From NCBI GenBank assembly GCA_903889905.1, contig CAISZI010000040.1, positions 64,148 through 128,147 on the forward strand: a stretch of DNA of 64,000 nucleotides, read 5' to 3'. This document shows positions 1 through 64,000 of this stretch, in pieces; within the stretch, counting starts at the first letter, position 1; every line of letters starts with the position of its first letter. The notes under the pieces were generated by a model that saw only the letters and a program-made list of their open reading frames with translations, was not told where the DNA came from and did not search any database. The stretch comes from Candidatus Wirthbacteria bacterium (lineage in GTDB: Bacteria > Patescibacteriota > CG2-30-54-11). The position numbers and the translations under genes were made by a program.

Positions 1-1429
1 GTTGGTAAAGAATAAAACAACCGGGCTTCCGGCACCTGGTAAAAAGGCACCTCATGGGGGCGTGTTATCGCTTGCTTTAAAGTCGGCTGACCAGAGATAA
101 CATTGATGACAATGTGCCCGTGTAGACTTTTGCGATAAAGTCCAAATTGAAAATTTTGGCGGCCAAGCAAGCGTTGAACTTCGCCATAAGCAGTTGCGTG
201 TGTTGCTGTCAGTGGGCTAACGATTTTCCTGGCAACGCGGACTGGAAACGAACGAGGAATGCGGAACGATTGATCCGGAGCTGACGCAAAGGCTTCCGGC
301 GGCATCGTCAGCGTGATTTCGGGAACCAGATTAATACCATCCGATGTCTCGATCGATTGTAATTGCCGATCCAGCAACGGCCAGGTGAAATTAACTTGAA
401 CTTTAGCTCGCGAAAGACCGGGAAAGAATTGGTCGATTATTTTTGCCACCAGCATTTCAACTGCATCATCACCTCGAGTATGACACCAGTCATTCAGATA
501 CCTTGTCGCAAATTGTTGGGGCGGTTCGGTGTAATTTTCGTAGTAAGCGTCGTCGTTGCGTTGGTGTCTGATGCCACGACTATAACGCAAACCAGAATTT
601 TCACAGCGTTCCATCAGGGCTGTTTGCATTTCAGGCCAACCAGCCAGGTACGCCGAGTTGATACCAATCCGACCACGCAGAACTTTTTCATCTTTCATGT
701 TGCCATCAAAATTTTCCCACAAATCGGCTTGTTTGATTGGAATGGCACGGAAATTGGCTGGCAGCATCAGTGCCCAACTGAAGAGACGGTTTAGGTTGCG
801 AGTTGTTTCATAGGCTTTGTGTCGATTTTCATGGGGTATGTGATCATGAGCATACTTTTCACTTAGAAACGCTATCTGAGCCTGTTGAAACGGGCTTTTG
901 CGAAGATTGGTGTCATTGTCGTCGCTGGCCGTATCGGTTACTGCTACTAAGACATCGGACTGAATGACAGCTGCCGGATCTTCACCACCACTTACCTCTT
1001 GAATGTTGTATTGCCATCCGAGGCGATTATTTAAATTGCCACCTAATTTGCTGTCCTCTGGTACATCATGCAATAAAGCTCCGGCGACAGTAATGGCGTC
1101 CCAATTGCCTTGTGCCAGCATGATCGCTTCGGCCAACGGATGTTCCATATACAGGGCTCCGCTTTTGCGAAATTGTGCCTTTTTGTTTAAATTGAATTGG
1201 TGTGCGACAAAGGCGATGCGAAAAGCACGGTAGATAAAAACAACGCCTTTTTCGTCAAATTTTTGTAAAACCAGGCTAAACAATTCGTCAACTTTTGTTT
1301 TGAAGTGTTCAAAAACCTCCGGCTCAAGCATAGCTTTCGCCACAAGCCAGTACATGCGGAAATCCCAGTGTGGATGCGCCGCTTCATAGGCTTGTTCGTC
1401 ATTTTGTTCGGATTGCTCTGCTGTGGGCA
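1..1429 (-). CDS. RelA/SpoT-like HD-domain protein (probable (p)ppGpp hydrolase/synthetase family); the start codon is in the window and the gene runs off the window edge
   Basis: The minus-strand frame is open from ATG 1427-1429 down to position 1; it is absent from the ORF track because there is no stop in the window. Hand translation gives MPTAEQSEQNDEQAYEAAHPHWDF...HPLAEAIMLAQGNWDAITVAGALLHDVPED, the HD metal-binding signature of RelA/SpoT hydrolase domains. About 300 aa further on there is a YRKSLH-like segment. Confidence 0.6.
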
Positions 1430-1716
1430 TAGGATTGTTTGATAAATTTGGTCAAGGATTGAAATTATACCATTAGTTGGCGTTGGATTGACAACAAGAT
1501 CAATTCTGTTATGATAGTGATGCTTTAATACATTAAAGCAATTTCGGACCAAGTAGGTTTGGATACAGGAATCAAGCGATCGGGGAAAATACCAGGTGTG
1601 AGCCCCGACAGACGTTCCGAATCGAACACAGCCGATTGATTTCCGCCTGAGGCGGACGGGGAACCGACGTTTTGTCGGCAGAAGACCGTTATATCGAAAA
1701 AGTGCTGAATTAGACT

Positions 1717-1802
1717 GTCATTGCGAGGACTCTGCGCCGCGGCAATCTAGTGATTTAGAATGAAACTAGATTGGCACGCCTTGCAGCAAGGCTCGCAACG
1801 AC
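1717..1802. repeat. Palindromic MITE/REP-like element with terminal inverted repeats GTCATTGCGAG ... CTCGCAACGAC and an internal hairpin GCCTTG-CAG-CAAGGC
   Basis: The inverted termini are read directly. Related copies are at 2856-2889 and 11875-11909, and a related family forms the array at 15418-15939. Confidence 0.6.
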
Positions 1803-1922
1803 GATAAAAGCAGAAATTCAGCAATCAAGGATGGGACCACGGGTCGCGATACGCGCTCGTTCCTTCAACGCAAGTTTGGAGGAATGAGCGCGTATTTTTT
1901 GTTTTCATTTTTGGAGTTTGGT

Positions 1923-2786
1923 ATGTGTCGACTCAAAATGGCGGTGCAGAACAAAGGTAAGCTGGGGCGAGTGATTTTACCGTTTTTGGAACGCGCGGGG
2001 CTGCGGTTCGACATTGTCGAGCGGCAGTTGGTGGCGCGGTGCCAGAATTTTCCACTGGATTTGCTGTTTGTACGACACAGCGACGTGGGTGTGATTGTCG
2101 AGGATGCGGCAGCTGACCTTGGGGTGATCGGGAGCGATGTGCTGGCGGAACAGGCGTTTGGGGTTAAACATATCATGAACCTTGAACTGGCGAAATCCAG
2201 TCTTTGCCTGGCGGTGCCGGAAAATCTTGGCGCAACACAAGCGAGTGACTTGAATGGCAAGAAAATCGCCACGAATTTCCCGAATTTAAGCAAGCAATAC
2301 TTTGAAAAATTAGGTTTGAACGTGGAAATTGTCCGGTTGCGCGGGTCGGTGGAAATCGCACCCGTGCTGGAAATTGCTGTTGGCATCGTCGACCTGGTCG
2401 CCACGGGCACGACACTGCGGCAGAATCGGCTCAAAGTAATCGACAAAGTGATGGAAGCGCAAGGCGTTTTGGTCGCTGGCAAAACCCTTGGCGATGACCA
2501 GTTGAAATTGGTCGAGGAACTCAAATTCCGATTTTTATCCGTCATTGAGGCCAGAGACAAGAAATTACTGGTGTTTAACCTGCCCAAGGCGTCTTTGGAG
2601 CAGCTTGGCAGTATCGGCCTGGGACTGGATGGCCCAACCGTGTCGGAGGTCCGCAATGGCACGGTAGAAATGGTGGACGTACAAATCGTGGTGGAGGAAA
2701 GCGAGTCGTGGGGCGTGATGCGCAAGCTCAAGGGGATTGGGGCGAGCGGGATATTGGTGATGGGGATAGAGAGACTTGTTAGTTGA
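1923..2786 (+). CDS. hisG: ATP phosphoribosyltransferase, long form with C-terminal regulatory domain
   Basis: The ORF 1884-2786 reads ...LKMAVQNKGKLGRVILPFLERAGL...DLGVIGSDVLAEQ, which is collinear with long-form HisG. The start is most likely ATG 1923 (GGAG 8 nt upstream), not 1884. Confidence 0.85.
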   Translation: MCRLKMAVQNKGKLGRVILPFLERAGLRFDIVERQLVARCQNFPLDLLFVRHSDVGVIVEDAAADLGVIGSDVLAEQAFGVKHIMNLELAKSSLCLAVPENLGATQASDLNGKKIATNFPNLSKQYFEKLGLNVEIVRLRGSVEIAPVLEIAVGIVDLVATGTTLRQNRLKVIDKVMEAQGVLVAGKTLGDDQLKLVEELKFRFLSVIEARDKKLLVFNLPKASLEQLGSIGLGLDGPTVSEVRNGTVEMVDVQIVVEESESWGVMRKLKGIGASGILVMGIERLVS

Positions 2787-2855
2787 GGGTTGGGAACGGG
2801 AATTGTAGGGGCGTTTCATGAACCGCCCTCTTAAATTAATCGAATGAATGAAAGA

Positions 2856-2889
2856 TTGCCACGCCTTGAGGCAAGGCTCGCAATGACGG
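2856..2889. repeat. Half copy of the palindromic element (hairpin GCCTTG-AG-GCAAGGC plus terminus CTCGCAATGACGG) in the hisG-hisD intergenic region
   Basis: It is nearly identical to the right half of the element at 1717-1802. No left GTCATTGCGAG terminus is seen upstream. Confidence 0.5.
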
Positions 2890-2898
2890 ATAAATTGT

Positions 2899-4227
2899 TT
2901 GAATATAGGAAAAAACATGATTAACATCTACAAATGGTCGGATACCGACCCCAAAATCAAACAAAAAATCATGCAGCGGGCCATGGTGGATATTGGTGAA
3001 ATTCGCGATTACGTGGCTGGCTGGATGGACAAAGTGCGAAATGAAGGCGACACGGCCATCGTGGAATATGTGCGGCAGTTTGACAAAAAGGATTTTGAAC
3101 TTGGCGAGTTGGTTGTGTCACAGGCGGAAATCAAAGCGGCTTATAACAGGGTTGACCCGCGCGTTATTGCCGCAATTCGCAAACAAATTGCCATCTCGAC
3201 CAAGGTGGCCGAGGAGCGTTTGCGTAAACCGTTTGAGCTCAAAGAACTGACACCGGGTGTCCAGACGGGTTACAAAATCACACCTATCGACGCGGTGGGC
3301 CTCACCGTTCCAGCCGGGCAAGTGCCACTTCCGACCGTAATGCAAATCCTGGCTGTGAATGCCAAAGTGGCTGGTGTACCGCGGGTTGTGGCTTGCTTTC
3401 CGCCCACAGGGGATTATCCCGAAATGTTGATTGCTGCCGATATTGCCGGCGTGGATGAAATTTACCGCGTTGGTGGAATTGCCGGCATTGCGGCCATGAC
3501 CTATGGCACCAAGACGATCAAACCGGTGTTGAAAATTTTTGGTCCTGGCAGTAAATACACACAGGCAGCCAAACTGCTGGCGTTTGGCAAAGTAAATATC
3601 GATATGGTGGCTGGGCCGTCAGAAGCGTTGATCCTGGCTGATGAAAGTGCCAATCCTGCTTATTGTGCTGCTGACATACTGGCACGCGCCGAGCATTCGC
3701 CGGATGCCTGTGGCGTATTAGTGACGACGTCAGCCGCCTTGGCTTTGGCAACAAAGGACGAGATCGAAAAGCAGTTTGGGTTGCTCAAAAGGCAGGAAAT
3801 CATCAGGCAGTCTTTGGCAATGTATTCGGCCATCATTGTCGTCGCAACGTGGGACGAAGCGATTGAGCTCACAAACGAATACAGTCCCGAGCACCTGGAA
3901 ATCATGACCCGGGAACCGCTTCAGCTTTTGGACAAAATCCGCAATGCCGGTTCAATCTTTTTGGGCGACTATGCACCGGTCGCGGTCGGAGATTATGCCA
4001 GCGGTACCAGCCACATATTGCCGACCGGCCACTGGGCCAAAATGGCGTCAGCGGCTAGTGTCGAGACTTTTCAGAAAATATCGGAAGTGCAATTGTTGAC
4101 CAGAGTTGGTTTGGAGAACCTTGCCGATGTGGTGGATGTGATTGCGGATGTGGAAAGTTTGGACGCGCACTGGAATTCGGTCAATCAGCGGCTCAAGAAA
4201 CCAAGGAGAATGCGCGATGAAACTTGA
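2899..4227 (+). CDS. hisD: Histidinol dehydrogenase
   Basis: The 442 aa product is collinear with HisD (..GPGSKYTQAAK.., ..SPEHLEI.., GDYASGTSHILPT). Confidence 0.9.
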   Translation: MNIGKNMINIYKWSDTDPKIKQKIMQRAMVDIGEIRDYVAGWMDKVRNEGDTAIVEYVRQFDKKDFELGELVVSQAEIKAAYNRVDPRVIAAIRKQIAISTKVAEERLRKPFELKELTPGVQTGYKITPIDAVGLTVPAGQVPLPTVMQILAVNAKVAGVPRVVACFPPTGDYPEMLIAADIAGVDEIYRVGGIAGIAAMTYGTKTIKPVLKIFGPGSKYTQAAKLLAFGKVNIDMVAGPSEALILADESANPAYCAADILARAEHSPDACGVLVTTSAALALATKDEIEKQFGLLKRQEIIRQSLAMYSAIIVVATWDEAIELTNEYSPEHLEIMTREPLQLLDKIRNAGSIFLGDYAPVAVGDYASGTSHILPTGHWAKMASAASVETFQKISEVQLLTRVGLENLADVVDVIADVESLDAHWNSVNQRLKKPRRMRDET

Positions 4228-4882
4228 AGAACTGGTCAAACAATACAAGCTTAAAGCTGTTTGCTGCGACATGGATGGGGTGTTGATTGATTCTTTGGGA
4301 TTGGATCTAAAAGTCGTTAATGTCCTGTTGCGAGAAATTGGCTTGTCGCCGATTGCAGTGGCATTTATTAAAGCCAATTTTGCCCTCAGCGTGACGGATT
4401 TTTGGACAGCGATATTGGTTGAAATTGGTTGCAAGCCGAGTAATCCTTTCTTACCGCAAGTTGTAGACAGTTACAACGCAGTCAGACGCAAGGAAAAGAT
4501 CGAACTGCTGCCGCTGGTTAGGACATTCCTGGAGCAGACAAAGAAACTGGGGTTGGCGGCGACCGTCGTCTCCAACAATGCGGACGAAGAAGTGAAACAG
4601 ATTTTGCTGAAAAGTGGTATAAAGCCATATTTTGGATTTGTCATCGGAAACACACAAATCGATTACCGCAAGCCAGCGCCTGATTGTTATTTGCTGGCGG
4701 CCAAAAAACTCAAAGTGGAACCGCTGCATTGTCTTGTCATCGAAGATTCTGTGATTGGGTTGCAGGCTGCCAGAGCGGCTGGAATCGGTTGCGTCCTTGG
4801 CGTAGCAACAGGTGGTGAAAGCCTTGAGGCACTCGGAATTTACGCTGATCTGGTGATAAATGATTTAGGAGAATTGTTATGA
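4217..4882 (+). CDS. HAD-superfamily hydrolase (beta-phosphoglucomutase-like subfamily IA); candidate histidinol-phosphate phosphatase by operon context
   Basis: Taking the start at ATG 4217 (AAGGAG upstream), the N-terminus is MKLEELVKQYKLKAVCCDMDGVLIDS, which carries the HAD motif I DxDGxL. The C-terminal part has ..EDSVIGLQAARAAG.. Its start overlaps the hisD stop by 11 nt. Confidence 0.7.
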   Translation: MKLEELVKQYKLKAVCCDMDGVLIDSLGLDLKVVNVLLREIGLSPIAVAFIKANFALSVTDFWTAILVEIGCKPSNPFLPQVVDSYNAVRRKEKIELLPLVRTFLEQTKKLGLAATVVSNNADEEVKQILLKSGIKPYFGFVIGNTQIDYRKPAPDCYLLAAKKLKVEPLHCLVIEDSVIGLQAARAAGIGCVLGVATGGESLEALGIYADLVINDLGELL

Positions 4883-6207
4883 ACGCTCAATTGGGTGGCG
4901 ATGGCAAAATAGAAACCAATAATCAACCCCTGAGTTTATTCGAGATCCAAACCATGGCCAAAAGCGACAAAGCGCAGGCCGAAGTCGAGTTGCTGGCGGC
5001 ACTGCAAGTCATCTTCTGCGACCTGGCGATCGCAAGCGTCCGTATCAACCAGAGCGCTGTCTCCCTCAATTCCATCAACGGCATTGTCGTCATCGCGGGC
5101 GTGGAATACTTTTTCAAATTCCATTCCGAAGAAGGCGAAGAACAAACCATGCAGGAATATTATCGCAGCGAGCTCCTTAGCGAGGCAGGTTATGCAGTGA
5201 TGATGCCGGTTTATAAATCGACAGAAAGTGGCAAACAAATATTGATTTATCCCAAAGTGGACGCTCCGACGCTGTTTCAAGCCATGGACCAGATGGATCG
5301 CGGGTATTTGGTGGAGGGCAAATATCCAGAAGGATCTGAGCAGTTGTTACAAGCGGAACGGGAAGCGGATCGCCGTAAAGTTGAGGTTTTGTTGCGGACG
5401 CTTAAACTGGCTCCTGCCGCGGCCGTGGCGGCAGAAGGCATTAATCAATTGTTTTATGTGCGGCTCGCGGATAAAAGGACCACACCGCGCGTTGACCTGT
5501 TTTATCGGGACAAGGCCGTGCGGTTACCCGATGGCGGCGAAATCGGGTTCAATCAGCTGAGCCAGCTAAAATGGGTAATCAATGGCGTGGCCTATGACGA
5601 AACACTGGAGGATCTGATCCAAACCGCGACAGGGCTGCTTGATCCGCTGAGACTGGCAGAGTATCCGGTCGTTACGGCGCACGGCGATGATCACAATGGC
5701 AATAAATTTGTGACGCCAGAAGGACTGATTTACCTGGATCCCGCTTTTGCCGGTATGTATCAATACGCGCTCTTGAGCCAGGTCAAAACGACCTTTCACG
5801 ACACCCTGGCGCACCCATTGTGGTTATATAATCCGCAAGATTTTGCGGTGCAGCTTGAGCTGAAGATTGAGGATGGAATGGTTCGGATGGATAACGATTT
5901 CAACTGGCAAAAGGTAGCACCACTACGCGAGCAAATGTTGCAGATCAAGCTTGAGGAAATCTGGATTCCTCTGTTGCGAGAGCTGAAAAAGCGTGGTTGG
6001 TTAGAAGAGAATTGGGAGAACTATCTGCGCAAAGCACTTTTTGCCTGTCCGTTTCTGGTTTACAACCTGATTGATAATGCGCGCTATACAACGGATAAAT
6101 CGCTTTTTGCGTTGGCGCAAGCGGTCCGGATGGGCAGCAAATCCAAAAGTGGAATGATGGAGCCGTTTTTAGAAAAATTACGAACAGCCATTGAGGCATC
6201 GCCATGA
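4879..6207 (+). CDS. Kinase-like (aminoglycoside phosphotransferase / choline-kinase fold) protein embedded in the his operon
   Basis: VTAHGDDHNGNKF matches the APH catalytic HGDxHxGN motif, and LIYLDPAFAG looks like the metal-binding D-loop. Its start overlaps the HAD stop as ATGA, and its stop overlaps the hisC start. Confidence 0.55.
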   Translation: MNAQLGGDGKIETNNQPLSLFEIQTMAKSDKAQAEVELLAALQVIFCDLAIASVRINQSAVSLNSINGIVVIAGVEYFFKFHSEEGEEQTMQEYYRSELLSEAGYAVMMPVYKSTESGKQILIYPKVDAPTLFQAMDQMDRGYLVEGKYPEGSEQLLQAEREADRRKVEVLLRTLKLAPAAAVAAEGINQLFYVRLADKRTTPRVDLFYRDKAVRLPDGGEIGFNQLSQLKWVINGVAYDETLEDLIQTATGLLDPLRLAEYPVVTAHGDDHNGNKFVTPEGLIYLDPAFAGMYQYALLSQVKTTFHDTLAHPLWLYNPQDFAVQLELKIEDGMVRMDNDFNWQKVAPLREQMLQIKLEEIWIPLLRELKKRGWLEENWENYLRKALFACPFLVYNLIDNARYTTDKSLFALAQAVRMGSKSKSGMMEPFLEKLRTAIEASP

Positions 6208-7289
6208 ATGTAAACAAATTCATTAATCCCTGGATCTTGCAGCTCAAGTCCATTGACTGGGGCAAGTCAGTTCCTCAACGCGGTATACGACTCAACTTTG
6301 GTGAAAACCCAATTGCCTTTGAGCCAGCTTTGCAAGCCATTCGTGCTGAAGCCAGCAACGTGAACCGGTATCCGGAGGTCGATAAATCCAAAGAATACCA
6401 CTTGCTGGCCGATTATTGTGGCGTTAAACCCGATCAGGTCATAATGACGAATGCAGGCGATGATGCCATCGAAATGATTGCCCGGGTTTTCCTTGGCCCT
6501 GGAGATATGGCGCTGGCGGTCATTCCGAGCTATCCGTGTTACGCGGCAGCAACAGAAGTGGTGGGCGCATCGTTGGTTACGATGGAACTGGGGGCGCAAT
6601 TTCAGCTTGATGTCAGCGCATTGATCGAAACCGCTAAGCGTAATAAGGCAAAAGTAATCTGGATCGCCAATCCCAATAATCCAACCGGGAATCTTTTGCT
6701 TGATCTGGCACAGATTGGTCAAATTGCCCGTTCGGTCGATGCCATGCTGATCCTGGACGAGGCCTATTTTGAATTTTCGGAATTTAGTGCCGTTGGCTTG
6801 ATCAACAACAATCCCAATCTTGTCATTGTTCGAACTTTCAGCAAGGCTTATGGGCTGGCTGGTTTGTCGTTTGGTTACCTTTTGGGCAATCAGGAAACTA
6901 TCCAGTGCATGCGCCATCTGCAGGATGGTCCACAAATCTTCAGCGTCAACCGTTTGGCAAGGGCAGCGGCCAGGGCTGTATTGGAGAATCCAAACGCGGC
7001 GCAAGCTTTTGTCGATTCATTCAAATCTGCCAAGCGTCATATGGAAATGGGGTTGGCGCAAATACCGGGGATTGAAGTACTCCCAGGAGTGACAAGCTTT
7101 TCTGTATTGAGGCTGACAACCATGACTGCAAGTCAGTTCAAAAACAAGCTGGCCCAACAAGCTATATTCATTAAAGATTTAAGTATTTACAATGGGGTCA
7201 AGGACAACTTGATATATATGGGCATTCCAGCCCTTAATGACCAGCAAACGGTTTTAAGGGAAATAAAATCAATTCTGGAGGGAAAATAA
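6204..7289 (+). CDS. hisC: Histidinol-phosphate aminotransferase
   Basis: TFSKAYGLAGLSFGY is the PLP-lysine motif of class II aminotransferases / HisC. Confidence 0.85.
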   Translation: MNVNKFINPWILQLKSIDWGKSVPQRGIRLNFGENPIAFEPALQAIRAEASNVNRYPEVDKSKEYHLLADYCGVKPDQVIMTNAGDDAIEMIARVFLGPGDMALAVIPSYPCYAAATEVVGASLVTMELGAQFQLDVSALIETAKRNKAKVIWIANPNNPTGNLLLDLAQIGQIARSVDAMLILDEAYFEFSEFSAVGLINNNPNLVIVRTFSKAYGLAGLSFGYLLGNQETIQCMRHLQDGPQIFSVNRLARAAARAVLENPNAAQAFVDSFKSAKRHMEMGLAQIPGIEVLPGVTSFSVLRLTTMTASQFKNKLAQQAIFIKDLSIYNGVKDNLIYMGIPALNDQQTVLREIKSILEGK

Positions 7290-8020
7290 TGATCATCCTT
7301 CCTGCCATCGACATCCTGAACGGCAAATGTGTGCGACTTACCCGCGGCAATTTTCAGGACTCGAGGGTTTACTCAGTGAGTCCGCTGGAGGTGGCGGCCG
7401 AATTAAAATCCCTGGGCGCCACCTGGCTGCACCTGGTTGATCTGGATGGTGCGCGGCGTGGCAGCAGTTCTAATGGTCAGTTGATTCAGGAAATCGTGTC
7501 ATCGACGGGTCTCAAAATTGAGCTGGGTGGCGGCATCCGGACGCGTGAGGTGATAGAAGAGTGGCTCCAGCTCGGCATTGAACGTGTTATCCTCGGCACA
7601 ACGGCAGTGCAAAATCCAGATTTTGTGGTTGATGCAGTTCAGACTTTTGGGGCAGATCGTGTGGCTGTCGGCCTGGATTTCAAAGATCAAAAACTCGCCA
7701 TCAAAGGCTGGCTCCAAAACGTTGCAATTAATTGGAAAAAGTTGGTAGAGAAGTATGTAGAGGCCAATGTGACCAATTTTGTTGTGACCGATACTGGCCG
7801 GGATGGCATGTTGGAAGGACTAAATTGGCGCTTAATTGAAGAATTCTTAAAACTGCTTAAGCCTGACAATCTAGTCGCTTCCGGCGGAGTAAGTTCGCTT
7901 TCGGATTTGTCACGAGCGCAGGAACTGGGGTTGCAGGGTATCGTGGTTGGTAAGGCCTGGTATGAAGGTAAAGTGGACCTGGGCGAGGCGTTTCGATTGT
8001 ATGGCCAGGAGGAAAAGTGA
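7289..8020 (+). CDS. hisA: Phosphoribosylformimino-AICAR-ribotide isomerase
   Basis: MIILPAIDILNGKCVRLTRG... is the HisA N-terminus and the protein has the TIM-barrel HisA/HisF fold. Its start overlaps the hisC stop. Confidence 0.88.
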   Translation: MIILPAIDILNGKCVRLTRGNFQDSRVYSVSPLEVAAELKSLGATWLHLVDLDGARRGSSSNGQLIQEIVSSTGLKIELGGGIRTREVIEEWLQLGIERVILGTTAVQNPDFVVDAVQTFGADRVAVGLDFKDQKLAIKGWLQNVAINWKKLVEKYVEANVTNFVVTDTGRDGMLEGLNWRLIEEFLKLLKPDNLVASGGVSSLSDLSRAQELGLQGIVVGKAWYEGKVDLGEAFRLYGQEEK

Positions 8021-8661
8021 TCACGATCGTGGACTATGGCGCGGGAAATCTGACGTCGGTGAAGTGGGCGGTGGAAGAGTTGGGTTTTGAGGTGGAGGTG
8101 ACGGCTGATCCATTGCGCATTCTTGGCGCCGCCAAAGTCATCTTCCCCGGCGTCGGCGCGGCTGGACAGGCGATGGAAGAACTGGCGAAGCGCGGCTTGA
8201 TCGAATCGATTCGTGCAGTAGTTGCCAAGGGGACGCCCTTTTTGGGAATTTGCCTGGGGATGCAGATTTTGTTTGACTGGAGCGACGAAGATGGCGGGAT
8301 CAAATGCCTCGGTTTGCTCGCAGGTAAAGTGAAACGGTTTGATTTTGGCTCGAATTTAGCGCAGTTAAAAGTTCCGCACATGGGTTGGAATCAGGTACGA
8401 CAAACGGGTTTGGAAGCCAGCGGGCTATGGCAGGGAATTGGTAACGAAAGCAATTTCTACTTCGTGCATTCGTTTTATTGTGAGCCAGTGGACAAAGCAT
8501 TGGTGATCGGCGAAACAGAATACGGCGGTGTGTTTACCGCGGCAGTACAGCAAAAAAATGTCATTGCCACGCAGTTTCACCCGGAAAAAAGTGGTAGAGT
8601 GGGTTTACGGTTTTTGCAGAATTTTTGCCAAGGAGATTATGGTGGCCGTTTTACTCGATGA
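8017..8661 (+). CDS. hisH: Imidazole glycerol phosphate synthase, glutamine amidotransferase subunit
   Basis: MITIVDYGAGNLTSV...GICLGMQ...FHPEKS carries the class I GATase catalytic triad motifs. It uses a GTG start that overlaps the hisA stop. Confidence 0.88.
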   Translation: MITIVDYGAGNLTSVKWAVEELGFEVEVTADPLRILGAAKVIFPGVGAAGQAMEELAKRGLIESIRAVVAKGTPFLGICLGMQILFDWSDEDGGIKCLGLLAGKVKRFDFGSNLAQLKVPHMGWNQVRQTGLEASGLWQGIGNESNFYFVHSFYCEPVDKALVIGETEYGGVFTAAVQQKNVIATQFHPEKSGRVGLRFLQNFCQGDYGGRFTR

Positions 8662-9835
8662 CGGGCGCTTTGAACTGGATCGACCCTGGTGGTATTGGAT
8701 CAAATGCCGGATGGACAATCCGATCAGGTGGTTTGGAACCCGCAGTGTCGCGGGATTCTATTGGGATGCCTGGCGGTATGGTTTGCGGCCCTGGCAGCAG
8801 GTAATCGGGATCACGCCGGAACATAAGCGATGCGAAGATCTGACGCCTGCAACTGGAGCATGGTACGCAAGGCTGGATTTGGTACAAGTCCAAAAAAATG
8901 CCGAGCGAGCCATGCTCGTGATCGAGGAAAATCTAGCCCAGGTGAGGAATGCTGGTCAGGTTGATGCCGGTTTGGTGTGGTTTTTGGCTGGGGCACGACC
9001 AACTACCAGTAGCCCTGGCAATTGGGATCAACTCTGGCTACAAAAAATGGGGAACCCTGATTTATGGATGTGCCTTCCCAGCCTGTTTGGCCTTCGTTAT
9101 TTTTCCTATCTGTTCAATCGTGACCTTTGCTCCCACATTCTCAGTTCCCAGCAAGTGGCTTTGGCCCCATACAGGAAGACAACTGTCGAACAAACGGTGG
9201 CGGACCTTCTGGCCGAGGATCCCTCGGATTATGACAAATTCGATCGATTGACGGATAGAGAAACTGGCTATTCGATGCCCTATGTTGGCGATCGGACCAA
9301 AAGCATGACCATATATGGTGCCCGGCAATTGCTAGTGGGCGCCAGTCCCGTCGAAGTGACAGTTTCTCGGGAACGTTATATCGAAGAGAAATCGCCATTG
9401 AATGTTTTCATTCGATTACAGATCTTGCTTGCGATTCGTACCGTTTCCGGACCAGCGTTTCGCTGGAGTTGGCGAGAGAACAAGAATTTCGATGCCATTG
9501 AATTTAAAAATGACGTTGAAAAACAGTACTGGCAGGAAGTTGAGACGGCAGTGCGGCAGGGAATACCGGCTAAATTTCCCTGGGTCACCCAGGACATGAT
9601 CTCGGCCGTGTGGAGAACTTGCCATGGGTTTGCCGACAGTTCACTCGGCAATTATGAGATCGCGGGTTGGGGGTTTTATGGTGACAAGGAACAAATCGGC
9701 AAAACGGAATTCGAACGTTTTTTGGCCGATAAACTCGAACCGATTTATCGCGAGCTGCAGATGGAGGAATGGGTCAATACCATGAAGAATAGAATCTTCA
9801 AATCTCAGGAAGGTAAACCCAAACAGCGTGATTAA
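8639..9835 (+). CDS. Trp-rich hypothetical protein X1 of an unrecognised family; paralogue of X2; embedded between hisH and hisF
   Basis: ATG 8639 has AAGGAG upstream. The product begins MVAVLLDDGRFELDRPWWYWI... and shares blocks with X2 (DRPWW, FLAGARP, GxPDL, KxYWxE, WVTxxMxxAxWxTxHGFxDxSLxxYxIAG). It overlaps the end of hisH by 23 nt. Confidence 0.65.
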   Translation: MVAVLLDDGRFELDRPWWYWIKCRMDNPIRWFGTRSVAGFYWDAWRYGLRPWQQVIGITPEHKRCEDLTPATGAWYARLDLVQVQKNAERAMLVIEENLAQVRNAGQVDAGLVWFLAGARPTTSSPGNWDQLWLQKMGNPDLWMCLPSLFGLRYFSYLFNRDLCSHILSSQQVALAPYRKTTVEQTVADLLAEDPSDYDKFDRLTDRETGYSMPYVGDRTKSMTIYGARQLLVGASPVEVTVSRERYIEEKSPLNVFIRLQILLAIRTVSGPAFRWSWRENKNFDAIEFKNDVEKQYWQEVETAVRQGIPAKFPWVTQDMISAVWRTCHGFADSSLGNYEIAGWGFYGDKEQIGKTEFERFLADKLEPIYRELQMEEWVNTMKNRIFKSQEGKPKQRD

Positions 9836-9920
9836 TTTGTTCGTTGTTGACGCAGCCCGGTAGAGTAATTGGTCTGGTAGAAGGTAAATACTGAATTTAT
9901 CAACTTTGGCAGAGGACAAA

Positions 9921-11093
9921 ATGGCGGTAATCTGGGAAAATGAGCGTTTTGTCTATGATCGGCCGTGGTGGTTTGGGATACAGCAGCGATGGAAGCATTT
10001 GCCCAAAATATTTGGGGGCCGCGGTTACCTGGACAATGTCTGGCTTGCCTATCAATCCGGCATGCGTCCCTGGCCACTTTGGTGCAGTACTGCCAAAGTG
10101 CCACGTGGGTGGGATGAAATCGTCGTGACGCAAACGCCCTGGTACACAACGATCGACCTCAAACAGGTTGAAAGCAAGGCCAGGCAGATGATGCAATTGA
10201 TCGCAAGGAAGGCATTATCAGCAGACTATTTCTGGACTGTCAGTGAGGAACTAATCTGGTTTCTGGCCGGCGCACGACCTGCCATGTACGGGTTTGCCCG
10301 GAGTCAATTGCAATGGTTGAAATTAGCGGGTGACCCTGATTTATGTCATGCACTGGATTCCATGTTTTGTGCTCATTCCAGCTCACTTTTGATCAATCGT
10401 CGCCTCGGCGGTTTGATCATTGCCGCGCATCCAGAGATCTATCAACCATGGCGATGTTCAAGTGTGGAGAAGACGATTGACAGGGTTCTGAGCCAAAGTG
10501 TCAATTCCGGCATAGTGAGAGGCCGTTTGAGTGAGAAAAGCAGCAAGCTGTCATTGCCATTCAGCGCCAACCGTTATCAACGGGATGCCATATCCTTAGC
10601 CAAGGAGCTACTCTTGGGAAAATGTCCGGAACATCTCCGGGCGATACAGGACCGTTTGTTACCAAAGCGAACGCCGGAGTATGCTTTTGTTGATTATTTG
10701 ATCAATCAGGCGATTCAATCGTGTTCGGATGATGCACGCATCTGGTGGTCATCCATGGGGAGGGATTTTGGTCAAATACAATTCAAACGCGAGACTGAAA
10801 AAAAGTACTGGGAAGAAATTCAGGCGGCAGTCGAAGCAAAAGCCGTTGCCAGGACAGCCTGGGTAACCAGGGAAATGGTCTATGCTATCTGGAAAACGAC
10901 GCACGGTTTCGTGGATAGGAGTTTGACGTATTATGACATTGCTGGTGTGCGTTGCTATGGTGTGACTGATCTGGTTGGCAAAACCGCTCTGGATCGCTGG
11001 ATGAGTCAGGAGTTGGATGTTCTTGGCCAAAAAATTGGGTTGCAGGAGTGGGTAACGGCGGTACAGATGAACATTAAAGACAGGGACAAATAA
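9921..11093 (+). CDS. Trp-rich hypothetical protein X2 (tandem paralogue of X1)
   Basis: The ORF is 9906-11093, but ATG 9921 (GAGGA upstream; MAVIWENERFVYDRPWWFGI) aligns with the X1 N-terminus. I estimate roughly 30% identity to X1 across the whole length. It ends immediately before the hisF start at 11094. Confidence 0.65.
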   Translation: MAVIWENERFVYDRPWWFGIQQRWKHLPKIFGGRGYLDNVWLAYQSGMRPWPLWCSTAKVPRGWDEIVVTQTPWYTTIDLKQVESKARQMMQLIARKALSADYFWTVSEELIWFLAGARPAMYGFARSQLQWLKLAGDPDLCHALDSMFCAHSSSLLINRRLGGLIIAAHPEIYQPWRCSSVEKTIDRVLSQSVNSGIVRGRLSEKSSKLSLPFSANRYQRDAISLAKELLLGKCPEHLRAIQDRLLPKRTPEYAFVDYLINQAIQSCSDDARIWWSSMGRDFGQIQFKRETEKKYWEEIQAAVEAKAVARTAWVTREMVYAIWKTTHGFVDRSLTYYDIAGVRCYGVTDLVGKTALDRWMSQELDVLGQKIGLQEWVTAVQMNIKDRDK

Positions 11094-11867
11094 ATGCTTA
11101 CCAAACGCATCATTCCCTGTCTCGACGTCAAACATGGCCGCGTCACCAAAGGTGTTCGTTTTGCGCAAAATCGCGACATTGGCGATCCGGTGGAACTGGC
11201 GCGAAAGTATTATCGGGACGGCGCCGACGAGTTGGTGTTTTATGACATCGGCGCTTCGCCCGAGGACAAAGGCATTTTGATCGACTGGGTGCAAAATGTG
11301 GCCAAAGCCATCCACATTCCTTTTGCCGTCGGTGGCGGCATCCGTTCTGTCACGGACATGCGGGCTGTTCTGCTCGCCGGCGCCGAAAAAGTCAGTATCA
11401 ACAGTGCAGCGGTTTTGAATCCGCAGCTTATCGCCGACGGTGCCAAAGCGTTTGGTGCGCAATGCGTGGTGCTGGGTGTAGACGTGAAACGGGTTACTGC
11501 CTCGGCGTCAGTCCCGAGCGGGTTTGAGGTTTACATCCATGGTGGGCGCAAACCAATGTACCTGGATGCGCTCGGGTGGATCCAGCGGGCAGCCGAACTG
11601 GGCGCGGGCGAAGTGTGTGTCAACAGTATTGATGCGGATGGCACGAAAGCGGGTTATGATCTTGATCTGTTGGAGCTGGTGGTTGATGCCGTTGGTATTC
11701 CGGTAATTGCATCGGGTGGCGCGGGATCGATTGAGGATATCATTTCGGTTTTTCGGCAGGCCCATGTCGATGCGGCGCTGGTGGCGTCGATTGTGCATGA
11801 GGGAACGGTGACGATGGGGGAGATCAAAAGGAAATTGGGAGAAGAAGGTTTTTTAGTCAGGAATTAA
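11094..11867 (+). CDS. hisF: Imidazole glycerol phosphate synthase, cyclase subunit
   Basis: [23 protein letters not shown]...VFYDI...GGGIRS is a canonical HisF. Confidence 0.92.
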
Positions 11868-11874
11868 TTATTCC

Positions 11875-11909
11875 GTCATTGCGAGCCATGCAGCATGGCT
11901 CGCAATGAC
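11875..11909. repeat. Perfect palindrome GTCATTGCGAGCCATGC-A-GCATGGCTCGCAATGAC (17-bp arms) between hisF and hisIE; same termini as the MITE/REP-like family
   Basis: Read directly. It sits 8 nt after the hisF stop and 12 nt before the hisIE start. Confidence 0.8.
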
Positions 11910-11921
11910 AATGGAGGGAAA

Positions 11922-12533
11922 ATGCCAAAAGAACTTTCGGATCTTATTTTCCAAAACTCCCTCATCCCCGTCATCGTCCAGGACGTGGCGACGCGCGACG
12001 TGCTTATGCTTGCCTGGCAAAATCAGGAAGCGATCGACAAAACTGTAGAAACCAAGGAAATGTGGTTCTGGTCGCGTTCGCGGCAGCAGCTTTGGCATAA
12101 AGGGGAAACCAGCGGCAATCGACTGCTGGTGTGTGGCGTACGTGTGGATTGTGACCGCGACACGCTGCTTTATCTGGTTAAGCCGACGGGGCCAGCTTGC
12201 CACACGGGCCAGGGAACGTGCTTTGGGATCAAGGCGTTTTCATTGGCTATTCTTGAACAATTGATCGCCAGCCGTAAACAAAACCCGCAGAGTAACTCCT
12301 ATACCAATTTACTGCTTGATGATCCCAAGAGTATTTTGGAGAAAATCATCGAAGAAGCAGGCGAAGTGGTGCAGGCCGTGGCAAAGCATGAAGGCACAAG
12401 ACAAATTACCTGGGAAGTGTCGGATCTGCTTTATCATCTGCTAGTATTGCTTGGCAGCGAAGGAATTCCGCTCAGTGCAATACTGGCAGAGCTAGCGGCT
12501 CGACATGATGAGCAGAAGGAACAGCTTTCCTGA
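11922..12533 (+). CDS. hisI: Bifunctional phosphoribosyl-AMP cyclohydrolase / phosphoribosyl-ATP pyrophosphatase
   Basis: MPKELSDLIFQNSLIPVIVQD...WSRSRQQLWHKGETSGN...CDRDTLL is the HisI part. The C-terminal ...EEAGEVVQA...EVSDLLYHLLVLL is the HisE MazG-like part. ATG 11922 has a GGAGGG SD upstream, whereas the ORF-track start 11895 lies inside the palindrome. Confidence 0.85.
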   Translation: MPKELSDLIFQNSLIPVIVQDVATRDVLMLAWQNQEAIDKTVETKEMWFWSRSRQQLWHKGETSGNRLLVCGVRVDCDRDTLLYLVKPTGPACHTGQGTCFGIKAFSLAILEQLIASRKQNPQSNSYTNLLLDDPKSILEKIIEEAGEVVQAVAKHEGTRQITWEVSDLLYHLLVLLGSEGIPLSAILAELAARHDEQKEQLS

Positions 12534-12616
12534 CCCACGACTTTTTTGGGCGGTTTGGGCAATTCGCTGGCAGATGGTATAATAATTGGAGCCTATCATC
12601 TCTAAAATCAAAACAC

Positions 12617-15418
12617 ATGGAAGATACGATTTTTGCCTCGGGAACGTTCTGGTTGATCAGTTTGCTGGTCGTAACCACGGTTTGGATCGTGCTGACGCTG
12701 CTGCGGCAGTCACGCATTCGCAAAATTAACACGCCCACCGTGGTGCTCGCGCTTTCAGTCCCCAAAAATAACGAAAAATCACCCCTCTCGGCTGAACAGT
12801 TGTTTGCTTCCCTGCATGGCTTGCATCGCAAGCATTTTCAGGCGCTGACGTATGGCCAGGTCAATATCTCACTGGAGATTCTGGCCCAAAAAGGCGCCAT
12901 CCGGTTTTATGTGACGGTACCCGAAAATCAGCAAAAATACATCTGCAACCAGATTTACGCCCAGTATCCGGATGTCAAAATCGAACCAGTGGATGACTAT
13001 GCCAAGGTCTATGATCTGAGTGTGATTGAACGCGAAGCGGCGGGGGCCAATATTGTGCTGAACCGGCCGTTCGTTTATCCGATCCGTACGTTTCAGAATT
13101 TTGACGTCGACCCGCTGGCATCCATGACCTCAGCCTTGTCTAACCTCGATGAAGGCAATGAAGTCTGGGTGCAAATGGTACTCCGGCCAGTCGGCAACAG
13201 CTGGCACGCGCGGGCGCACCACTTTGTCGGTCAACTGCGCAATGGCAAGCAGGGATTTTTGGGCAGTGTGTTGATCAATTTGATTCGTGAAATTGTCCAT
13301 ATAATTTTCATCGGCATTCCACGTGCGTTACTTTTTAATAAAGCGGGACTGGAATCCGGACCAGGCAGTGAAACTAAGATTAGTGACGCTGATTCGGCTG
13401 CTCTTAAATTGATTGAAGAAAAAACGACAAAGCTGGGGTTCGCGGTTAATTTGAGAATTCTCAGCATCGCGCCGACGCGAGAAGCGGCCACCACGCATGT
13501 GCAGCAGTTTATCTCGACCTTGCAGCAGTTCAATCAGCCCAATGCCAACGGGTTTCGCATGGGCCGACGTATCCTGAGCATGGGTAATTTCAAGGAAAAG
13601 TACAAAAACCGCCGTTCCAAAGGTTCCAGCATTATCATGAATACCGAAGAACTGGCGTCGTTTTATCACTTGCCCAACCAAATGGTGACGACACCGACGA
13701 TTGTCTGGTCGCGCGCGCGCAAAGGCGAACCACCGCCCAATTTGCCCATTACCACACCCGATGGCGACAACCGTAATTTGACGATTTTTGCCAAAACTGA
13801 CTTTCGGCACGAGGAACGCAAATTCGGTATCAAACAGCTTGACCGCCTGCGGCATACGTATGTGATTGGAAAAACCGGCATGGGTAAATCCACGATGCTG
13901 GCCAACATGGCAATTGACGACATCCGTTCTGGGCGTGGCGTGGCGGTGATTGACCCGCATGGCGACCTAATCGAAACCGTGCTGGATTACATTCCCAATA
14001 AACGCGTCAACGACGTAGTGATGTTTAACCCGGCAGACCGGCATTTCCCGGTGGCACTCAATATGCTCGAATCAGTCAACGACGAGTTCAAAGGCCTGGT
14101 GGCGTCGGGTTTGATCGCGGTTTTTTATAAAATGTATGAAAACAGCTGGGGCCCGCGCATGGAGCATATTTTGCGCAATTCCATCCTGGCGCTACTGGAT
14201 TCGCCCAATTCGACGCTGCTTGGGATTCCGCGCATGCTGGTGGACAAGGATTATCGCAATTCTGTGACGCGAAACATTACCAACCCGACTGTCGGCATGT
14301 TTTGGGAAAGTGAATTTCCCAAAATTGAAACCAGCCGTACGGCAGCCGAATCGCTAGGTGCAGTGCAGAACAAAATGGGTCAGTTCCTGAGCGCGCCGAT
14401 CGTGCGCAACATCGTGGGCCAGCCCAAAAGTACGATCGACATCCGCAGCATCATGGACGAAGGTAAAATTCTGCTGGTCAACCTGTCCAAAGGGTTGATC
14501 GGCGAAGATGTCAGCGCCCTGATGGGTGCCATGATGATCACCAAAGTTCAACTCGCCGCCATGTCGCGGTCGGATGTGCCTGAGGAGAAGCGTGTGCCGT
14601 TCTATATGTACGTTGACGAATTTCAAAACTTTGCCACCAGCAGCTTTGCCACGATTTTGTCCGAAGCACGCAAATACAAACTTGGTCTCACCATGGCCAA
14701 CCAGTACATCAGCCAAATGCCCGAAGATGTTCGCGCCGCCGTGTTTGGCAACGTGGGCACGTTGATCACCTTTTCCATTGGTGCCAGTGACGCGCCATTT
14801 ATTGCCAAGGAATTCATGCCGGTTTTTGATGACAACGACGTTATCCATTTGGACAAATACAACATTTATCTGCGCCTCACCGTTGATGGCCGCAATACTG
14901 AACCTTTTAGCGCCACGACGTTGCCGTTGCCAATCAACAAAAGCAACGCCCGGGACAAAATTTTGCGTGTCACGCGTGAACGCTACAGCAAACCGGTGGA
15001 CAAGGTTGAAGAAAAAATTGAACAAATGGTGGGTTTTCACCAGCTCAAACAAGGGGAATCGGAAAAAGTTGCGCCGGACACCAAAAAAATTGTTGCTGCC
15101 TCACTCAAACCGGCGGTTCCAGCTCCAGCTACCGCCAAGCCAGCGGCTGTCGCTGTGATCAGTCCTCGTGCCAGCAATCCTGCCATGCAAGGCGGAAATG
15201 CCAAAATTCCACAACCCGGCGCGACAGCAATTGCTATCCCAAATGCACCCGTAACTTCACCCCAATCGACTCCAAATCCAGCACCTCCCGCCAATCATCA
15301 GGACAATGCCCGCGCCTCCATTGCTCAAGCTGCCACCCAGGTAGCCGCCAATCAGCGTGAGCGTAACCGTTTGAATCGCAACAAACCACAACCTCCGCCA
15401 CTAGGGCCAAAAGGTTAG
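12617..15418 (+). CDS. Membrane-anchored FtsK/HerA-superfamily P-loop ATPase of the TraG/VirD4/VirB4-like (DUF87-type) group; probable DNA-translocation / type IV secretion-like ATPase; Pro/Ala-rich C-terminal tail
   Basis: There is an N-terminal TM helix (FWLISLLVVTTVWIVLTLL). Walker A is VIGKTGMGKST, there is a VIDPHGDL motif, and Walker B is FYMYVDEFQNFA. The last ~130 aa are low-complexity and rich in P/A/T. Confidence 0.65.
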   Translation: MEDTIFASGTFWLISLLVVTTVWIVLTLLRQSRIRKINTPTVVLALSVPKNNEKSPLSAEQLFASLHGLHRKHFQALTYGQVNISLEILAQKGAIRFYVTVPENQQKYICNQIYAQYPDVKIEPVDDYAKVYDLSVIEREAAGANIVLNRPFVYPIRTFQNFDVDPLASMTSALSNLDEGNEVWVQMVLRPVGNSWHARAHHFVGQLRNGKQGFLGSVLINLIREIVHIIFIGIPRALLFNKAGLESGPGSETKISDADSAALKLIEEKTTKLGFAVNLRILSIAPTREAATTHVQQFISTLQQFNQPNANGFRMGRRILSMGNFKEKYKNRRSKGSSIIMNTEELASFYHLPNQMVTTPTIVWSRARKGEPPPNLPITTPDGDNRNLTIFAKTDFRHEERKFGIKQLDRLRHTYVIGKTGMGKSTMLANMAIDDIRSGRGVAVIDPHGDLIETVLDYIPNKRVNDVVMFNPADRHFPVALNMLESVNDEFKGLVASGLIAVFYKMYENSWGPRMEHILRNSILALLDSPNSTLLGIPRMLVDKDYRNSVTRNITNPTVGMFWESEFPKIETSRTAAESLGAVQNKMGQFLSAPIVRNIVGQPKSTIDIRSIMDEGKILLVNLSKGLIGEDVSALMGAMMITKVQLAAMSRSDVPEEKRVPFYMYVDEFQNFATSSFATILSEARKYKLGLTMANQYISQMPEDVRAAVFGNVGTLITFSIGASDAPFIAKEFMPVFDDNDVIHLDKYNIYLRLTVDGRNTEPFSATTLPLPINKSNARDKILRVTRERYSKPVDKVEEKIEQMVGFHQLKQGESEKVAPDTKKIVAASLKPAVPAPATAKPAAVAVISPRASNPAMQGGNAKIPQPGATAIAIPNAPVTSPQSTPNPAPPANHQDNARASIAQAATQVAANQRERNRLNRNKPQPPPLGPKG

Positions 15419-15939
15419 TCATTCTGAGTGAAGCGAAGAATCCTCACTGAGCCTTGAAAAGGTGCTTGTGGTTTACCCATTGTAATACTCTTGCAAGTAG
15501 TAAGGATGCTTCCTCCTTCGCAAAGCTTCGGAGGACGGGTCGTTTCCCTCAGCATGACGGACGGCAGTCATTCTGAACGGAGTGAAGAATCCTCCCTGAG
15601 CCTTGAAAAGGTGCTTGTGGTTTACCCATAGTGATACTCTTGTAAGTAGTAAGGATGCTTCGTTTCTCTCAGCATGACAGTCAGCAGTCATTCTGAACGG
15701 AGTGAAGAATCCTTACTGAAACGTGAATTTGTACATGTGGTTAACCATGGTCAGCTCTTGTAAACAGTAAGGATACCTGCCTGGCAGTAAACAGTCTTCA
15801 ACTGCAACAGTTTCAGCATGAAGGACTGCAGTCATTCTGAGTGAAGCGAAGAATCCCTACTGTGTCGTGAGACCAAACATGTCGTATCCCCTAAGTGATC
15901 TTTGTTCAGTAGTAGGGATGCTTCGTACCTCAGCATGAC
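15418..15939. repeat. Tandem array of four imperfect-palindromic repeat units (about 141, 112, 137 and 109 bp) bounded by GTCATTCTGAG..CTCAGCATGAC termini; MITE/REP-like, not CRISPR
   Basis: Units start at 15418, 15567, 15687 and 15831, each with GTCATTCTGA(G/A)(T/C)GAAGCGAAGAATCC and ending in ...GGATGCTTCG..TCAGCATGAC. Units 1 and 2 have nearly identical interiors. Units 3 and 4 have different interiors but the matching inner stems co-vary (CCTTACTG/CAGTAAGG versus CCCTACTG/CAGTAGTAGGG). The first unit overlaps the TAG stop of the preceding CDS. Confidence 0.8.
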
Positions 15940-16006
15940 GGATGCTGCTTCCGCCCATTTGAAATGATTTGTGCTATTCTGTGGCTACTTTCTACATTGA
16001 GGCCCC

Positions 16007-18781
16007 ATGTCTGCCACTGCCACCCATTTTATCGTTGTTGATCTGGAAACCACTGGATTGGAATCCCGCAAGGACGCCATCATCGAAGTTGGGCTGGTGC
16101 ATTGTGCTTATGCCATGGGTGAGATGAAAGTGCTGGAAACCTTTGAATCGCTCGTCAATCCCGGCCGCCATCTGGATTTCCTGATCGAAAAAATCACCGG
16201 CATCAGCAATGACATGCTCAAGGATGCGCGTTCTTGGAGCGACGTGAAACCCGAAATTGTCGCCTTCATTGGCGATTTACCACTGGTCGCACATAACGCG
16301 GATTTTGACATGGGATTTCTGGACGAAAATGGTGTCGACACCAAAACACACTCGATTTACGACACATACTGGCTTTCGACTTTGCTCGTTCCCGAAGCCA
16401 CCAGTTATGACCTGGGTTACCTATGTGAATTCTTTAAGGTCATGAACAAACAGCATCACCGCGCGCTCAATGACGCTGAAGTCACGGCACAGGTTTTTGG
16501 ACAGCTGCTGGATCGGTTTGACACGCTTGACAGCCAGTCTTTGCGTAACGTCAAAACGTTTATCGAGGACCGCAACTGGTCATATGCCACATTGCTTCCG
16601 GCCAAAGGCAAACGGGCTGAAAAGGATGATGCCACTGAAGCCGTTGTTTTACGGCAGTTTGCTAATGCCCAAGAATTGCACGACCATCCGCTTGCGATCG
16701 ACAACAAGGCGCTTAATTCAGTTTTCGCGGCCAAAGGCCACCTCAGCAAGCAGTTTGCGAGTTACGAAGAACGACCCCAGCAAACCGAAATGGCCGTCGA
16801 CATAGCAGGCGCCCTGACGACAGACAATATTCTGGCGATTGAAGCCGGCACAGGTGTCGGTAAATCGTTGGCTTACCTGGTCCCGGCTGCGCAGCTTGCG
16901 CTGCAGAACAACACACAGGTGGTCATCGCTACCTTTACGCTCAATCTGCAGGACCAGCTGGTGGACAAGGATATTCCGGTTGTGGTCAAGGCCATGGCCA
17001 AATCCTTTGCCGATCCGCCGCTTTCGTATGCCATTCTCAAAGGTCGCGACCATTATTTGTGTTCACGGCGACTCAAGTATTTCTTGAAGCGCCAGAATTT
17101 GAGCGACTATGAAGTCAGTTTTGCCGTCAAGCTACTGCTGGCCTTGCCAAGGCTGGTGGAAGGGGTGAAGCAGGAAATCAGCCTGTCGCGCGCCGAATAC
17201 CGGCTCTGGGGCCAGGTCAATGCCGCATCCGAATTTTGTTATGGCCAGCATTGTGACCACAGCGAATCGCCCTGCTTCTACGCCAAAGCCTGGAAAGCGG
17301 CCAAGAATTCTCACCTGATTGTCACCAACCATGCCTTTTTGTTCAGCAACCAGCAGTTGGCTGGTACCGATTTTCCGTTCGTCATCATTGATGAAGCACA
17401 CCACCTGGAGGATGTCATTTCCGACCAGAACACACAGGAATTTGACGAGTTCCAATTCAAGGAGTGGCTTTCGGGTTTTGGCCAGAAAAAGGGTGCGACC
17501 TATGCCGGGCTTTTGGGCGAACTGCAGGTTTATGGCGCAGCGACCAAAACGGACAATCTGGAGGATTTGAGCCACATTTCGCGTTTGGTGCAGCAGTTAA
17601 ATAAACAGCATAAGCATTTGGCGAAATTTTTGTTGGAAATTCTGCAACCCGCCGGCACCACAGCCGGCCTTTTTGCCGCCAAAAAAGCGCCTACCGAAGC
17701 GCCAGTGGGGGATTGGGACCGCAACAAACGCATCACCGGCGCCATCCGTGAATCCGGTGCCTGGTTGGAAATTGAAAAGCTGGTCGAGACGATTGCGCCA
17801 AGTCTGGTTGAACTGGTGGAATTGCTCACCGCACAGCTTCCCGATGATCAGTTTGCCAAAACCGACCTGGGACGAACGGTCAAAGAGCAGGTTCAAAGCC
17901 AGATTGACCAGGCCAGTTTTTTTCGCCAGGTGCTGCAGCAAGCCATATTGACGCCACGGGATAACGAATTTGTGACGTACCTTCGCCTTGATCCCAGGCT
18001 TTCCAGTGTGGCCGTGCGGGTTGTGCCGTTGGAAGCTGGTAAGATCTTCCACGATGATTTTTTGGTCAATAAACGGGCGGTAATTTTGACGTCAGCGACA
18101 CTGTTTGGCAGTTCCGACGAGTACCTTACGCGTCAGCTCAACCTGGTGGATCTGGTGACGTGCAAACGCATTGCTTCGCCATTTGATTACCCGCGTCAGG
18201 CGCAGCTGTATATCCCATCGGATTTGCCACACCACCATGATGGTGAGTTTGAATCCTACTTGGGGAAGCAGCTCAAGGAGCTTGTCAAACTTCACCACGG
18301 CCGGGCCATGGTTTTGTTCACATCCTATGCCCAGCTCAAACGCATGCACCAGAAATTATTGCGCGAACTGGATGAAATAGGCATCGAAATTCTGTCCCAG
18401 GGCATTGTCGGCAGCCGCGCCAAGATCGTACGTGCGTTCAAAAAGAATCCTAGCAGTGTCATCTTTGGCACCAACAGTTTTTGGGAAGGCGTGGATTTCC
18501 CTGGCGACGAACTAAAAACTTTGGTGATCGTCAAATTGCCGTTTGATGTTCCGTCGGATCCGATCTTTGCTGCACGCAGTGAGAAATTTGAGAATGCATT
18601 TACCGAATATTCCCTGCCGCGCGCCGTGTTGCGCTTCAAACAAGGCTTTGGCCGACTCATTCGCACCAAAACTGACACCGGCATTGTCGCTATTCTGGAC
18701 AAACGCATCGTCGGCAGCGGCTATGGCAAGGAATTCCTCAAGGCGCTGCCGGAGGGGATGAAGCGGATTGCGGAGCTTTAG
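16007..18781 (+). CDS. dinG: DinG-family ATP-dependent DNA helicase with an N-terminal DnaQ-like 3'-5' exonuclease domain
   Basis: The N-terminus FIVVDLETTGL...VAHNADFDMGFL...HRALNDA carries the DEDDh exonuclease motifs. It is followed by GTGVGKS (Walker A), DEAHH (the helicase DEAH box) and an Fe-S-like cysteine cluster region (CSRR...CYGQHCDHSESPC). Confidence 0.85.
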   Translation: MSATATHFIVVDLETTGLESRKDAIIEVGLVHCAYAMGEMKVLETFESLVNPGRHLDFLIEKITGISNDMLKDARSWSDVKPEIVAFIGDLPLVAHNADFDMGFLDENGVDTKTHSIYDTYWLSTLLVPEATSYDLGYLCEFFKVMNKQHHRALNDAEVTAQVFGQLLDRFDTLDSQSLRNVKTFIEDRNWSYATLLPAKGKRAEKDDATEAVVLRQFANAQELHDHPLAIDNKALNSVFAAKGHLSKQFASYEERPQQTEMAVDIAGALTTDNILAIEAGTGVGKSLAYLVPAAQLALQNNTQVVIATFTLNLQDQLVDKDIPVVVKAMAKSFADPPLSYAILKGRDHYLCSRRLKYFLKRQNLSDYEVSFAVKLLLALPRLVEGVKQEISLSRAEYRLWGQVNAASEFCYGQHCDHSESPCFYAKAWKAAKNSHLIVTNHAFLFSNQQLAGTDFPFVIIDEAHHLEDVISDQNTQEFDEFQFKEWLSGFGQKKGATYAGLLGELQVYGAATKTDNLEDLSHISRLVQQLNKQHKHLAKFLLEILQPAGTTAGLFAAKKAPTEAPVGDWDRNKRITGAIRESGAWLEIEKLVETIAPSLVELVELLTAQLPDDQFAKTDLGRTVKEQVQSQIDQASFFRQVLQQAILTPRDNEFVTYLRLDPRLSSVAVRVVPLEAGKIFHDDFLVNKRAVILTSATLFGSSDEYLTRQLNLVDLVTCKRIASPFDYPRQAQLYIPSDLPHHHDGEFESYLGKQLKELVKLHHGRAMVLFTSYAQLKRMHQKLLRELDEIGIEILSQGIVGSRAKIVRAFKKNPSSVIFGTNSFWEGVDFPGDELKTLVIVKLPFDVPSDPIFAARSEKFENAFTEYSLPRAVLRFKQGFGRLIRTKTDTGIVAILDKRIVGSGYGKEFLKALPEGMKRIAEL

Positions 18782-20093
18782 TTTTTTTACTTTCTTTTTG
18801 TTCATACAATCTAGTGTCAGCTTCTTTTTTTGTTTTTTCAAGTCCTCCCGCCAAAAAATGGCCATTCTGGTCTCGAGTGATTTGGCCGATGCCATGCGAC
18901 AAACTTACTTTGATGACATTATTACCGTTTGGATGGTCCCTGACAGTGAATTCAAATGTATGTAAGCTTTCTAAAACTCTCTCCAGAATTGATTCAATTA
19001 CGCTATGGGCATTGCCTTTGATGCGAATTTCAAATTCATCACCACCAAAACGTCCTACTGTAACCTTGACAGGTCCATTTTTTCTAAAATTTGAATTCAG
19101 TCGCGTTCCAATCGCTTTCAATACTTGATCGCCAACTGAATGCCCATAGGTATCATTAATACTTTTGAATTTGTCGACATCAATCAAGATTATCACTACT
19201 TCATTAACGTCTGGATCAGTATCAATTTGTTCTAATTCTTCATTAAGTGCCTTTCTATTGACCAATCCAGTCAGAGCGTCAGTGTTGCTGTCTTTGAGCA
19301 ATTGCTCCTTGGTGTCCACCCCTACATAAAATCCTTGCAACTTTCCATCGACAATAATTGGCTGCCATTGCAATCTCATAGACGTTAATTGGTCCATTAT
19401 GATCACAGATGTTACGAGTTCGTATCCTTCGGGTTTAGATCCGGGCTGCTGACGCATCGTAGCGCAGATTTGGAGCAAGTGCTCATATTGTTTGATTGAC
19501 TCCGGTGGCATGAGTTTGGCTAGCGAGGGTGGGTTGTCGACCGAGAAATGCAGATACTCAGCCAATTTTGGGCTAAATAGAACATTGGGTCTTTGTGCTG
19601 CCGGATTTTGATCCCAAAGTAGCACGAACCCGTTTTTATCAATTTCAAACCAACTTAGAATCTTTGCCAATAGTACCGCTTTGGCGATCTGATCAATTTC
19701 CATATTGCCAACGGCATCAGTCACATAATTCAGCAGAACATGCAAATCTCTTCGGTCTTGAGTCCGTTGCGCCCTGGACCAATCTTGTGCTGTCAAGTTG
19801 GCAGTGTCACCTGAGAAGCCGACTTTTGAATCGATAACAATTGCTTTTGCATTATTGCCCATTAGTGGCTTGAATTCATTTTCTTCTATTCCTTTATCAA
19901 AACTTACATTTGAAAAAGGGTCCAAACCAGCTAAAAATGCTATGGTATCATTGCCTGGAATTGGTGCTTGCCTGACGTCATTGAATGGCTTGCTCATCAA
20001 TATATCAAAACGAGTTTTTGATGAATGAGTCTCAATCGAAAATCCCACATATCCGGTCTCGGCCCTGTCGGTCATAAAATTAACCCATAACAT
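18738..20093 (-). CDS. GGDEF-domain diguanylate cyclase with an N-terminal domain of unknown function (about 270 aa)
   Basis: The C-terminal half has DALTGLVNRKAL...GHSVGDQVLK...RFGGDEFEI, including the GGDEF active-site motif. Its 3' end overlaps the dinG 3' end by 44 nt in convergent orientation. Confidence 0.75.
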   Translation of the reverse strand: MLWVNFMTDRAETGYVGFSIETHSSKTRFDILMSKPFNDVRQAPIPGNDTIAFLAGLDPFSNVSFDKGIEENEFKPLMGNNAKAIVIDSKVGFSGDTANLTAQDWSRAQRTQDRRDLHVLLNYVTDAVGNMEIDQIAKAVLLAKILSWFEIDKNGFVLLWDQNPAAQRPNVLFSPKLAEYLHFSVDNPPSLAKLMPPESIKQYEHLLQICATMRQQPGSKPEGYELVTSVIIMDQLTSMRLQWQPIIVDGKLQGFYVGVDTKEQLLKDSNTDALTGLVNRKALNEELEQIDTDPDVNEVVIILIDVDKFKSINDTYGHSVGDQVLKAIGTRLNSNFRKNGPVKVTVGRFGGDEFEIRIKGNAHSVIESILERVLESLHTFEFTVRDHPNGNNVIKVSLSHGIGQITRDQNGHFLAGGLEKTKKEADTRLYEQKESKKTKAPQSASSPPAAP

Positions 20094-20221
20094 AAAATAG
20101 CTGGAAATTAATTTTATATTTTTTAAGTAATTCGTGCAAGGTTAGGATTTGGATTAATTACTTGGTTTTTATACTGACAGCGTATTATAATGCGGGTTGA
20201 AAACTTATTAGCGGGTTACCC

Positions 20222-23029
<2,808 letters not shown>

Positions 23030-23267
23030 TTCTATCAAAACAAATATATAATGATGACAGCCAATCCGTCGCTAATCGACTCGGACAAGCTTGGTTTGTG
23101 GCGTTCGCAGTATCTGCTGGGTTTGGATGTGGATTCTATCAACGCAGACTTTGGTGTCGAACCGTCTTAATTAATCGCAATTAAGGCAATATTAACTAAG
23201 ATTATTGGTGTTTTTCCTGAAAAAATGATATATTAAAATCGACTTCAGAAAAATTGAAAGGAAAAAA

Positions 23268-24173
23268 ATGACATACAAAGAACACTTTGGTCTGCGCGAG
23301 CAACCTTTTCAGCATGCACCAGACCCGCGTTTTTTCTATCTGACCAACCAGCACGAAACGGCGATGGCCAAAAATGCCTTTGTGGCCGAAAACAAACTGG
23401 GTTTGGGCGTGACGATGGGCGGTCCAGGCACAGGCAAAACAACGCTGTCGCGTATCATGTTTCAGAAATTTGCTGACCAGAAAGAATTTCAAACCATTCT
23501 GCTCGCTGATCCGGCTTACAAGACGGACAACCGTTTCCTCAGGGCTGTGATTCAGGAATTTGAAGTCGGGGAAACACAGAAAGCCATGCAGGACAGCCTG
23601 GATATCTTTGCTAAATTTTTGGAACAAAAAGTTGCCAAAGAAGGCAAAACCTGTCTGCTGCTGATCGACCACGGTGAACGCATGAAAGAAGAACTTTATG
23701 CGATCGTCAACGACATGCTGGAATTGCGCGGACCGGACAAAAAAGGTCTGTTGCAGGTATTGGTCTTCGGCCGTCATGAACTGCGTGACAAAATGAAAGA
23801 CCCCCGCAGTGGCCATATCAGTGACAAAGTGGCGGTATCCTCGTCACTGGAGGCCATGACTTTTGAGGACATGGTTAACCAGGTGCATTTTCGTTTTCAT
23901 GTCGCCGGACTCGATGACCATCCTTTTAAGGCCGATGCACTCAAGGAATTGTATATTGTCAGCCGTGGCAATCCGCGTGCGGCTGTGCGTCTCGCTGAGG
24001 TGGCGATGAACGAAGCGCTCAGGGAAAAACGCACAGACATCCATGCCGACCTGGTGCGCCAGGCAGAAGTTGTCGTGGGCATGAACCATGAACATCTGAC
24101 GCTGCAACTGGACGAAGAAATCAAGAAAGCCAAAAAAGGCAAACGCGGCCGTCCTCCCAAAGAACGAGCTTAG
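23268..24173 (+). CDS. ExeA/GspA/MshM-family AAA ATPase (AAA_22-type) with a C-terminal AT-hook-like basic tail
   Basis: The N-terminus FGLREQPFQHAPDPRFFYLT...GGPGTGKTTL is the ExeA/MshM signature including Walker A, and LLLIDHGE is Walker B. The C-terminus is KKGKRGRPPKERA. Confidence 0.7.
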   Translation: MTYKEHFGLREQPFQHAPDPRFFYLTNQHETAMAKNAFVAENKLGLGVTMGGPGTGKTTLSRIMFQKFADQKEFQTILLADPAYKTDNRFLRAVIQEFEVGETQKAMQDSLDIFAKFLEQKVAKEGKTCLLLIDHGERMKEELYAIVNDMLELRGPDKKGLLQVLVFGRHELRDKMKDPRSGHISDKVAVSSSLEAMTFEDMVNQVHFRFHVAGLDDHPFKADALKELYIVSRGNPRAAVRLAEVAMNEALREKRTDIHADLVRQAEVVVGMNHEHLTLQLDEEIKKAKKGKRGRPPKERA

Positions 24174-24186
24174 GACTTTTTGTTAT

Positions 24187-24214
24187 AACCGCCTGATGAG
24201 GGCGGTTTTTTTTT
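24187..24214 (+). terminator. Rho-independent terminator after the ExeA-like gene
   Basis: Hairpin AACCGCC-TGATGAG-GGCGG followed by a run of 9 T. Confidence 0.7.
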
Positions 24215-24261
24215 CTTGTTTTTTCCCGTATAATGCAAACCGATTCAACCATCATTAGGAT

Positions 24262-24918
24262 ATGGGCATGGCCAAAAAAGTAGAAAAGAAGAAAAACAAT
24301 TCATCCCAACTTGTGGTTATTGGTACCATCATTTTTTTCATTGTCCTGGCGGGTATTGCCATTGCCGTTGCCAAATACCACAAACCCTATCAAGTTGCGG
24401 ATATTACCGGTATGGATCCGCATAGCACGGGACTGGAAACTGCCAAACTGACGATGACCGAATATGCCGACTACGATTGTATCCACTGCCACGACTTTGC
24501 AGTTGCAGTATTGCCCGATTTGGTCAAGAAATATGGTGACAAGGTTCGTTTTGTCTTTCGCAATTTTCCTCTCAATGGCGAACAGGGTGATTCCTTTGGT
24601 TTGATGCTGGCGGCGGAAGCGGCTGGTGCCCAGGGGAAATTTGCTGAATATCAGGATCTGATCTGGAAAAATTATGGTTCCAATACCGCCATCAAGCTCA
24701 CCGCCTACGCGCAGCAGCTCAAGCTTGATGTCCCCAAGTTCACTCAGGATATCAACGGCAAAACTTACCGTAGTCGCATTCTGCAGGATCAGAATGATGG
24801 GATCAAGCTGGGAGTGGGGGGAACGCCAACCTTTTTCCTGAATGCCACGCGATATTCCGGCGCTAATGACATCACTTCACTTTCCAATGCCATTGATGCG
24901 GCTTTGAGTAAACTTTAG
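24262..24918 (+). CDS. Membrane-anchored DsbA-like thiol:disulfide oxidoreductase (thioredoxin fold)
   Basis: There is an N-terminal TM segment. The CIHC active-site CxxC lies in EYADYDCIHCHDF, and a cis-Pro region GGTPTFF is present. TATAAT is at 24229-24234 upstream. Confidence 0.75.
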   Translation: MGMAKKVEKKKNNSSQLVVIGTIIFFIVLAGIAIAVAKYHKPYQVADITGMDPHSTGLETAKLTMTEYADYDCIHCHDFAVAVLPDLVKKYGDKVRFVFRNFPLNGEQGDSFGLMLAAEAAGAQGKFAEYQDLIWKNYGSNTAIKLTAYAQQLKLDVPKFTQDINGKTYRSRILQDQNDGIKLGVGGTPTFFLNATRYSGANDITSLSNAIDAALSKL

Positions 24919-24939
24919 CGCCTAAACCCAAGGGCACCC

Positions 24940-25422
24940 ATGAAAAGCTGCCTTTTTTTTGTCGCAGTATTTGCACTGATCTTACTGGTTGGGTTGGAAA
25001 TATTTGGTTTGGTGCTAATGCACACCCCAGCGCCAATGATGAAAGATTCACTGGGTGTCTATGATACCCCTGAACACGCTTTGGATACGTATATCGCAGC
25101 CCGTAATGCCAAGGACTATTTGCATTTCCTTGAGTGTCAGGGTCAGGACACCAACGTCGATATAACTCCCAAAATCAGCGCTGACATGGTGCTTTGGGGC
25201 AGTATTAACAATTATTCTGTCAGCAATATTGAGCGGCATCAGGACATGGCCAGGGTTACGGTCACACAGGACTTTGTTTCCGATGGTGGGAATTCATTTC
25301 CAGGCCAAAAGGTGGATTATTATTTTAACAATCAATCTGGCCGCTGGATTTATCTGCCCTCAGGCATGAAACAAACCGTGCTTTGGCTAAGGGCGAGCGT
25401 TATGGGAATTGTGTTCAAATGA
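24940..25422 (+). CDS. Small membrane/secreted hypothetical protein
   Basis: There is an N-terminal hydrophobic helix (LFFVAVFALILLVGLEIFGLVL) and no recognisable domain. Its stop overlaps the next start as ATGA. Confidence 0.45.
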   Translation: MKSCLFFVAVFALILLVGLEIFGLVLMHTPAPMMKDSLGVYDTPEHALDTYIAARNAKDYLHFLECQGQDTNVDITPKISADMVLWGSINNYSVSNIERHQDMARVTVTQDFVSDGGNSFPGQKVDYYFNNQSGRWIYLPSGMKQTVLWLRASVMGIVFK

Positions 25423-26348
25423 ATGCTGCAGAAAAGGCTGTATTGCAGCTTGTTGTTTATTATGATTTGTTTGAGCAGACGCTCAGTTTGTACGAATTAT
25501 GGCAACTGCTGCCGCCGCTTGGGGCTTGGAATGCCGATTTTCAGGCTTTTGTGGCAGCTTTCCAGCTAAGTGAAACGCTGCGTGAGCGGCTGACGATGTG
25601 CGGTGATTATGTAGTGCTCACCGGACGTGAGCAACTGATTGAGCTGCGCTTAAGCATGGCGCCGGTCAAGCACAAACTTTGGCGCCGCGCGCAGTGGATG
25701 ACTCAGATTGTGCGGTTGATCCCCTTTGTGCGGATGGTTGGGGTTTCGGGTTCACTGGCGCAGGAAAGCGCGAAAGCAGATAGCGATATTGATTTTTTTA
25801 TCATTGCCCAGTCCGGTTATATCTGGTGGGTACGTTTCTGGAGCAAACTGATCCTCAAGTTGACACGGCTGGATCGTAGCCCCAGGCAAACAGGGGGACA
25901 TTTTTGTTACAACCATTACGTCACCACTCAAAGTCTGAGACTGGATAGCCAGTCGGAATATGTGGCGCGGCTTTTTTGCCACCTGGTACCGGTGTATGGC
26001 TTTGCGACCTATCGCGACTTTTGCGCGGCCAATACCTGGATCGCGCTCTACGTGGAAAGGTTTCCTGTTTATCATTTTCCGGAATTCGATATCCTGACTG
26101 ACCATGGCCTGCCAGCGGCAGTCAAAAAAGGATGGGAAAAAATGTTGCGTGGTAAATTGGGCAAAAAGTTTGAACAATGGTTAAAAACAGTGCAACTGAG
26201 ACGTATCCTTAGCGATGACCGGCGGCTCTCGCCTGGATCCCAGGTGGTGACAGAGGATGATTTATTGCGCTTTCACCTTGAAGCCAAAGAACCATTGGTC
26301 GCGGCACATTATGCGCAGAGACTTGCCGAGCTCGGGCTAAATTGTTAA
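25419..26348 (+). CDS. Pol-beta-superfamily nucleotidyltransferase-fold protein of unknown function
   Basis: GVSGSLAQESAKADSDIDFFII matches the NTase signature G[SG]x9-13DxD. It has an N-terminal ~110 aa helical region and a C-terminal ~170 aa region of unknown fold. The start at ATG 25419 is preferred over the TTG 25383 of the ORF track. Confidence 0.55.
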   Translation: MNAAEKAVLQLVVYYDLFEQTLSLYELWQLLPPLGAWNADFQAFVAAFQLSETLRERLTMCGDYVVLTGREQLIELRLSMAPVKHKLWRRAQWMTQIVRLIPFVRMVGVSGSLAQESAKADSDIDFFIIAQSGYIWWVRFWSKLILKLTRLDRSPRQTGGHFCYNHYVTTQSLRLDSQSEYVARLFCHLVPVYGFATYRDFCAANTWIALYVERFPVYHFPEFDILTDHGLPAAVKKGWEKMLRGKLGKKFEQWLKTVQLRRILSDDRRLSPGSQVVTEDDLLRFHLEAKEPLVAAHYAQRLAELGLNC

Positions 26349-26381
26349 AGTGCTGATACTTAAGCCACATCAGGAAACACC

Positions 26382-27659
26382 ATGAATTATACTTTTGAAA
26401 CTTTGCCAAGCGGGATTCGGGTTTTGCTGGCCCCCATGGCCGACGTCAAATCAGTGACCACGATGATTTTTGTCGCTGCAGGATCGCGTTACGAAACGCC
26501 GGAAATCAGCGGCATTTCACACTTTTTGGAACATATGTTTTTTAAAGGTACCAAAAAACGCCCGACTTCGCGCCATATTTCGGAAATCGTTGATGCCGTG
26601 GGAGGGGAATTCAACGCCGGCACCAGCAAGGAATACACGGTTTACTATGTCAAAGCCGCGTCCAGTCACCTCAAATTGAGCCTGGATGTGCTGTCTGATA
26701 TGATGCTGGGCTCCAAGTTTGACGCCAAAGAAATTGAAAGTGAAAAAGGCGTGATCCTGGAGGAACTCAAAATGTATGAAGACATGCCCATGCGTGATAT
26801 TGACGAAATTTATGAGGGGCTAGTCTATGGCGATCAACCGCTTGGTTGGAAAACTGTGGGCAGCCGCGCAACGATTTCCGCCACGACGCGTACCAAAATG
26901 CTTAAGTATAAAGAAAGTCTCTATACGCAGGACAATATCATCATCGGCCTGGCGGGCAATTTTGACGCCGACAAGGCGCGCGCCATGATCGATAAATACT
27001 TTGCCGGACTACCCAAGCACAAAAAAGTCACCTGGCAGCCTCTGACGGGTCGCCAGACCAAACCACGTGTTCTGTTTATCCCCAAAAAAGTAGAACAGGC
27101 GCACCTTTGCCTGGGCGTACGTGGTTTTGCCCGTGGGGACAAGGACGAGTATGCCGCCAAAGTGATGAATGTCGTGCTCGGCAGCAACATGAGTTCTCGT
27201 CTGTTCATTGAACTGCGTGAAAAGCACAAACTTTGTTACTACGTACATTCCTCGATCAATACCTACCATGACGCCGGCAGTTTTGACATCCAGGCGGGCG
27301 TGGACTTAAATCGCATCGAACTGGCCGTTGAACGGATTTTGCACGAACTAAAAAAAATTCGCGATGGCGGCGTCACGCCCAAAGAGTTCAAAAATGCCAA
27401 GGAATACATGAAAGGCAAGTTGGCACTTGGGCTCGAGGACACCGATAGTGTGATCGAATGGCTTGGCATGCAGCAGTTGATGCGCAACAAAATCCGGTCT
27501 GTCGAGGAAGTGGTCGCCATGATTAATGCCGTGACCCCTGAGCAGATGCAAAAGGTTGCTGCGCGGTTATTCCAAACCAATCGGCTCAACTTGGCGCTGA
27601 TCGCTCCGCAGGAAAAAACCAGCCAGGAACGTTTGCTCAAATTGCTCCAGCTCGATTAA
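26382..27659 (+). CDS. M16-family zinc metallopeptidase (pitrilysin/processing-peptidase-like)
   Basis: HFLEHMFFKGT carries the inverted zinc-binding motif HxxEH, followed by an E ~70 aa downstream (GGEFNAGTS...). Confidence 0.8.
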   Translation: MNYTFETLPSGIRVLLAPMADVKSVTTMIFVAAGSRYETPEISGISHFLEHMFFKGTKKRPTSRHISEIVDAVGGEFNAGTSKEYTVYYVKAASSHLKLSLDVLSDMMLGSKFDAKEIESEKGVILEELKMYEDMPMRDIDEIYEGLVYGDQPLGWKTVGSRATISATTRTKMLKYKESLYTQDNIIIGLAGNFDADKARAMIDKYFAGLPKHKKVTWQPLTGRQTKPRVLFIPKKVEQAHLCLGVRGFARGDKDEYAAKVMNVVLGSNMSSRLFIELREKHKLCYYVHSSINTYHDAGSFDIQAGVDLNRIELAVERILHELKKIRDGGVTPKEFKNAKEYMKGKLALGLEDTDSVIEWLGMQQLMRNKIRSVEEVVAMINAVTPEQMQKVAARLFQTNRLNLALIAPQEKTSQERLLKLLQLD

Positions 27660-27670
27660 AAGTTTAAACG

Positions 27671-27699
27671 TTGCAAGCACGGGCTAAATCTTATATACT
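27671..27699 (+). promoter_or_regulatory. Sigma70-like promoter upstream of infC-rpmI-rplT
   Basis: TTGCAA (27671-27676), a 17-nt spacer, then TATACT (27694-27699). Confidence 0.45.
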
Positions 27700-27775
27700 T
27701 TCTTGCACTTGCGGCTTTTTGAGTTCAGATGTTAGAATGTCTATTGTTTCCTAAATTCAACCAAAGGAGAATGCC

Positions 27776-28294
27776 ATAAGCGAACGCCAAAAACTCAACG
27801 AAGAAATACGCGCCCCGGAAATCCGTCTGATTGATGAAACGGGTACCAAGTTGGGGATCGTCTCGATTGAGTCTGCTTTGAAGCTGGCCGAAGAGCGGGG
27901 ATTGGATTTGGTTGAAGTAGGCCCCGATGCCAAACCGCCCGTTTGTCGCTTACAGGATTTTGACAAGCTCCGCTACGAACGCAAGAAACAACGTGAAAAA
28001 GCCCGCAAGCAAAGCAAACGTCAGGAAACCAAGGAAATCCGCCTTTCCCCCAATACTTCCGACAACGACACGATCGTCAAACTCAAGCAGGCACGTAAAT
28101 TCCTTGAGGCAGGCGATAAAGTCAAAATTCAGGTCAAATTTGTCGGGCGTGAGATTACTCATCCGGAACTGGGCGTCGGTATCATCGATAGAATGGTCAC
28201 GGACTTAAGTGACATCGCCGAAATTGATTTAGGGCAGCAGTTCGAAGGTAAGAAACTTCAGGTCGTGCTCAAACCCAGCCCAAGCGACGCTTAA
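27776..28294 (+). CDS. infC: Translation initiation factor IF-3 with a non-canonical ATA (or upstream ATT) start codon
   Basis: The in-frame sequence upstream of the ORF-track TTG 27851 encodes (I)SERQKLNEEIRAPEIRLIDETGTKLGIVS, which is the conserved IF3 N-terminus. Translated through to the 27851 start, these upstream codons contain no in-frame ATG, GTG or TTG. The SD AAAGGAGA at 27763-27770 is 5 nt before ATA 27776. Confidence 0.75.
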   Translation: MSERQKLNEEIRAPEIRLIDETGTKLGIVSIESALKLAEERGLDLVEVGPDAKPPVCRLQDFDKLRYERKKQREKARKQSKRQETKEIRLSPNTSDNDTIVKLKQARKFLEAGDKVKIQVKFVGREITHPELGVGIIDRMVTDLSDIAEIDLGQQFEGKKLQVVLKPSPSDA

Positions 28295-28321
28295 TTATTT
28301 ATCATCCTAAAGATAGTTAAT

Positions 28322-28519
28322 ATGCCCAAAGTACGTACCAAATCAGCCATCAAAAAACGTTTCCAGGTGACCAAGACGGGCAAAGTTGTCCACAAAGCCG
28401 TGGGCGGGTCCAAACTCAATGGTCCCAAATCCAGCGCCGTCAAACGCCGCTACAATAAAACCGTCAGTCTCGCTTCCGTCACCGTTGCCAACAAGGTGAA
28501 AAAGGCTTTGGGCAAGTAA
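28322..28519 (+). CDS. rpmI: 50S ribosomal protein L35
   Basis: MPKVRTKSAIKKRFQVTKTGKV... is L35. Confidence 0.9.
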   Translation: MPKVRTKSAIKKRFQVTKTGKVVHKAVGGSKLNGPKSSAVKRRYNKTVSLASVTVANKVKKALGK

Positions 28520-28554
28520 TTATTATCGTTTGTTCAAAAAGGAGTTTGGATTAA

Positions 28555-28911
28555 ATGACTAGAGTGAAACGCAGTGTCACCTCGCATGCCAAGCACAAAA
28601 AAGAGCTCAAATTAGCCAAAGGCTATCGCGGCACCCGCAGCAAACACCTCAAAAAAGCCCGCGAATCCAATTTGCATGCCGGTAAATATGCCCGTCGTGA
28701 TCGTCGCGCCCGCAAGGGAGATTTGCGCCGTATCTGGGTGGTGCGCCTCAATGCTGCTGTGCGTTTGTATGGGATAAGTTACAGTGAATTCATCGCCATG
28801 ATGGACAAAGCCAATGTGTCCGTCAACCGCAAAATTCTTTCTGAAATCGCTGCCCAGAATCCCGCCGCCTTTGCCCAAATTGTCGAAGACGTCAAAAAAA
28901 CCGCTGCTTAA
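28555..28911 (+). CDS. rplT: 50S ribosomal protein L20
   Basis: MTRVKRSVTSHAKHKKELKLAKGYRG... is L20. Confidence 0.92.
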   Translation: MTRVKRSVTSHAKHKKELKLAKGYRGTRSKHLKKARESNLHAGKYARRDRRARKGDLRRIWVVRLNAAVRLYGISYSEFIAMMDKANVSVNRKILSEIAAQNPAAFAQIVEDVKKTAA

Positions 28912-28938
28912 GCTTTTTTCCTTCCGCCTTTGCTCAAA

Positions 28939-28967
28939 CCACTTTCTTCCTGGGAAAGTGGTTTTTT
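28939..28967 (+). terminator. Rho-independent terminator / attenuator between rplT and pheS
   Basis: Hairpin CCACTTTC-TTCCTGG-GAAAGTGG followed by TTTTTT. Confidence 0.7.
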
Positions 28968-29039
28968 GAGATTAATGGTTGGCCAATAGTAGGGAATAGT
29001 GTAAACTTGTCTGGCTTTTTCAATTGCAGGGAAATCATC

Positions 29040-30056
29040 ATGCAAGAAGCATTACAAATGCTTGCCGCACAAGCCAAAGCAGCCATCGCCAGCGCCGACT
29101 CCAGTGCAGTCCTGGAGCAACTTCGGGTCAGCTATCTGGGTAAAAAAGGTGAATTAACGGCGATTTTACGTGGGCTCAAAGATTTGGCACCAGAGGCGAG
29201 GGCTCAGTTTGGTGCGCTGAGCAATCAGGTCAAACAAGATATCGAAGCGCAGATCGTTGGCAAAAGCAGTGCACTGGAAGAAAGTAAATACTCCAAGCTG
29301 GCCACAACAGAAGCGCTGGATGTGACCAAAACATTGCCTGCGGCCAAATCTGGACATCTTCATCCGATCACCCAGACCTGGATGTTGATCGAAGACATTT
29401 TTAACCGCATTGGATTTGAAGTTGCCTCCGGCCCAGAAGTCGAATGGGACAAATTTAACTTTGAACTCCTCAACATGCCCAAAGATCATCCGGCGCGCGA
29501 TACGCAGGATACTTTCTACGTCAGTGACGAAATTTTACTGCGAACACAGACCTCGCCAGTGCAGATCCGCTGGATGCAAAATCACCAGCCGCCCGTGCGC
29601 ATCATTGCCCCGGGCCGCGTGTTTCGTCGAGATTATGACCTGACGCACACGCCCATGTTTCATCAGTTCGAAGGGTTGGTGGTAGACAAGGGGATTACGA
29701 TCCAGGATCTCAAGGGGACCTGCATCTATGCCATGCAATCACTGCTCGGGAGCAGTACCAAAGTCCGTTTTCGGCCGCACAATTTCCCGTTTACCGAACC
29801 CAGTCTGGAAGTGGACGCGAGTTGCAATATCTGTCAGGGCAAAGGCTGTCGCACCTGCAAACACCAAGGCTGGCTGGAAATGGCCGGGGCAGGCATGGTT
29901 CATCCTCAGGTTTTGCGTAATGTCGGCTATGACCCGGAACAGGTATCAGGCTTTGCCTTTGGTTTTGGCATTGACCGCATTGCCATGATGCGCTTTGGGA
30001 TTTCCGACCTGCGCCTGCTGTTTGAAGGTGATATGCGTTTTTTGCAACAGTTTTGA
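29040..30056 (+). CDS. pheS: Phenylalanine--tRNA ligase alpha subunit
   Basis: FNFELLNMPKDHPARDTQDTFY, FRRDYDLTHTPMFHQFEG and GFAFGFGIDRIAMM are class II aaRS motifs 1-3 of PheS. ATG 29040 is preferred over TTG 29007. No pheT follows. Confidence 0.9.
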   Translation: MQEALQMLAAQAKAAIASADSSAVLEQLRVSYLGKKGELTAILRGLKDLAPEARAQFGALSNQVKQDIEAQIVGKSSALEESKYSKLATTEALDVTKTLPAAKSGHLHPITQTWMLIEDIFNRIGFEVASGPEVEWDKFNFELLNMPKDHPARDTQDTFYVSDEILLRTQTSPVQIRWMQNHQPPVRIIAPGRVFRRDYDLTHTPMFHQFEGLVVDKGITIQDLKGTCIYAMQSLLGSSTKVRFRPHNFPFTEPSLEVDASCNICQGKGCRTCKHQGWLEMAGAGMVHPQVLRNVGYDPEQVSGFAFGFGIDRIAMMRFGISDLRLLFEGDMRFLQQF

Positions 30057-30065
30057 GGAAATTCA

Positions 30066-30236
30066 ATGACTAAAGTCGCTGACTCTAACAATCATTCTTT
30101 GTGGTACGAATTCAGACACCGGCATCTCAAATTTATCATTGCCAGCATCGCTTCTTTTGGTATTGTGCTGGTAGTTTCAGCGGTGTCATTGCTCGCGATC
30201 AAGCTTTTTCCTCCCCGACATCTGCCTAAGGATTAA
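30066..30236 (+). CDS. Possible small membrane protein (56 aa)
   Basis: I hand-translated the uninterrupted ORF: MTKVADSNNHSLWYEFRHRHLKFIIASIASFGIVLVVSAVSLLAIKLFPPRHLPKD. It has one TM helix. It is shorter than the 60-aa cutoff of the ORF track. Confidence 0.3.
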   Translation: MTKVADSNNHSLWYEFRHRHLKFIIASIASFGIVLVVSAVSLLAIKLFPPRHLPKD

Positions 30237-30256
30237 TTTATTTGGCAAGGATTACC

Positions 30257-30727
30257 ATGAAAGCATGGCGATTAATACTAGGCGGAATAGTAATACTGCT
30301 CGTGGCAGGAGTGGGTATTTATTTCCTCTTACAGCAAAACAAGACCCGGTCGTCTCCAACTGCGAATAATGGCGTGCAAGGTTCATGGACATGGAATTTT
30401 AACGATGTTGAGTACACCAGTGAATGTAAGCAGGAGACTGGCTTGACGCAAACGGCAACGATCAGCATGGCGGCAACGGTCACTTACTCCAGCGACGCTG
30501 TGTTTGATGTCAGTGCCAAACTTAGTGGTGAGGCAACCGCGATTGGCCAATTACATTATTTGAAAAATACCGACAATTACAACTTTTCATTGCTCAGTGG
30601 CAATACCAATTATTTCGGCCAACTCAAGCAAAATGAGACGCGGTTGGAAGGGACTTTTTTTGCCACGGTCAGTTCGGGTAACTGCCGTTTAAATGGAACC
30701 ATTGTCGGAGTGCCGCGTGCCAAGTAA
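30257..30727 (+). CDS. Membrane-anchored hypothetical protein
   Basis: ORF 30242-30727, with the likely start at MKAWRLILGGIVILLVAGVGIYFLL (a TM helix). No recognisable domain. Confidence 0.4.
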   Translation: MKAWRLILGGIVILLVAGVGIYFLLQQNKTRSSPTANNGVQGSWTWNFNDVEYTSECKQETGLTQTATISMAATVTYSSDAVFDVSAKLSGEATAIGQLHYLKNTDNYNFSLLSGNTNYFGQLKQNETRLEGTFFATVSSGNCRLNGTIVGVPRAK

Positions 30728-31646
30728 TCTGCCGCAACCATCGCCACGACGACAGCTTCTGGTCGTTGTCGGGCCTACTGCCTGCGGCAAAACACAATTG
30801 GGAATTGAGTTGGCGCGTACTTATGGCACAGAAGTAATCTGTGCGGATTCTCGCACCGTCTACAAGGGCATGAACATTGGTACGGCCAAACCAGAAGGCA
30901 GTCACAGTCGTGGCGCACTGGTGGTGGAGGGCATTCGGCACTGGGGCATGGATCTGGTTACACCAGACCAGCCTTTTACCATGGTGGATTTTCAGCAGGT
31001 CGCCAAAACAAAACTTGAGGAACTCTGGCAGCGAGGGAAATTGCCGATCATGGTGGGTGGCACAGGGCTTTACATCCGCGCGGTGATCGACGGGCTGATG
31101 GCGCCAGGCGTGCAGACCAATTTGGCGGTACGGGCGCAGTTGGAGCAGAAATCCACACCCGAGCTGGCGCTGCAACTTAAAATGACGGATCCCCAAAGTT
31201 ATCAGTATATTGATGTACATAATCGCCGCCGCCTGATTCGCGCGCTGGAGGTCTCGGTTGAGAGTGAGGCGTCTTTTTGGGAGCAACGCAAAGCCGAACC
31301 GCTCGAGGCGGATATTTTGCAGATCGGCATTGAAGTTGACCGCAAACTGCTTTATGAACGCATCAATAAACGCGTGGATGACATGATTGCACGTGGCCTG
31401 GAACACGAAGTCCAGGAACTCGCCAATACTTATGGTTGGGATTGCAAGGCGCTGGATGGTATTGGCTACCGGCAGATGAAGTCCCATCTGAGCAGTCAAA
31501 TGCCGCTCCCGGAGGCATTGGAGCTGATCAAACGCGATACCAGACGTTATGCCAAACGTCAGTTGACGTGGTTTGGCAAAGACGAACGGATTCAATGGAT
31601 GCCGGCGGAAAATATTGCCGGGGTCGTCGCGAATTGGGCGGAGTAA
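30717..31646 (+). CDS. miaA: tRNA dimethylallyltransferase
   Basis: LLVVVGPTACGKTQLGIELA is the P-loop and ADSRTVYKGMNIGTAKP is the MiaA motif. The probable GTG start at 30717 overlaps the previous gene. Confidence 0.85.
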   Translation: MPSNLPQPSPRRQLLVVVGPTACGKTQLGIELARTYGTEVICADSRTVYKGMNIGTAKPEGSHSRGALVVEGIRHWGMDLVTPDQPFTMVDFQQVAKTKLEELWQRGKLPIMVGGTGLYIRAVIDGLMAPGVQTNLAVRAQLEQKSTPELALQLKMTDPQSYQYIDVHNRRRLIRALEVSVESEASFWEQRKAEPLEADILQIGIEVDRKLLYERINKRVDDMIARGLEHEVQELANTYGWDCKALDGIGYRQMKSHLSSQMPLPEALELIKRDTRRYAKRQLTWFGKDERIQWMPAENIAGVVANWAE

Positions 31647-31661
31647 ATCCTGTTCGTATTT

Positions 31662-31690
31662 TTGTCATCCCATCAAGATTCCAGTACAAT
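31662..31690 (+). promoter_or_regulatory. Sigma70-like promoter upstream of nrdR
   Basis: TTGTCA, a 17-nt spacer, then TACAAT; 28 nt before ATG 31718. Confidence 0.5.
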
Positions 31691-31717
31691 CATCGTGTTA
31701 ATCCAAGGGAGGAAGGC

Positions 31718-32197
31718 ATGCGTTGTCCCAGTTGCAGTCATCCAGATACCAAAGTTGTGGATTCCAGAGATCTGGAAGAAGAAATTTCCATTCGCAGACG
31801 TCGTGAATGCATCAAGTGTGGCTATCGCTTTACCACGTTTGAACGCGTTGAAATGGCCAATCTGGTTGTGATCAAAAAAGACAAACGGCGAGAACCCTAC
31901 CTGCGTGAAAAAATGGAAAAAGGGATTTTGCGCGCTGCCGAAAAGCGTCCAATCACATCAGAAACCATTAATGAACTGATCACGCACATTGAGTCCGAGC
32001 TGCGGGGTATGTCGACCAATGAGCTTACCAGCAAGCAGATTGGCGCCATTGTCATGAAGCACCTCAAAAAAATCGACAAAGTCGCCTATATCCGTTATGC
32101 CTCGGTATATAAGGAATTCGAAGATCTGGACTCGCTGGAGGAAGAGTTGCACAAACTCCTGCGTCAACGCAAGGAAAAAAATCCCAGGGCTATTTAG
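31718..32197 (+). CDS. nrdR: Transcriptional repressor NrdR (zinc ribbon plus ATP-cone)
   Basis: MRCPSCSHPDTKVVDSRD...CIKCGYRFTTFERVE is the NrdR N-terminus. It is embedded in the longer ORF 31436-32197. Confidence 0.9.
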   Translation: MRCPSCSHPDTKVVDSRDLEEEISIRRRRECIKCGYRFTTFERVEMANLVVIKKDKRREPYLREKMEKGILRAAEKRPITSETINELITHIESELRGMSTNELTSKQIGAIVMKHLKKIDKVAYIRYASVYKEFEDLDSLEEELHKLLRQRKEKNPRAI

Positions 32198-33284
32198 TTG
32201 CTTTGAGTTTAGTCTCCAGTCCGGTGATTTTGTCCAGAAAATCCTGGTATCCAAACCAGCGATACTGGCTGTAGAAATTATCAAACATGAACAGGTCTTT
32301 GGTACCGATCACCATGTAGATCAGCGCTTTGTGGTCGGGAAGTGCACTGTCTGGAATTTGGATGCTGCTTAAATCCGACAGTTTTCCTTTGTCTTCACCC
32401 GTTTGCGGTTCCATCAGGTAACTGTGTTGTAAAAAAGTGACAATATTTGCTGAGTTTGTCAGCGGCGTGGACGAAAATCCCATCAAACAATGGCCAACAA
32501 GATTGGTTGCTTTGGCTTTGGCATCCACCAAATCGCCTGGCAAAGTACCGCAAACCACGGCGTGATAGCCAATCGCAGTGTCCATGGCGACACTCTGTGT
32601 GTTGGGTGAAACAACGTCTCCGGCAAACGTGACAGGGGTATCCGTACCGGGATGTTTTTGTAACGCTTCGTATGAAATGTTTGTAGCTTTGTGCTGGCGG
32701 CAATAGTTCTCGGCATTGTTGAGTTCAGCATTAAAAAGCAGTGAAAAGTCTTCGCAGTCGCCCGCTTTGCGTTGCAGAAAAGCGGCAATGTCCTGGAGCT
32801 GGTCAGTACGGTTTAGGTTGGCCTGATCAGTTTTGTAAATAAAACCCGCCTGCTGATTTTGGTAAGTGAGACATTCGAGCTTGATGGCACAGTCATTACC
32901 CTGAACCTGGACACAGTTTACGGTAATGGACTGGTTGAGTTTGGTAAAAGTGGGTTTGCCAGCAGTCGTCGCGTTGTTTTGAAACCATTTGAGGGCGTCG
33001 CTGATCTGGTTTTGATACTGGTCCAAAGTGGAAAAAGTGCTTTGGATATCCTTGGATAATGTCGCGTTCTGCTGGTTGAGGGAGGCGTTGGCGTCGTCGA
33101 CTTTTTGCAGTTGCAGTTTCATGTCGGTGAGATGCTGGCTGAGCTGCTGCGAGTAATCGTTCAAGGCATAGCCCTGTGCAAGCAGAGGATCAATAATGCC
33201 GCGTTTGGTATAAACGACGAGACCGGCCAGCACCAGGGTGGTGATGGCAAAAATGACCAGGAAGGCGTTGCGAAGATAATTCAT
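32190..33284 (-). CDS. Membrane-anchored coiled-coil protein with a C-terminal transglutaminase-like cysteine-peptidase-fold domain (tentative)
   Basis: The TM helix is FLVIFAITTLVLAGLVVY. There is a Gln/Asn-rich coiled-coil region. KAGDCEDFSLLF ... GYHAVVCG ... DLVD resembles the Cys-His-Asp core of transglutaminase-like domains. The ORF extends to 33332; the internal Met at 33284 is the more likely start. Confidence 0.45.
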   Translation of the reverse strand: MNYLRNAFLVIFAITTLVLAGLVVYTKRGIIDPLLAQGYALNDYSQQLSQHLTDMKLQLQKVDDANASLNQQNATLSKDIQSTFSTLDQYQNQISDALKWFQNNATTAGKPTFTKLNQSITVNCVQVQGNDCAIKLECLTYQNQQAGFIYKTDQANLNRTDQLQDIAAFLQRKAGDCEDFSLLFNAELNNAENYCRQHKATNISYEALQKHPGTDTPVTFAGDVVSPNTQSVAMDTAIGYHAVVCGTLPGDLVDAKAKATNLVGHCLMGFSSTPLTNSANIVTFLQHSYLMEPQTGEDKGKLSDLSSIQIPDSALPDHKALIYMVIGTKDLFMFDNFYSQYRWFGYQDFLDKITGLETKLKATK

Positions 33285-33350
33285 GGAGATCTGGTGACTG
33301 AAAACTAAACGTTGCGGCTGATCGGGATCCACGCTGGGTACGCTGTAGGC

Positions 33351-34727
33351 TTACTTGGCGACTTGTGTACGTTCTTTTTGATGTTTTTCGAGATAATTAT
33401 TGGGAAAGATCAAGATCGCTTCTTTGACCTGCCCACGTTTGACTTGTGAGATTTCAAACATGGTCGAATCGACGGGAATTTTATCAAAAATTAGCGGTGG
33501 CCGATCAAGCTTGTGCAAAATATATTCGGAAACTGTCCATGTCCCGGCCTCAGACGTCATGACTTTGTCTTCGATGATGATCGGAGTTTCTTTGACAAGA
33601 CGGCGCAGTGTCACGCCGCCGCCAACCACGTAAACATTGCCACGGACGTGGATATGCTGGGGCAAATGATCAAATTCGTTGCGAATGTCGCCAACAAGTT
33701 CTTCGAGGATGTCTTCCAGGGTAAGCAGGCCAGTGATCTGGTTGAACTGGTTCTCGACCAGCATGATATGCAGGTCTTCTTCGAGCATACGTTCCAGCAG
33801 CGGTGCAAGTGGTGTCTCGGCCGGAACGGTGGCAATGGGGCGGATGATCTTGTCGATTTTTTGGGCGTGAGGATGTGTTTTTTCAAAATAAAACAGCTCC
33901 CGAGCCGCAATATAACCGTAGACAGTATTGGCATTGGTGGTATTGGTGGCGATCGGGAAGCGTTTGTGGCCTTCTTTGTGAGCCAGGTTGACGAGCTCGT
34001 CGACGGTGGAATTTTTGCCCATCATGCACATGTCGGATCCGGATACCATGACTTCCTTGACCGAGGTGCTCCCCAGGCGAGTCGCACCCAAAATGATTTT
34101 TTCCTCCTGCCTGCCCAGAATTTCTTCAGTTCTGGAAATGGAAGCGAGAGTGCGAATTTCCTGGATCAGCGCCATGGCTTGTTCGTGACTGCTGCCACCC
34201 TTGGGTTTCCATATTTTTTCGACAACGGTGAGGGTCAATTTAACTAACGCTTCAAACAGCTTGGTGATCGGCCTGACAATTTGGGCAAAAACTTTGAGCG
34301 GCGGGGAAAAATACAGGCAAATACTTTCAATAATGCTGTTGTGCTTGAGGGCAAATACTTTGGGGACCAATTCCCCAAAGGTAATCGTGAACAGGCTAAG
34401 TGGAATAACAATGACGATCAGTGAGACAAATGACGCGGTGGAATTATTGACGTGGAAGATGCTCTGGAGCCAGGGTTCGAGTGAGGAACCAGCTTCACTA
34501 CCACCCATGGCACCAGCCAGCAAGCTGCACAGCGTCATGCCGAGTTGCAAAGTCGAGAGTGTCGCTTCGATATGTTGCTTCATATAGACCGCGGCAGCCG
34601 CACCACGGACATTATGCTGTTTGAGCGTTTGCAGGTGCTGTAACTTGACGGAGGTCAGGGCAAGCTCATAAACCGACAGCACAGCGGTCAGAATAACAAT
34701 AAGTGGGATCAAAAGCAGGTTAAGCAT
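33351..34727 (-). CDS. CNNM/CorC/HlyC-family transporter-associated protein (DUF21 + CBS pair + CorC_HlyC)
   Basis: It has N-terminal TM helices, a CBS region and the C-terminal CorC/HlyC transporter-associated domain. Confidence 0.75.
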   Translation of the reverse strand: MLNLLLIPLIVILTAVLSVYELALTSVKLQHLQTLKQHNVRGAAAAVYMKQHIEATLSTLQLGMTLCSLLAGAMGGSEAGSSLEPWLQSIFHVNNSTASFVSLIVIVIPLSLFTITFGELVPKVFALKHNSIIESICLYFSPPLKVFAQIVRPITKLFEALVKLTLTVVEKIWKPKGGSSHEQAMALIQEIRTLASISRTEEILGRQEEKIILGATRLGSTSVKEVMVSGSDMCMMGKNSTVDELVNLAHKEGHKRFPIATNTTNANTVYGYIAARELFYFEKTHPHAQKIDKIIRPIATVPAETPLAPLLERMLEEDLHIMLVENQFNQITGLLTLEDILEELVGDIRNEFDHLPQHIHVRGNVYVVGGGVTLRRLVKETPIIIEDKVMTSEAGTWTVSEYILHKLDRPPLIFDKIPVDSTMFEISQVKRGQVKEAILIFPNNYLEKHQKERTQVAK

Positions 34728-34889
34728 GGCGCTGGATGTGTTTCAGTATTGGTTTTGGGTATGGCGACTTCGTTTAATTATAACAGCAAACGACGATTGG
34801 CTCAAAGGTTATTGAGAAATGTCGTGCAAAAACGGGCAAAAAAGGCCAGCTCGACTAGAGCTGACCTTCATTGGCAAAGAACAAAGAAA

Positions 34890-35453
34890 CTATAATTTCC
34901 CGACCAGGCTGTCACTGGGTTTGATAGTGTCTTCACCGGGGTGCCAGTTGGCTGGGCAGACCTCTCCGGGATGCTCTTCGGTGTACTTGGCGGCTTGCAG
35001 CTTACGCAGGATTTCTTCGGTGTTGCGGCCAATGGAATTGTCATGAATTTCCATGTATTTGAGGTTGCCTTTGGGGTCAATGATAAAGCTGGCACGCTGG
35101 CTGAGGCCATCGGCTTCAATGTAAGTACCGAATTCGCGGCAGATTTTGCCCGTGGGATCGGCTAGCATCGGATATTTGACGCCGCTAAGCATCTTGGAAG
35201 TTTCTTTCCAGGCCAGGTGAACATAGGCGGTATCGGTTGATACGCTCAGGATTTCGGCGCCTTCTTTTTGGAAGTCACCATGAAAGGCGGCGGCTTCGGC
35301 AAGTTCTGTTGGGCAGACAAAGGTGAAGTCGGCTGGATAAAAAAGCAAAACGACCCATTTTCCTTTGTAATCAGTGAGTTTGACGCTGCCGATGGCGTTG
35401 TCTTTGAACGCGGGGGTCTCGAAGTCCGGGACCTGTTGTCCGATGGTAAGCAT
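34890..35453 (-). CDS. Typical 2-Cys peroxiredoxin (AhpC/Prx1 family)
   Basis: DFTFVCPTEL carries the peroxidatic Cys, and GEVCPA carries the resolving Cys. Confidence 0.9.
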   Translation of the reverse strand: MLTIGQQVPDFETPAFKDNAIGSVKLTDYKGKWVVLLFYPADFTFVCPTELAEAAAFHGDFQKEGAEILSVSTDTAYVHLAWKETSKMLSGVKYPMLADPTGKICREFGTYIEADGLSQRASFIIDPKGNLKYMEIHDNSIGRNTEEILRKLQAAKYTEEHPGEVCPANWHPGEDTIKPSDSLVGKL

Positions 35454-35482
35454 GATTACTCCTAAATAGTAATGGATAAAAC

Positions 35483-36085
35483 TTAAGCGGATAGCTTCAA
35501 ATAGTTGTCGATGGCAAGCTTTACCTGTGCCACATCCGCAAATTGGATTGATCTGATGCCGTAACTTTGGGCCTTTTCGACAAAGGGCAATTGGTCATCG
35601 ATAAAAATAATTTGATCTGCTGACAGTGAAAATCGTTCTAAAAAACGAGTAAATATTTCATGATTTGGCTTGATTGCTCCCAATTCACTCGAGTAAGCCC
35701 CAAAATCAAAAAAATCGTCAAGCTTAAATTTTTGACGATGGTAAGCCGCCCGATCAAGTGGACCATTGGATAGGTAGCCAATGCACAAGCCCTGCTCACG
35801 GTATTTCGCCATCATGGCCAACGTGTCTGGCATCAAATCGTAGGCGTCAAAAAAAAGTTGCCGCATGGCGTCGATTTTGTCTGTTTTTAATAGCGCAGCC
35901 AGATTTGCCCAAAAAATGGCGCTATCCATGCCCCCTTCACGGTAAGCATAGGAAAATGGACCTTTGAAAAGCGCAAAAACCATGGCTTGATCTGCCCGCA
36001 GCAGCGCCGCAATCTCAGCACTTGCCTTGGTCAGGCCATTGCTCATCACCACACCGCTGAGATCAAATACCAGGGTTGTAAACAT
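35483..36085 (-). CDS. HAD-superfamily hydrolase
   Basis: MFTTLVFDLSGVVMS is motif I (DxSGV), and YLSNGP and IFIDDQ are further HAD motifs. The ORF extends to 36142; I prefer the start at the internal Met. Confidence 0.6.
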   Translation of the reverse strand: MFTTLVFDLSGVVMSNGLTKASAEIAALLRADQAMVFALFKGPFSYAYREGGMDSAIFWANLAALLKTDKIDAMRQLFFDAYDLMPDTLAMMAKYREQGLCIGYLSNGPLDRAAYHRQKFKLDDFFDFGAYSSELGAIKPNHEIFTRFLERFSLSADQIIFIDDQLPFVEKAQSYGIRSIQFADVAQVKLAIDNYLKLSA

Positions 36086-36143
36086 TTTGACCAGAATTTG
36101 GTTGAAACAAACAGATACTACCAGAAAACGATACCGAGACAAG

Positions 36144-37208
36144 TCATCGGCACTGGGTTTGCATGACTTTTTGCAGCTCCAGCATCAGGTCTCGGACTGG
36201 TTTGGGTAATCCCAAAGCCAATGCGGCCTTCAATCCAAACCAGGTTGTTTCCTTGATCGGAGACGCTTTTGTGAGCTGTACCCGGGTCGGTTGAAGCGTC
36301 AGGTGAAGATGCGTCAGCGTGTGATGTATGGCTGGCAAACTCTCTTTTGTTTGGATAAGTGTGGCACTGATTTGTAAGTCTTTTTCGGGTAAGCTCCAAA
36401 GTCCAGCCCAGATACCTTTGTTTGGCTTTTGCTTTAGTAAAACCTGGTTAGCGTGCCAATAGATAAAGAACCGGATCGATTGGGAGCCTTTGGCTTTTCT
36501 GGTGGCTTTGTAGGGAATTTGGTTCACCTTGTCCAATTTTCGAGCCCGGCAGTGATGTTGAAGCGGGCAGTTTTGGCAGTCAGGCTGACTTCTCCGACAA
36601 ACCGTTGCGCCCAAGTCCATGAGGCCCTGGATATAAATACCGGATTGTTCGGCTGGCATTTCCTTGCTGGCAATTTCCCAAAGTTCCTTTGACACTTCGC
36701 TTGTGCTCAGATCCGCCTGGATGCCAAAGTAGCGCGCGAAGAGGCGTTTGACATTACCATCCAGAATTGGGTAGTTGGCACCAAAAGCAAAATCCGCAAT
36801 GGCACCTGCCGTGGAGCGACCGATGCCAGGCAATTGTAATAGGTCATTAAAGTTGCAGGGGAATTGACCGTGATATTGATCACGGATGATTTGGGCCGCT
36901 TCGTGCAGGTGATGAGCGCGGTGGTAGTAGCCTAATCCGCTCCAAAGTGACAAAACGTCGTCGCGACGTGCGTTTGCCAGCGTCTGCATGGTTGGGAATT
37001 GGCTCAGAAATCGCTGATAATAAGGAATCACCGTGCTTACCTGGGTTTGCTGCAGCATGATTTCAGATAGCCAGATCAGATAAGGATCCGTTGTTTTCTG
37101 CCAAGGCAAATCCTGTCGACCGGATCGTTTTTGGTAAGCAATAACGAGCTCCGCCAGGGTTCGTTGTTTTGCAGGACGCATGTCAATACAATTTGTCAAA
37201 ATCGCCAA
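36144..37208 (-). CDS. mutY: A/G-specific adenine DNA glycosylase MutY
   Basis: It has the HhH-GPD LPGIGRSTAGAI, the 4Fe-4S cluster loop CxxxxxxCxxCPLxxxC (CRRSQPDCQNCPLQHHC), and a C-terminal NUDIX-like domain. Confidence 0.9.
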   Translation of the reverse strand: MAILTNCIDMRPAKQRTLAELVIAYQKRSGRQDLPWQKTTDPYLIWLSEIMLQQTQVSTVIPYYQRFLSQFPTMQTLANARRDDVLSLWSGLGYYHRAHHLHEAAQIIRDQYHGQFPCNFNDLLQLPGIGRSTAGAIADFAFGANYPILDGNVKRLFARYFGIQADLSTSEVSKELWEIASKEMPAEQSGIYIQGLMDLGATVCRRSQPDCQNCPLQHHCRARKLDKVNQIPYKATRKAKGSQSIRFFIYWHANQVLLKQKPNKGIWAGLWSLPEKDLQISATLIQTKESLPAIHHTLTHLHLTLQPTRVQLTKASPIKETTWFGLKAALALGLPKPVRDLMLELQKVMQTQCR

Positions 37209-37226
37209 AGTAATTCCGCGTGGCTA

Positions 37227-37832
37227 TCAGGCTTTTTGTAGCTGTTGGCTTACAAACGACCAGTTGATCACGTTGTACCAGGCTGCGATGTAGTCGGGGC
37301 GGCGATTCTGGTATTTGAGGTAATAGGAATGTTCCCAGACATCCAGGCCCAGCAGTGGCTTTTTACCAGTGGAAAGTGGATTGCCTTCGTTGGACATGGC
37401 GTGCACGATCAATTTGCCATTTTCGGCGCTCAGCCAGGCCCAGCCACTGCCAAACTGTCCCAGAGCGGCTTTGGTAAAGTGTTCCTTGAATGAGGCGAAA
37501 CTGCCAAATGCAGTTGTGATTGCTTCACCTATAATTCCTGTGGGTTCGCCACCAGCCTGAGGTGCCATCATTTGCCAGAAGAGTGCATGGTTGAGGTGCT
37601 GGCTTCCATTATTGCGCACGGCACCGCGAATGTCTTCGGGAATTTTATCGAGGTCTTGAACTAGCTCCTCAATCGATTTACCATTGAAGTCCGGGTATTT
37701 ACTCATGGCATCATTGAGTTTGGTGATGTAAGTCTGGTGGTGTTTGTCGTGGTGGAGTTGCATGGTTTGCGCGTCAAGATAAGGCTCGAGTGCATCATAG
37801 GCGTAGGGAAGAGGAGCTAGTTCGTAAGCCAT
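37227..37832 (-). CDS. sodA: Fe/Mn superoxide dismutase
   Basis: YAYDALEPYLDAQTMQLHHDKHHQTY and DVWEHSYY are the Fe/Mn-SOD signatures. Confidence 0.92.
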   Translation of the reverse strand: MAYELAPLPYAYDALEPYLDAQTMQLHHDKHHQTYITKLNDAMSKYPDFNGKSIEELVQDLDKIPEDIRGAVRNNGSQHLNHALFWQMMAPQAGGEPTGIIGEAITTAFGSFASFKEHFTKAALGQFGSGWAWLSAENGKLIVHAMSNEGNPLSTGKKPLLGLDVWEHSYYLKYQNRRPDYIAAWYNVINWSFVSQQLQKA

Positions 37833-37918
37833 TTCAGGCCTTTCTTTTAGGTATTAACTAAGACTGAATCTGTTTGAATTTTAACAGGTTCAGCAGGCAA
37901 TGTAAAGTAGTTTACAAG

Positions 37919-38608
37919 TTAATGATTGACAGATTGACAATGCAAAATAGTCAAGTCGGGATGCCGCAGAATTGCCTTGGCGGGAAGTTCGGTTGTTGTC
38001 TGAGAGCCGTGCAGCAAGGCATCCAAAATTGGCTGTTTGTCAGCACCACGCAGCAGCAAGAGCAGTTTGCGACTGGCCAAAATCATGGGCAAAGTGATGG
38101 TCAGGCGATCGCGTCTGGCAAAACGGTCAGTAGTGGTGTGCGCAGTAAGTCTACGGGTTTCGGATAAAGCAGCTGAACTCGGGAAAAGCGAAGCAATGTG
38201 GCCATCCGGTCCCATGCCCAGAATACAAAGGTCAAAAGTCTGGTTGGGAATCTGTTGTAATTTTTGCTCATAGTCGGATACACAGTCCGCAATGGGCAAG
38301 CTTGTATCAAACGCGACAAACCCTTTGGCTTTGCCTTGAAGCGGCAGCCCAAGTGCGGTATTGATCATCTTGAAGTTGCTGTTCGGATGATCACGCGGAA
38401 CATAGCGTTCATCGACTTCGTAAAAAGTAACATTGGAAAAATCAACCGGTTGCTTGGCAAGCAGCGCGTAGATCGCTTTGGGCGTGCTGCCGCCACTTAG
38501 GGCAATGGTGGTTTGAGATTTATTGGATGAGACAATAGCGCCGACCAGCATGACGGCTGCTTGTTCAAATTCCTGCTGGTCCTGAAAAGAAGTAAGTTGG
38601 GGTGACAT
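37919..38608 (-). CDS. pgl: 6-phosphogluconolactonase
   Basis: LSGGSTPKAIY, the DERYVP-like region and IL.MGPDGH..SLFP are the glucosamine-6-P isomerase/6PGL fold motifs. Confidence 0.85.
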   Translation of the reverse strand: MSPQLTSFQDQQEFEQAAVMLVGAIVSSNKSQTTIALSGGSTPKAIYALLAKQPVDFSNVTFYEVDERYVPRDHPNSNFKMINTALGLPLQGKAKGFVAFDTSLPIADCVSDYEQKLQQIPNQTFDLCILGMGPDGHIASLFPSSAALSETRRLTAHTTTDRFARRDRLTITLPMILASRKLLLLLRGADKQPILDALLHGSQTTTELPAKAILRHPDLTILHCQSVNH

Positions 38609-40018
38609 CTAAAATTCAAACCATTCAAAACCATCCTGCTGCGGAAGTCGATCCTGGCTTTGGGGGCCGCGGCTGCCATCTTCGTAGATTTCGGGCATAA
38701 GCTGGGAGGCCTTTTGGTAGGCCAGGATCTGGTCCACCAAACGCCAGGCGGCGATGATTTCTTCGAAACTGACAAACAATCGTTTCTCACCTTTGATCAC
38801 GTCTACCAGGAGCAAGGCATGTTCACTCAGGCAAACGCCGTCGCGGCAGCCGATTGTGTCGGTGGTACGAACCTGTTCGTACTGGCTCTGGATACCGTGT
38901 TTGTTGATCAGACCAAAACTTAGGCGTCCCTGAGGCGCGATTTCAAACAACAAACGATTGGGTTCTTCGTCGGCTTTCTGGTAGGCGAATTTTTTGAGTT
39001 CAATCATCACTGACGTTTCGTCTTTGTTCAGCAACTTGCCGGAGCGTACATAAATCGGCACGTCATGCCAGCTTTCCCGGTCAATGGTGAGGCGAATGGC
39101 AGCAAACGTTTCGGTGTTGGAGCTGGGCGCGACTTTGGCATTGTCGCGGTAGCTGCGGTACTGACCCAGGACAAGGTTTCCGGGCATGGGATCAAAAGAC
39201 AGGGCGGAAAGAATGGCATTTTTTTCGCGGTGCAGGCTGGAGGCGGCTTCGGCGATCGGAATCGACATGGTGATCAAGGCCAACACCTGCAGAATGTGGC
39301 TTTGGATCATGTCCTTGATCGTGCCAACGTGGTCAAAATAACCAATACGGTCACGAATGCTTTCGGGTTCCAATACCGAAATCTGAATGTTGGCAATTTC
39401 GGCTCCCTTCATCATCAGGTTGAGAATGCGGTTGGAGTGACGCAGGTTGAGAATGCTCTGGACGGCGGTCTTGCCCAGGTAATGGTCAAGCGGGTAAATC
39501 TGCGTTTCGGGAAAGGTACTGGCCGTGGAGTGGTAAAGCTCAGTCGCTGATTCCTGGTTGTAGCCAAAGGGTTTTTCGATGACGAGCCGCAGCTGAGCTT
39601 TTTCGGCGGCAAAGGCAACGGCCAGGTTTTGCAAAATTTCTTTATAGGCGACGGGTGGAACTGACAAATAGGCGATTTGAATGGTGTCGGGCAAGTGGGG
39701 AAGTGTTTGGACAAAGTCGTGAAATTGGGCATAGTCTGCGGCCACGTCATAGTTGCCGCTATAGTAATGCACATGCGTGAGCAGATCGGTGAGAAGGTTG
39801 TCTTCGGCTTCGGCAATATGTTCGTGAACGCTGGCGGCAAATTCCTGCTGGAAATCCTCACGCGCTTTGGATGTGCGGGCAAAGCCCACGATGTTGAATG
39901 CGGCAGGGAGCAGCCTATTTTCAAACAATTGGTAAAGCGCAGGGAAGATTTTAAGTCTAGCCAGGTCGCCGGAAGCGCCGAAAACAAAAAAGTTGATCGA
40001 GGCAGGTGTGTTGGACAT
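38609..40018 (-). CDS. zwf: Glucose-6-phosphate 1-dehydrogenase
   Basis: FVFGASGDLARLKIFPALYQL is the NADP-binding motif, IDHYLGK is the active-site motif, and the RIDHYLGKE-like region is present. Confidence 0.92.
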   Translation of the reverse strand: MSNTPASINFFVFGASGDLARLKIFPALYQLFENRLLPAAFNIVGFARTSKAREDFQQEFAASVHEHIAEAEDNLLTDLLTHVHYYSGNYDVAADYAQFHDFVQTLPHLPDTIQIAYLSVPPVAYKEILQNLAVAFAAEKAQLRLVIEKPFGYNQESATELYHSTASTFPETQIYPLDHYLGKTAVQSILNLRHSNRILNLMMKGAEIANIQISVLEPESIRDRIGYFDHVGTIKDMIQSHILQVLALITMSIPIAEAASSLHREKNAILSALSFDPMPGNLVLGQYRSYRDNAKVAPSSNTETFAAIRLTIDRESWHDVPIYVRSGKLLNKDETSVMIELKKFAYQKADEEPNRLLFEIAPQGRLSFGLINKHGIQSQYEQVRTTDTIGCRDGVCLSEHALLLVDVIKGEKRLFVSFEEIIAAWRLVDQILAYQKASQLMPEIYEDGSRGPQSQDRLPQQDGFEWFEF

Positions 40019-40029
40019 AAGTTTACTTC

Positions 40030-41445
40030 CTAATTATTCCACTTAGTGTGAAAGGTGCCGGGTTTGTCGTTGCGTTGATAGGTGTGCGCGCCGAAGTAAT
40101 CACGCAAACTTTGTAATAGATTGGCCGGCAGGTTGGCTGTGGTTTGGCTGAGGAGGTAATTGAGTGCAGATCCAAAAGCCGGTTGTGGAATTTGAGCTTT
40201 GGTGGCAGTTGCTACAACTGCCGCAAAGTCAGGCAAATAGGCGACCAATTTGTCATGGATCGGTGTAATTTCGAACAAGTGACTAGTTTGTTTGGAGCCC
40301 AAATACGCATCATGCAAAAATGTCAAAACTTTGGCGCGGATAATGCAACCGCCCTGCCAGATGCGGCTGAGCTCGGCGAGGTCTACGTGCCAATGTTCGG
40401 CGTCAGATGCGACTTGAATTAACGCATAACCTTGGGCATAGGTGGACAAAATCGCAGCGTAAAGAGCTTTGGCAAGCTGCGGGACAAAGTCATGCAAGGG
40501 AAAGTCGGTTTGAGGTAAAGATTTGGGATAGTTCGGCTCAAGTTTGACACGCTGCGCCTTGTCAGCGGATTGCAGGCGGGCAAGCACGGCTTCGGTAATG
40601 GTCGGTATTGCCACCCCACGCTGCAAAGCGTCGATCGCGGTCCAGGAACCTGTACCCTTTTGGGCGGCTGAATCAAGAATCTTGTCGATCAGCAGTCCGT
40701 CGCCGGCATCATCAGGTTGGCGCAAGACCTTGGTCGTGATTTCCACCAGATAGGAATTGAGCTCGCCTTGGTTGAATTGGGCAAAAATGTCGGCAATTTG
40801 AGGACCGCTGAGCTGATAGAGCTGCCGCAGCAGGTCGTAGCTTTCGGCCAGCAGTTGCATAATGCCGTATTCAATGCCATTGTGGACCATTTTGACAAAG
40901 TGGCCAGCGCCACCCGCACCGATATAACTGACGCAGGCGCTACCGCCAAAGTCTTTGGCAGCAATGGCTTCCAGTTTGGGCTGAAGTAGCTTCCATGCCG
41001 CTTCGTTGCCTCCGGGCATAATGCTTGGCCCGTACAAAGCTCCCTCTTCTCCACCCGAGACACCGGTTCCGAGGTAATGAATTTGATGACTTTCCAGGTC
41101 TTTGGCACGACGCACTGTGTCAGCATAAAAAGAGTTGCCGCAGTCGAGCAAAATGTCGCCCGCATCGAGTAGCGGCAGCAGTTCGGCGATCAGTTCGTCC
41201 ACGGGCGTGCCGGCTTTGACCATAAGGATAATTTGGCGCGGGCGCTCCAAGCGCGAGATAAATTTGGCCAAATCGGTTTCACCAGCCAAAAAGTCGCTGC
41301 CAAATGTTTTGACAAATGTTTCTGTTTTGGCGGCGGTGCGATTGTAAACCAGCGTTTTGATCTTGCGACTGGCAAGATTACGGGCAAGGTTGGCGCCCAT
41401 GACAGCGAGTCCAATCAGTCCGATTTCAGCATGTTCCATTGGCAT
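40030..41445 (-). CDS. gnd: 6-phosphogluconate dehydrogenase (decarboxylating)
   Basis: IGLAVMGANLARNLAS is the Rossmann motif; the HNGIEYGIMQLLAE region is also present. Confidence 0.92.
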   Translation of the reverse strand: MPMEHAEIGLIGLAVMGANLARNLASRKIKTLVYNRTAAKTETFVKTFGSDFLAGETDLAKFISRLERPRQIILMVKAGTPVDELIAELLPLLDAGDILLDCGNSFYADTVRRAKDLESHQIHYLGTGVSGGEEGALYGPSIMPGGNEAAWKLLQPKLEAIAAKDFGGSACVSYIGAGGAGHFVKMVHNGIEYGIMQLLAESYDLLRQLYQLSGPQIADIFAQFNQGELNSYLVEITTKVLRQPDDAGDGLLIDKILDSAAQKGTGSWTAIDALQRGVAIPTITEAVLARLQSADKAQRVKLEPNYPKSLPQTDFPLHDFVPQLAKALYAAILSTYAQGYALIQVASDAEHWHVDLAELSRIWQGGCIIRAKVLTFLHDAYLGSKQTSHLFEITPIHDKLVAYLPDFAAVVATATKAQIPQPAFGSALNYLLSQTTANLPANLLQSLRDYFGAHTYQRNDKPGTFHTKWNN

Positions 41446-41459
41446 TTGAGGGTTAATGG

Positions 41460-43385
41460 TTAGACGAGAATTTCTTCGCAGTTTTTGGCAATGCTTTCAG
41501 CATCAATGCCAGCGGCTTTGTAAAGTTCGTGAACTTTGCCAGAGAGCTGGTATTTGTTGACGCCCATCATTTCAAATTCTTTGAGCTGGATATTGTGAAG
41601 GGCGAGGTAACGGGCGATCTGGCTGCCCAGGCCGGACTGGGTGTTGTGGTCTTCGACAGTGATCAGGCGTTTGGTTTTTTTGATGGAATTGATCAGTGGC
41701 TGGTCGAGTTTTTTGATCGACGACACGGCAACCACTTCGATGGCAAGTTTGGGATTGGTTTCGTTCAGGATCGAAAGTGCTTTCAAGGCTTCATTCACCA
41801 TGGCTCCTGAGGCGGCAATGGTCAGGTCTTTGCCTTCGCGCAGGACATCGCAACGGCCGTAGTAGTATTCATATTTGGCATTGTAAAATGGCGAGCCATC
41901 AACTTTGGTGACAATGGGATAGGCGTGGCGTCCCATGCGTATATAAAAGTTGCCAAAGTGGCTGGCAATGAAGCGGATGACGCGGTCAGTCTGGTTGGGG
42001 TCAGCCGGTTCGATCACCATCGTGTTGAGCAGACCCAGGAACGAACCCATGTCGTCGATAGCCTGATGCGTGGGGCCGTCTTCACCGACCGAAAGGCCAC
42101 AGTGGGTGGCGACCAGTTTGACGTTGGTGAGATTAATATCATTGACGCGTGCCTGGTCTTTGGCACGGCTGGAGAGAAAGGCGCCAAAACTTGAGGCAAA
42201 AGGTACAAATCCATTCAGACTCAAACCACCCGCAGCGCTGACCATGTGCTGTTCTGCAATGCCACATTCGACATGCTGGGCAGGTAACTCCTTGGCCACT
42301 CCTGCTGTCATCACTGACCCTCTTAAGTCCGCCGTCATCGCCAAAATTTTGGGGTTGCGTTTGGCCAGGTCGAGCAAGGCGTTACCATAGGCATTACGGT
42401 TGGCAACGTTATCTTCGGACGTGTAAACTTTGGGTTCGCCAATATTGATGCCGGTATCGGAAAGCTGGTCCTTGGGGGCGAATTTGGAAGGATGCCAGGT
42501 GACGAGCGGTTTGAATTCCTCTAGCAGTGCTGTCTCCACTTCGGTTGGTTGCAAAGCGGCAATGGCCAGGTCGGCTTGTTCTGGCTTGGGTGCATTGCCA
42601 TGCCAAGTGGCTTTGAGAGCGCGGCCTTCAGCTTCCATAAAGTCCACGCCTTTACCCATGATGGTTTTGCCAATGATCACGATGGGTTTATCTTGAACTT
42701 GTGTCGCAGCCCGTAACGTTTGCCAAATGGCCTGATAGTCATGGCCGTCACAATTCAGCACGTGCCAATTGGCGGCTTTGAACGTTGCATCCAGATCAAT
42801 CGGCATGACTTCGGCGAGGCTGCCCGTAAGTTGCACTTGATTATAATCCACGAACAAGATGAATTTGTTGAGTTTGAATTTGTTCCCAAAATGCAGCATT
42901 TCATAAACCTGTCCCTCCTGTGCCTCACCATCACCCATGACACCAAAGGTAAACTTGTCACTGCTCTTGAGCTGGTCGGCCAGCGCAAAACCCGCTGCCA
43001 CAGAAACCCCGACACCCAAGGGGCCAGTGCCAAAGACGACGCCAGGCACGTGCCGCGTGATGTGGCCTTCAAAATTTGAGCCGATTTTACGAAACGTATT
43101 GATCACGTCCTGTTTGTTAACATACCCGAGTTCCGCCAGCACTGAGTAGACCGCCGGAGAAATGTGGCCGTTGGAAACAATCACGTTTTCACCGGTCTGG
43201 CTGACGATCAAGGCGTAAAGGGTCGAGAGATAGTCCATTGCCGAAAGCGAGCCGCCTGGGTGGCCGCTTTGGGATTGTTTGAGCATGGCAATCGTCGTGA
43301 GTCGACAGGCTTTGGCAAAACTGCTCAGGAAATCGATTTGGTTTTGGTTTAAATCTTCGCCAAGTTGGGGGATTGTAAGCGACAT
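41460..43385 (-). CDS. tkt: Transketolase
   Basis: SGHPGGSLS is the ThDP-binding motif. The GDGEAQEG-type motif and the C-terminal regions are present. 641 aa. Confidence 0.9.
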   Translation of the reverse strand: MSLTIPQLGEDLNQNQIDFLSSFAKACRLTTIAMLKQSQSGHPGGSLSAMDYLSTLYALIVSQTGENVIVSNGHISPAVYSVLAELGYVNKQDVINTFRKIGSNFEGHITRHVPGVVFGTGPLGVGVSVAAGFALADQLKSSDKFTFGVMGDGEAQEGQVYEMLHFGNKFKLNKFILFVDYNQVQLTGSLAEVMPIDLDATFKAANWHVLNCDGHDYQAIWQTLRAATQVQDKPIVIIGKTIMGKGVDFMEAEGRALKATWHGNAPKPEQADLAIAALQPTEVETALLEEFKPLVTWHPSKFAPKDQLSDTGINIGEPKVYTSEDNVANRNAYGNALLDLAKRNPKILAMTADLRGSVMTAGVAKELPAQHVECGIAEQHMVSAAGGLSLNGFVPFASSFGAFLSSRAKDQARVNDINLTNVKLVATHCGLSVGEDGPTHQAIDDMGSFLGLLNTMVIEPADPNQTDRVIRFIASHFGNFYIRMGRHAYPIVTKVDGSPFYNAKYEYYYGRCDVLREGKDLTIAASGAMVNEALKALSILNETNPKLAIEVVAVSSIKKLDQPLINSIKKTKRLITVEDHNTQSGLGSQIARYLALHNIQLKEFEMMGVNKYQLSGKVHELYKAAGIDAESIAKNCEEILV

Positions 43386-43516
43386 CTTTCACCTAGTTTA
43401 AATGGGTGAAACAACTGGTTGTTAATTTACCATTATGCCCAAGATAATCCTAGCAGGATTAAAAGCAGATTAAACACAAAAAATCCCGCTTTATTGGGGC
43501 GGGATTTTGAACATAA

Positions 43517-44815
43517 CTATTTGACGAGTAACATCTCGCGGGTAAGGATTTTGGAGAGTTCCACGCCAGGCTGGTCAAAGGCGTTGATGCCATAAAATTC
43601 GCCCAGGAAGGCAGTGGCACCTTCGAACAGCATGAAGAGTTCACCCAGCGAGTAGGCGTTGACTTCGTCGATTTGGAGCGTGATGCTGGGGCGGTCGTTT
43701 TGGGTGTAGGCGGCTTCGGTTGCTTTTTTTTCGGTGTTGATGAGCTTGTTGAAGGTAATGTTTTGCAGATATCCCAGCGCTTCATTGTCTGGCAGGAGAT
43801 GGGGGATTTTGACTTCAGCGCCCAGTTTTTCCACTTCCACAAAAATAAACAGTTTGTCGTTGGGGCCTTCATTGTACAGTTGTGTCTGGGAATGCTGGTC
43901 CGTAACGCCAAGCGCATTGATGGGCGTAATACCGACGTTAACGGTCTCGCCTTTGTCATTGAGCTTTTTGCCAATGCTTTCGGCCAGGAGCTGACGATAC
44001 CAGTCAGCGAGGCGGATGAGCTTTTGGGAATAGGGCATGAGCACGTTGATGAGTTTGCCTTTTTGCTCTAATTGGTACTGCAGGCTAGCTAGCTGGAAAG
44101 GGACATTGATACTGGCATCGTCAGAGAGAAAACGGTCCCGCATGGCACGCATACCCTTGAGCAGTTCCACGATATCAATCCCGATCAAAGCTGCCGGCAC
44201 AAGCCCCACAGGTGTCTGCACCGAAAAGCGTCCACCGACATCGTCTGGAATGGGAAAAGTTTTAATCCCGTCGCGGTCAGCAATGTCTTTGAGCACGCCT
44301 TTGTGGGCATCCGTGATAAACAGGTGATGGAGGTTGGCTGGAAGTTCTGCTTTGTCCGTGAGCGAGCGAAAGTAAAAATACTGGCTGATGGTTTCGGGTG
44401 TGGTGCCGGATTTGGAAATGGTGATGAAGAGCGTTTTGTTGAGTGAAATGACGTCCTGTATTTCCGTCATGAGTACGGGATCAATGTTGTCCAGGACATG
44501 CACACGTGGGGTGGAGGAGCGGGGTTTTTCGTTTTCAAACAAATGTTTCAAACTTTGCTGCAGGCACAGCATTCCCAACGATGACCCGCCAATCCCCAGC
44601 ACCACCACGTCGTAGTATTTTCGGTCGGATTTTTTGGCAAGGGCCAGAATTTCTTCAGTCCACGGTGCGTCGATTGTTTTGTAAAAACCGACACCGCGCG
44701 CTTCGATTTTTTGCAGATAGGCGTGGATCAATTTGTTTTTGGAGGCCATTTCAGTTTCGGACAGGCCGTTTGCACTCGTAACCTTGGTTAAATTCTTGAC
44801 ATCAATAGTGAGCAT
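43517..44815 (-). CDS. pgi: Glucose-6-phosphate isomerase
   Basis: VVLGIGGSSLG and ISKSGTTPET are PGI SIS-domain signatures. Confidence 0.85.
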   Translation of the reverse strand: MLTIDVKNLTKVTSANGLSETEMASKNKLIHAYLQKIEARGVGFYKTIDAPWTEEILALAKKSDRKYYDVVVLGIGGSSLGMLCLQQSLKHLFENEKPRSSTPRVHVLDNIDPVLMTEIQDVISLNKTLFITISKSGTTPETISQYFYFRSLTDKAELPANLHHLFITDAHKGVLKDIADRDGIKTFPIPDDVGGRFSVQTPVGLVPAALIGIDIVELLKGMRAMRDRFLSDDASINVPFQLASLQYQLEQKGKLINVLMPYSQKLIRLADWYRQLLAESIGKKLNDKGETVNVGITPINALGVTDQHSQTQLYNEGPNDKLFIFVEVEKLGAEVKIPHLLPDNEALGYLQNITFNKLINTEKKATEAAYTQNDRPSITLQIDEVNAYSLGELFMLFEGATAFLGEFYGINAFDQPGVELSKILTREMLLVK

Positions 44816-44946
44816 CGGGTTCCTTTATTTAAGTGCGGATATATGCATTTTAGTCTTAATCGTGGCCAATGGTCAATTTTGACTTTGCGCCAAGTTGGAA
44901 AACAGCTATAATACGGACACTTTAACAATTATTAAACAGACAGCGA

Positions 44947-45227
44947 TGTATAAACTGATTCAAAAAGAAGAATTTGTCAGTGTACAGTCGGCTCAAACCG
45001 GGATCGCCAAAGCCTGCCAGCAAGCCGAAAAAAAAGGTGTTTTCCTGCGTGTGATGCGCAATAATCAACCTGTTGGTGTGCTGTTACCAGAAAAATTCTG
45101 GCAGCAAATGCTGACCGACATGCAGTTACTTTTGGAAACTGTGAATAACACCAAAAAGGTGCTGCCGCGTCCCAAACTTGAATCCAAGGCTGCACAGTTG
45201 AGTATGATTGACCTGATTAGCTCGTAA
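44947..45227 (+). CDS. Phd/YefM-like antitoxin-fold protein (orphan)
   Basis: MYKLIQKEEFVSVQSAQTGIAKACQQAEKKGVFLRVMRNNQPVGVLLPEKFWQQML resembles the Phd/YefM N-terminal beta-alpha-beta fold pattern. The ORF 44895-45227 starts upstream; I prefer the start at 44947. Confidence 0.45.
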
Positions 45228-45279
45228 AATCGACGTTTTTTTGGTAAAATAGAGTGAAAGTTTATTAACCAATCAGCAC

Positions 45280-46125
45280 ATGATCGAAACCAAAAAATTC
45301 AAAATAAAAAGAATGTCGCTATCTTGCCTGTTGGCGGGCCGGGCGATGATTTCTTTCCTGTTTCTTTTTTGGGGCACCGCCCTTGAGCGTCAAGGGCAGG
45401 CAAATGCTGATTTAATGTCTAAGGTATTGGCAATTTTTGGCAATCTACTGGTTGCCCTGGCCTGGTTCATTATATTTGATTCCATCAGGAATCTGCTGGT
45501 TGACACCAAATCCGCAATAGAATTTGGTCGAGATCAGATTATTATCAGTCAACGGCCATTTTTGACACTAAAATACAATCAGCTCATTGCCATCTATTTT
45601 GATTATCAGTTTGGTACGTTCGTCAATGGTAGGCACACCAATCTGTGGGAATGTTTGGCGCTTTTATACCGTCAGGATTACGGTCAAGGAATTGATTCCA
45701 GACTTATTGGTCAATATGACTATGATTTTGATGAACTGAAGCATGTGTTCACACAATTGCCACCAGCCATTAAAGTGTCACCCTATGTCCTTGCTCATTT
45801 TGACCATCCCAAAGAGACGACAGTGACACCAGAGGCGCAACTTGAACATAGTGAATTTCATAAATTATACGCTCCCCACATTACTGCCGAACAATTTGCC
45901 CTCGGATTGCTGCTGCTTCCACTTTTTCTGATTTTTGGCTTCAATGTTGGCATTACAGCCTTTACGAAGTATTTTCTACCATTCATTCCCCGTAATACTG
46001 TCTGGTTTCAGGCGTTAGCCATGGCGATTCCTTTTGTTTTTTGGAAAGGCATTTTCGATATTGATAAAATACTCAAAAACAGGAAGCTCATTAAACCGGA
46101 GAAAATAAGCCATGCAACTCAATGA
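45280..46125 (+). CDS. Polytopic membrane protein, hypothetical
   Basis: It has several hydrophobic helices and no recognisable motif. It overlaps the clpB start by 14 nt. Confidence 0.45.
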
Positions 46126-48763
46126 TTTCACCATCAAAGCCCAGGAAGTCCTGCAGCAAGCGCAAAAAATCGCTTCGGAACGCAACCAGCAAGTGCTGGA
46201 CCCGCTACATGTACTGCTCGCCATGCTGGAACAGCCCGAAGGCATTACTACAGCGATTGTCAAAAAGATTGGCGCGCCACTGGTTGAAATCAAGCAGGAA
46301 GTAACGGCTGCGATCGAAACACTGCCGCATGTCAGCGGCACACAGGTGCTGGGGCAGGTGTCGCTGTCCAAGGAACTCGGCGAGCTCATGGCCAAAGCTC
46401 AGGAGGAAGAAGCCAAACTCAAGGACGAGTACATTTCCACCGAACACGTTTTGCTCGCCGCAACCAACGCGCCCAAACTGCAAAAATTATTGGAAAAATA
46501 CGGCATCAACTATGACAACGTCCTTAAAGTTCTAACGGATGTGCGCGGTAACCAGCGGGTCACCGATCAAAATCCCGAAGAAAAATACCAGGCATTGGAA
46601 AAATACAGTCAAAATCTAACAGCGCAAGCGCGGCAGGGTAAAATCGACCCGATCATTGGCCGGGACGATGAAATCCGTCGTGTCATGCAAGTCCTTTCGC
46701 GACGTTCCAAAAACAACCCAGTACTGATTGGTGAACCCGGAACTGGTAAAACTGCCATTGCCGAAGGTTTGGCGCAGCGCATCGTCGCTGGCGATGTTCC
46801 CGAAAGTCTCAAAGGCAAGGAGCTATTATCGCTGGACCTGGCGGCGCTGGTGGCAGGTGCGAAATTTCGTGGTGAATTCGAGGAACGCCTCAAAGCAGTG
46901 CTCAAGGAAGTGACGGCCTCCAATGGCCATGTCCTCCTTTTTATTGACGAATTGCATACCCTCGTCGGCGCCGGCGCCGCCGAGGGCTCGATGGACGCAT
47001 CCAATATGCTTAAACCCGCTTTGGCCCGTGGGGAATTGCATGCGATTGGCGCGACCACGCTCAAGGAATACCAAAAATACATCGAAAAAGACGCGGCTTT
47101 GGAACGACGGTTTCAGCCGGTATATGTACCTGAACCCAGCCCCGAAGATACGCTGGCGATTCTGCGCGGGATCAAGGAAAAATATGAAGTCCATCATGGC
47201 GTGCGCATTACCGATGCCGCGCTTGTCGCTGCGGTGGAATTGTCCAAACGTTACATTACTGATCGCTTCCTGCCGGATAAAGCCATTGATCTCGTTGATG
47301 AAGCGACCTCGGCTTTACGCATGGAAATTGACAGTATGCCGGTTGAACTCGACCAGATGCAGCGCAAAATTCGTCAGCTTGAGATCGAACTCAAGGCACT
47401 CGAAGGCGAAGAGCTGGCTTCTTCGGTCAAACGCCGCCAGGATATTGAAAAAGAACTGGCTGATCTGCGCGAAATATACAACCAGAAACATGCCAATTGG
47501 TCGGTTGAAAAAGAAGTCATTGCCCACATCACAGCGATCAAAAAGCAGGTGGATGAACTCAAACGTCAGGCCGACATTGCCGAACGCCAGGGCAAACTCA
47601 GCTTGGTAGCGGAGATTCGTTATGGCAAATTGCCAAACCTGGAAAAAGAATTTGCAGAGGAGAAGAAACGGCTGACTGACGTGCAGGCAGACCATGGGAT
47701 TTTAAAAGAAGAAGTTACCGAAGAGGACATCGCCAAGGTGGTTTCCCGCTGGACCGGTGTACCGGTGACCAAAATGCTGCAAAGCGATATCGATAAACTC
47801 GCGCACATGGAGGACGGCCTCAGGTTACGCGTCATTGGACAACAGGACGCGCTGGTCAAAGTGGCCAATGCCGTGCGTCGTTCCCGCGCCGGTATCTCCG
47901 AGCCTAACCGCCCGATTGGTTCGTTTATTTTCCTGGGCCCAACCGGTGTTGGTAAAACCGAAACCGCCAAAGCTTTGGCTGAATTCATGTTCAATGACGA
48001 AAATGCCATTGTCCGCATCGACATGTCGGAATATATGGAAAAGCACGCGGTTGCCCGCCTCATTGGCGCTCCACCCGGCTATGTGGGCTATGAAGAGGGC
48101 GGCCAACTGACGGAAGCGGTACGCCGTCGGCCTTATGCTGTGGTGCTGTTTGACGAAATCGAAAAAGCCCATCCAGATGTTTTCAACATCATGCTGCAAC
48201 TGCTGGATGACGGCCGCCTCACCGATTCAAAAGGCCGTGTCGTCAATTTCAAAAATACGATTGTGATCATGACCTCGAATGCCGGCAGTGATGTGATTCA
48301 GCAGTATTCGGGCAAGGAATCGCCAGAAATGCGTGACAAAGTTCTGGAAATCTTGCGCGCCCACTTCAAACCGGAATTCCTCAATCGTATTGACGAAATT
48401 ATTGTGTTTGAATCGCTCAAAAAAGATCAAATGCTGAGCATAGTGGAAATCCAGCTCAGACACATCCAACAGCGTCTGGATGACCGCCGCATCAAATTGG
48501 TTTTGAGCAGCGAAGCCAAACAATTGATCGCTGACCAGGGTTTTGATCCGGTCTACGGCGCCAGGCCGCTCAAACGTGTGCTACAGAGCATTCTGCTTGA
48601 TCCACTTGCGCTGCGCATTATTGATGGCACGGTCAAAGATGGCGATACGGTTACGATTTCAGCCAGCAATGGCACGATCGTGTTTGGCCCCCAATCGGTT
48701 TTGAATCCAGTCAAATCGGCTGCCAAAGTCGAAACACCGTTAGCGCTTGATCAGGGTAGTTAA
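46112..48763 (+). CDS. clpB: ATP-dependent chaperone ClpB
   Basis: It has the N-domain, two AAA modules (GEPGTGKT; GPTGVGKT) and a long coiled-coil middle domain. 883 aa. Confidence 0.95.
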
Positions 48764-48793
48764 TAAGACCAGTTCATCTTAGGTGAAACATAA

Positions 48794-48819
48794 AAGAGAC
48801 GCCGGTTGGCGTCTCTTTA
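48794..48819. terminator. Bidirectional intrinsic terminator between clpB (+) and the convergent minus-strand gene
   Basis: Hairpin AAGAGACGCC-GGTT-GGCGTCTCTT flanked by A/T runs on both sides. Confidence 0.65.
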
Positions 48820-48845
48820 TGGGTAACTGCAATGGTATGTCTTGG

Positions 48846-49883
48846 TTATTGACCCACTTTCAGATTGGTGACCGTGGAGGACAAGGGTTTGGAATTGAGT
48901 GCTGGAACCGTTTTAATCAGTTGGTCAAAGGTGTCGACACTGGCGGCATCGGTGGGCTGCAGCAGCAGGTCCGTGGTTTGCAGATTGGTGAAATTAATCT
49001 CCAGCCCAAGGTTGATATTATTGCTTGACGTGGTTGTTTTGGGCAGCGCGCTAAAAGTGATCTTTTTTAATGTATTGTCGGATTTGTTGACCCAGATCGA
49101 ACCGCTCAAGTTGAGCTCGGCAATTTGATTCTGGAGCACATGGAGATAATTTTGCTTGTCATCGTCGCTAAGCTGCGTGGTGCTGAGCTGGTTGACGAGC
49201 GCGGTGGCTGTCTGCGGATCAAGACCACTAAAAGTGTATTTGACGGTATCGATGTTGTCGATGGTTTCACTGCCGGTTTGGTTTAAATTCTGAAACAAAC
49301 TGCTCAGCTGGCGCGCCCCATTGGAATAAAGGGTGAAAAAATTAACCCAGGGCGATCCGACGGCGTTACTGACCGCATCATTGCTGATAATCTGGTTGGA
49401 GAGGGTGGTGTCGTATTTGACTGGCAGAAAAGGCAGAGCGGGGAGTGCCTGACTGGCAGAGGAATAAAACCATTTGCCCGCGACCGAATTGATGTCCAGT
49501 TTGGTGTAATCACTGCCTGTGTTTTGCACGGAAATATTACCGATTTTAAAGTAGGATTTGGCAGGTGTTGAGAGCAGCGTAAGTTCGCTGATCTGGTAGT
49601 TTTGATCAGCAGTTGAAACCGTACCACTTAGATCAACGCGTGTCATATCCTGGCCATTGAAGCTGAGAATGCCGTTGATCGAAGAGTGCAATTCCTGACC
49701 AGAAGCGTTCTGGGCCAGGTTTTTGACCTGGAGTGAAAATTTGGCCTGATTGCTTGGTGCCGCCAAAATGGTCTGATTGGTCGTATTCTTGGGGTTCAGG
49801 TTGGTCATCGCCCACCAGGCAAAAGCACCGATCACGGCGACAAACAGGACGATCAGCGCCGATAATTTGGTTTTGGTATTCAT
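48846..49883 (-). CDS. Membrane-anchored, Asn/Ser/Thr-rich secreted hypothetical protein
   Basis: It has an N-terminal TM/signal anchor. Its composition is low-complexity N/S/T/Q-rich. No recognisable domain. Confidence 0.45.
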   Translation of the reverse strand: MNTKTKLSALIVLFVAVIGAFAWWAMTNLNPKNTTNQTILAAPSNQAKFSLQVKNLAQNASGQELHSSINGILSFNGQDMTRVDLSGTVSTADQNYQISELTLLSTPAKSYFKIGNISVQNTGSDYTKLDINSVAGKWFYSSASQALPALPFLPVKYDTTLSNQIISNDAVSNAVGSPWVNFFTLYSNGARQLSSLFQNLNQTGSETIDNIDTVKYTFSGLDPQTATALVNQLSTTQLSDDDKQNYLHVLQNQIAELNLSGSIWVNKSDNTLKKITFSALPKTTTSSNNINLGLEINFTNLQTTDLLLQPTDAASVDTFDQLIKTVPALNSKPLSSTVTNLKVGQ

Positions 49884-50062
49884 TGAATCCTCTTTTGGGT
49901 AAATGAGCTACTTTCAATTATCCCGTGGGGCTGGGCTTTCTGTCAACTGTCAGCTGCTGTAACTTTTCGCAGACTTGCGCGGTGTAACTTGTTTGCCCAC
50001 TGTTTAGCGCATATAATGCCAGCGAAAGGCGACTTAACTTTTTTTTAACCCAAAAGGTTTTT

Positions 50063-50659
50063 ATGAAACATCCCAGCCAGCGCGTCGGTGTGTTTATCGA
50101 CGTAGCCAACATGTATTTTTCTGCCCGGACTTTGTATAATGCACGCGTTAATTTTGGTAAAATTGTCGAAAGAGGCGTGAGCGGTCGTCTGTTGGTACGT
50201 GCCATCGCCTATGCGGTCAAGGCTGATGTTCCTGAAGAGCAGAATTTTTTTGAAGCCCTGAACAAGATGGGGATCGAAGTTTATACCAAAGACCTGCAAA
50301 CTTTTTATGATGGTGAACGCAAAGGCAACGTCGACATGGAGTTGGCGATTGATACACTCAAATTAGCGCCCAAACTCGACGTGGTAGTGCTGGTTTCGGG
50401 TGATGGCGACTATCGAATCCTGCTGCAGCATCTCAAAGCACAGGGCTGTCGCGTCGAAGTGATTGCCTTCAAAAAAAGCGCTGCCAGCAAACTGATCGAC
50501 GAGGCCGATGATTTTATCAACCTCGAAGAGGGCGCCGAACAATTTTTGATTCGTCCCAAACGGCTGGGAGCGGTTCGTCCAGCCGTCGCTCCACGTCCAG
50601 TGGCGCCGTCCGATCGTCCTGTTCCCGTTGTTCGTCCTGGTCCAGTCAAACTTAACTAA
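50063..50659 (+). CDS. NYN-domain (LabA/YacP-like, PIN-related) protein with a Pro-rich C-terminus
   Basis: VGVFIDVANMYF, GNVDMELAIDT and VLVSGDGDY are the NYN acidic motifs. Confidence 0.7.
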   Translation: MKHPSQRVGVFIDVANMYFSARTLYNARVNFGKIVERGVSGRLLVRAIAYAVKADVPEEQNFFEALNKMGIEVYTKDLQTFYDGERKGNVDMELAIDTLKLAPKLDVVVLVSGDGDYRILLQHLKAQGCRVEVIAFKKSAASKLIDEADDFINLEEGAEQFLIRPKRLGAVRPAVAPRPVAPSDRPVPVVRPGPVKLN

Positions 50660-50667
50660 CGGAGTTT

Positions 50668-52218
50668 TTGATGGCGAAGAAGTTCCTCATTTCCACCCCG
50701 ATTTATTATATCAATGACCGGCCGCACATTGGGCATGCCTATACCACCATTGCCGCTGATATCATGGCGCGCTGGCATCGGCTCAAGGGCGAAGAAGTAT
50801 ACTTTCTGACCGGCACCGACGAGAACAGCCAGAAAACCGTGGAAGCAGCCAAAAAGCAAGGTAAAGACGTCAAAGCCTATACCGATGAGATGGCTGCTAC
50901 CTGGCGCTCGACGTGGGAGAAAATGGGACTGACCTTTACCGACTTCATCCGTACTACCGAAAAGCGTCATTTGGACGGCGTAAATGCATTCTGGAAAGCC
51001 TGTTCTGCAAAGCAAACGCCGAATGGGGAGCCCAATATCTACAAAGGCGAATACATCGGTTTGTATTGCGACGGTTGCGAAGCCTACAAAAAGCCGAGCG
51101 ATTTGGTGGATGGACTTTGCCCGCTGCACAAAAAACCGCCGCGCGAATTGCATGAAACCAACTATTTCTTCCACCTCGAAGCCTACCGTGACCAGCTTCT
51201 GCAGCTTTTCGAAGCCAATAAGGCTTTTATTCGGCCTGAATCCCGCTACAATGAAGTTTACAACTACGTCAAAGACAACCTGGATCCTTTGAGTATTTCC
51301 CGTGAAACGGCGGAATGGGGAATTCCTGTCCCGGAGGATAGCACCCAGGCCATCTATGTCTGGTTTGATGCGCTGCTCAATTATGCTACCGCAGTGGGGT
51401 ATGGTTGGGACGAGCCTAAACTGGCAAAGTGGTGGTCAGATCCCGAGACCGAAATCATTCATTTGGTTGGCAAGGATATTATTAAATTTCACTGTGCCAT
51501 TTGGCCAGCCATGCTGATGTCAGCGGGTGTGCGCGTACCCAGTGGTGTCGTGGCCCATGGGTTCTTTACGATTGATGGTGATAAGATCAGTAAATCGCTG
51601 GGGAACGCAATTGACCCGCTTGAGCTGGGCGAAAAATATGGCTTTGATGCTTTACGCTATTTCATTTTCCGAGAAATTCCCTTTGGCGAAGACGGTGACT
51701 TCAACCGGGACCGGCTGGCCGAGCGTTACAAACACGACCTGGCCAATGATTTGGGCAATTTGCTGAACCGCGTGTTGGTCATGACCGAGAAGTATTTTGA
51801 GGGTAAAGTCCCCGTTGTCGACAGTTCCATGTCTGACGTTGTTGGGCTGATTGTCAAAACATGGCAAACGATTGAGATTTTTCTAGCTGCCTTTCAGTAT
51901 GACAAAGCCCTGGAAGCGATCTGGCAGGTGCTGACAGTGCTGAACCAGTTTGTGGACACCCATAAACCCTGGGTGCTGGCCAAAACAGATACTGCCAAAC
52001 TGGCCCAAGTCATGTACACGTTGTTGGAATCGCTGCGACAGGTTGGCTTGATGCTGGCGCCGTTCATGCCAGCCACAAGTGTCAAAATCAATGTTCAACT
52101 CGGTCTTGGCAGTTTGGCAGAGACAGTCGACCTGGCCGCTGCCCAGCAATGGGGTGGTTTGGCAGCCGGAACGGCTTTGGAGCGCGGGGACACACTTTTT
52201 CCCCAGCTGGCGGAATAG
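50668..52218 (+). CDS. metG: Methionine--tRNA ligase
   Basis: PIYYINDRPHIGHAYTT is the HIGH motif, KISKSLGN is the KMSKS motif, and zinc-knuckle cysteines are present (CDGCEAY...CPLH). Confidence 0.93.
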   Translation: MMAKKFLISTPIYYINDRPHIGHAYTTIAADIMARWHRLKGEEVYFLTGTDENSQKTVEAAKKQGKDVKAYTDEMAATWRSTWEKMGLTFTDFIRTTEKRHLDGVNAFWKACSAKQTPNGEPNIYKGEYIGLYCDGCEAYKKPSDLVDGLCPLHKKPPRELHETNYFFHLEAYRDQLLQLFEANKAFIRPESRYNEVYNYVKDNLDPLSISRETAEWGIPVPEDSTQAIYVWFDALLNYATAVGYGWDEPKLAKWWSDPETEIIHLVGKDIIKFHCAIWPAMLMSAGVRVPSGVVAHGFFTIDGDKISKSLGNAIDPLELGEKYGFDALRYFIFREIPFGEDGDFNRDRLAERYKHDLANDLGNLLNRVLVMTEKYFEGKVPVVDSSMSDVVGLIVKTWQTIEIFLAAFQYDKALEAIWQVLTVLNQFVDTHKPWVLAKTDTAKLAQVMYTLLESLRQVGLMLAPFMPATSVKINVQLGLGSLAETVDLAAAQQWGGLAAGTALERGDTLFPQLAE

Positions 52219-52250
52219 TCTTTGGTTTGCTAATGTTTTGGAATACAAAA

Positions 52251-52283
52251 AAAGATTTCCGTTGAGATGATGGAAATCTTTTT
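52251..52283 (+). terminator. Rho-independent terminator after metG
   Basis: Hairpin AAAGATTTCC-(12 nt loop)-GGAAATCTT followed by TTT. Confidence 0.6.
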
Positions 52284-52455
52284 AAGTCTATTCGGGAATT
52301 GCTGTGTGCCAAACCCTCTCCCAAGTATTCCCTTCCGTCCCGATGACGTGACTAGAGGGATAATTTCGACTAAAGCTCGCTGACTCGAAAAGTTGAGCTT
52401 TAAGGCCTGCCAGCCGAAGCTTGCCTGCTGGAAGCAGGCTTCAAGAAGCGTAGGC

Positions 52456-52520
52456 TGGTGCGCCCGGGAGGACTCGAATCCCGCTCCGCTTGGAAGCGGC
52501 CGGGATCTGGCGGGTTGTGG
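52456..52520 (-). other. Truncated tRNA-like fragment: 23-nt exact duplicate of the tRNA-Arg 3' end (T-arm plus acceptor plus CCA) with no 5' half
   Basis: TGGTGCGCCCGGGAGGACTCGAA at 52456-52478 is identical to 52551-52573. The sequence upstream (on the minus strand) cannot form an acceptor stem or D arm. Confidence 0.6.
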
Positions 52521-52550
52521 TAAAAAAAAATGAACATTGCTGTTCATTTG
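52521..52550 (-). terminator. Intrinsic terminator immediately after tRNA-Arg (minus strand)
   Basis: Hairpin ATGAACA-GCAA-TGTTCAT followed by 9 T on the minus strand. Confidence 0.7.
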
Positions 52551-52627
52551 TGGTGCGCCCGGGAGGACTCGAACCTCCAACCGTCTGGTTCGTAGCCAGG
52601 TATTCTATCCAGTTGAACTACGAGCGC
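52551..52627 (-). tRNA. tRNA-Arg (anticodon ACG), CCA encoded
   Basis: Reverse-complement GCGCTCGTAGTTCAACTGGATAGAATACCTGGCTACGAACCAGACGGTTGGAGGTTCGAGTCCTCCCGGGCGCACCA folds into a cloverleaf: acceptor GCGCTCG/CGGGCGC, T-arm GGAGG-TTCGAGT-CCTCC, anticodon loop CTACGAA. Confidence 0.85.
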
Positions 52628-52674
52628 AAGTTCACGCTTTTGGATAATACACTGCCGGCGCTATCTATGCAAGG

Positions 52675-53511
52675 TTAAGCTTTGGCAGTTTTTTTGGCTT
52701 TGGTCTTGGGAGAGTTCTGCTTTTTGTCGGGGTTGTGCTTATCAGCAGATGATTCGGCAAAGGGAGTGGCAATTTCTTCGAGAATGGCTTCTTCGGATGA
52801 CACGGGTGGATCCATAGCAGCAGTTGCGCTGGTCAATATACTCGGAACCGGCATTTCTGCCTGCAGCGCTTCGTCCAAAGGTGTTTGGGTTTCTGCTTTG
52901 GCAATACGTCTGTTTTGACGCAGACGGGCAAAAATCTGGGCATAAAATTTGTCCAGCCAAATGGCGCTGTTGTTGATAATCAGTGACAACGAATCCTGTT
53001 TGTGGTCTTCTTTGTGGGGAATGAATTGCGTCAACAGTTGTTTGACTTCAAGGGGATTTTGGTTGCCAAGCAGGATCATCTCGTGGGAAAAGGCACGACG
53101 ATTGGTTTCGAGTCCGAGCACGTAATGGCCATTGTCTTTGATGATCCAGAAGCCGTTGAGCTGGCTCCAGGGATAGAATTTATTGCGGGTGAAAAACCCC
53201 GTAGAGGTGATGACGTTTTCGATGTCCTGGTTGGGTAAGCGGCTGAGCATGTAAGTCAACACGGCAACGCCGCACAAAATCAGGGCGAGCAGGGATTTCT
53301 GGACAGCAATTGAGAGCAGCACAAGCACAACGCAAACGGTCATAACCAGCGCAAACCAACGGCGGTTTTCTTCTACCGGCAAGTCCGATGGACCGTTGAA
53401 GGAAAGCAGCGGGCGGCCATGGGTATAGTCTTCTTCCTGGTCCAGAAGGGGTTCCAGTTCGTCGGTGGCGTCAAAAACGATTTCGTCGTTTTCATCAAAA
53501 TTGTTTGTCAT
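52675..53511 (-). CDS. Hypothetical membrane protein with an acidic N-terminus and basic C-terminus, flanked by tRNA genes
   Basis: 278 aa. The TM segments are WFALVMTVCVVLVLLSIAV and ALILCGVAVLTYML. There is a bPH-like region NKFYPWSQLNGFWIIKDNGHYVLG and a Lys-rich tail. No confident family. Confidence 0.45.
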   Translation of the reverse strand: MTNNFDENDEIVFDATDELEPLLDQEEDYTHGRPLLSFNGPSDLPVEENRRWFALVMTVCVVLVLLSIAVQKSLLALILCGVAVLTYMLSRLPNQDIENVITSTGFFTRNKFYPWSQLNGFWIIKDNGHYVLGLETNRRAFSHEMILLGNQNPLEVKQLLTQFIPHKEDHKQDSLSLIINNSAIWLDKFYAQIFARLRQNRRIAKAETQTPLDEALQAEMPVPSILTSATAAMDPPVSSEEAILEEIATPFAESSADKHNPDKKQNSPKTKAKKTAKA

Positions 53512-53642
53512 TTGGTTTTGCTCCGATTTTCCAGAAATTAAGGAAAATCAACTAAATACAAGTTTATTATACCATTGACTGTGTTATTTGGGTATTTCGG
53601 GCCTTTTCCTCTCCGATCATCCCTGAATGCATCAGGAACGCT

Positions 53643-53731
53643 CGGAGAGGGCGAGATTCGAACTCGCGGTTCCGATTACTCGGGACGACGGTTTTCAAGA
53701 CCGCTCCATTCAACCGCTCTGGCACCTCTCC
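53643..53731 (-). tRNA. tRNA-Ser (anticodon TGA), long variable arm, CCA not encoded
   Basis: Reverse-complement GGAGAGGTGCCAGAGCGGTTGAATGGAGCGGTCTTGAAAACCGTCGTCCCGAGTAATCGGAACCGCGAGTTCGAATCTCGCCCTCTCCG. It has a type II tRNA architecture with anticodon loop CTTGAAA. Confidence 0.85.
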
Positions 53732-53790
53732 AATGGCACATAGCTAAGATTATAGAATTAATTAAATCGCGTCAATGTTGATTTGCATGC

Positions 53791-54510
53791 CTATGGTTCG
53801 CCATGGGCAAGGACAATACCCCAGACTGATTCTGCCCCGGCAGTTTTGAGTACTTTGGCACAAGTCATCAGAGTGGCGCCGGTGGTGGAAACATCATCAA
53901 GCAAAAGGATATTTTTCCCTCCCAGAGGCTCACCGTGATAGTCGAAGGCATTGTTGACATTGCCAAATCGGTGTTGGCGCTCGAGTTCCATCTGGGTTTC
54001 TGTTGGTCGAGTTCGCGTCAGGCCGTGTGCCAGAGGAAGTTCAGTCAATAATGCACACAAGCAGGTCGCGAGTAGCTCTGACTGGTTGAAGCCACGCCAT
54101 TTGAGACGTTCCTGGTGTAGCGGCACGCTGAGCAGCAATGGGTGTGACTGTAACAATTTATGGAAAAGTGGATCCAATTTCAGGCGGTCCGCGAGCGCCG
54201 TCGCCAGTATTGGGGCAAGCGCTGTCACAAAGTCGTATTTGAGCTGATGCAGGGTTTGTTTGAGAATGCCATCATAACGGCCGAGAATAAATACGCCTTG
54301 CAGGGCTGAGTGCTGCTGACAGCTTGAACAAACGGCATGCTGGCTTTTGGCTTTGCCACAGACCAGGCAGGGCCAAAACTGGCGTTTGGCAGGAAGTTCA
54401 GCCGCACAGTCGTCGCAAAGCCATTTACCGTAGCGATGGCAGTGCGCGCAATGAGGTGGATAGACAAAATCCAGCAGCCGACGTTTGGCCCCGCTAAGTG
54501 TTGGGAACAT
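53791..54510 (-). CDS. comFC: ComF-family phosphoribosyltransferase-like protein (ComFC)
   Basis: There is an N-terminal zinc-finger-like CxxC pair (CAHCHRYG...CDDC...CLVCG...CSSC), and the C-terminal PRTase motif ILLLDDVSTTGATL. Confidence 0.8.
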   Translation of the reverse strand: MFPTLSGAKRRLLDFVYPPHCAHCHRYGKWLCDDCAAELPAKRQFWPCLVCGKAKSQHAVCSSCQQHSALQGVFILGRYDGILKQTLHQLKYDFVTALAPILATALADRLKLDPLFHKLLQSHPLLLSVPLHQERLKWRGFNQSELLATCLCALLTELPLAHGLTRTRPTETQMELERQHRFGNVNNAFDYHGEPLGGKNILLLDDVSTTGATLMTCAKVLKTAGAESVWGIVLAHGEP

Positions 54511-56350
54511 TGGCAGGGTTTTCTGAAGTGGCTGGAGGCGTGGCGCCCAGAGTGCCTCGGGTAAATTTGGCGGCCCATGGTTTGTAGCTGGTGTGGACGG
54601 TTTCGTTGATCACGCTGCCGTCAGCATTGGTGATGGTGCGGGTGAAATCGGTTTGCGCGCCGCCAGCCGCCACGTCAACCTGCTTGAGATAACCTACCGG
54701 AAAAGTTGGGTCATCAATGTATTCGGTCGGTAGTGCGGCCGTGAGGTTGTAGACTTTGGGTTTGCTGATCGCGACAGTACGGCCGATTTTGGTACTGTAA
54801 AGCTCATATACCAGGCGTTTGGCCGCGTCGTCGACGTGGGTTTGGATCAAAATTGCGTAAGGGGTATCGTTTTTAAATTTGAAGTCGAGATAGGGCCCGT
54901 AAACAGCGGCGTCAATGCCCGGAGAGGCATATTCGTAGCCAGGGCCGCCTTCTTCGTAATAATGTACACGGTAAGCGTGTGGGTGACGTTCCACAATGGG
55001 ATAGCCGCCGTCCAGGGCCGCGCGATACATGGTCGTGGAGGTCTGGCAAACACCGCCTCCCAGTCCCGGCACCGTCGCATTGCCCACAATCACCAGCCCC
55101 TCGACAAAGCCGGCCTGCGTGGAGATATCGCCTACGGTGTCGTCAAATGAAAACGTTTGGCCAGGAGGAATGATTTTGCCATTGAGTTTAGCGGTGGCGG
55201 CTTTGATGTTCAAAATACGGGCAACAGTGGATCCGGCGAAATAGGAGACTCCACGGCCGACAATTTCCTTGATGCCGAGATTGTTGACTGCGGCAGTGGT
55301 GATTTTGGGATCAATCTGGGAAACGGCAATTGTCGCCGTGCTTTGCGTCGCCGTCAGTGCTGTGTCCAGTGCCGCAAACGTGTCATTCATATTGACGGCG
55401 ATGCCCTGCTGGCTGGGCACAAATTGGGTGACTTTACCAGCGGCATCAATACTAAAAACGGCATCAGAGGGATCGTGGTTGACATTTTGGGTTGACCAGT
55501 TCCACAGATCTTTTTGCGCGGTAATGGTATTGGTAGTGAGCTGGACATGACGATTGTTATCCAAAGTAGTACCGATCCAGGTTGCCAGCTGCGCAGCTGG
55601 AATTTTCCAAAGCAAAAGATCGTGCTGCAGTTGCACTGGCTTTTGTGACCAGCGGGTGGCCATTGCTGCGAGTGGTTCAATGTCAGTTTTGCTTACCGCC
55701 GGTGCGACAACCGTAAAAGTTGGAGTGATGGTCGGTGACTGAAGTTGATTTAAGGCCGTGGTCAGCTGTTGATAAAGATTCGCATCGTTGATTTTGCGTC
55801 CATTGGCTGCGTCCGCAATGACGACCTGTCCGTTCGTGATTTTGAGACTGGCATCGGTCTGGGTGATGTCAAATTTTTGATGCAGACTGGCGATCACGGC
55901 TTGCAATTTGTCATTGGCACCGATGTGCAGATCCGGTGTGATGCTGATACGATTTTGCAGCAAATGGAACTGATGTTTCAAATCATCAATAAAGCCCTCG
56001 GTTCGTCCATAGTTCTCGGCTTCCAGCAGATAAGGAGTGAGATCGATCTGCACGCCAGCCTCGGCCAGGGTGGTTTTGATCTCCTGGTCATCGATTTTGA
56101 ACGTGAGCGGCTGGCTTGCCAGTTGTGTTTGCCATTCGGTAAAAAGTGTCTCAGCCTGTCCAAAGGTCTTGAACGACAAGTCGTGGTCCAGAAAATAGAC
56201 ATGGGGATAAATACGACTGCCAAAGACAAGCTCGTGCGCCACTGCCAGCCCGGCGCCAGTGACGGTTAGAATTCCCAGCACAGACAGGGTGATTTTGATC
56301 AGGGAAGAAGTTAAAAGTTGCCGGATGGGCTGCAGAATTTTGGCGATCAC
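54494..56350 (-). CDS. vanW: VanW-family protein (membrane-anchored)
   Basis: The VanW signature region PGLGGGVCQTSTTMYRAAL is present, and there is an N-terminal TM helix. 618 aa. Confidence 0.8.
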   Translation of the reverse strand: MIAKILQPIRQLLTSSLIKITLSVLGILTVTGAGLAVAHELVFGSRIYPHVYFLDHDLSFKTFGQAETLFTEWQTQLASQPLTFKIDDQEIKTTLAEAGVQIDLTPYLLEAENYGRTEGFIDDLKHQFHLLQNRISITPDLHIGANDKLQAVIASLHQKFDITQTDASLKITNGQVVIADAANGRKINDANLYQQLTTALNQLQSPTITPTFTVVAPAVSKTDIEPLAAMATRWSQKPVQLQHDLLLWKIPAAQLATWIGTTLDNNRHVQLTTNTITAQKDLWNWSTQNVNHDPSDAVFSIDAAGKVTQFVPSQQGIAVNMNDTFAALDTALTATQSTATIAVSQIDPKITTAAVNNLGIKEIVGRGVSYFAGSTVARILNIKAATAKLNGKIIPPGQTFSFDDTVGDISTQAGFVEGLVIVGNATVPGLGGGVCQTSTTMYRAALDGGYPIVERHPHAYRVHYYEEGGPGYEYASPGIDAAVYGPYLDFKFKNDTPYAILIQTHVDDAAKRLVYELYSTKIGRTVAISKPKVYNLTAALPTEYIDDPTFPVGYLKQVDVAAGGAQTDFTRTITNADGSVINETVHTSYKPWAAKFTRGTLGATPPATSENPANVPNT

Positions 56351-56468
56351 GTGTTTCTTTATCTATGAGTATATGTCGTTATTTTACCTAAAGCGGATTG
56401 GCTTTACAATCCTTCGCTGCTTGTTTATACTGGCGATTGTTTTGCAGGCGATTGGTGCTTTGGTAGAG

Positions 56469-56544
56469 CGGGGTATAGCGCAGTTGGTAGCGCGCATCGT
56501 TCGGGACGATGAGGTCGTCAGTTCAAATCTGGCTACCCCGACCA
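56469..56544 (+). tRNA. tRNA-Pro (anticodon CGG), CCA encoded
   Basis: CGGGGTATAGCGCAGTTGGTAGCGCGCATCGTTCGGGACGATGAGGTCGTCAGTTCAAATCTGGCTACCCCGACCA: acceptor CGGGGTA/TACCCCG, anticodon loop TTCGGGA. Confidence 0.85.
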
Positions 56545-56617
56545 GAATTTAAGTTTGATGAATGCATTAATGGCTCACAATTGAGCCTTTTTTAATGAAA
56601 TTATGGGGAAAGCGCTC

Positions 56618-58237
56618 ATGGCCACGCGTTACATCTTTGTTACCGGCGGGGTTATTTCTGGCTTGGGCAAAGGCATTACGACCGCTTCCATTGGCAAAAT
56701 CCTGCAGTCGCGCGGCTTCAAGGTCACAGCGATCAAATGTGACGCTTATGTCAACCTCGATGCCGGCACAATGAATCCCATGGAGCACGGCGAAGTTTTC
56801 GTCACGGACGATGGTATTGAAACCGACCAGGATTTGGGCCATTACGAACGCTTTCTCAATATTGATCTGAGTCGCAGCAACTATACTACCACCGGCCAGA
56901 TTTACGCCTCGGTGATCCAGCGCGAACGCAATCTGGAATACGGCGGCAAATGTGTGGAAGTGGTACCGCACGTACCCGAAGAACTGATTCGTCGCATTAC
57001 GCAGGCTGGGGAAGACTTTAAGGCCGATTTTGTTATCGTAGAAATTGGCGGTACGGTTGGCGAATATCAGAACATTCTGTTTCTGGAAGCAGCACGACTG
57101 ATGTCACACCAGATGCCAGGCAAAGTGATTCACGTGCATGTGGGGTATTTACCGCTTCCCAGCAGTATTGGGGAAATGAAATCCAAACCTGTCCAGAATT
57201 CCATCCGTAGCCTCAACTCGGTGGGAATCCAGCCTGACTTTGTTGTTTGCCGCAGTGAAAAGCCGATTGATGATGTGCGCAAGGCCAAAATTGCCATGTT
57301 TGGCAACATTGCCAAAGAAGACGTTATTTCCAATCCGGATGTGGGCTCTATTTATGAAATTCCGTTGATCCTCGAAGACCAGGGCATGGGTGACCGCATC
57401 TTGCATAAATTTGGCCTCAAAGCCCGCAAAGGCAAACTGCAGGAATGGAAAAATTTGATTAAGACGCTGAAAACCGTCAAGAAAGAAGTCAAAATCGGCA
57501 TTGTTGGCAAATATTTCAGGGTCGGCGATTTTTCGTTGGAAGATTCTTATGTTTGCGTCATCGAGGCGATCAAACACGCGGCCTGGTCGCTCAACTTGAA
57601 ACCCACGATTGCCTGGCTGGATTCCGGTGACATTGAAAAAAATGGTGCCAAAAGTCTGGAAGGTTTTGACGGTATTATTGTGCCACAGGGGTGGGGTAGC
57701 CGCGGTAGCGAAGGCAAGATTGTCACCATCCGTCACGCCCGTGAGCACAAAATTCCCTATCTGGGGTTGTGTTTTGGCATGCAGCACGCTGTGATCGAAT
57801 TTGCCCGCAATGTCTGTGGCCTCCAAAACGCCAACTCCGAAGAGGTCAACCCCAAAACGCCACACCCCGTAATTCACATCATGGATTATCAGAAAAAACT
57901 GGTCGCCAAACGTCAATATGGTGGAACAATACGCCTGGGTGCTTATCCATGTGAACTCAAACCCAAGTCCAAACTCGCCAAACTGTATGACAATAAACCC
58001 GAAATCTCTGAGCGTCACCGTCATCGCTATGAATTCAACAACAAATACCGCGCCAGACTGGAAAAAGCAGGCATGGTCTTCAGCGGACTTTCACCTGATG
58101 GCAAACTCGTCGAAGCGATTGAACTTCCCGACCATCCTTTTTTTGTGGGTACGCAGTATCATCCTGAACTCAAATCCCGTCCCAATCATCCTCATCCTTT
58201 GTTTGTCGGATTTTTACAGGCTGCGGCCAAAAAATAA
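56618..58237 (+). CDS. pyrG: CTP synthase
   Basis: The N-terminus is MATRYIFVTGGVISGLGKGI. The C-terminal GATase region GLCFGMQ...HRHRYE is present. The ORF starts at 56603; the conserved N-terminus favours 56618. Confidence 0.93.
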   Translation: MATRYIFVTGGVISGLGKGITTASIGKILQSRGFKVTAIKCDAYVNLDAGTMNPMEHGEVFVTDDGIETDQDLGHYERFLNIDLSRSNYTTTGQIYASVIQRERNLEYGGKCVEVVPHVPEELIRRITQAGEDFKADFVIVEIGGTVGEYQNILFLEAARLMSHQMPGKVIHVHVGYLPLPSSIGEMKSKPVQNSIRSLNSVGIQPDFVVCRSEKPIDDVRKAKIAMFGNIAKEDVISNPDVGSIYEIPLILEDQGMGDRILHKFGLKARKGKLQEWKNLIKTLKTVKKEVKIGIVGKYFRVGDFSLEDSYVCVIEAIKHAAWSLNLKPTIAWLDSGDIEKNGAKSLEGFDGIIVPQGWGSRGSEGKIVTIRHAREHKIPYLGLCFGMQHAVIEFARNVCGLQNANSEEVNPKTPHPVIHIMDYQKKLVAKRQYGGTIRLGAYPCELKPKSKLAKLYDNKPEISERHRHRYEFNNKYRARLEKAGMVFSGLSPDGKLVEAIELPDHPFFVGTQYHPELKSRPNHPHPLFVGFLQAAAKK

Positions 58238-58247
58238 AGCATAGAAC

Positions 58248-59096
58248 ATGGTCAACTTTCGTCAGGTTCTCGACTATGTCATGGGAAAACAACTTCCAAG
58301 CGGCGCCTTTGCTGCTGAAGATGGAGTAACCCCTGATACACTCGTGACTTCGCAAATTATTTCGTTGCTTTATTATCTGGATGTATCGGGCCAGTTTTCC
58401 CGTGAAATCAGAGCGGCGATCTGTTACTTGTATGGTGTGCAACTGCCGAGTGGAAGCTGGACTGGCAATACCGCTCAACCAGAGACGCTGGTTACTGCCT
58501 GGGCGATTTGCGCGTTGCTCAAATCCGGACTGGAGATAACCTCTGACGTACTGCAAAAAGCCTGGATCTGGATGATGAACCGCCAAAAGGATGATGGCGC
58601 ATTTGTGCAGGCCAGTTCAATCATCCGTTCGAATATCTATGTGCAGGGTTACGTGATGCGTACGTTGGCGCTGGTGGATTTCAGTTACCAGACGAACAAG
58701 GAAAAAGGACTGAAATGGCTGCAACAGGTGCAGCACGCAAGTGGCGGTTTTGGGCTTTACCCCAATACCGAGCCGGACGCCGCCATCACGGCTTACGTAC
58801 TGCATGGTATTAATCGCTATCCGGTTTACAACCAAGGCAATCTGGGGCAGAAAGCTCGACTCTATCTGCTCGGTTCGCAACGCCCAGACGGCAGCTGGAT
58901 GAGTACCTATCCGCTGGTGAACAGTATGGAAGCCACAGCCATGGTGCTGTTTGTCCTGCGTCTGGCGGGTGTGTCGGGCGAGCCGATTACCAAAGGGTTT
59001 GCTTTTTTGAACCAGTTTTTTGATTTACTGAACTGGAGCGAAATTCCCTTACGTAATATGGCTACGTCAATTTTGGCGTTTTATTATGGTTATTAA
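58248..59096 (+). CDS. Small protein with prenyltransferase / terpene-cyclase-type alpha-alpha toroid repeats (PFTB-like)
   Basis: Five repeats of the Q(L/K/H/R)xxG(S/A/G)(W/F) type: QLPSGAF, QLPSGSW, QKDDGAF, QHASGGFG, QRPDGSW. Confidence 0.6.
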   Translation: MVNFRQVLDYVMGKQLPSGAFAAEDGVTPDTLVTSQIISLLYYLDVSGQFSREIRAAICYLYGVQLPSGSWTGNTAQPETLVTAWAICALLKSGLEITSDVLQKAWIWMMNRQKDDGAFVQASSIIRSNIYVQGYVMRTLALVDFSYQTNKEKGLKWLQQVQHASGGFGLYPNTEPDAAITAYVLHGINRYPVYNQGNLGQKARLYLLGSQRPDGSWMSTYPLVNSMEATAMVLFVLRLAGVSGEPITKGFAFLNQFFDLLNWSEIPLRNMATSILAFYYGY

Positions 59097-59099
59097 TGA

Positions 59100-59948
59100 T
59101 TGAGGTGCGCTATGCCTCGTCGCAACAAAAACAATGGACTTGTGTTTTTATCCAGTTTTGTGCTGGTGCTGGGTATCGGAGCGGCGATATTCTATTTTGG
59201 TACCAAAGTAGGTGAAAACAAATCAACACCAGCACCCGTTGTTGTTCCGACAACGCCGAACTCGACGCCGATGACACAGCCAGCCAAGCCAACAACATCG
59301 ACACCAGCGCCGCTCAGACCTGTGCCGGTTGTGCCAGCCTCGCTACCCGTCACTTCGCCGCTCACACCTATTTCCCTGCTTCGACCGGAGCTGGATGCGA
59401 TGAAGGCATTTTTGCCCGTCGGCGGACGCTTTGTGCGCTACTGGTACAGCAACCTCAATGGTGACAGTTACGACGAAGTGGTGATCGGGTATGTGTTGAC
59501 GGCCCAGGTGCACGTGATGACGCTGGGAATCAAAGATACGACCAAAGGGTACGAAGTACTTTGGGACAAAACCGTACCCGGGGACACGATTGTAAACTTG
59601 ATCACGGACAAAATCGCCAAGGATTATTTGATCATTGCGCAGACTACAGGTGGTGGTGCGAGTTATCTGGATATCTATAAATATGCCGATGACAGTGCGA
59701 CAGTGCTGGCGTTGCAAGGCGGCGATTTTGACGGCAAAACGAGCGAAATCAGCTTTGTCAAAAAGGCAGCGACTTTGTCAACGGTATCATTGTACAACGC
59801 CAGTTATAGTAAAGCCGTTGTCAGTCTTGATTTTGGCCCGGCAACGACGGCAGGTGGCATAGCTTCTGTCAAACAAGACAATTACCAGTACCAAAGCGGT
59901 ACGTTGGTTTATCAAACTCAAACGCAGGTAGACAGTTCGACTCTCTAA
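59100..59948 (+). CDS. Membrane-anchored hypothetical protein with a Pro/Thr-rich linker
   Basis: There is an N-terminal TM helix (LVFLSSFVLVLGIGAAIFYF), a PT-rich segment and a C-terminal ~180 aa domain of unknown function. The start could be the ATG at 59112. Confidence 0.45.
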   Translation: MRCAMPRRNKNNGLVFLSSFVLVLGIGAAIFYFGTKVGENKSTPAPVVVPTTPNSTPMTQPAKPTTSTPAPLRPVPVVPASLPVTSPLTPISLLRPELDAMKAFLPVGGRFVRYWYSNLNGDSYDEVVIGYVLTAQVHVMTLGIKDTTKGYEVLWDKTVPGDTIVNLITDKIAKDYLIIAQTTGGGASYLDIYKYADDSATVLALQGGDFDGKTSEISFVKKAATLSTVSLYNASYSKAVVSLDFGPATTAGGIASVKQDNYQYQSGTLVYQTQTQVDSSTL

Positions 59949-60241
59949 TCTGCGTTGACGTCACCGGCGGCCTGGTTCATGTCGATCACGGTGTTGAGAT
60001 CTTCAACGAGTTGGACAATATCGTCCTCGGTCATACCATGTGCATGCGCGCCCTGATCGAGACTTTCAAATTGTGCGGCCATACAGCCGAGGCAATGGAA
60101 GCCGTAACTCATAAGGATTTCAGCGGTTTCTGGATAGGTGTTAACAATTTTCATAATGCCCATGTCGCGCGTCACCAGGGACGGAGTGATAGACTGAGGC
60201 TTGTGGGCAGGAGTTTGAGGTGAACCGGTTGGAATGGTCAT
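59945..60241 (-). CDS. DUF1858-like small redox/disulfide protein (hybrid-cluster-protein-associated family), tentative
   Basis: IMKIVNTYPETAEILMSYGFHCLGCMAAQFESLDQGAHAHGMTEDDIVQLVEDLN fits the DUF1858 pattern. The start is possibly at the internal Met (~60163). Confidence 0.5.
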   Translation of the reverse strand: MTIPTGSPQTPAHKPQSITPSLVTRDMGIMKIVNTYPETAEILMSYGFHCLGCMAAQFESLDQGAHAHGMTEDDIVQLVEDLNTVIDMNQAAGDVNAD

Positions 60242-60255
60242 GGCAATATCTGCGA

Positions 60256-61755
60256 TTAATGAAACGAAATAGTGCGTTGCATTATAGCTGCTGATGCAGG
60301 TGCAAGTAAAATAGTAAAGAATTCCAAAAGCAAACGCAATCCATATCCGGTTGCTCCATGACTCAGTGCGTCTTCACCAAAGGCAACTCCGGCGATGTCA
60401 AGGTGCGCCCAATTCATGTCCTTGGCGAAATGTGCCAAAAAAGCGCCGCCAATGCTGGCTCCAGCAATAGGTTTGGAGGCAATGTTGGCCATGTCAGCCA
60501 CGGTGCTTTGCAGTAATTCGTCATATTCGGGCCAGAGCGGCAGAGGCCAGAGTCGTTCCCCGGTTTGGGCCGCAGCCTGGCAAAGTTGGGTTTTGAGCGC
60601 TTCCTGGTTGGTCATCAGTCCAGCCGCTTCATGTCCAAGCGCCACAATGCAGGCGCCGGTCAGGGTCGCCAGATCGATGACATAATCGGGTTGGAAACGT
60701 CTGGCATAGGTGAGAGCGTCGGCCAGTACCAGACGACCTTCCGCATCGGTATTGAGAATTTCAACACTGGTGCCATCCATGCAGGTAATGATGTCGCCGG
60801 GTTTGTACGCCTTGCTCCCGGGCATGTTATCCGTAAGCGGCAGCAGCCCAAGCAAATGTATGGGCGTCTGGTTTAACGCCGCGGCATAGATGGTGCCCAA
60901 TACGGTAGCCGCACCAGCCATATCCATTTTCATTTCGTGCATGTCCTTGCCGGGTTTGAGGGAAATACCACCGCTGTCGAAAGTGATACCTTTGCCCACC
61001 AGCGCCACGGTGGGGGAGTCTTTGAAATCCGCTCCGTATTCGAGAACAACAAATTGGGGTTCCTGTTTGCTGCCCTGACTTACGGCAAGCAACCCGCCCA
61101 TTTTTTCTGCGACAATGGCTGCGTGATCCAGAACCGTAACCTGGAAACCAGTTTCTTTCCCTAATTGTATTGCCATTGCCGCGACAAATTGCGGTGTCAG
61201 CACGTTGCTCGGTTCATTGACCAGGTCGCGGATCAGTTGCACTGCATCCAGTGTGATTTGACCAGCAAGCACTGGCAACGGTGCCGCAGTCAGAACATGG
61301 ATTTCCTGAATTCCCGCATACGTTTTATCCGTATCGGCATGTTTGTATTTGTCAAAGCGATACGCGCCCCATGCCAACGCTGTGCCACAGAGCTGGAGTG
61401 TTGACTGGTCGGCCTCAACCGGCAGTGCCAGCGTTACTGCTTTGAGCTGATGTTTAACGGCGGATTGTCCCGCTTTGGCCATGGTTTGAAAGAGTTGATA
61501 GTTTTCGATGGTCTTAGCGCCAAGGCCCACCAGCAGAATGCGCGGTAAAACAGCGTCACTACTTTGGAAAAATTGCATTTGGCCAAGTTTGAAAGTGTCT
61601 TTGTCCTGGCTGAAAAGTGGGATTGTCTGGCGCAGATCAATGGGGAGTTTTGCCAACCAGAGTTCCAGATCATGGCTTCCCTGGCGAATGGGCAAAATCA
61701 GCAGGTCGGTTGGCGCGAGTGCGGTAATGTTTTTGATTTGCATGGTTTGTTTCAA
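60256..61755 (-). CDS. pepA: Leucyl aminopeptidase (M17 family)
   Basis: NTDAEGRLVLADAL is the M17 signature. The metal ligands (K, D, D, E) are in context. Confidence 0.9.
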   Translation of the reverse strand: MKQTMQIKNITALAPTDLLILPIRQGSHDLELWLAKLPIDLRQTIPLFSQDKDTFKLGQMQFFQSSDAVLPRILLVGLGAKTIENYQLFQTMAKAGQSAVKHQLKAVTLALPVEADQSTLQLCGTALAWGAYRFDKYKHADTDKTYAGIQEIHVLTAAPLPVLAGQITLDAVQLIRDLVNEPSNVLTPQFVAAMAIQLGKETGFQVTVLDHAAIVAEKMGGLLAVSQGSKQEPQFVVLEYGADFKDSPTVALVGKGITFDSGGISLKPGKDMHEMKMDMAGAATVLGTIYAAALNQTPIHLLGLLPLTDNMPGSKAYKPGDIITCMDGTSVEILNTDAEGRLVLADALTYARRFQPDYVIDLATLTGACIVALGHEAAGLMTNQEALKTQLCQAAAQTGERLWPLPLWPEYDELLQSTVADMANIASKPIAGASIGGAFLAHFAKDMNWAHLDIAGVAFGEDALSHGATGYGLRLLLEFFTILLAPASAAIMQRTISFH

Positions 61756-62375
61756 TTTAAAGGAATAACTTGATTAAATATTTTTTCATGGCCGATCGTA
61801 CTTGACTTGCCATGCCCTGGATAGAGCGGCGTGGCATCTGGATGTTCTCGGTAAAGTGTTAAAACAGAGTTTTGCAGTGCGTCCAACGAACCACCGCTGA
61901 GATCGGTTCGCCCCACCGTTTCATGAAAAAGCGTGTCACCGCTGAATAAGCACTGCGCAATCAAAAAACAGCAACTGCCTGGCGTGTGGCCTGGCGTTTC
62001 AATCAGCTTGATCTGACCGCTGAGCTTGACTGGCAGTTGGTTGACCAACCTTGATGTTGCGATTGGTAGAAATGGGCCCAGGCCAAAACTGGCGGCTTGT
62101 GTTTCAAGGTTTTCGACCAGGAGCTGATCGCTGGCGTGCACAAAAACCGGCACATCATACGCATCTGCCATTGCAGCGGCTTGAGCACAGTGGTCAATGT
62201 GGCCATGCGTCAGCAGAATCAGGCTGGGCGTCAGTTGATTGTCATCCAGGTACTGCCTCAAACGCGTAATCTCATAGCCAGGATCGATCACAACCGTCGT
62301 CCTGTCCGGCAAAGTTACGACATAACAGTTGGTACCAATTGGACCAACTGTCAAAGATTTGAATTTTAGCGGCAT
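61752..62375 (-). CDS. MBL-fold metallo-hydrolase (glyoxalase II-like)
   Basis: LLTHGHIDH is the HxHxDH motif. 207 aa. It overlaps the pepA start. Confidence 0.8.
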   Translation of the reverse strand: MPLKFKSLTVGPIGTNCYVVTLPDRTTVVIDPGYEITRLRQYLDDNQLTPSLILLTHGHIDHCAQAAAMADAYDVPVFVHASDQLLVENLETQAASFGLGPFLPIATSRLVNQLPVKLSGQIKLIETPGHTPGSCCFLIAQCLFSGDTLFHETVGRTDLSGGSLDALQNSVLTLYREHPDATPLYPGHGKSSTIGHEKIFNQVIPLN

Positions 62376-62390
62376 TGTTTTGGTTTGAGA

Positions 62391-63356
62391 TTAGGCGGCA
62401 ACGATGGCCGTCGTGTGGGTTGGAAGCGACGCTTTGAGCAAATTGGCATTGAAACCGGCGGCTTTATTATGTCCGCCGCCACCAAAAACCGCAGCATAAT
62501 ACGAGGCGTCCACGCCTTCCTGGGTGCGGATACTGCCTTTGACCATGCCGTTTTCACGTTCCGAGAGGATCACGGTCATTTTGATTTTGGGAATACCATG
62601 CATGAGATTGATCAGTCCTTCGATGTCCTTGGCTTCGGCACCGCTTTGTTTGAAGTCATCCTGGCTGATAAAAACCCAGCTGATGCCATTGGCTTCGTCA
62701 ACATTGAGCTTGTTGAGCGCAATCCCCCAGAGTTTGAGCATGGGCAGGAGTTTTTTTTGAAACAGTTGGTAGGCAATTTCGTTGTGTTGGACTTCGTGCA
62801 GCATCAGGTTGGCGCTCACGTCCATAACGGTGGAGGTCGTATTGGAATGTTGAAAACTGCCTGTATCAAAGTACAGCGCCGTCATCAGGTAAGTGGCATA
62901 ATCCTGGTCAAAATCAGCGCCCAGTGAATTCAGGATATAAAACATGATTTCACCAACCGAGGCGGCTTTGGGGTCGATCAGGGCGAGGCGGCCAAAACGG
63001 CTATTGGTATGATGATGATCAATGTTGATGATCGGGGTGTTTTCGAAGAATTCAGTGAATTGCGGATAAAAACCCGTCATGGTTTTGAGGTCAGCTACAT
63101 CCACAGTGATGATCAGGTCATAATCACTCGGGTTAATCGTGTTTTGGATGCAGTCGATATCGGTGAGGTAGCTGTACTGTGGACTGGGTTTGTGAAAGCA
63201 GGCAACGGTCGTCTTGATATCATTGGAGAGGAGAAACTTGCGCAGTGCCAGATTTGAGCCGAGTGTGTCACCATCAGGATTGATATGCGCAATTTGGAGA
63301 ATGGAAGTACTTTGGTCAATCAGGTCAATAAAGTCGTCCAGTGGATAGCTTTTCAT
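62391..63356 (-). CDS. nrnA: DHH/DHHA1 phosphoesterase, NrnA-like (oligoribonuclease / pAp phosphatase)
   Basis: IAHINPDGDTLGS, IDHHHTN (the DHH motif) and a GGGH-containing DHHA1 C-terminus are present. Confidence 0.8.
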   Translation of the reverse strand: MKSYPLDDFIDLIDQSTSILQIAHINPDGDTLGSNLALRKFLLSNDIKTTVACFHKPSPQYSYLTDIDCIQNTINPSDYDLIITVDVADLKTMTGFYPQFTEFFENTPIINIDHHHTNSRFGRLALIDPKAASVGEIMFYILNSLGADFDQDYATYLMTALYFDTGSFQHSNTTSTVMDVSANLMLHEVQHNEIAYQLFQKKLLPMLKLWGIALNKLNVDEANGISWVFISQDDFKQSGAEAKDIEGLINLMHGIPKIKMTVILSERENGMVKGSIRTQEGVDASYYAAVFGGGGHNKAAGFNANLLKASLPTHTTAIVAA

Positions 63357-63408
63357 GCAAAAACCTATTTAAGTTGGGTATCAAAATAGCACCAATTTTG
63401 ACCCTGTG

Positions 63409-64000
63409 TCAAGCTTTGGAATGCGTTACGGTTGTTGCCGGGGCTTGCCGGATTTTGCGCATGGAGAGCAGGATCACTGCGCCAAAGGTGATCAGGAGCA
63501 GCGAAGTGAGCTGGGCAAATTTAAAAGGGCCGAGGACGGTGTTCTCGTCGATGCGGATAAATTCCATCACAAATCGAATCAAGCCGTAGCCTATCAGGTA
63601 CATGGCAAAGATCGATCCAGGCCGCTGCAGCATTTTCTTGGCCACAACGATCAGGCCGATAGCAAGCAGCACGTCCAGGATTGACTCATATAAAAAAGCG
63701 GGATGATAATAAGCGACATCAAAATACGTGGGCAGACGGTGGAACTGGTCGATGAAGATTTTCCACGGTAAATTGGTGGGTGACCCGTAGAGTTCCTGGT
63801 TGAAAAAATTACCCCAGCGGCCAATCGCCTGTCCCAGCGCCACGGAAGGAACCGCCAGATCGAGAATGCGCCACAAGTTAAGCTTGTAACGACGGCAATA
63901 AAGCAAAATTCCTGCAGCCGCAAACAGCAACGCACCATGAATGGCCAGACCCCCGGCACGCAAATTGCCTACTTGGCGCCAATCCCGGCTGTAGTAACTC
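63409..64000 (-). CDS. lgt: Prolipoprotein diacylglyceryl transferase; its N-terminus lies beyond the window end
   Basis: GRWGNFFNQELYG is the Lgt signature. The listed ORF begins at an internal Met; the conserved N-terminal region is missing from the window. Confidence 0.8.
   Translation of the reverse strand, partial: SYYSRDWRQVGNLRAGGLAIHGALLFAAAGILLYCRRYKLNLWRILDLAVPSVALGQAIGRWGNFFNQELYGSPTNLPWKIFIDQFHRLPTYFDVAYYHPAFLYESILDVLLAIGLIVVAKKMLQRPGSIFAMYLIGYGLIRFVMEFIRIDENTVLGPFKFAQLTSLLLITFGAVILLSMRKIRQAPATTVTHSKA

Follow-up and report, generated by a model that had tools for sequence, protein, structure and literature searches.

The histidine operon analysed here, from an uncultured, Microgenomates-like bacterium of the candidate phyla radiation (CPR), carries no gene for the otherwise universal imidazoleglycerol-phosphate dehydratase (IGPD, HisB) within the 64-kb window, that is, the whole stretch of DNA that was analysed. 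On sequence comparison and modelling, the missing enzyme was probably replaced by a kinase-like protein, K, which is not homologous to IGPD and which would act, probably with ATP, by phosphorylation followed by elimination. The operon would then be a functional, tRNA-His-controlled histidine operon in which the gene at the IGPD position has been exchanged for that of K.

Layout and control of the operon

Positions 1923-12533 of the window form a single tightly packed operon in the order hisG-hisD-HAD-K-hisC-hisA-hisH-X1-X2-hisF-hisIE (Table 1). This gene content and order had been proposed in a sequence-only reading and was borne out by the Pfam and NCBIfam assignments, with three ORFs (K, X1, and X2) matching neither collection. 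The canonical ten-step set is incomplete here; hisG, D, C, A, H, F, and IE are encoded, IGPD is not, and the phosphatase is a candidate. The start/stop overlaps reported earlier at nearly all junctions also agreed with the junction coordinates. The hisD and HAD genes overlap by 11 nt, with the HAD ATG at 4217 preceded by AAGGAG, the HAD/K and K/hisC junctions are ATGA each, and the hisC/hisA and hisA/hisH junctions are TAATG and GTGA, respectively. Moreover, hisH and X1 overlap by 23 nt, and X2 meets hisF at TAAATG with a gap of 0. True gaps were found only between hisG and hisD (112-130 nt), X1 and X2 (85 nt), and hisF and hisIE (27 nt).

Table 1. Features of the histidine operon and its leader (window coordinates).
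Feature	Position	Strand	Basis
Sigma-70-like promoter TTGACA-16-TATGAT, with TG	1488..1515	+	11/12 consensus matches; consensus match only
T-box leader, His specifier GAA-CAC-A, bulge UGGG, terminator stem 1849-1895 then U tract	1530..1905	+	
hisG, long form (ATP phosphoribosyltransferase + C-terminal domain)	1923..2786	+	PF01634+PF08029, TIGR00070
hisD, histidinol dehydrogenase	2917..4227	+	PF00815 at 2.5e-138; canonical active-site signature R-H-E-H-D-H-E-H
HAD-IA phosphatase, candidate histidinol-phosphate (or IGP) phosphatase	4217..4882	+	PF13419/PF00702
K, APH/MtnK-fold small-molecule kinase, proposed IGPD replacement	4879..6207	+	
hisC, histidinol-phosphate aminotransferase	6204..7289	+	PF00155; TIGR01141 246.8 bits, just under cut-off 276.6
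hisA	7289..8020	+	TIGR00007 255.8 bits, over cut-off
hisH	8017..8661	+	TIGR01855 221 bits
X1, orphan protein, 398 aa, X2 paralogue	8639..9835	+	No Pfam, NCBIfam, PHROGs, PADLOC, or PDB match
X2, orphan protein, 390 aa	9921..11093	+	31% identical to X1
hisF	11094..11867	+	TIGR00735 332 bits
hisIE fusion	11895..12533	+	PF01502+PF01503 (PRA-CH+PRA-PH)

The leader upstream of hisG gave a full-length match to Rfam RF00230 with an E of 5e-7, but its 38.2 bits fall short of the gathering score (93). The full-length alignment (1-219) contained both GAA-CAC-A and GGAUGGGACCA, and Stem I, a specifier codon followed by a purine, the T-box UGGN, and a downstream terminator were all found. The terminator consists of a 20-bp stem and a U tract (-40.7 kcal/mol, z -6.9). 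As the specifier is CAC, the operon is predicted to be controlled by uncharged tRNA-His. The hisG start at 1923, which lies after the terminator, was retained because a longer ORF from 1884 would begin within the terminator stem. Control of his genes by T-boxes has already been described (PMC9413887). Similar to the T-box his operons of Firmicutes, the window has Stem I, a CAC specifier loop, the T-box sequence, and a terminator 5' of hisG; unlike them, its leader falls under the Rfam gathering threshold and carries a palindromic insertion of approximately 100 nt. Related CPR his operons have a TrpR-family (HisR-like) gene instead of a T-box leader.

With four extra genes in the operon, it had also been suggested that the product is a modified histidine derivative rather than histidine. 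However, the HisD of the window shares all eight active-site residues with the HisD of canonical IGPD-type relatives, control is through a CAC-specifier T-box, and no tailoring-enzyme families were detected with Pfam or NCBIfam. This suggestion found no support and is scarcely credible.

Absence of IGPD and the genes found instead

The earlier claim that the operon lacks hisB held for the whole 64-kb window, in which no IGPD gene was found. The PROSITE signatures IGPD_1 and IGPD_2 (HHxxE metal-binding) were absent from all six frames, and an IGPD HMM, built from four CPR sequences and those of E. coli and Actinoplanes, gave no match at E<=10 to any of the window's stop-to-stop ORFs, among them K, X1, and X2. 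When applied to 2.54 Mb of loci, the same HMM recovered all IGPDs, including the divergent CPR ones, and nothing else. Thus, the absence of IGPD from the searched loci is not a sensitivity artefact. A 195-aa gene in another his operon (L085) was considered as a divergent IGPD and rejected, being a RAYT-type transposase.

Related his operons were compared, as the sequence-only reading had proposed. Beyond the window, K occurred in 19 his operons that are complete or nearly so and come from CPR as well as from at least two non-CPR lineages. In these operons K lies between hisD/HAD and hisH, where hisB classically sits, all of them lack IGPD, and X1/X2 recurred in none. These K-type loci were collected through K searches, an ascertainment bias that does not force their lack of IGPD. 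In 17 of the 19, K lies directly 5' of hisH, and hisB is known to occupy the start of a conserved hisBHAF core (PMC10138114). The HisD of the window is 63-70% identical to other CPR HisD proteins, and the contexts of seven of its nearest homologues (CPR, 64-68% identical) were examined. None of the seven contained K, and six were arranged as hisD-IGPD-(HAD)-hisH-hisA-hisF-hisI-hisE. In related CPR operons, IGPD therefore occupies the slot after hisD and before hisH, where K alternates with it one-for-one. Since both alternate in one slot, K is presumed to perform the same net step, from imidazoleglycerol phosphate (IGP) to imidazole acetol phosphate (IAP). In a neighbour-joining tree of HisD, computed with no support values, the window and the K-type Levybacteria locus L002 branched separately inside the IGPD-type group, which implies repeated replacement of IGPD.

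The HAD gene was present in 12 of 20 K-type and 4 of 6 IGPD-type operons, independently of type, so the gene that K alternates with is that of IGPD, not that of the phosphatase. In P0021 and P0053, HAD-K fusions fill the hisB slot in the order hisG-hisD-hisC-[HAD~K]-[hisHAF]-hisIE. Accordingly, K was rejected as a novel histidinol-phosphate phosphatase: its kinase core is complete, it co-occurs or is fused with HAD, and its counterpart in the alternation is IGPD rather than HAD.

Biosynthesis is generally reduced in CPR bacteria, and the pathway might be truly incomplete, partial or decaying, with the host supplying the episymbiont with histidine or a late intermediate. However, nine intact, translationally coupled his genes stand under a His T-box, and the IGPD-less architecture is kept in approximately 17 distinct operons whose HisD proteins are 48-65% identical. 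Such conservation over wide divergence is unlike decay, and an incomplete pathway is very unlikely.

The earlier proposal that one of the inserts is a non-orthologous replacement of IGPD is thus supported for K, which alternates with IGPD in its slot, but not for X1/X2, which were not found in any other genome or operon. The two proteins are paralogues with 31% identity over 385 aa and no gaps. The codon use of X1 resembles that of neighbouring genes, the pair shows no compositional anomaly, and no direct or inverted repeats marking a mobile insertion were found in its flanks. The remote-homology search proposed for the pair returned nothing but the pair itself, in both a word-index search and a HMMER profile search of 1.84 billion representative proteins. 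There was likewise no match in Pfam, NCBIfam, PHROGs, or PADLOC, nor in the PDB by sequence or profile, and tblastn gave no match to the pair in 177 loci or in the remaining 19 his operons without IGPD. An AF2 model of X1, computed from an alignment of the two proteins, had a pLDDT of 34 and was too poor to use. Comparison with IGPD by hhalign gave a probability of <1%, and no relation to K was detected.

X1 and X2, perhaps as a heterodimer, might themselves be the missing dehydratase, with K doing something else. The pair is flanked by hisH and hisF, to each of which it is translationally coupled, and looks real and constrained, with no indels and host-like codon use. However, the other 19 IGPD-less operons would still be left without the step, the pair has no profile likeness to IGPD or K, and CPR his operons often carry unrelated genes, among them a RAYT transposase, AAA ATPases, and acyltransferases. 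These points make the role extremely improbable. On their sequences, X1 and X2 appear to be duplicated, lineage-specific orphan passengers outside the conserved pathway. The idea that the inserts are unrelated passengers thus fits X1/X2, while K is read instead as the IGPD replacement.

Fold of K, the HAD phosphatase, and a possible reaction

K was confidently modelled as a small-molecule kinase of the APH/MtnK fold with an intact catalytic core; the model is bilobal, protein-kinase-like, and of the APH type. The residues H268-G-D270-D-H272-N273-G-N275, D287, K80, and E93 are invariant across 43 sequences and provide the HxDxxxxN catalytic loop, the Mg-binding Asp, the beta3 Lys, and the alphaC Glu, with K80 and E93 assigned to beta3 and alphaC by position, not by superposition. 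K had no Pfam match at E<=0.01, so the gathering score of PF01636 (APH) was not reached, and just 5 of 52 K homologues had a precomputed PF01636 match. No PDB match was found by sequence. IGPD is a Mn-dependent lyase that needs no cosubstrate, whereas K, with its kinase fold, has none of the HHxxE metal motifs and would be expected to use ATP; hhalign between the two gave a probability of <1%, with no sequence or profile likeness.

K resembles 5-methylthioribose, N-acetylhexosamine, aminoglycoside, and choline kinases (PF01636 and relatives) in its fold and in the HxDxxxxN, Mg-binding Asp, and Lys-Glu motifs, but differs from the 5-methylthioribose kinase/PF01636 group by approximately 130 extra residues and another genomic context. 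Its nearest structural neighbours include LxmK, TvaE, 25-hydroxysteroid kinase, and fructosamine-3-kinase (FN3K), which are the kinase halves of ATP-dependent dehydrations. However, K is just 7-14% identical to LxmK/LxmY, TvaE, the steroid kinase, and FN3K, the substrates of which are peptides, steroids, or glycated amines. Known kinase-driven dehydratases usually require a separate lyase, as in LxmKY, TvaEF, and the steroid kinase/lyase (FN3K excepted), whereas no dedicated phospho-lyase is conserved beside K across the 20 K-type operons, whose conserved non-his genes are K, sometimes HAD, and no others.

In the proposed reaction, K would use ATP to phosphorylate a side-chain hydroxyl of IGP, most plausibly the imidazole-adjacent carbinol. 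The phosphate would then leave, spontaneously or on the enzyme, and the resulting enol would tautomerise to IAP, giving the net reaction IGP + ATP -> IAP + ADP + Pi. IAP would be converted to histidine through HisC, the phosphatase, and HisD, with HAD serving as the histidinol-phosphate phosphatase. In a sub-variant, HAD would first strip the phosphate from IGP. K would then form imidazole acetol by dehydrating free imidazole glycerol, and HisC would make histidinol directly.

The HAD protein matched PF13419 (92.9 bits) and PF00702 (80.6 bits) above cut-off, and its translation contains motifs I-IV (DMDGV, SNN, K(PAPD), and EDS). Its homologues adjoin K in 11 other operons besides being fused to K in P0021 and P0053, and a HAD_2 gene also occurs in IGPD-type CPR his operons. 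From this operon context, the protein is a plausible candidate for the histidinol-phosphate phosphatase. As in the bifunctional HisB of E. coli, a HAD phosphatase adjoins, or is fused with, the protein of the dehydratase slot. Unlike E. coli HisB, the HAD of the window belongs to subfamily IA (beta-PGM/YniC-like) and not to IIIA HisB-N, and the fusion partner is a kinase instead of IGPD. Its score against TIGR01656 was 32 bits, far under the cut-off of 84, and the IIIA HisB-N type gave no tblastn match.

The K family outside histidine operons and its significance

The K family is uncharacterised and gave >1000 pattern hits in two collections. Approximately 140 of 160 K-homologue loci are not in his operons, and there K lies in transporter, dehydrogenase, and hut clusters, next to a HisD paralogue of a distinct type. 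A HisD homologue was found within 3.5 kb of K in 97 of the 111 loci with enough flank. The paralogue carries E259/N360/A367 in place of Q(R)259/D360/H367 and adjoins K in all 97 non-CPR loci scored. Mesorhizobium, Rahnella, and Klebsiella (plasmid) hosts of such clusters surely have hisB. As most K homologues lie outside his operons, in clusters of this kind, the ancestral role of the family may differ from IGP dehydration.

IGPD might be encoded elsewhere in the genome, and K, as a HisD-linked accessory kinase that serves, for instance, salvage or repair, might merely happen to occupy the hisB slot. The dephosphorylated intermediates imidazole glycerol, imidazole acetol, and histidinol would be candidate substrates, a plain kinase reaction requires no extra chemistry, and both the near-universal HisD partner and the catabolic-looking clusters in bacteria with a normal hisB fit such a role. 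However, in operons of related organisms, 20 of the K type and 6 of the IGPD type, K and IGPD strictly exclude each other at the same position. Small CPR genomes would also have to keep a repair kinase in each operon while relocating only hisB, and the replacement apparently happened more than once. An accessory role is thus rather unlikely, although it deserves weight.

It is also possible, if doubtful, that K acts together with the distinct HisD paralogue as a widespread pair of enzymes through which the last steps of the histidine pathway proceed in another order. The paralogue would oxidise imidazole glycerol to imidazole-glycerate, K would dehydrate this with ATP to imidazole-pyruvate, and transamination would yield histidine. 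The non-CPR his operons L104 and L009 and the hisD-K/hisG-hisZ arrangement of Chloroflexi would be biosynthetic cases, and the hut-linked operons of rhizobia and enterobacterial plasmids catabolic ones. The CPR operon of the window would in that case have recruited only K, secondarily, for use in the canonical pathway.

According to one account, histidine biosynthesis keeps the same folds and reactions throughout life, the phosphatase step being the sole exception (PMC9798254), and a 2026 GapMind survey of missing amino-acid enzymes lists no alternative IGPD. Our literature search returned nothing relevant on an alternative IGPD, CPR histidine biosynthesis, or a HisD-kinase catabolic cluster. 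As the K family is large and also occurs in cultivable rhizobia, Rahnella, Pantoea, and Klebsiella plasmids, genetic work on it is feasible. If K does replace IGPD, it would be a second exception in this textbook pathway and a new activity for the APH superfamily. Metabolic reconstructions would be corrected for these CPR and other genomes, which would otherwise be called histidine auxotrophs, and K would provide a way to resist herbicides and antimicrobials that target IGPD.

Gene content and leader of the histidine operon

The histidine operon forms a single compact transcription unit on the + strand of the window, from 1488 to 12533, and the operon start placed at 1923 by the sequence-only reading was confirmed. 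Neighboring genes overlap or adjoin without a gap at seven of the ten junctions (11 nt, ATGA, ATGA, TAATG, GTGA, 23 nt, and TAAATG), and real gaps occur at hisG-hisD, X1-X2, and hisF-hisIE. The operon had also been described as lacking hisB, the gene of imidazoleglycerol-phosphate dehydratase (IGPD, PF00475). Neither of the two PROSITE IGPD signatures was found in the six frames of the 64-kb window, and the IGPD HMM gave no match there even at E ≤ 10; thus, this observation was borne out within 64 kb. Directly 3' of the operon (12617-15418) lies a gene for a 933-aa protein with weak matches to TrwB/TraG/HerA-type ATPases, resembling a type IV coupling protein.

Features of the histidine transcription unit (window positions)
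Feature	Position	Strand	Match or location
Promoter-like site	1488-1515	+	5' of hisG
hisG, long form	1923-2786	+	Pfam, NCBIfam
hisD	2917-4227	+	Pfam, NCBIfam
HAD-IA hydrolase	4217-4882	+	Pfam, NCBIfam
K, 442 aa	4879-6207	+	no family match
hisC	6204-7289	+	Pfam, NCBIfam
hisA	7289-8020	+	Pfam, NCBIfam
hisH	8017-8661	+	Pfam, NCBIfam
X1, 398 aa	8639-9835	+	no family match
X2, 390 aa	9921-11093	+	no family match
hisF	11094-11867	+	Pfam, NCBIfam
hisIE fusion	11895-12533	+	Pfam, NCBIfam

A T-box leader model was matched over its full length at 1530-1867, with 38 bits and an E value of 5e-7, below the Rfam gathering score. The aligned specifier loop is GAA-CAC-A, CAC being a histidine codon, and the bulge is UGGG. 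The bulge would presumably base-pair with the CCA terminus of tRNAs that have C73, among them bacterial tRNA-His. A terminator with a 20-bp stem and a U tract follows at 1849-1905 (-40.7 kcal/mol, z -6.9). As a T-box with a histidine specifier and a terminator lie 5' of hisG, uncharged tRNA-His most likely switches on the whole unit, including K, X1, and X2. Several related CPR his operons (L085-L088, L172, L175, and L176) open with a TrpR-family (HisR-like) gene, not a T-box.

A small REP/MITE-like palindromic element (GTCATTGCGAG...CTCGCAAYGAC) is present in three copies, all intergenic in the operon: a full copy of ~86 nt within the loop of T-box stem III (1717-1802), a half copy in the hisG-hisD gap (2853-2887), and a perfect 17+17-nt palindrome overlapping the hisIE start codon (11875-11909). 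At ≤1 mismatch, the same three spots and one site within hisC (6519-6530) were recovered.

K and IGPD in histidine operons

The product of K, a gene with the APH/MtnK small-molecule kinase fold, was modeled confidently by AlphaFold (pLDDT 94.1, pTM 0.91, from a 43-sequence alignment). It is only 7-14% identical to its closest structural neighbors, and no match was obtained among PDB sequences, Pfam models, or NCBIfam models. Across the family, the catalytic residues of the kinase do not vary (K80, E93, H268-G-D-x-H-N-x-N275, and D287), and the same holds for many residues beyond the kinase core. Given this confident kinase model and invariant catalytic set, it is almost certain, as judged from sequence and predicted structure, that K is an active phosphotransferase and belongs to an uncharacterized family.

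By pattern scanning, GTDB species genomes yielded at least 550 relatives of K, and JGI metagenomes at least 506. The best 160 loci were kept and classified by tblastn with the window his proteins and IGPD queries, and three contexts were distinguished among them: complete his operons, Chloroflexi hisD-K pairs, and ABC/hisD-like clusters. Complete his operons accounted for 19 loci (about 14 when near-duplicates are removed), mostly from CPR (Levy-, Peregrini-, Peri-, Harrison-, and Kerfeldbacteria) with the order hisG-(hisC)-hisD-(HAD)-K-hisH-hisA-hisF-hisIE. Two other architectures were found on higher-GC non-CPR contigs, namely, L104 (hisG-hisC-hisH-hisF-hisA-hisIE-K-hisD) and L009/L018. A JGI contig (3300043331) reads hisG-hisD-hisC-(HAD-K fusion)-(hisH-hisA-hisF fusion)-hisIE, in which the triple fusion of 724 aa adjoins the HAD-K fusion of 641 aa. 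The K-containing operon L087 (8705-10791) has an apparently single His_biosynth (hisA/hisF-type) gene and a second GATase gene 3' of hisIE.

IGPD was absent from all 19 K-containing his operons by tblastn with IGPD queries, and K lies immediately 5' of hisH in 17 of them. Since hisB belongs to hisBHAF, considered the conserved core of his operons (PMC10138114), this is the place of hisB. The best 120 matches of the window HisD were 58-70% identical, with named sources in Gottesman-, Woese-, Roizman-, and Jacksonbacteria, Microgenomates, and Saccharimonadales, and they assign the window to the CPR as well. Contexts were viewed for seven close HisD relatives on long contigs: six showed (hisR)-hisG-(hisC)-hisD-IGPD-(HAD)-hisH-hisA/F-hisI-hisE, one was a lone hisD, and K was found in none. 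The IGPD HMM recovered the divergent CPR IGPDs at E 1e-117 or better, so the absence of IGPD from the K-containing operons is reliable; over 2.54 Mb (window and loci), the only other match was an Actinoplanes gene. The CPR IGPD genes (L171-L173 and L175-L177, e.g., L175 11298-11957) are ~30% identical to E. coli IGPD, and their first metal motif reads LDHVVVED, versus DDHHTVED in E. coli, with one His of the first HHxxE replaced.

The alternation is illustrated most cleanly by Levybacteria L002 (hisG-hisD-K-hisH-hisA-hisF-hisIE-hisS) against Gottesmanbacteria L173 (hisG-hisD-IGPD-HAD-hisH-hisF-hisI-hisE-hisS). In a neighbor-joining HisD tree, which carries no support values, the window and L002 are separate branches within the IGPD-type group, and a second CPR group is entirely K-type; his-operon K proteins group together when the leaves of the K tree are read in order. 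From these operon comparisons and the HisD tree, closely related operons have either K or IGPD in one and the same slot, with the change apparently made more than once, and such alternation marks non-orthologous displacement in place. Accordingly, the possibility raised earlier that an inserted gene replaces IGPD was supported for K, and context and fold together make this replacement moderately probable. No description of the K family was found in the literature searched, where non-homologous replacement in the histidine pathway was described only for the phosphatase (PMC9798254). No alternative to IGPD is given in the 2026 GapMind update.

The four HAD motifs are all present in the HAD protein, which is similar to subfamily IA sugar-phosphate phosphatases and shares no relationship with the HAD-IIIA domain of E. 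coli HisB. A HAD homologue is found alongside K in 11 of the 19 other K-type operons, two proteins are fusions of HAD and K, and a HAD_2 gene occurs in four of the six IGPD-type operons. The presence of HAD is thus independent of the choice between K and IGPD. HAD is best read as the pathway phosphatase, most likely acting on histidinol phosphate.

X1 and X2

X1 and X2 are paralogues that align over 385 residues at 31% identity without an indel (E 6e-72). Because their codon usage and GC by position are like those of neighboring genes, they are real, constrained, resident genes. A word-index search of 5.8 billion clusters returned only X1 itself, and a profile search of 1.84 billion representatives returned only X1 and X2; no match was found in Pfam, NCBIfam, PHROGs, PADLOC, or PDB. 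The predicted X1 structure had a pLDDT of 34, with too few sequences to model. Of the inserts, K recurs in related his operons (19), but X1 and X2 occur in none, K-type or IGPD-type, and their profiles had no similarity to IGPD or K, which argues against either being the IGPD replacement. Unrelated inserts are found in other CPR his operons: L085 has a RAYT transposase together with an AAA_18 protein, and L007 has a split AAA ATPase; two acyltransferases are inserted in L009. 'Alien' and 'ORFan' genes within operons are a recognized phenomenon (PMC10138114). We conclude from these comparisons that X1 and X2 are lineage-specific passengers, as had been one of the initial readings; they may have a role under histidine starvation since they are co-transcribed with the his genes.

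Proposed reaction and origin of K

APH-fold kinases elsewhere activate a hydroxyl as a leaving group, as in the lanthipeptide-type dehydratases LxmK/LxmY and TvaE and in 25-hydroxysteroid kinase (also seen in PDB titles), and the product of fructosamine-3-kinase sheds phosphate spontaneously. As imidazoleglycerol phosphate (IGP) must lose water and the only conserved extra protein of K-type operons is a kinase, phosphorylation-elimination is proposed on these precedents. K would convert IGP and ATP, through phospho-IGP, to imidazole acetol phosphate (IAP), ADP, and Pi, with the imidazole ring assisting elimination. Since K-type operons contain no conserved lyase partner, elimination would be spontaneous or performed by K itself, which is ~130 residues longer than the common APH core. 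In a variant, HAD would first free imidazole glycerol, and K would then make imidazole acetol.

Members of the K family are mostly outside his operons, and many K-bearing genomes certainly have hisB. Of the 111 loci with enough flank, 97 have a HisD homologue ≤3.5 kb from K. In Chloroflexi, hisD and K overlap and hisG-hisZ is divergent. The majority context (Proteobacteria, Actinobacteria, and Cyanobacteria) is ABC transporter - hisD-like - K - Zn-ADH - SDR, often near a HisC-like aminotransferase, an alpha-hydroxy-acid oxidase, a GntR/HutC regulator, and hutU/hutH. This conserved operon, present in Shinella pShin-03 (L083), a Klebsiella plasmid (L169), Pantoea pPAT9B02 (L170), Rahnella (L030), and others, is apparently catabolic, possibly for an imidazole polyol or alcohol funneled to histidine. 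A 763-aa protein in L001, outside any his operon, joins a partial HisD to K.

The non-CPR HisD partners of K (L008-L168), labeled 'histidinol dehydrogenase' by PGAP, are a distinct paralogue that, numbered as in E. coli, has swapped ligands (Q259E/D360N) as well as H367A. At positions 259/262/326/327/360/367/414/419, all 97 read E-H-E-H-N-A-E-H, including the sole hisD of the his locus L009; the 20 CPR HisDs, K-type and IGPD-type, all read R-H-E-H-D-H-E-H, and E. coli reads Q-H-E-H-D-H-E-H. Because most K genes lie outside his operons with this distinct partner, K may ancestrally have carried out another, related reaction in conjunction with the HisD paralogue, and its use in CPR would be a recruitment. 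The window operon has a canonical HisD, so its steps are most naturally read in the canonical order.

Follow-up and report, generated by a model that had tools for sequence, protein, structure and literature searches.

Two genes of no recognised family, here called X1 and X2, stand between hisH and hisF in a histidine operon. Do they take part in histidine synthesis, perhaps in place of a missing hisB enzyme, or do they merely travel with the operon? The question was addressed within the window, i.e., the whole 64-kb stretch of DNA that was analysed, and by comparison with related his gene clusters and public databases.

Organization of the operon and its leader

The features of the locus, in window coordinates, are the following:

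1530-1867, plus strand: candidate tRNA-His T-box leader (RF00230), upstream of the operon, with an insertion of ~100 nt
1849-1895, plus strand: intrinsic terminator of the leader, a 20-bp stem followed by a T-run
1923-2786, plus strand: hisG, long form with a HisG_C domain (PF01634, PF08029, TIGR00070); Shine-Dalgarno GGAG at 1913-1916
2899-4227, plus strand: hisD (PF00815, E = 2.5e-138)
4142-4882, plus strand: HAD-IA phosphatase, presumed histidinol-phosphate phosphatase (PF13419, PF00702, partial TIGR01656 histidinol-phosphatase domain)
4879-6207, plus strand: Y, a protein with a predicted small-molecule-kinase fold (AlphaFold2 model, Foldseek) at the hisB position; candidate IGPD replacement
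6204-7289, plus strand: hisC (PF00155, E = 2e-41)
7289-8020, plus strand: hisA, here upstream of hisH (PF00977, E = 2e-69)
8017-8661, plus strand: hisH (PF00117)
8639-9835, plus strand: X1, orphan Trp/Arg-rich, probably soluble protein of 398 aa (397 aa from GTG 8642)
9836-9920, plus strand: X1-X2 spacer, holding the X2 Shine-Dalgarno AGAGGA (9911-9916); RNA fold z-score -1.35
9921-11093, plus strand: X2, paralog of X1, 390 aa, net charge +10
11094-11867, plus strand: hisF (PF00977, E = 6e-76)
11875-11909, no strand assigned: perfect 17-bp inverted repeat GTCATTGCGAGCCATGC/GCATGGCTCGCAATGAC, covering the hisIE start codon
11895-12533, plus strand: hisIE (PF01502, PF01503)

The leader aligns with the full RF00230 model (1-219) at 38.2 bits and E = 5e-7. 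This score is below the gathering threshold of 93, probably because of the 100-nt insertion. The motifs AGCGA, GGUG and AAGUA are all present, together with the CAC specifier, UGGG and the 20-bp terminator. The specifier loop GAA-CAC-A displays a His codon, and the T-box sequence UGGG matches the discriminator base C. A promoter-like site with a TG element lies upstream of the leader (1488-1515, 11 of 12 positions matching), and hisG likely starts at ATG 1923, after the terminator. The 17-bp inverted repeat at hisIE is one copy of a short repeat that recurs in the leader and the hisG-hisD spacer.

Leaving X1 and X2 aside, the operon contains a gene for every step of histidine synthesis but IGPD (PF00475), which is absent both from the operon and from the whole window. 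The order hisA-hisH differs from the hisH-hisA-hisF of related operons. Compared with five HisH proteins from those operons, the one encoded here carries ~8 additional C-terminal residues (DYGGRFTR), encoded where the start of X1 overlaps. Within the X1/X2 region, no terminator and no good promoter were found; the spacer, in particular, holds no terminator and no significant RNA structure.

X1 and X2 are ancient tandem paralogs

On the plus strand, the open reading frames extend from 8528 or 8639 to 9835 (X1) and from 9906 or 9921 to 11093 (X2). X1 has two possible starts, ATG 8639 and GTG 8642, behind the Shine-Dalgarno sequence AAGGAG (8630-8635); the public gene call uses the GTG. For X2, ATG 9921 is the most likely start, the TTG at 9906 being disfavoured because the gene call in the database has 390 aa. 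Both junctions are as the original prediction described them: X1 overlaps the 3' end of hisH by 23 nt (hisH stop TGA at 8659-8661), and the X2 stop (TAA, 11091-11093) directly abuts the hisF ATG.

The prediction of two collinear Trp-rich paralogs of ~30% identity also held. BLASTP aligns the two proteins with 120 of 385 residues identical (31%), 207 positives and not a single gap (E = 6e-72). All the sequence blocks quoted earlier were found again: DRPWW, WFLAGARP (8/8 identical), GxPDL, FxxIxFKxxxEKxYWxE, WVTxxMxxAxWxTHGFxDxSLxxYxIAG and GKT, which lies ~40 residues from the C-terminus. Nucleotide identity at codon positions 1, 2 and 3 is 0.50, 0.56 and 0.38, i.e., second > first > third, and tblastx similarity is strong only in frame +1/+1 (9e-75; next best frame, 4e-12). 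Both patterns agree with the earlier claim of an old duplication with both copies kept. Judged by their sequences, X1 and X2 are genuine protein-coding genes, the two products of an old tandem duplication, both retained under protein-level constraint.

The Trp content, previously noted as unusual, amounts to 4.8% in X1 and 5.1% in X2 (19-20 codons per gene), compared with 0.3-2.5% in 12 neighbouring genes; Trp is enriched four- to fivefold. Twelve Trp positions inside the conserved blocks are shared by the paralogs, which suggests that these residues serve the structure of a folded protein. The hydropathy maxima (Kyte-Doolittle, 19 residues) of 1.39 for X1 and 0.89 for X2 leave no TM segment, as had been proposed; the two are probably soluble, largely helical Trp/Arg-rich proteins. 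X1 contains three His and X2 six, one of which is conserved between them, and no Cys is conserved.

An orphan family

The earlier description of an unrecognised family withstood every search, X1 and X2 matching only each other. Neither protein matched a family in Pfam (to E <= 10) or NCBIfam (to E <= 0.1), PF00475 and the TIGR model of IGPD included. Across Pfam, NCBIfam, PHROGs, PADLOC and the PDB, the sole weak returns, a Myb-like domain (E = 0.34) and an antibody chain (E = 1.1), were noise. A confident match to an unrelated phage or defence family, which would have spoken against the prediction, was sought in PHROGs and PADLOC, where there was none (best PHROG E-value 0.069 over 29 residues), and by tblastn against 50,697 phage and 72,556 plasmid records, which gave nothing. 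A word-indexed search of 5.8 billion protein clusters returned X1 alone; that it missed X2 shows the limits of the tool, and an exhaustive profile search of 1.84 billion (1.84e9) representatives was added, with X1 and X2 as sole returns. Scans with back-translated patterns of GTDB genomes, IMG/VR and JGI metagenomes gave no confirmed relative. The two-motif DNA pattern WW...WFLAGARP had six matches in metagenomes, all of them out-of-frame junk in GC-rich DNA.

Structural and motif approaches were equally negative. The AlphaFold2 model computed from the two-sequence alignment has a pLDDT of 34 and is unusable. The GKT block does not make the proteins P-loop NTPases: its spacing is G-x5-GKT in both, not G-x4-G-K-[ST], and the Walker A expression did not match. 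Neither the IGPD metal-binding motif D.HH..E nor internal repeats or CxxC were found. A relationship to the Y family was rejected as well (hhalign probability 0.05). By sequence comparison, X1 and X2 thus form an orphan family with no homolog outside this locus in the databases searched, and they are restricted to this poorly sampled lineage.

Long residence in the operon

The pair is native in GC, GC3 (0.54) and codon usage, and its synonymous codon usage lies within the range of 34 window genes. The nine most His-poor of the 34 proteins are the HAD phosphatase, HisA, HisG, HisC, Y, HisD and HisH, plus X1 and X2. Together, X1 and X2 contain nine His in 788 residues, compared with a background of 2.57% (binomial P = 0.004). 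Biosynthetic pathways are known for a low usage of their cognate amino acid (PMC4209129), and the scarcity of His in X1 and X2 fits this bias. Native codon usage, low His and the candidate tRNA-His T-box leader suggest that the pair has long resided in the operon and is co-regulated with it, and speak against a recent or selfish insertion. The low His content is no proof of a role in histidine metabolism, as long translation from a starvation-induced mRNA would lower it in a passenger, too.

The X1-X2 segment was also considered as a transposable element or insertion cassette and rejected, as no inverted or direct repeats flank it and its composition is native. Together with the empty phage, plasmid, PHROGs and PADLOC searches, this bears out the original prediction that the placement is not that of a selfish insertion. 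The window around the operon is core chromosome, with genes for SecA, PheS, the pentose-phosphate pathway, ClpB and MetRS. A gene for a VirD4/TraG-like coupling protein follows the operon (12617-15418).

Y occupies the hisB position

Y has no Pfam match above threshold; its score against PF01636 (APH) is 13.1 bits (cut-off 23.2, E = 0.081). About 50 homologs were found, and Y is classed with them as a divergent, unnamed family. Its AlphaFold2 model is of high confidence (pLDDT 93.4, pTM 0.91). Foldseek against the PDB gave 31 matches at E <= 1e-3, all kinases of one fold with probability 1.0, at modest TM-scores of 0.3-0.5. Among the matches are APH(9), methylthioribose (MTR), choline, homoserine and glucosamine kinases, as well as TvaE-type proteins. 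The modelled fold is the bilobal one of APH, choline kinase and MTR kinase. In 42 sequences, K80, E93, the loop HGDxHNxN (268-275) and D287 do not vary; the catalytic set of protein-kinase-like small-molecule kinases (Lys/Glu pair, HxDxxxxN-type loop, metal-binding Asp) is hence complete. Two homologs, P0022 and P0176, are fusions of an N-terminal HAD domain with a C-terminal Y. A HisD-Y "fusion" (P0048) was given little weight, because its linker is odd, its HisD part is truncated and its context is not one of his genes.

Seven other his gene clusters without IGPD contain Y, and none of them has an X1/X2 homolog (tblastn). Six of the seven include hisH, and in all six the next gene is hisA or hisF. 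The pair is likewise missing from the his operons of the nearest relatives sampled, whose Y is 50-54% identical, so any function of X1 and X2 is dispensable for the pathway elsewhere. By tblastn, IGPD was absent from 12 loci (L081-L092), taken from around Y homologs or from the two SecA relatives; the same query found it in 14 of 80 HisF-anchored loci. A HisF-anchored scan of the GTDB species representatives, a set that does not include the source genome, reached at best 63% identity (Poribacteria MAGs); neither a close relative nor a Y homolog turned up. A search for X in the two nearest relatives (SecA 68% and 64% identical) gave nothing; their contigs keep the local synteny of DinG, SecA and M16 but carry no his operon. 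The related operon L092 contains unrelated inserted ORFs, a Y1_Tnp-like one and, between hisA and hisF, one for an AAA_18 protein.

The idea that X1 and X2 are tied to the missing hisB is not supported: the conserved Y occupies that slot, and the seven clusters manage without the pair. If anything in the operon fills the missing IGPD role, it would be Y and not X1/X2. That Y replaces IGPD by ATP-dependent phosphorylation followed by elimination is a tentative reading, more doubtful than not. Y is the more important lead of the two.

Role of X1 and X2 and alternative explanations

The preferred reading, with a probability of about 0.45, is that X1 and X2 are a native, lineage-specific, co-regulated and probably heteromeric accessory of the operon, outside the core pathway and not an IGPD replacement. 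The pair would share the transcript of hisH and hisF, be coupled to both in translation, and would therefore be made when tRNA-His is uncharged. By analogy, X1 and X2 may assemble as a pseudo-symmetric heteromer, because adjacent paralogs kept at ~30% identity typically do, and because the two are strictly collinear, with no indel. They may then serve as an accessory under histidine limitation, most plausibly around the HisH/HisF (IGP synthase) step, whose genes flank them. Such a lineage-specific two-subunit add-on could act either at this step or at the elimination step of the Y route. A directly biochemical part in the histidine pathway is improbable.

The pair may instead be a neutral or unrelated passenger, which landed in the hisH-hisF slot when hisA moved upstream and rides on the transcription of the operon. 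This is a serious, if less favoured, possibility. In its favour, the pair is missing from all related IGPD-less his operons, hisA here precedes hisH, and the hisH tail is ~8 residues longer at the junction; the his operon L092 likewise holds unrelated ORFs, and the non-his genes in the his operons of C. glutamicum can be deleted without effect (PMC3896937). Less easily reconciled with a passenger are the tight packing and coupling to both neighbours, a His depletion equal to that of the his enzymes, native codon usage and the long maintenance of both copies. These features indicate long residence and selection, but they are compatible with an unrelated function. A lineage-specific accessory or passenger, probably heteromeric, is the most likely description of X1 and X2.

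It is very unlikely that X1 and X2 themselves supply the IGPD step, either as a new dehydratase or as a phosphate-eliminating lyase partner of the kinase Y. The operon and window do lack IGPD, dehydration by a kinase plus a lyase has precedents, and TvaE-type kinase-fold proteins are among the Foldseek matches of Y. The kinase/lyase pairing of class III/IV lanthipeptides is a further precedent. However, the seven Y clusters that lack IGPD also lack X homologs, and X is therefore not generally required. Moreover, the two proteins have no D.HH..E motif, a single conserved His and no conserved Cys, and an IGPD could sit elsewhere in the genome.

Still less probable is an origin from a mobile, phage or defence element, of which the pair would be a remnant caught in the operon (a toxin/immunity or defence pair, for example). 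Fast-evolving orphan gene pairs are often of mobilome origin, and the coupling protein gene downstream would suit this origin; PHROGs, PADLOC, the phage and plasmid records and IMG/VR are nevertheless all without matches, flanking repeats are absent, composition and codon usage are native, and the surroundings are core chromosome. Finally, Trp-rich proteins have been proposed as sensors of Trp availability for Chlamydia (PMC3937554), and the Trp enrichment and the adjoining X2 stop and hisF start could make X1 and X2, and via coupling also hisF-hisIE, sensitive to Trp supply; such a gate is far-fetched, as the 12 conserved Trp lie within conserved blocks, a 2.4-kb two-gene attenuator would be extravagant and comparative support is absent.

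Significance

Of about 15 billion predicted proteins, none is detectably related to X1 and X2, although the two are clearly under selection and integrated into a biosynthetic operon that ranks among the best studied. Should they bind or modulate IGP synthase, this textbook enzyme would have an accessory factor of a new kind. The enzymes of histidine synthesis are considered universally homologous, with the exception of the histidinol-phosphate phosphatase (PMC9798254), and a 2026 GapMind survey lists no alternative IGPD. The conserved Y, which stands at the hisB position in several his operons that lack IGPD, is a concrete candidate for a non-homologous one. If so, genomes of this kind would be miscalled as His auxotrophs in pathway annotation, and the finding would be relevant to the design of IGPD-targeted herbicides and antibiotics.

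Comparison with known systems

The enterobacterial HisB, with its N-terminal HAD and C-terminal IGPD domains, is the comparator for the HAD phosphatase and Y, not for X1 and X2. HAD and Y, between hisD/hisC and hisH, take the position of hisB in hisGDCBHAFI, and the HAD(N)-Y(C) fusions parallel the HisB architecture. Unlike HisB, Y has an APH/choline-kinase fold in its model, with intact ATP-site motifs, and neither the IGPD fold nor the Mn-binding D.HH..E. ATP-dependent dehydration by phosphorylation and subsequent elimination is found in NAD(P)HX dehydratase, mevalonate-diphosphate decarboxylase and the lanthipeptide and thioamitide kinase-lyase systems. By analogy, Y could phosphorylate the hydroxyl of imidazoleglycerol phosphate, and elimination would give the enol and then imidazole acetol phosphate; in contrast to the named systems, this route is entirely conjectural for Y, as is its substrate.

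For X1 and X2, the his operon of C. glutamicum offers the nearest parallel in arrangement: genes to which no role in the pathway is assigned are transcribed together with the surrounding his genes, some from a position between hisA and hisF, and deletion of impA or cg2301 leaves histidine prototrophy intact (PMC3896937). Those genes belong to recognisable families (an MFS permease and an inositol monophosphatase), whereas X1 and X2 belong to none and, unlike the C. glutamicum inserts, are a paralogous pair packed against both neighbours. As adjacent paralogs they recall LuxA and LuxB, the neighbouring subunits of a heterodimer with ~30% identity. X1 and X2 share no sequence or demonstrated fold relationship with the Lux proteins, and their own association is putative, but the gene arrangement is alike: tandem copies, side by side in one operon, collinear and ~30% identical.

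Organization of the Histidine Operon

The histidine genes of the window form a single, tightly packed operon (1.9-12.5 kb) with every gene on the plus strand, in the order hisG, hisD, HAD-IA phosphatase, Y, hisC, hisA, hisH, X1, X2, hisF and hisIE. X1 and X2 are paired tryptophan-rich proteins, Y is a kinase-fold protein at the position of hisB, and the HAD-IA phosphatase (HAD) is presumed to be the histidinol-phosphate phosphatase. The main features are:

1488-1515, promoter-like site upstream of the operon
1530-1867, T-box leader, tRNA-His
1849-1895, 20-bp terminator hairpin of the leader
4142-4882, +, HAD-IA phosphatase
4879-6207, +, Y
8639 (ATG) or 8642 (GTG) to 9835 (TAA), +, X1
9921 (ATG) to 11093 (TAA), +, X2

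The T-box leader covers the full Rfam model (E = 5e-7) with a score far below the gathering threshold, apparently due to an insertion of ~100 nt ahead of the T-box sequence. A histidine specifier, CAC, is present within GAA-CAC-A, as is the UGGG site pairing with the tRNA acceptor. For hisG, ATG 1923 is a more probable start than 1884. Neither a terminator nor a convincing promoter was found in or around X1/X2, and the 85-nt spacer between them has no significant structure. As read from the sequence, both genes would be transcribed together with the his genes under the control of tRNA-His.

A short palindromic repeat with the core GTCATTGCGAGCC was found only at non-coding sites within the his operon:

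1717-1729 and 1790-1802, pair of copies of the core within the T-box leader insertion
2875-2887, related copy of ~40 nt in the hisG-hisD spacer
11875-11909, perfect 17-bp inverted repeat spanning the hisIE start codon

Candidate identities for this repeat are an element of the REP/MITE type, a hairpin acting in RNA stability or processing, and an operator. Directly 3' of the operon lies a gene (12617-15418, +) for a 933-aa VirD4/TraG/HerA-like coupling ATPase whose N-terminus carries a membrane segment and whose long C-terminal tail is rich in Pro and Ala; no further type IV secretion genes were found near it. The remaining window is ordinary chromosome (DinG, SecA, PheS, MiaA, SOD, oxidative pentose-phosphate genes, ClpB, MetRS, PyrG).

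The X1 and X2 Proteins

The two-ORF arrangement of the original prediction was borne out in full, the sole correction being the start of X2, most plausibly ATG 9921 with AGAGGA at 9911-9916 (deposited product, 390 aa). X1, with a perfect AAGGAG at 8630-8635, has a public gene call of 397 aa using the GTG. Both predicted junctions are present: the start region of X1 is shared with the final 23 nt of hisH (stop codon, 8659-8661), and the ATG of hisF comes directly after the X2 stop codon.

The two proteins had been described as collinear and about 30% identical, and BLASTP agrees, with 120 identical residues out of 385 (31%), 54% positives, zero gaps and E = 6e-72; all the sequence blocks quoted for the pair are there. 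Nucleotide identity at codon positions 1, 2 and 3 is 0.50, 0.56 and 0.38, and in tblastx, frame +1/+1 scores 9e-75 with the runner-up frame pair at 4e-12; the similarity thus reflects constraint at the protein level. The unusual tryptophan content is equally real (4.8% in X1 and 5.1% in X2, versus 0.3-2.5% in twelve neighbouring genes), and 12 tryptophan positions are common to both. As predicted, no membrane helix was detected, every 19-residue window being too weakly hydrophobic. Adjacent genes, ~30% identity and the absence of any indel over 385 residues suggest, by analogy, a common rigid fold and a pseudo-symmetric heteromer.

Search for Relatives

No match to X1 or X2 was identified in Pfam, NCBIfam, PHROGs, PADLOC or the PDB sequence set. 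A word-indexed search of 5.8 billion clusters returned X1 itself only, and an exhaustive HMMER profile search of 1.84 billion representatives of ~15 billion proteins returned X1 and X2 alone. No relative emerged when GTDB genomes, IMG/VR and JGI metagenomes were scanned with sequence patterns, among them a DNA pattern of two motifs. The family, unrecognised at first reading, is new as far as its sequence goes, with no known protein detectably related. AlphaFold2, run on the two-sequence alignment, reached a pLDDT of 34, too low for comparing folds. No Walker A is present, as the conserved GKT is wrongly spaced, and the IGPD (imidazoleglycerol-phosphate dehydratase, HisB) motif is absent. Internal repeats are lacking, and just one histidine is conserved between the two proteins.

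This isolation is in part a sampling effect. The source organism belongs to a deep, thinly sampled branch: the two closest database SecA proteins, on JGI contigs L089 and L090, are 68% and 64% identical to that of the window, named matches (Peregrinibacteria, Patescibacteria, Firmicutes) reach only ~50-54%, and for HisF the top identity among GTDB species representatives is 63%. Both contigs keep the DinG-SecA-M16 synteny and stop short of any his operon. Samples containing the nearest relatives are JGI 3300014060 and 3300050212 and the Logan runs SRR22388097 and SRR22388196.

Four further ORFs of 281-380 aa in the window have no Pfam match:

25383-26348
32190-33332
45280-46125
48846-49883

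At least two of them appear to have same-sized Pfam-less counterparts in L090 (320 aa after SecA; 392 aa beside CNNM), judged by size and position only. If these hold, the ORFs, unlike X1/X2, are shared by members of the lineage.

Native Character of X1 and X2

GC content, GC skew and GC3 of X1/X2 are like those of their neighbours, and their synonymous codon usage lies within the spread of the 34 window genes, near the other his genes. The pair is not flanked by repeats, whether inverted or direct. The most telling result on their origin is the histidine content. The nine lowest-histidine proteins of the 34 are exactly HAD, hisA, hisG, X1, hisC, Y, hisD, hisH and X2; the mean is 1.11% for the his enzymes and 2.57% for the rest, and X1 and X2 together hold 9 histidines in 788 residues (binomial P = 0.004). 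Proteins that have to be made while an amino acid is scarce are known to be depleted in it when it is their cognate one (PMC4209129). X1 and X2 have hence long been translated from this starvation-induced operon, which excludes a recent insertion and, with the codon usage and the lack of flanking repeats, agrees with the original opinion that their placement is not one expected for a selfish insertion. The depletion alone is no proof of a role in histidine metabolism.

The Missing Dehydratase and Related Clusters

The operon has no IGPD gene, and tblastn with a genuine IGPD was negative in every frame of the 64-kb window; the same query was positive in 14 of 80 HisF-anchored loci. Y (442 aa) has ~50 homologs, all unnamed proteins. 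Seven of the eight readable genomic contexts are his gene clusters without IGPD:

L081: hisG-hisD-HAD-Y-hisH-hisA-hisF-hisIE
L084: hisG-hisC-hisD-HAD-Y-hisH-hisF-hisIE
L086: hisG-hisD-Y-hisH-hisA
L087: hisG-hisD-Y-HAD-hisH-hisA-hisF-hisI-hisE
L088: hisC-hisD-Y-HAD-hisH-hisF-hisI
L091: hisD-Y beside a divergent hisG-hisZ pair
L092: hisG-...-hisC-hisD-HAD-Y-hisH-hisA-...-hisF-hisIE

Six of them continue downstream, and in these HAD and/or Y stand between hisD and hisH. Assemblies with Y-type operons include GCA_001458795.1, GCA_022841825.1 and ERZ930068. No X homolog was found by tblastn in any of the seven, and where hisH is present, hisA or hisF always comes directly after it. The tie once suspected between X1/X2 and the missing hisB is not supported; Y explains the gap better. 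In L092, hisF is seemingly split into pieces of 78 and 130 aa.

The gene order around the pair is peculiar to this genome: hisA-hisH-X1-X2-hisF here (hisA-hisH at 7289-8661) versus hisH-hisA-hisF in L081, L087 and L092. With hisA upstream of hisH, X1-X2 take the slot held by hisA elsewhere. Furthermore, the HisH C-terminus is ~8 residues longer (DYGGRFTR), the extension being coded in the region of overlap with the start of X1. The hisA shift and this extension are the mark left by an ancient rearrangement or insertion that brought X1-X2, since fully domesticated, as is shown by Shine-Dalgarno sites, coupled junctions, native codon usage and histidine depletion.

Possible Role of X1 and X2

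X1/X2 are not a core enzyme, since the pathway, provided that Y fills the gap, lacks no step in their absence, and related operons manage without them. Tentatively, with a probability of about 0.45, they are an accessory specific to the lineage and produced when histidine is limiting, with the flanking HisH/HisF step (IGP synthase) as the most plausible site of action. Somewhat less probable is a long-resident passenger of unrelated function, for which there are precedents: non-his ORFs are documented in the his operons of C. glutamicum (PMC3896937), and the L092 operon contains foreign ORFs (5721-6308, 12654-13938), namely a Y1_Tnp-like one of 195 aa after hisG and an AAA_18 one of 170 aa between hisA and hisF. 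That X1/X2 themselves replace IGPD, or act as the lyase partner of Y, is improbable, given the absent motif and the Y clusters that have neither IGPD nor X. Slightly less likely still is a mobile or defence remnant; no known phage or defence family matched, and tblastn against 50,697 phage and 72,556 plasmid records gave no match. A tryptophan-dependent translational gate on hisF-hisIE is the least credible.

Y as a Candidate Dehydratase Replacement

The model of Y (pLDDT 93.4) has the fold of the protein-kinase-like small-molecule kinases: APH(9), methylthioribose, choline, ethanolamine, homoserine and glucosamine kinases, and TvaE. The ATP-site residues K80, E93, HGDxHNxN (268-275) and D287 are invariant in 42 members. 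Y would be an active kinase and the best candidate for replacing IGPD: from its hisB slot in the window and the seven IGPD-less clusters, it is a candidate ATP-dependent, non-homologous replacement. It could phosphorylate a hydroxyl of imidazoleglycerol phosphate, and elimination of the phosphate would then yield imidazole acetol phosphate. IGPD may also be encoded elsewhere in the Y-bearing genomes.

Proteobacterial Y homologs (about 38-41% identity) occur outside his operons. That of Chelativorans sp. (L099, 10001-11311, GCA_031180965.1; 39% identity in tblastn) lies in a sugar/polyol-catabolism-like cluster with a HisD-family dehydrogenase, a Zn-ADH, a GntR regulator, an ABC transporter and an FGGY kinase; in L083 (10001-12292) the gene call gives a HisD-Y fusion whose quality is questionable. 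This repeated association with HisD-family enzymes is an alternative hint to the substrate: Y could be a kinase of alcohols or amino alcohols that is linked to enzymes of the HisD type, with histidinol as one example of a substrate.

No alternative to hisB is listed in the GapMind 2026 preprint, and no description of an alternative IGPD was found. According to a Protein Science 2023 paper (PMC9798254), only the phosphatase step of the histidine pathway is non-homologous across life. With a candidate non-homologous IGPD, the his operon as a whole is of more interest than X1/X2.

Small TrpR-family regulator genes lie beside hisG in three Y loci:

L081, 6645-6908, divergent, heading a trp operon
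L084, 2603-2890, immediately upstream of hisG
L092, 4509-4802, immediately upstream of hisG

They resemble the HisR regulators of Gram-positive bacteria, as described in PMC9413887; the operon of the window has a T-box instead. In the enterobacterial hisGDCBHAFI, a bifunctional hisB (HAD phosphatase and IGPD) occupies the position matching HAD/Y here, and two Y-homolog proteins (P0022, P0176) are fusions of an N-terminal HAD and a C-terminal Y.

Follow-up and report, generated by a model that had tools for sequence, protein, structure and literature searches.

The window examined here, a 64-kb stretch of DNA, carries an array of four head-to-tail units on the + strand (15418-15939). Directly upstream is an ORF for a 933-aa TrwB/TraG-like coupling-protein ATPase (12617..15418, +; Pfam TrwB_AAD_bind, T4SS-DNA_transf, and TraG-D_C), and 67 nt beyond the end of the array begins a gene for a 924-aa DnaQ-like exonuclease fused to a DinG helicase (16007..18781, +). 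The original prediction had placed a four-unit array between a TraG-like ATPase gene and dinG, with the first unit starting inside the ATPase stop codon. The array is confirmed at these coordinates, with 8-nt spacers, as is its start: the stop codon TAG occupies 15416-15418, and its G (15418) is the first base of unit 1. Taken as an observation, the original prediction described a real array and is partly confirmed by the results below.

The units span 15418-15558 (unit 1, 141 nt), 15567-15678 (unit 2, 112 nt), 15687-15822 (unit 3, 136 nt), and 15831-15939 (unit 4, 109 nt), all on the + strand. Consecutive units lie 8 nt apart, and the spacers are homologous to each other: GGACGGCA between units 1 and 2 (15559..15566), AGTCAGCA between units 2 and 3 (15679..15686), and GGACTGCA between units 3 and 4 (15823..15830). 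The first of these sets the 3' repeat of unit 1 head-to-head with the 5' repeat of unit 2, and the second is likewise head-to-head; an inverted repeat with 31-nt arms, 8 nt apart, spans the unit 2/unit 3 junction, and the unit 1/unit 2 junction has the same geometry. The 26-nt head motif has four matches in the window (0.00 expected, 100 shuffles), and none in the 64 kb falls outside the array. Tandem Repeats Finder reported nothing over the array because of indels. Reading of the sequence revealed no target-site duplication or direct repeats around the units or around the array as a whole.

A CRISPR consists of identical direct repeats of ~24-48 nt and unique spacers of similar length. In the array, the unit-to-unit period of 120-149 nt, the inverted repeats inside each unit, the homologous interiors, and the 8-nt spacers bear out the earlier statement that it is not a CRISPR.

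Anatomy of the repeats

Two short REP hairpins, placed tail-to-tail on opposite strands with ~64 nt between them, make up each unit. From its head, a REP consists of an unpaired GTC tag, a 5-bp stem that opens with A-T and T-A pairs, a tandem G.A, an apical stem of 1-2 bp, a GNA triloop, and an unpaired C-rich tail. In all seven intact REPs of the window the stem is preceded by GTC and followed by CC, the tails being CCT or CCC. The base before GTC is A in all four 5' REPs (AGTC), and the 3' REPs carry the tags CGTC (units 1 and 4), TGTC (unit 2), and CTTC (the decayed REP of unit 3). The 5' REP stem is ATTCT/AGAAT and the 3' REP stem ATGCT/AGCAT; these T/G and A/C differences leave each local stem paired, and the same differences make up the two mismatches of the long hairpin formed by the unit as a whole.

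The 5' REPs occur in two head versions, GAGTGAAGCGA in units 1 and 4 (version a) and GAACGGAGTGA in units 2 and 3 (version b). The 5' REP of unit 1 (15418..15443, +), which reads GTC, ATTCT, GA, G-T-GAA-G-C, GA, AGAAT, CC, is identical to that of unit 4 (15831..15856, +), and the 5' REPs of unit 2 (15567..15592, +; apical pairs A-T and C-G) and unit 3 (15687..15712, +) are likewise identical. Between the REPs, the unit 1 core (15444..15503, +) includes an imperfect inner stem and has 92% identity to the unit 2 core (15593..15652, +); the unit 3 core (15713..15770, +) holds most of a perfect inner stem, and the unit 4 core (15857..15915, +), the most diverged, holds part of one. Head version and core type thereby form a mosaic across units 1 to 4 (a/A, b/A, b/A', a/B).

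The 3' REPs of unit 2 (15653..15678, -; TGTC tag, ATGCT / GAGAGAAACGA / AGCAT, CC tail) and unit 4 (15916..15939, -; CGTC tag, ATGCT / GAGGTACGA / AGCAT, GTA triloop, CC tail) are complete. That of unit 1 (15504..15558, -) has the CGTC tag, the ATGCT...AGCAT stem, and the CC tail, and its loop contains a 29-nt insertion (15513-15541; length difference to the 3' REP of unit 2 taken from the sequence) which is itself a small hairpin. In the 3' REP of unit 3 (15771..15822, -), as read from the sequence, the tag GTC has become TTC, the basal stem lacks its 3' half, and the loop holds a long unrelated insert; the REP scanner did not recover it, and this end of the unit is degenerate (...TTTCAGCATGAA, inner half replaced). 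The earlier description of each unit as a single head sequence with its imperfect reverse complement at the other end requires correction for the two head versions and for the 3' end of unit 3.

With one REP decayed and another carrying an insertion, part of the array may be inert. It is possible, though in our judgment doubtful, that the whole array is a relic, i.e., decaying selfish REP dimers that were amplified locally by unequal recombination and have no present partner nuclease or function. The lost tag and half stem in unit 3 and the 29-nt insertion in unit 1 fit such a history, as do the homologous spacers (expected if unit and spacer were duplicated together), the single array of this type in 64 kb, and the absence of an ssn homologue (the partner gene discussed below) from the 64-kb window. 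However, six or seven of the eight REPs are intact in tag, both stems, triloop, and tail, the head versions differ by compensated rather than random changes, and the head/core mosaic is unlike the product of simple serial tandem duplication. This alternative concerns present activity, and it is compatible with the family assignment made below.

The window also contains a second, related family, the ATTGC/GCAAT REPs. A tail-to-tail dimer of this family (1717..1802, +) has a mutated tag region in its right-hand REP (GTCGTTGC), and a single REP (2853..2887, -) has a CGTC tag and an inner GCCTTG/CAAGGC loop hairpin (DNA fold -8.3 kcal/mol, z -2.7). The third member (11875..11909, no strand assigned) is a perfect palindrome, GTCATTGCGAGCCATGC and GCATGGCTCGCAATGAC about a central A; it overlaps the hisIE start or lies a short way upstream of it (DNA fold -19.9 kcal/mol, z -9.2).

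Folding and covariation

Folding of each unit as RNA recovers the long hairpins that were anticipated, with MFE values of -34 to -52 kcal/mol; z is -2.8 to -4.6 for units 1, 2, and 4, and -1.7 for unit 3. In every unit the + strand, which is sense for both flanking genes, has a more stable fold than the - strand, by 0.4-6.7 kcal/mol; since the four units are related by descent, the asymmetry amounts to about one observation. The inner stem is a perfect 10 bp in unit 3 (15709-15718 / 15765-15774, its ends overlapping the REP tails), lies at 15853-15862 / 15907-15919 in unit 4, and contains one mismatch in unit 1 and two in unit 2. Comparison of unit 3 (ATCCTTACTG/CAGTAAGGAT) with unit 4 (ATCCCTACTG/..GTAGGGAT) yields one compensated base pair. 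The inner-stem covariation originally proposed is therefore present as this one pair, while units 1 and 2 are mismatched and the strong covariation resides in the small REP hairpins. The cores of units 3 and 4 had also been called completely different from those of units 1 and 2, which does not hold: the unit 3 core still aligns with both (TGTGGTT.ACC, CTCTTGTAA), and the columns of the four-unit alignment are on average 73% identical.

For isolated REPs of the window, nearest-neighbour DNA folding gives -0.9 to -2.4 kcal/mol, which is not more stable than shuffled sequence. Covariation, together with the known stabilities of sheared G.A pairs and GNA loops, supports the local REP hairpin; predicted energy does not. 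REPs for the covariation set were collected without any DNA criterion, yielding 154 anchor matches and 74 distinct REPs of the same G.A-containing type (GA-type). The basal stem is Watson-Crick at 5/5 positions in 95/154 anchor matches; its third pair varies across the family among T-A (38), C-G (27), and G-C (5), and the apical pair is G-C in 56 and A-T in 18 of the 74 REPs, always Watson-Crick. G.T pairs make up ~1% of stem cells. The triloop is GNA in 56/74, and a C follows the stem in 73/74, with tails such as CTC, CTA, CTG, CCC, and similar. The base before GTC is T in 63, C in 10, G in 1, and A in none (n = 74), compared with the A of the 5' REPs in the window.

These data support selection on structure, with the ~24-nt REP hairpin at each unit end as its target rather than mainly the long hairpin or inner stem. 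Covariation across further copies, suggested at the outset as a check, is strong in the REP stems of the collected family members, and within the window the inner stem contributes a single compensated pair. The original interpretation is, as a whole, partly supported.

The whole-unit RNA folds (z to -4.6) and the better folding of the + strand could also indicate a structured ncRNA, or a 3'-UTR or 5'-UTR element that stabilises the ATPase mRNA, attenuates read-through into dinG, or yields small RNAs; in general, REPs lie preferentially downstream of ORFs and are presumed to be transcribed (Di Nocera, De Gregorio & Rocco, BMC Genomics 2013, PMC3733652). We consider this improbable. Rfam 15 has no gathering-score match in the region (at E<=1, mir-644 alone, at 19 bits vs 96, was taken as noise), and a search for terminator-like sites found none. 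The conserved module is strand-specific and each unit holds two on opposite strands, so that a single transcript has no more than half of them in conserved form. In the family, REP pairs are tail-to-tail in 137 cases, head-to-head in 54, and in the same orientation in 46. Additionally, SsnA, the Neisseria nuclease related to the partner proteins described below, binds ssDNA but does not bind RNA (Chenal et al., Nat Commun 2025, PMC11893778). Opposite-strand REPs, near-absent G.U pairs, and the ssDNA specificity of this characterised partner protein therefore argue against the structured ncRNA array that had been put forward as one option.

Distribution and association with small GIY-YIG genes

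The 25-nt head motif occurs in >120 genome stretches across many phyla, with hosts among the Nitrospirota, Chloroflexota, Acidobacteriota, Bacteroidota, CPR, Ignavibacteria, Planctomycetota, Verrucomicrobiota, Clostridia, and others. The exact 25-mer of version a (unit 1 5' REP) is also found in two Dehalococcoidia/Chloroflexota loci (L102, L106), and that of version b (unit 2 5' REP) in a Pedobacter locus (L111, 4 copies), in Chloroflexota (L015, L022, L094), and in a gammaproteobacterial MAG (L085).

Protein homology was the sole criterion for fetching 80 metagenomic loci. Of these, 44 have a tag-outward REP within 150 nt upstream of a GIY-YIG gene and 52 have one within 200 nt downstream; REPs are present on both sides in 33/80 and on at least one side in 63/80. 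Upstream, REPs are densest in the 51-100 nt bin (8.2 per kb), and downstream they peak at 4.7-5.9 per kb in the first 100 nt; beyond 400 nt the density falls to ~0.3 per kb. The ORF of these REP-flanked elements often ends within the 3' REP (...SLRSE and stop). In three loci (L002, L017, L062) the GIY-YIG gene lies inside a tail-to-tail REP pair, and the REPs of L062 have the same stems as those of the window (ATTCT in the 5' REP, ATGCT in the 3' REP). The REP-flanked proteins are single-domain, ~94-95 aa long, with GIY-YIG as their only Pfam family. The L062 protein has 46% identity (E 4e-28) to a 94-aa N. gonorrhoeae SsnA-like protein, whose gene is flanked by canonical NTS repeats; at this level of similarity, partner proteins of the L062 type appear to be homologues of Neisseria SsnA. 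GIY-YIG is the only Pfam family to recur in 150 short ORFs located no more than 250 nt from a REP, and all-against-all clustering of 3,822 ORFs yielded no recurrent neighbour.

These neighbours bear on two transposase-based readings. The units could be REPINs moved by a RAYT (Y1, IS200-like) transposase, as in Pseudomonas and the BIMEs of E. coli, and their paired inverted REPs in alternating clusters do have the REPIN/BIME layout (PMC3116915). We regard this as highly improbable, given that the tag is GTC and not GTAG, that no tyrosine transposase flanked by CGTC repeats has been found (PMC3733652), and that neither the short ORFs (Y1_Tnp being absent from the recurrent families within 250 nt of REPs, a search which a single-copy RAYT elsewhere would escape) nor the ORF clustering supplied a candidate. 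A classical MITE origin of the units from a DDE-transposase IS, with their ends as TIRs, is barely credible. Unit size (109-141 bp), imperfect inverted repeats at the ends, and copies in several positions and many genomes would suit a MITE, but the supposed TIRs are covarying hairpins with an unpaired tag, the ends differ systematically (heterodimers), target-site duplications are lacking, no transposase recurs nearby, and full-length relatives carry a GIY-YIG gene instead of a transposase. The suggested nest of related MITEs is correct in the sense of a nest of related miniature hairpin elements, and highly improbable in the sense of classical MITEs.

The array is probably a set of eight REP hairpins arranged as four tail-to-tail heterodimers of the GTC-tagged REP/SRM superfamily, ORF-less derivatives of REP-ssn-REP elements. 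This assignment builds on what was observed here: the REP anatomy, covariation throughout the family, the close positional link between REPs and ssn genes, and a REP-flanked protein homologous to a Neisseria SsnA orthologue. Because the same REPs bracket an ssn-family gene with tags outward in relatives, the units of the window are read as ORF-less, REPIN/MITE-like derivatives. The array represents a variant of a known repeat, selfish or domesticated, rather than a new RNA or a CRISPR.

Proposed mechanism

By analogy with the Neisseria enzyme, recognition of a REP would require its own strand to be single-stranded; the nuclease would bind the hairpin together with the 3' C and introduce a nick a few nucleotides 5' of the GTC tag. 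Nick sites in the array would then fall within the 8-nt spacers between head-to-head REPs and at either outer edge. By the same analogy, an Ssn of the GA-type subfamily would cut the GA-type hairpin, and we infer that the source genome encodes an Ssn and that the units spread via an Ssn-dependent process; the array may have grown by insertion beside existing REPs and/or by unequal recombination. Any effect on the flanking genes, e.g., as a stable 3'-UTR hairpin, would be secondary.

A more tentative extension, which we hold to be possible rather than probable, is that GA-type REP-ssn-REP units (~370-450 bp, tags outward, stop in the 3' REP) are active, autonomous elements moved by their own GIY-YIG nuclease, with the ORF-less dimers of the window as non-autonomous passengers. 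Nicks 5' of the outward tags would set the element ends, and arrays would grow by insertion at existing REPs. Such a system would be a GIY-YIG counterpart of RAYT/REPIN and would supply the "missing transposase" of CGTC-type REPs, and horizontal spread would account for the near-identical 25-nt REPs of distant phyla. Resemblance to an IS was raised by Chenal et al., without demonstrating mobility (PMC11893778).

Comparison with known repeat systems

The known repeats nearest to those of the array are the Ssn-related motifs, treated last, and the superfamily of CGTC-tagged REPs, which comprises CGTC-1 to CGTC-4 (PMC3733652). Similar to the CGTC families, three of the four 3' REPs here carry a CGTC/TGTC tag, stem positions 1-2 are A and T, and a short unpaired C-rich tail follows (consensus CCA in theirs); both types frequently form dimers, often heterodimers, lack a dedicated transposase, and are located just downstream of ORFs, sometimes donating the stop codon. 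Their tags are CGTC, or TGTC/CCTC, whereas the 5' REPs here have AGTC. Their 8-9 bp stem with a 4-5 nt loop differs from the 5 Watson-Crick pairs, G.A interruption, and triloop described here, which count as 8-9 stacked positions when G.A pairs are included. CGTC dimers are mostly head-to-head and rarely clustered, whereas the present family is mostly tail-to-tail (137 vs 54 head-to-head), and their hosts belong to 5 phyla, mainly Alphaproteobacteria, whereas Chloroflexota, Acidobacteriota, Bacteroidota, and CPR are common hosts of the GA type.

With E. coli BIMEs and Pseudomonas REPINs, the array shares REPs of alternating orientation in two slightly different versions, short and long linkers, an intergenic tandem arrangement, and doublets that can form one long hairpin. 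Also common to both is a presumed dependence, as non-autonomous partners, on a single-copy enzyme acting on ssDNA hairpins. The tag of BIMEs and REPINs is GTAG, their enzyme is HUH/Y1 (RAYT) and not GIY-YIG, and there is no sequence similarity.

Ssn-related motifs (SRM), which include the Neisseria Transformation Sequence (NTS/dRS3), are partnered by Ssn/SsnA, single-domain GIY-YIG ssDNA nucleases of ~94 aa in the cd10448 clade (PMC11893778). The cognate Ssn binds and cleaves ssDNA alone, and one strand alone; GTC directly 5' of the palindrome is needed for cleavage and C directly 3' for binding, and 81% of genomes with >200 SRMs encode an Ssn homologue (PMC11893778). The published SRM search pattern, HGTCWYN(0-2)YYVSBRHN(0-5)WNVSBRGN(0-2)RNCYNB, has 7 matches in a 1.5-kb N. 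gonorrhoeae control locus and 0 in the seven intact REPs of the window, 0/74 GA-type REPs, and 0/80 GIY-YIG loci. Because the pattern misses the GA-type hairpin, this hairpin is a variant: 5 bp, tandem G.A, 1-2 bp, and a GNA triloop, compared with an 8-bp GC-rich stem and 4-nt loop in SRM. Tags around the gene point outward here and inward, towards ssnA, at the gonococcal locus, and the units of the window differ further as tail-to-tail heterodimers with a ~64-nt core and no ssn gene in the window. Both systems have an unpaired (N)GTC 5' of a stem starting with AT, a C just after the stem, and many copies clustered in intergenic DNA, and in both the repeats bracket a ~94-aa GIY-YIG gene (63/80 and 33/80 loci here vs the published 71% and 42%; PMC11893778). 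Of the functions first proposed, a recombination or regulatory site is close to what the known Neisseria system does.

Layout and Genomic Setting of the Array

In the array, Ssn-type REP hairpins are clustered as tail-to-tail heterodimers that contain no ORF; here, REP denotes a small hairpin repeat with an unpaired GTC tag and a C-rich tail, two of which occur in each unit, and Ssn denotes the single-domain GIY-YIG nucleases of single-stranded DNA (ssDNA). As originally predicted, four tandem units are present at 15418-15939, head-to-tail on the + strand: U1 (15418-15558, 141 nt), U2 (15567-15678, 112 nt), U3 (15687-15822, 136 nt), and U4 (15831-15939, 109 nt), separated by mutually similar 8-nt spacers (GGACGGCA, AGTCAGCA, and GGACTGCA). 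The 26-nt head motif has four copies in the whole 64-kb window, all of them in the array, against 0.00 expected from shuffles. Tandem Repeats Finder did not report the array, because its units differ by indels. Directly upstream is the ORF for a 933-aa TrwB/TraG-like ATPase (12617-15418), and the earlier observation that unit 1 starts inside the stop codon of this gene proved exact, the last base of the stop being the first base of the array. Downstream, a 924-aa DnaQ-DinG ORF (16007-18781) begins 67 nt past the array end.

At its C-terminus (15200-15415), the ATPase carries an extended low-complexity tail with abundant Pro, Ala, Asn, and Gln, immediately before the array; the neighbors of this gene are housekeeping genes (hisIE upstream, dinG downstream), with no obvious conjugative element. 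The source organism is deep-branching, and the nearest relative of its DinG-like protein is 43% identical, followed by Chloroflexota proteins at ∼35%. The gene neighborhood of this nearest relative differs, and a single REP-like hairpin lies downstream. In the groundwater metagenome loci that encode this relative, the only moderately close one (L202:8957-8990 and L203:3192-3225), a GTC-tagged hairpin (stem ACCCT, loop GAACGAAAGCACCTGCAGTGA) is found just 3′ of dinG, between convergent genes, with an IS110-family transposase upstream of dinG. Elsewhere in the window, a 38-nt segment (52456-52493) is 82% identical to 52551-52588, the 3′ part of tRNA-Arg(ACG) (52551-52627, - strand), from which it is 95 nt distant; neither ARAGORN nor Rfam calls a tRNA there, and the segment could represent a fragment of a tRNA or else a scar left by integration. 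HIP1, checked as a sign of cyanobacterial origin, shows no enrichment.

Hairpin Structure of the Units

Each unit end forms a small hairpin, and a unit is therefore a tail-to-tail pair of slightly different REP-like hairpins. The 5′ end, on the + strand, is composed of the consecutive segments (A)GTC, ATTCT, GA, G-T/A-C, GAA/GGA, G-C/G-T, GA, AGAAT, and CC, and the 3′ end, on the - strand, of (C/T)GTC, ATGCT, GA, G.. GNA ..C, GA, AGCAT, and CC. We refer to this form (5-bp stem, tandem G.A, 1-2-bp apical stem, GNA triloop) as GA-type. Where the two ends differ (T/G and A/C), the differing bases pair with each other inside each end's own hairpin, and in the dot-bracket fold they account precisely for the long hairpin's two mismatches. 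The two REPs of a unit are ∼64 nt apart, and the unit junctions are head-to-head REP pairs with 8-nt spacing; this combination of tail-to-tail units and head-to-head junctions is a BIME-like layout. In the 5′ REPs, the base before GTC is A in all four (AGTC; at 15417, 15566, 15686, and 15830), and in the 3′ REPs it is the usual C or T.

Several details of the units differ from the original prediction. The single head consensus resolves into two versions, GAGTGAAGCGA in U1 and U4 and GAACGGAGTGA in U2 and U3, distinguished by a compensated change of the apical pair (G-C versus A-T) and by T.G versus C-G beside it. Every unit had been described as ending in an imperfect reverse complement of its head; the 3′ end of unit 3 is degenerate, the REP there lacking its tag and half of its stem. 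In U1, the 3′ REP carries a 29-nt insertion (15513-15541) that folds as its own hairpin. The cores, described as completely different, are diverged yet homologous, with a mean column identity of 73%. The proposed covariation of the inner stems holds for one compensated pair (U3 T-A versus U4 C-G), but U1 and U2 have mismatches there; because the MAFFT alignment breaks the 3′ arm of U2 and U4 on either side of the U1 insertion, pairs were counted manually on the sequence itself. Family-wide, complementarity fades inward of the REP stem (0.96, 0.90, 0.81, then ∼0.5, with background level reached by position 11), so the 10-bp inner stem of the window units consists largely of REP tail, with a few additional pairs.

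The apical part of the REP hairpin tolerates, or attracts, nested insertions. REP loops often have an extra GC-rich hairpin between the two GA dinucleotides (e.g., GAGCCGCCACGGGCGGCGA); such nested hairpins are present in many loci fetched by protein homology (e.g., L139, L143, L164, and L177), and the U1 insertion is one case. The window also has a second GTC-tagged REP family, with an ATTGC/GCAAT stem and a longer loop that contains its own hairpin: a tail-to-tail dimer (1717-1802), a single copy (2853-2887), and a perfect 35-nt palindrome (11875-11909) overlapping the first ATG of the hisIE ORF (11895). The genome thus has no fewer than two REP families from this superfamily.

Organelles frequently carry GIY-YIG endonucleases. 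The Bpu element of Cycas and Ginkgo mitochondria (36 nt, AAGGTTATCCCTTTCCTGAGCGTAGCGAAGGGAAGG; PMC8297867) shares with a REP loop of the window (15426-15436) the 11-nt loop GAGCGTAGCGA (tandem GA, G-C, GTA triloop), closed in Bpu by an 8-bp stem (CCTTTCCT/AGGGAAGG). The two could be truly related or could have arrived independently at a stable DNA mini-hairpin.

Folding and Covariation of the Hairpins

Whole units do fold into long hairpins, as predicted (-34 to -52 kcal/mol as RNA), with z-scores of -2.8 to -4.6 for U1, U2, and U4, and -1.7 for U3. That they form a structured ncRNA array, one of the original suggestions, is unlikely: the conserved modules sit on opposite strands, G.U pairs are lacking, and there is no Rfam or terminator signal. 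At the Rfam gathering score nothing matched in the array, and at E ≤ 1 the sole match was mir-644, taken as noise; a scan of the array gave no terminator-like site, and the one promoter-like match did not exceed the number in shuffles. The stable hairpins may have a secondary effect on flanking transcripts.

A generic scanner for GTC plus a 5-bp stem was too unspecific, and its criteria were made stricter. The anchor GTC-N5-GA-N7-GA-N5, in which pairing is not required, was applied to the loci fetched by protein homology. The distribution of basal pairing was bimodal, with all five pairs Watson-Crick in 95 of 154 anchor matches. Among 74 distinct REPs, basal pair 2 is T-A in 57 and C-G in 16, basal pair 3 is T-A in 38, C-G in 27, and G-C in 5, and the apical pair, G-C in 56 and A-T in 18, is paired in every one, against 34% in background anchors. 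A GNA triloop occurs in 56 of these REPs and a C directly after the stem in 73; G.T pairs amount to ∼1%, and the base before GTC is T in 63, C in 10, and A in none. The nearest-neighbor DNA energies of single REPs are weak (-0.9 to -2.4 kcal/mol, with shuffles as good), under a model in which sheared G.A pairs and GNA triloops contribute no stability. Both of these features are stable in DNA, as in the GCGAAGC mini-hairpin. Across the family, neighboring REPs are tail-to-tail in 137 cases, head-to-head in 54, and in the same orientation in 46, and 44 of 73 dimers are heterodimers.

Distribution and Association With GIY-YIG Genes

Scanning one genome per species for the motif GTCATTCTGARNGNAGNGAAGAATC returned at least 120 stretches. 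The matches listed include Nitrospirota, Chloroflexota, Acidobacteriota, Bacteroidota, Saccharibacteria, Gracilibacteria, Ignavibacteria, Planctomycetota, Verrucomicrobiota, Clostridia, Proteobacteria, and others, and many of these loci have +/- motif pairs 40-130 nt apart. Perfect long hairpins occur in one Bacteroidales and one Armatimonadetes MAG, and tandem arrays like that of the window in two Pedobacter loci (L065 and L111). Exact 25-mers of the window heads are also found in Pedobacter, several Chloroflexota, and a gammaproteobacterial MAG.

When 3,822 ORFs of the 120 listed motif loci were clustered all against all, no linked transposase emerged. A small GIY-YIG protein is encoded in four of these loci, in three of them within a tail-to-tail REP pair. 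Furthermore, GIY-YIG was the sole Pfam family with more than two members among 150 short ORFs beside REPs in the motif-fetched loci, and no Y1 transposase was among the families listed for them. At L062, one of the three loci with the gene inside a REP pair, the 5′ REP has an ATTCT stem and the 3′ REP an ATGCT stem, the same as in the window.

The association was also tested without the DNA motif, in 80 metagenomic loci fetched by homology to the GIY-YIG proteins. A tag-outward REP lies ≤150 nt upstream of the GIY-YIG gene in 44 of the 80 loci and ≤200 nt downstream in 52, with REPs on both sides in 33 and on at least one side in 63. Upstream, at 51-100 nt, REPs occur at 8.2 per kb, and within the first 100 nt downstream at 4.7-5.9 per kb; beyond 400 nt from the gene, their density is ∼0.3 per kb. 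The ORF usually extends into the 3′ REP, so that its last residues (...D(S/P)SLRS(E/G)) and TGA stop are repeat-encoded (L136, L140, L163, L148, L180, L127, L179, and others, and L017:6272-6600). Translation of the motif yields ...SLRSE and VILSEAKN-like peptides, and a "hypothetical protein" ending in SLRSE, or in VILSEAK on the opposite strand, bears the marks of this repeat; genome annotation should mask such arrays as REP/SRM clusters (SRM, Ssn-related motif), not call them as small ORFs.

With 46% identity (E 4e-28), the L062 protein matches a 94-aa gonococcal protein flanked by canonical NTS, the Neisseria SRM, and by this homology the GIY-YIG proteins bracketed by REPs belong to the Ssn family. 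The PDB holds no Ssn structure, only distant UPF0213 relatives. Literature searches found nothing on GIY-YIG together with repetitive extragenic palindromic sequences, and the raw motif matched only unrelated primers and bla sequences.

Comparison With Known Repeat and Nuclease Systems

The array lacks a defining feature of CRISPRs, as had been anticipated, and likewise of RAYT-REPIN systems and DDE-type MITEs. On anatomical grounds, CRISPR, integron attC sites, a hammerhead-like core, and IS200/IS605 ends were each set aside for a wrong tag, the lack of spacers, or the absence of conserved cores.

The CGTC-tagged REPs defined by Di Nocera et al. (2013; PMC3733652) have a CGTC or TGTC tag, a loop of 4-5 nt, a CCA tail, and a stem whose first two bases are A and T; mostly dimers, they lie near ORF 3′ ends and have no dedicated transposase. 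NTS/dRS3 is the Neisseria member of this class (Chenal et al., 2025; PMC11893778). SsnA, a GIY-YIG nuclease with one domain and 94 aa, binds it exclusively as ssDNA and nicks a few nt 5′ of the motif; cutting depends on the GTC and binding on the C after the palindrome, and SsnA restricts transformation by NTS-bearing DNA (PMC11893778). The NTS-ssnA-NTS arrangement has been remarked upon as IS-like, and SRMs are reported near 71% of ssnA homologs and on both sides of 42%, with which our independent counts of 79 and 41% agree (PMC11893778).

The array units are best read as non-autonomous relatives of REP-ssn-REP mini-elements. By analogy with the Neisseria enzyme, each REP would likely be recognized strand-specifically as ssDNA and nicked beside its tag. 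No ssn gene lies within the 64-kb window, so part or all of the array may be a relic. The array is a variant of an already known type of element and no surprise to a specialist, and since the existing framework explains it, it represents neither a new RNA class nor a new defense array.

The variant departs from the published system in orientation and in motif. Tags face the gene at the gonococcal locus (L201, N. gonorrhoeae NZ_CP119140.1, 1881678-1883150, where the nearest canonical NTS copies flank the ssnA-like gene with CGTC tags) and outward in the GA-type set; that record is a 2.17-Mb chromosome filed as a "plasmid" and almost unannotated. The tags-outward geometry and the ORF-less dimers offer a concrete handle on the possible mobility of these elements, a question that bears on what spreads CGTC-type REPs. 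Because Ssn nucleases are under development as site-specific ssDNA cutters, GA-type hairpins provide ready candidate enzyme/site pairs, the candidate recognition hairpin being distinct, well defined, and equipped with natural compensatory variants. The published degenerate SRM pattern matches the gonococcal locus seven times and has no match in the window REPs, the 74 GA-type REPs, or the 80 loci. An entire hairpin type, with a 5-bp stem, tandem G.A, and a GNA triloop, escapes the published definition, which is usefully corrected here. GA-type hairpins are frequent in Chloroflexota, Acidobacteriota, Bacteroidota, CPR, and others, and their bracketing of Ssn-family genes is no looser than that of the canonical motif.
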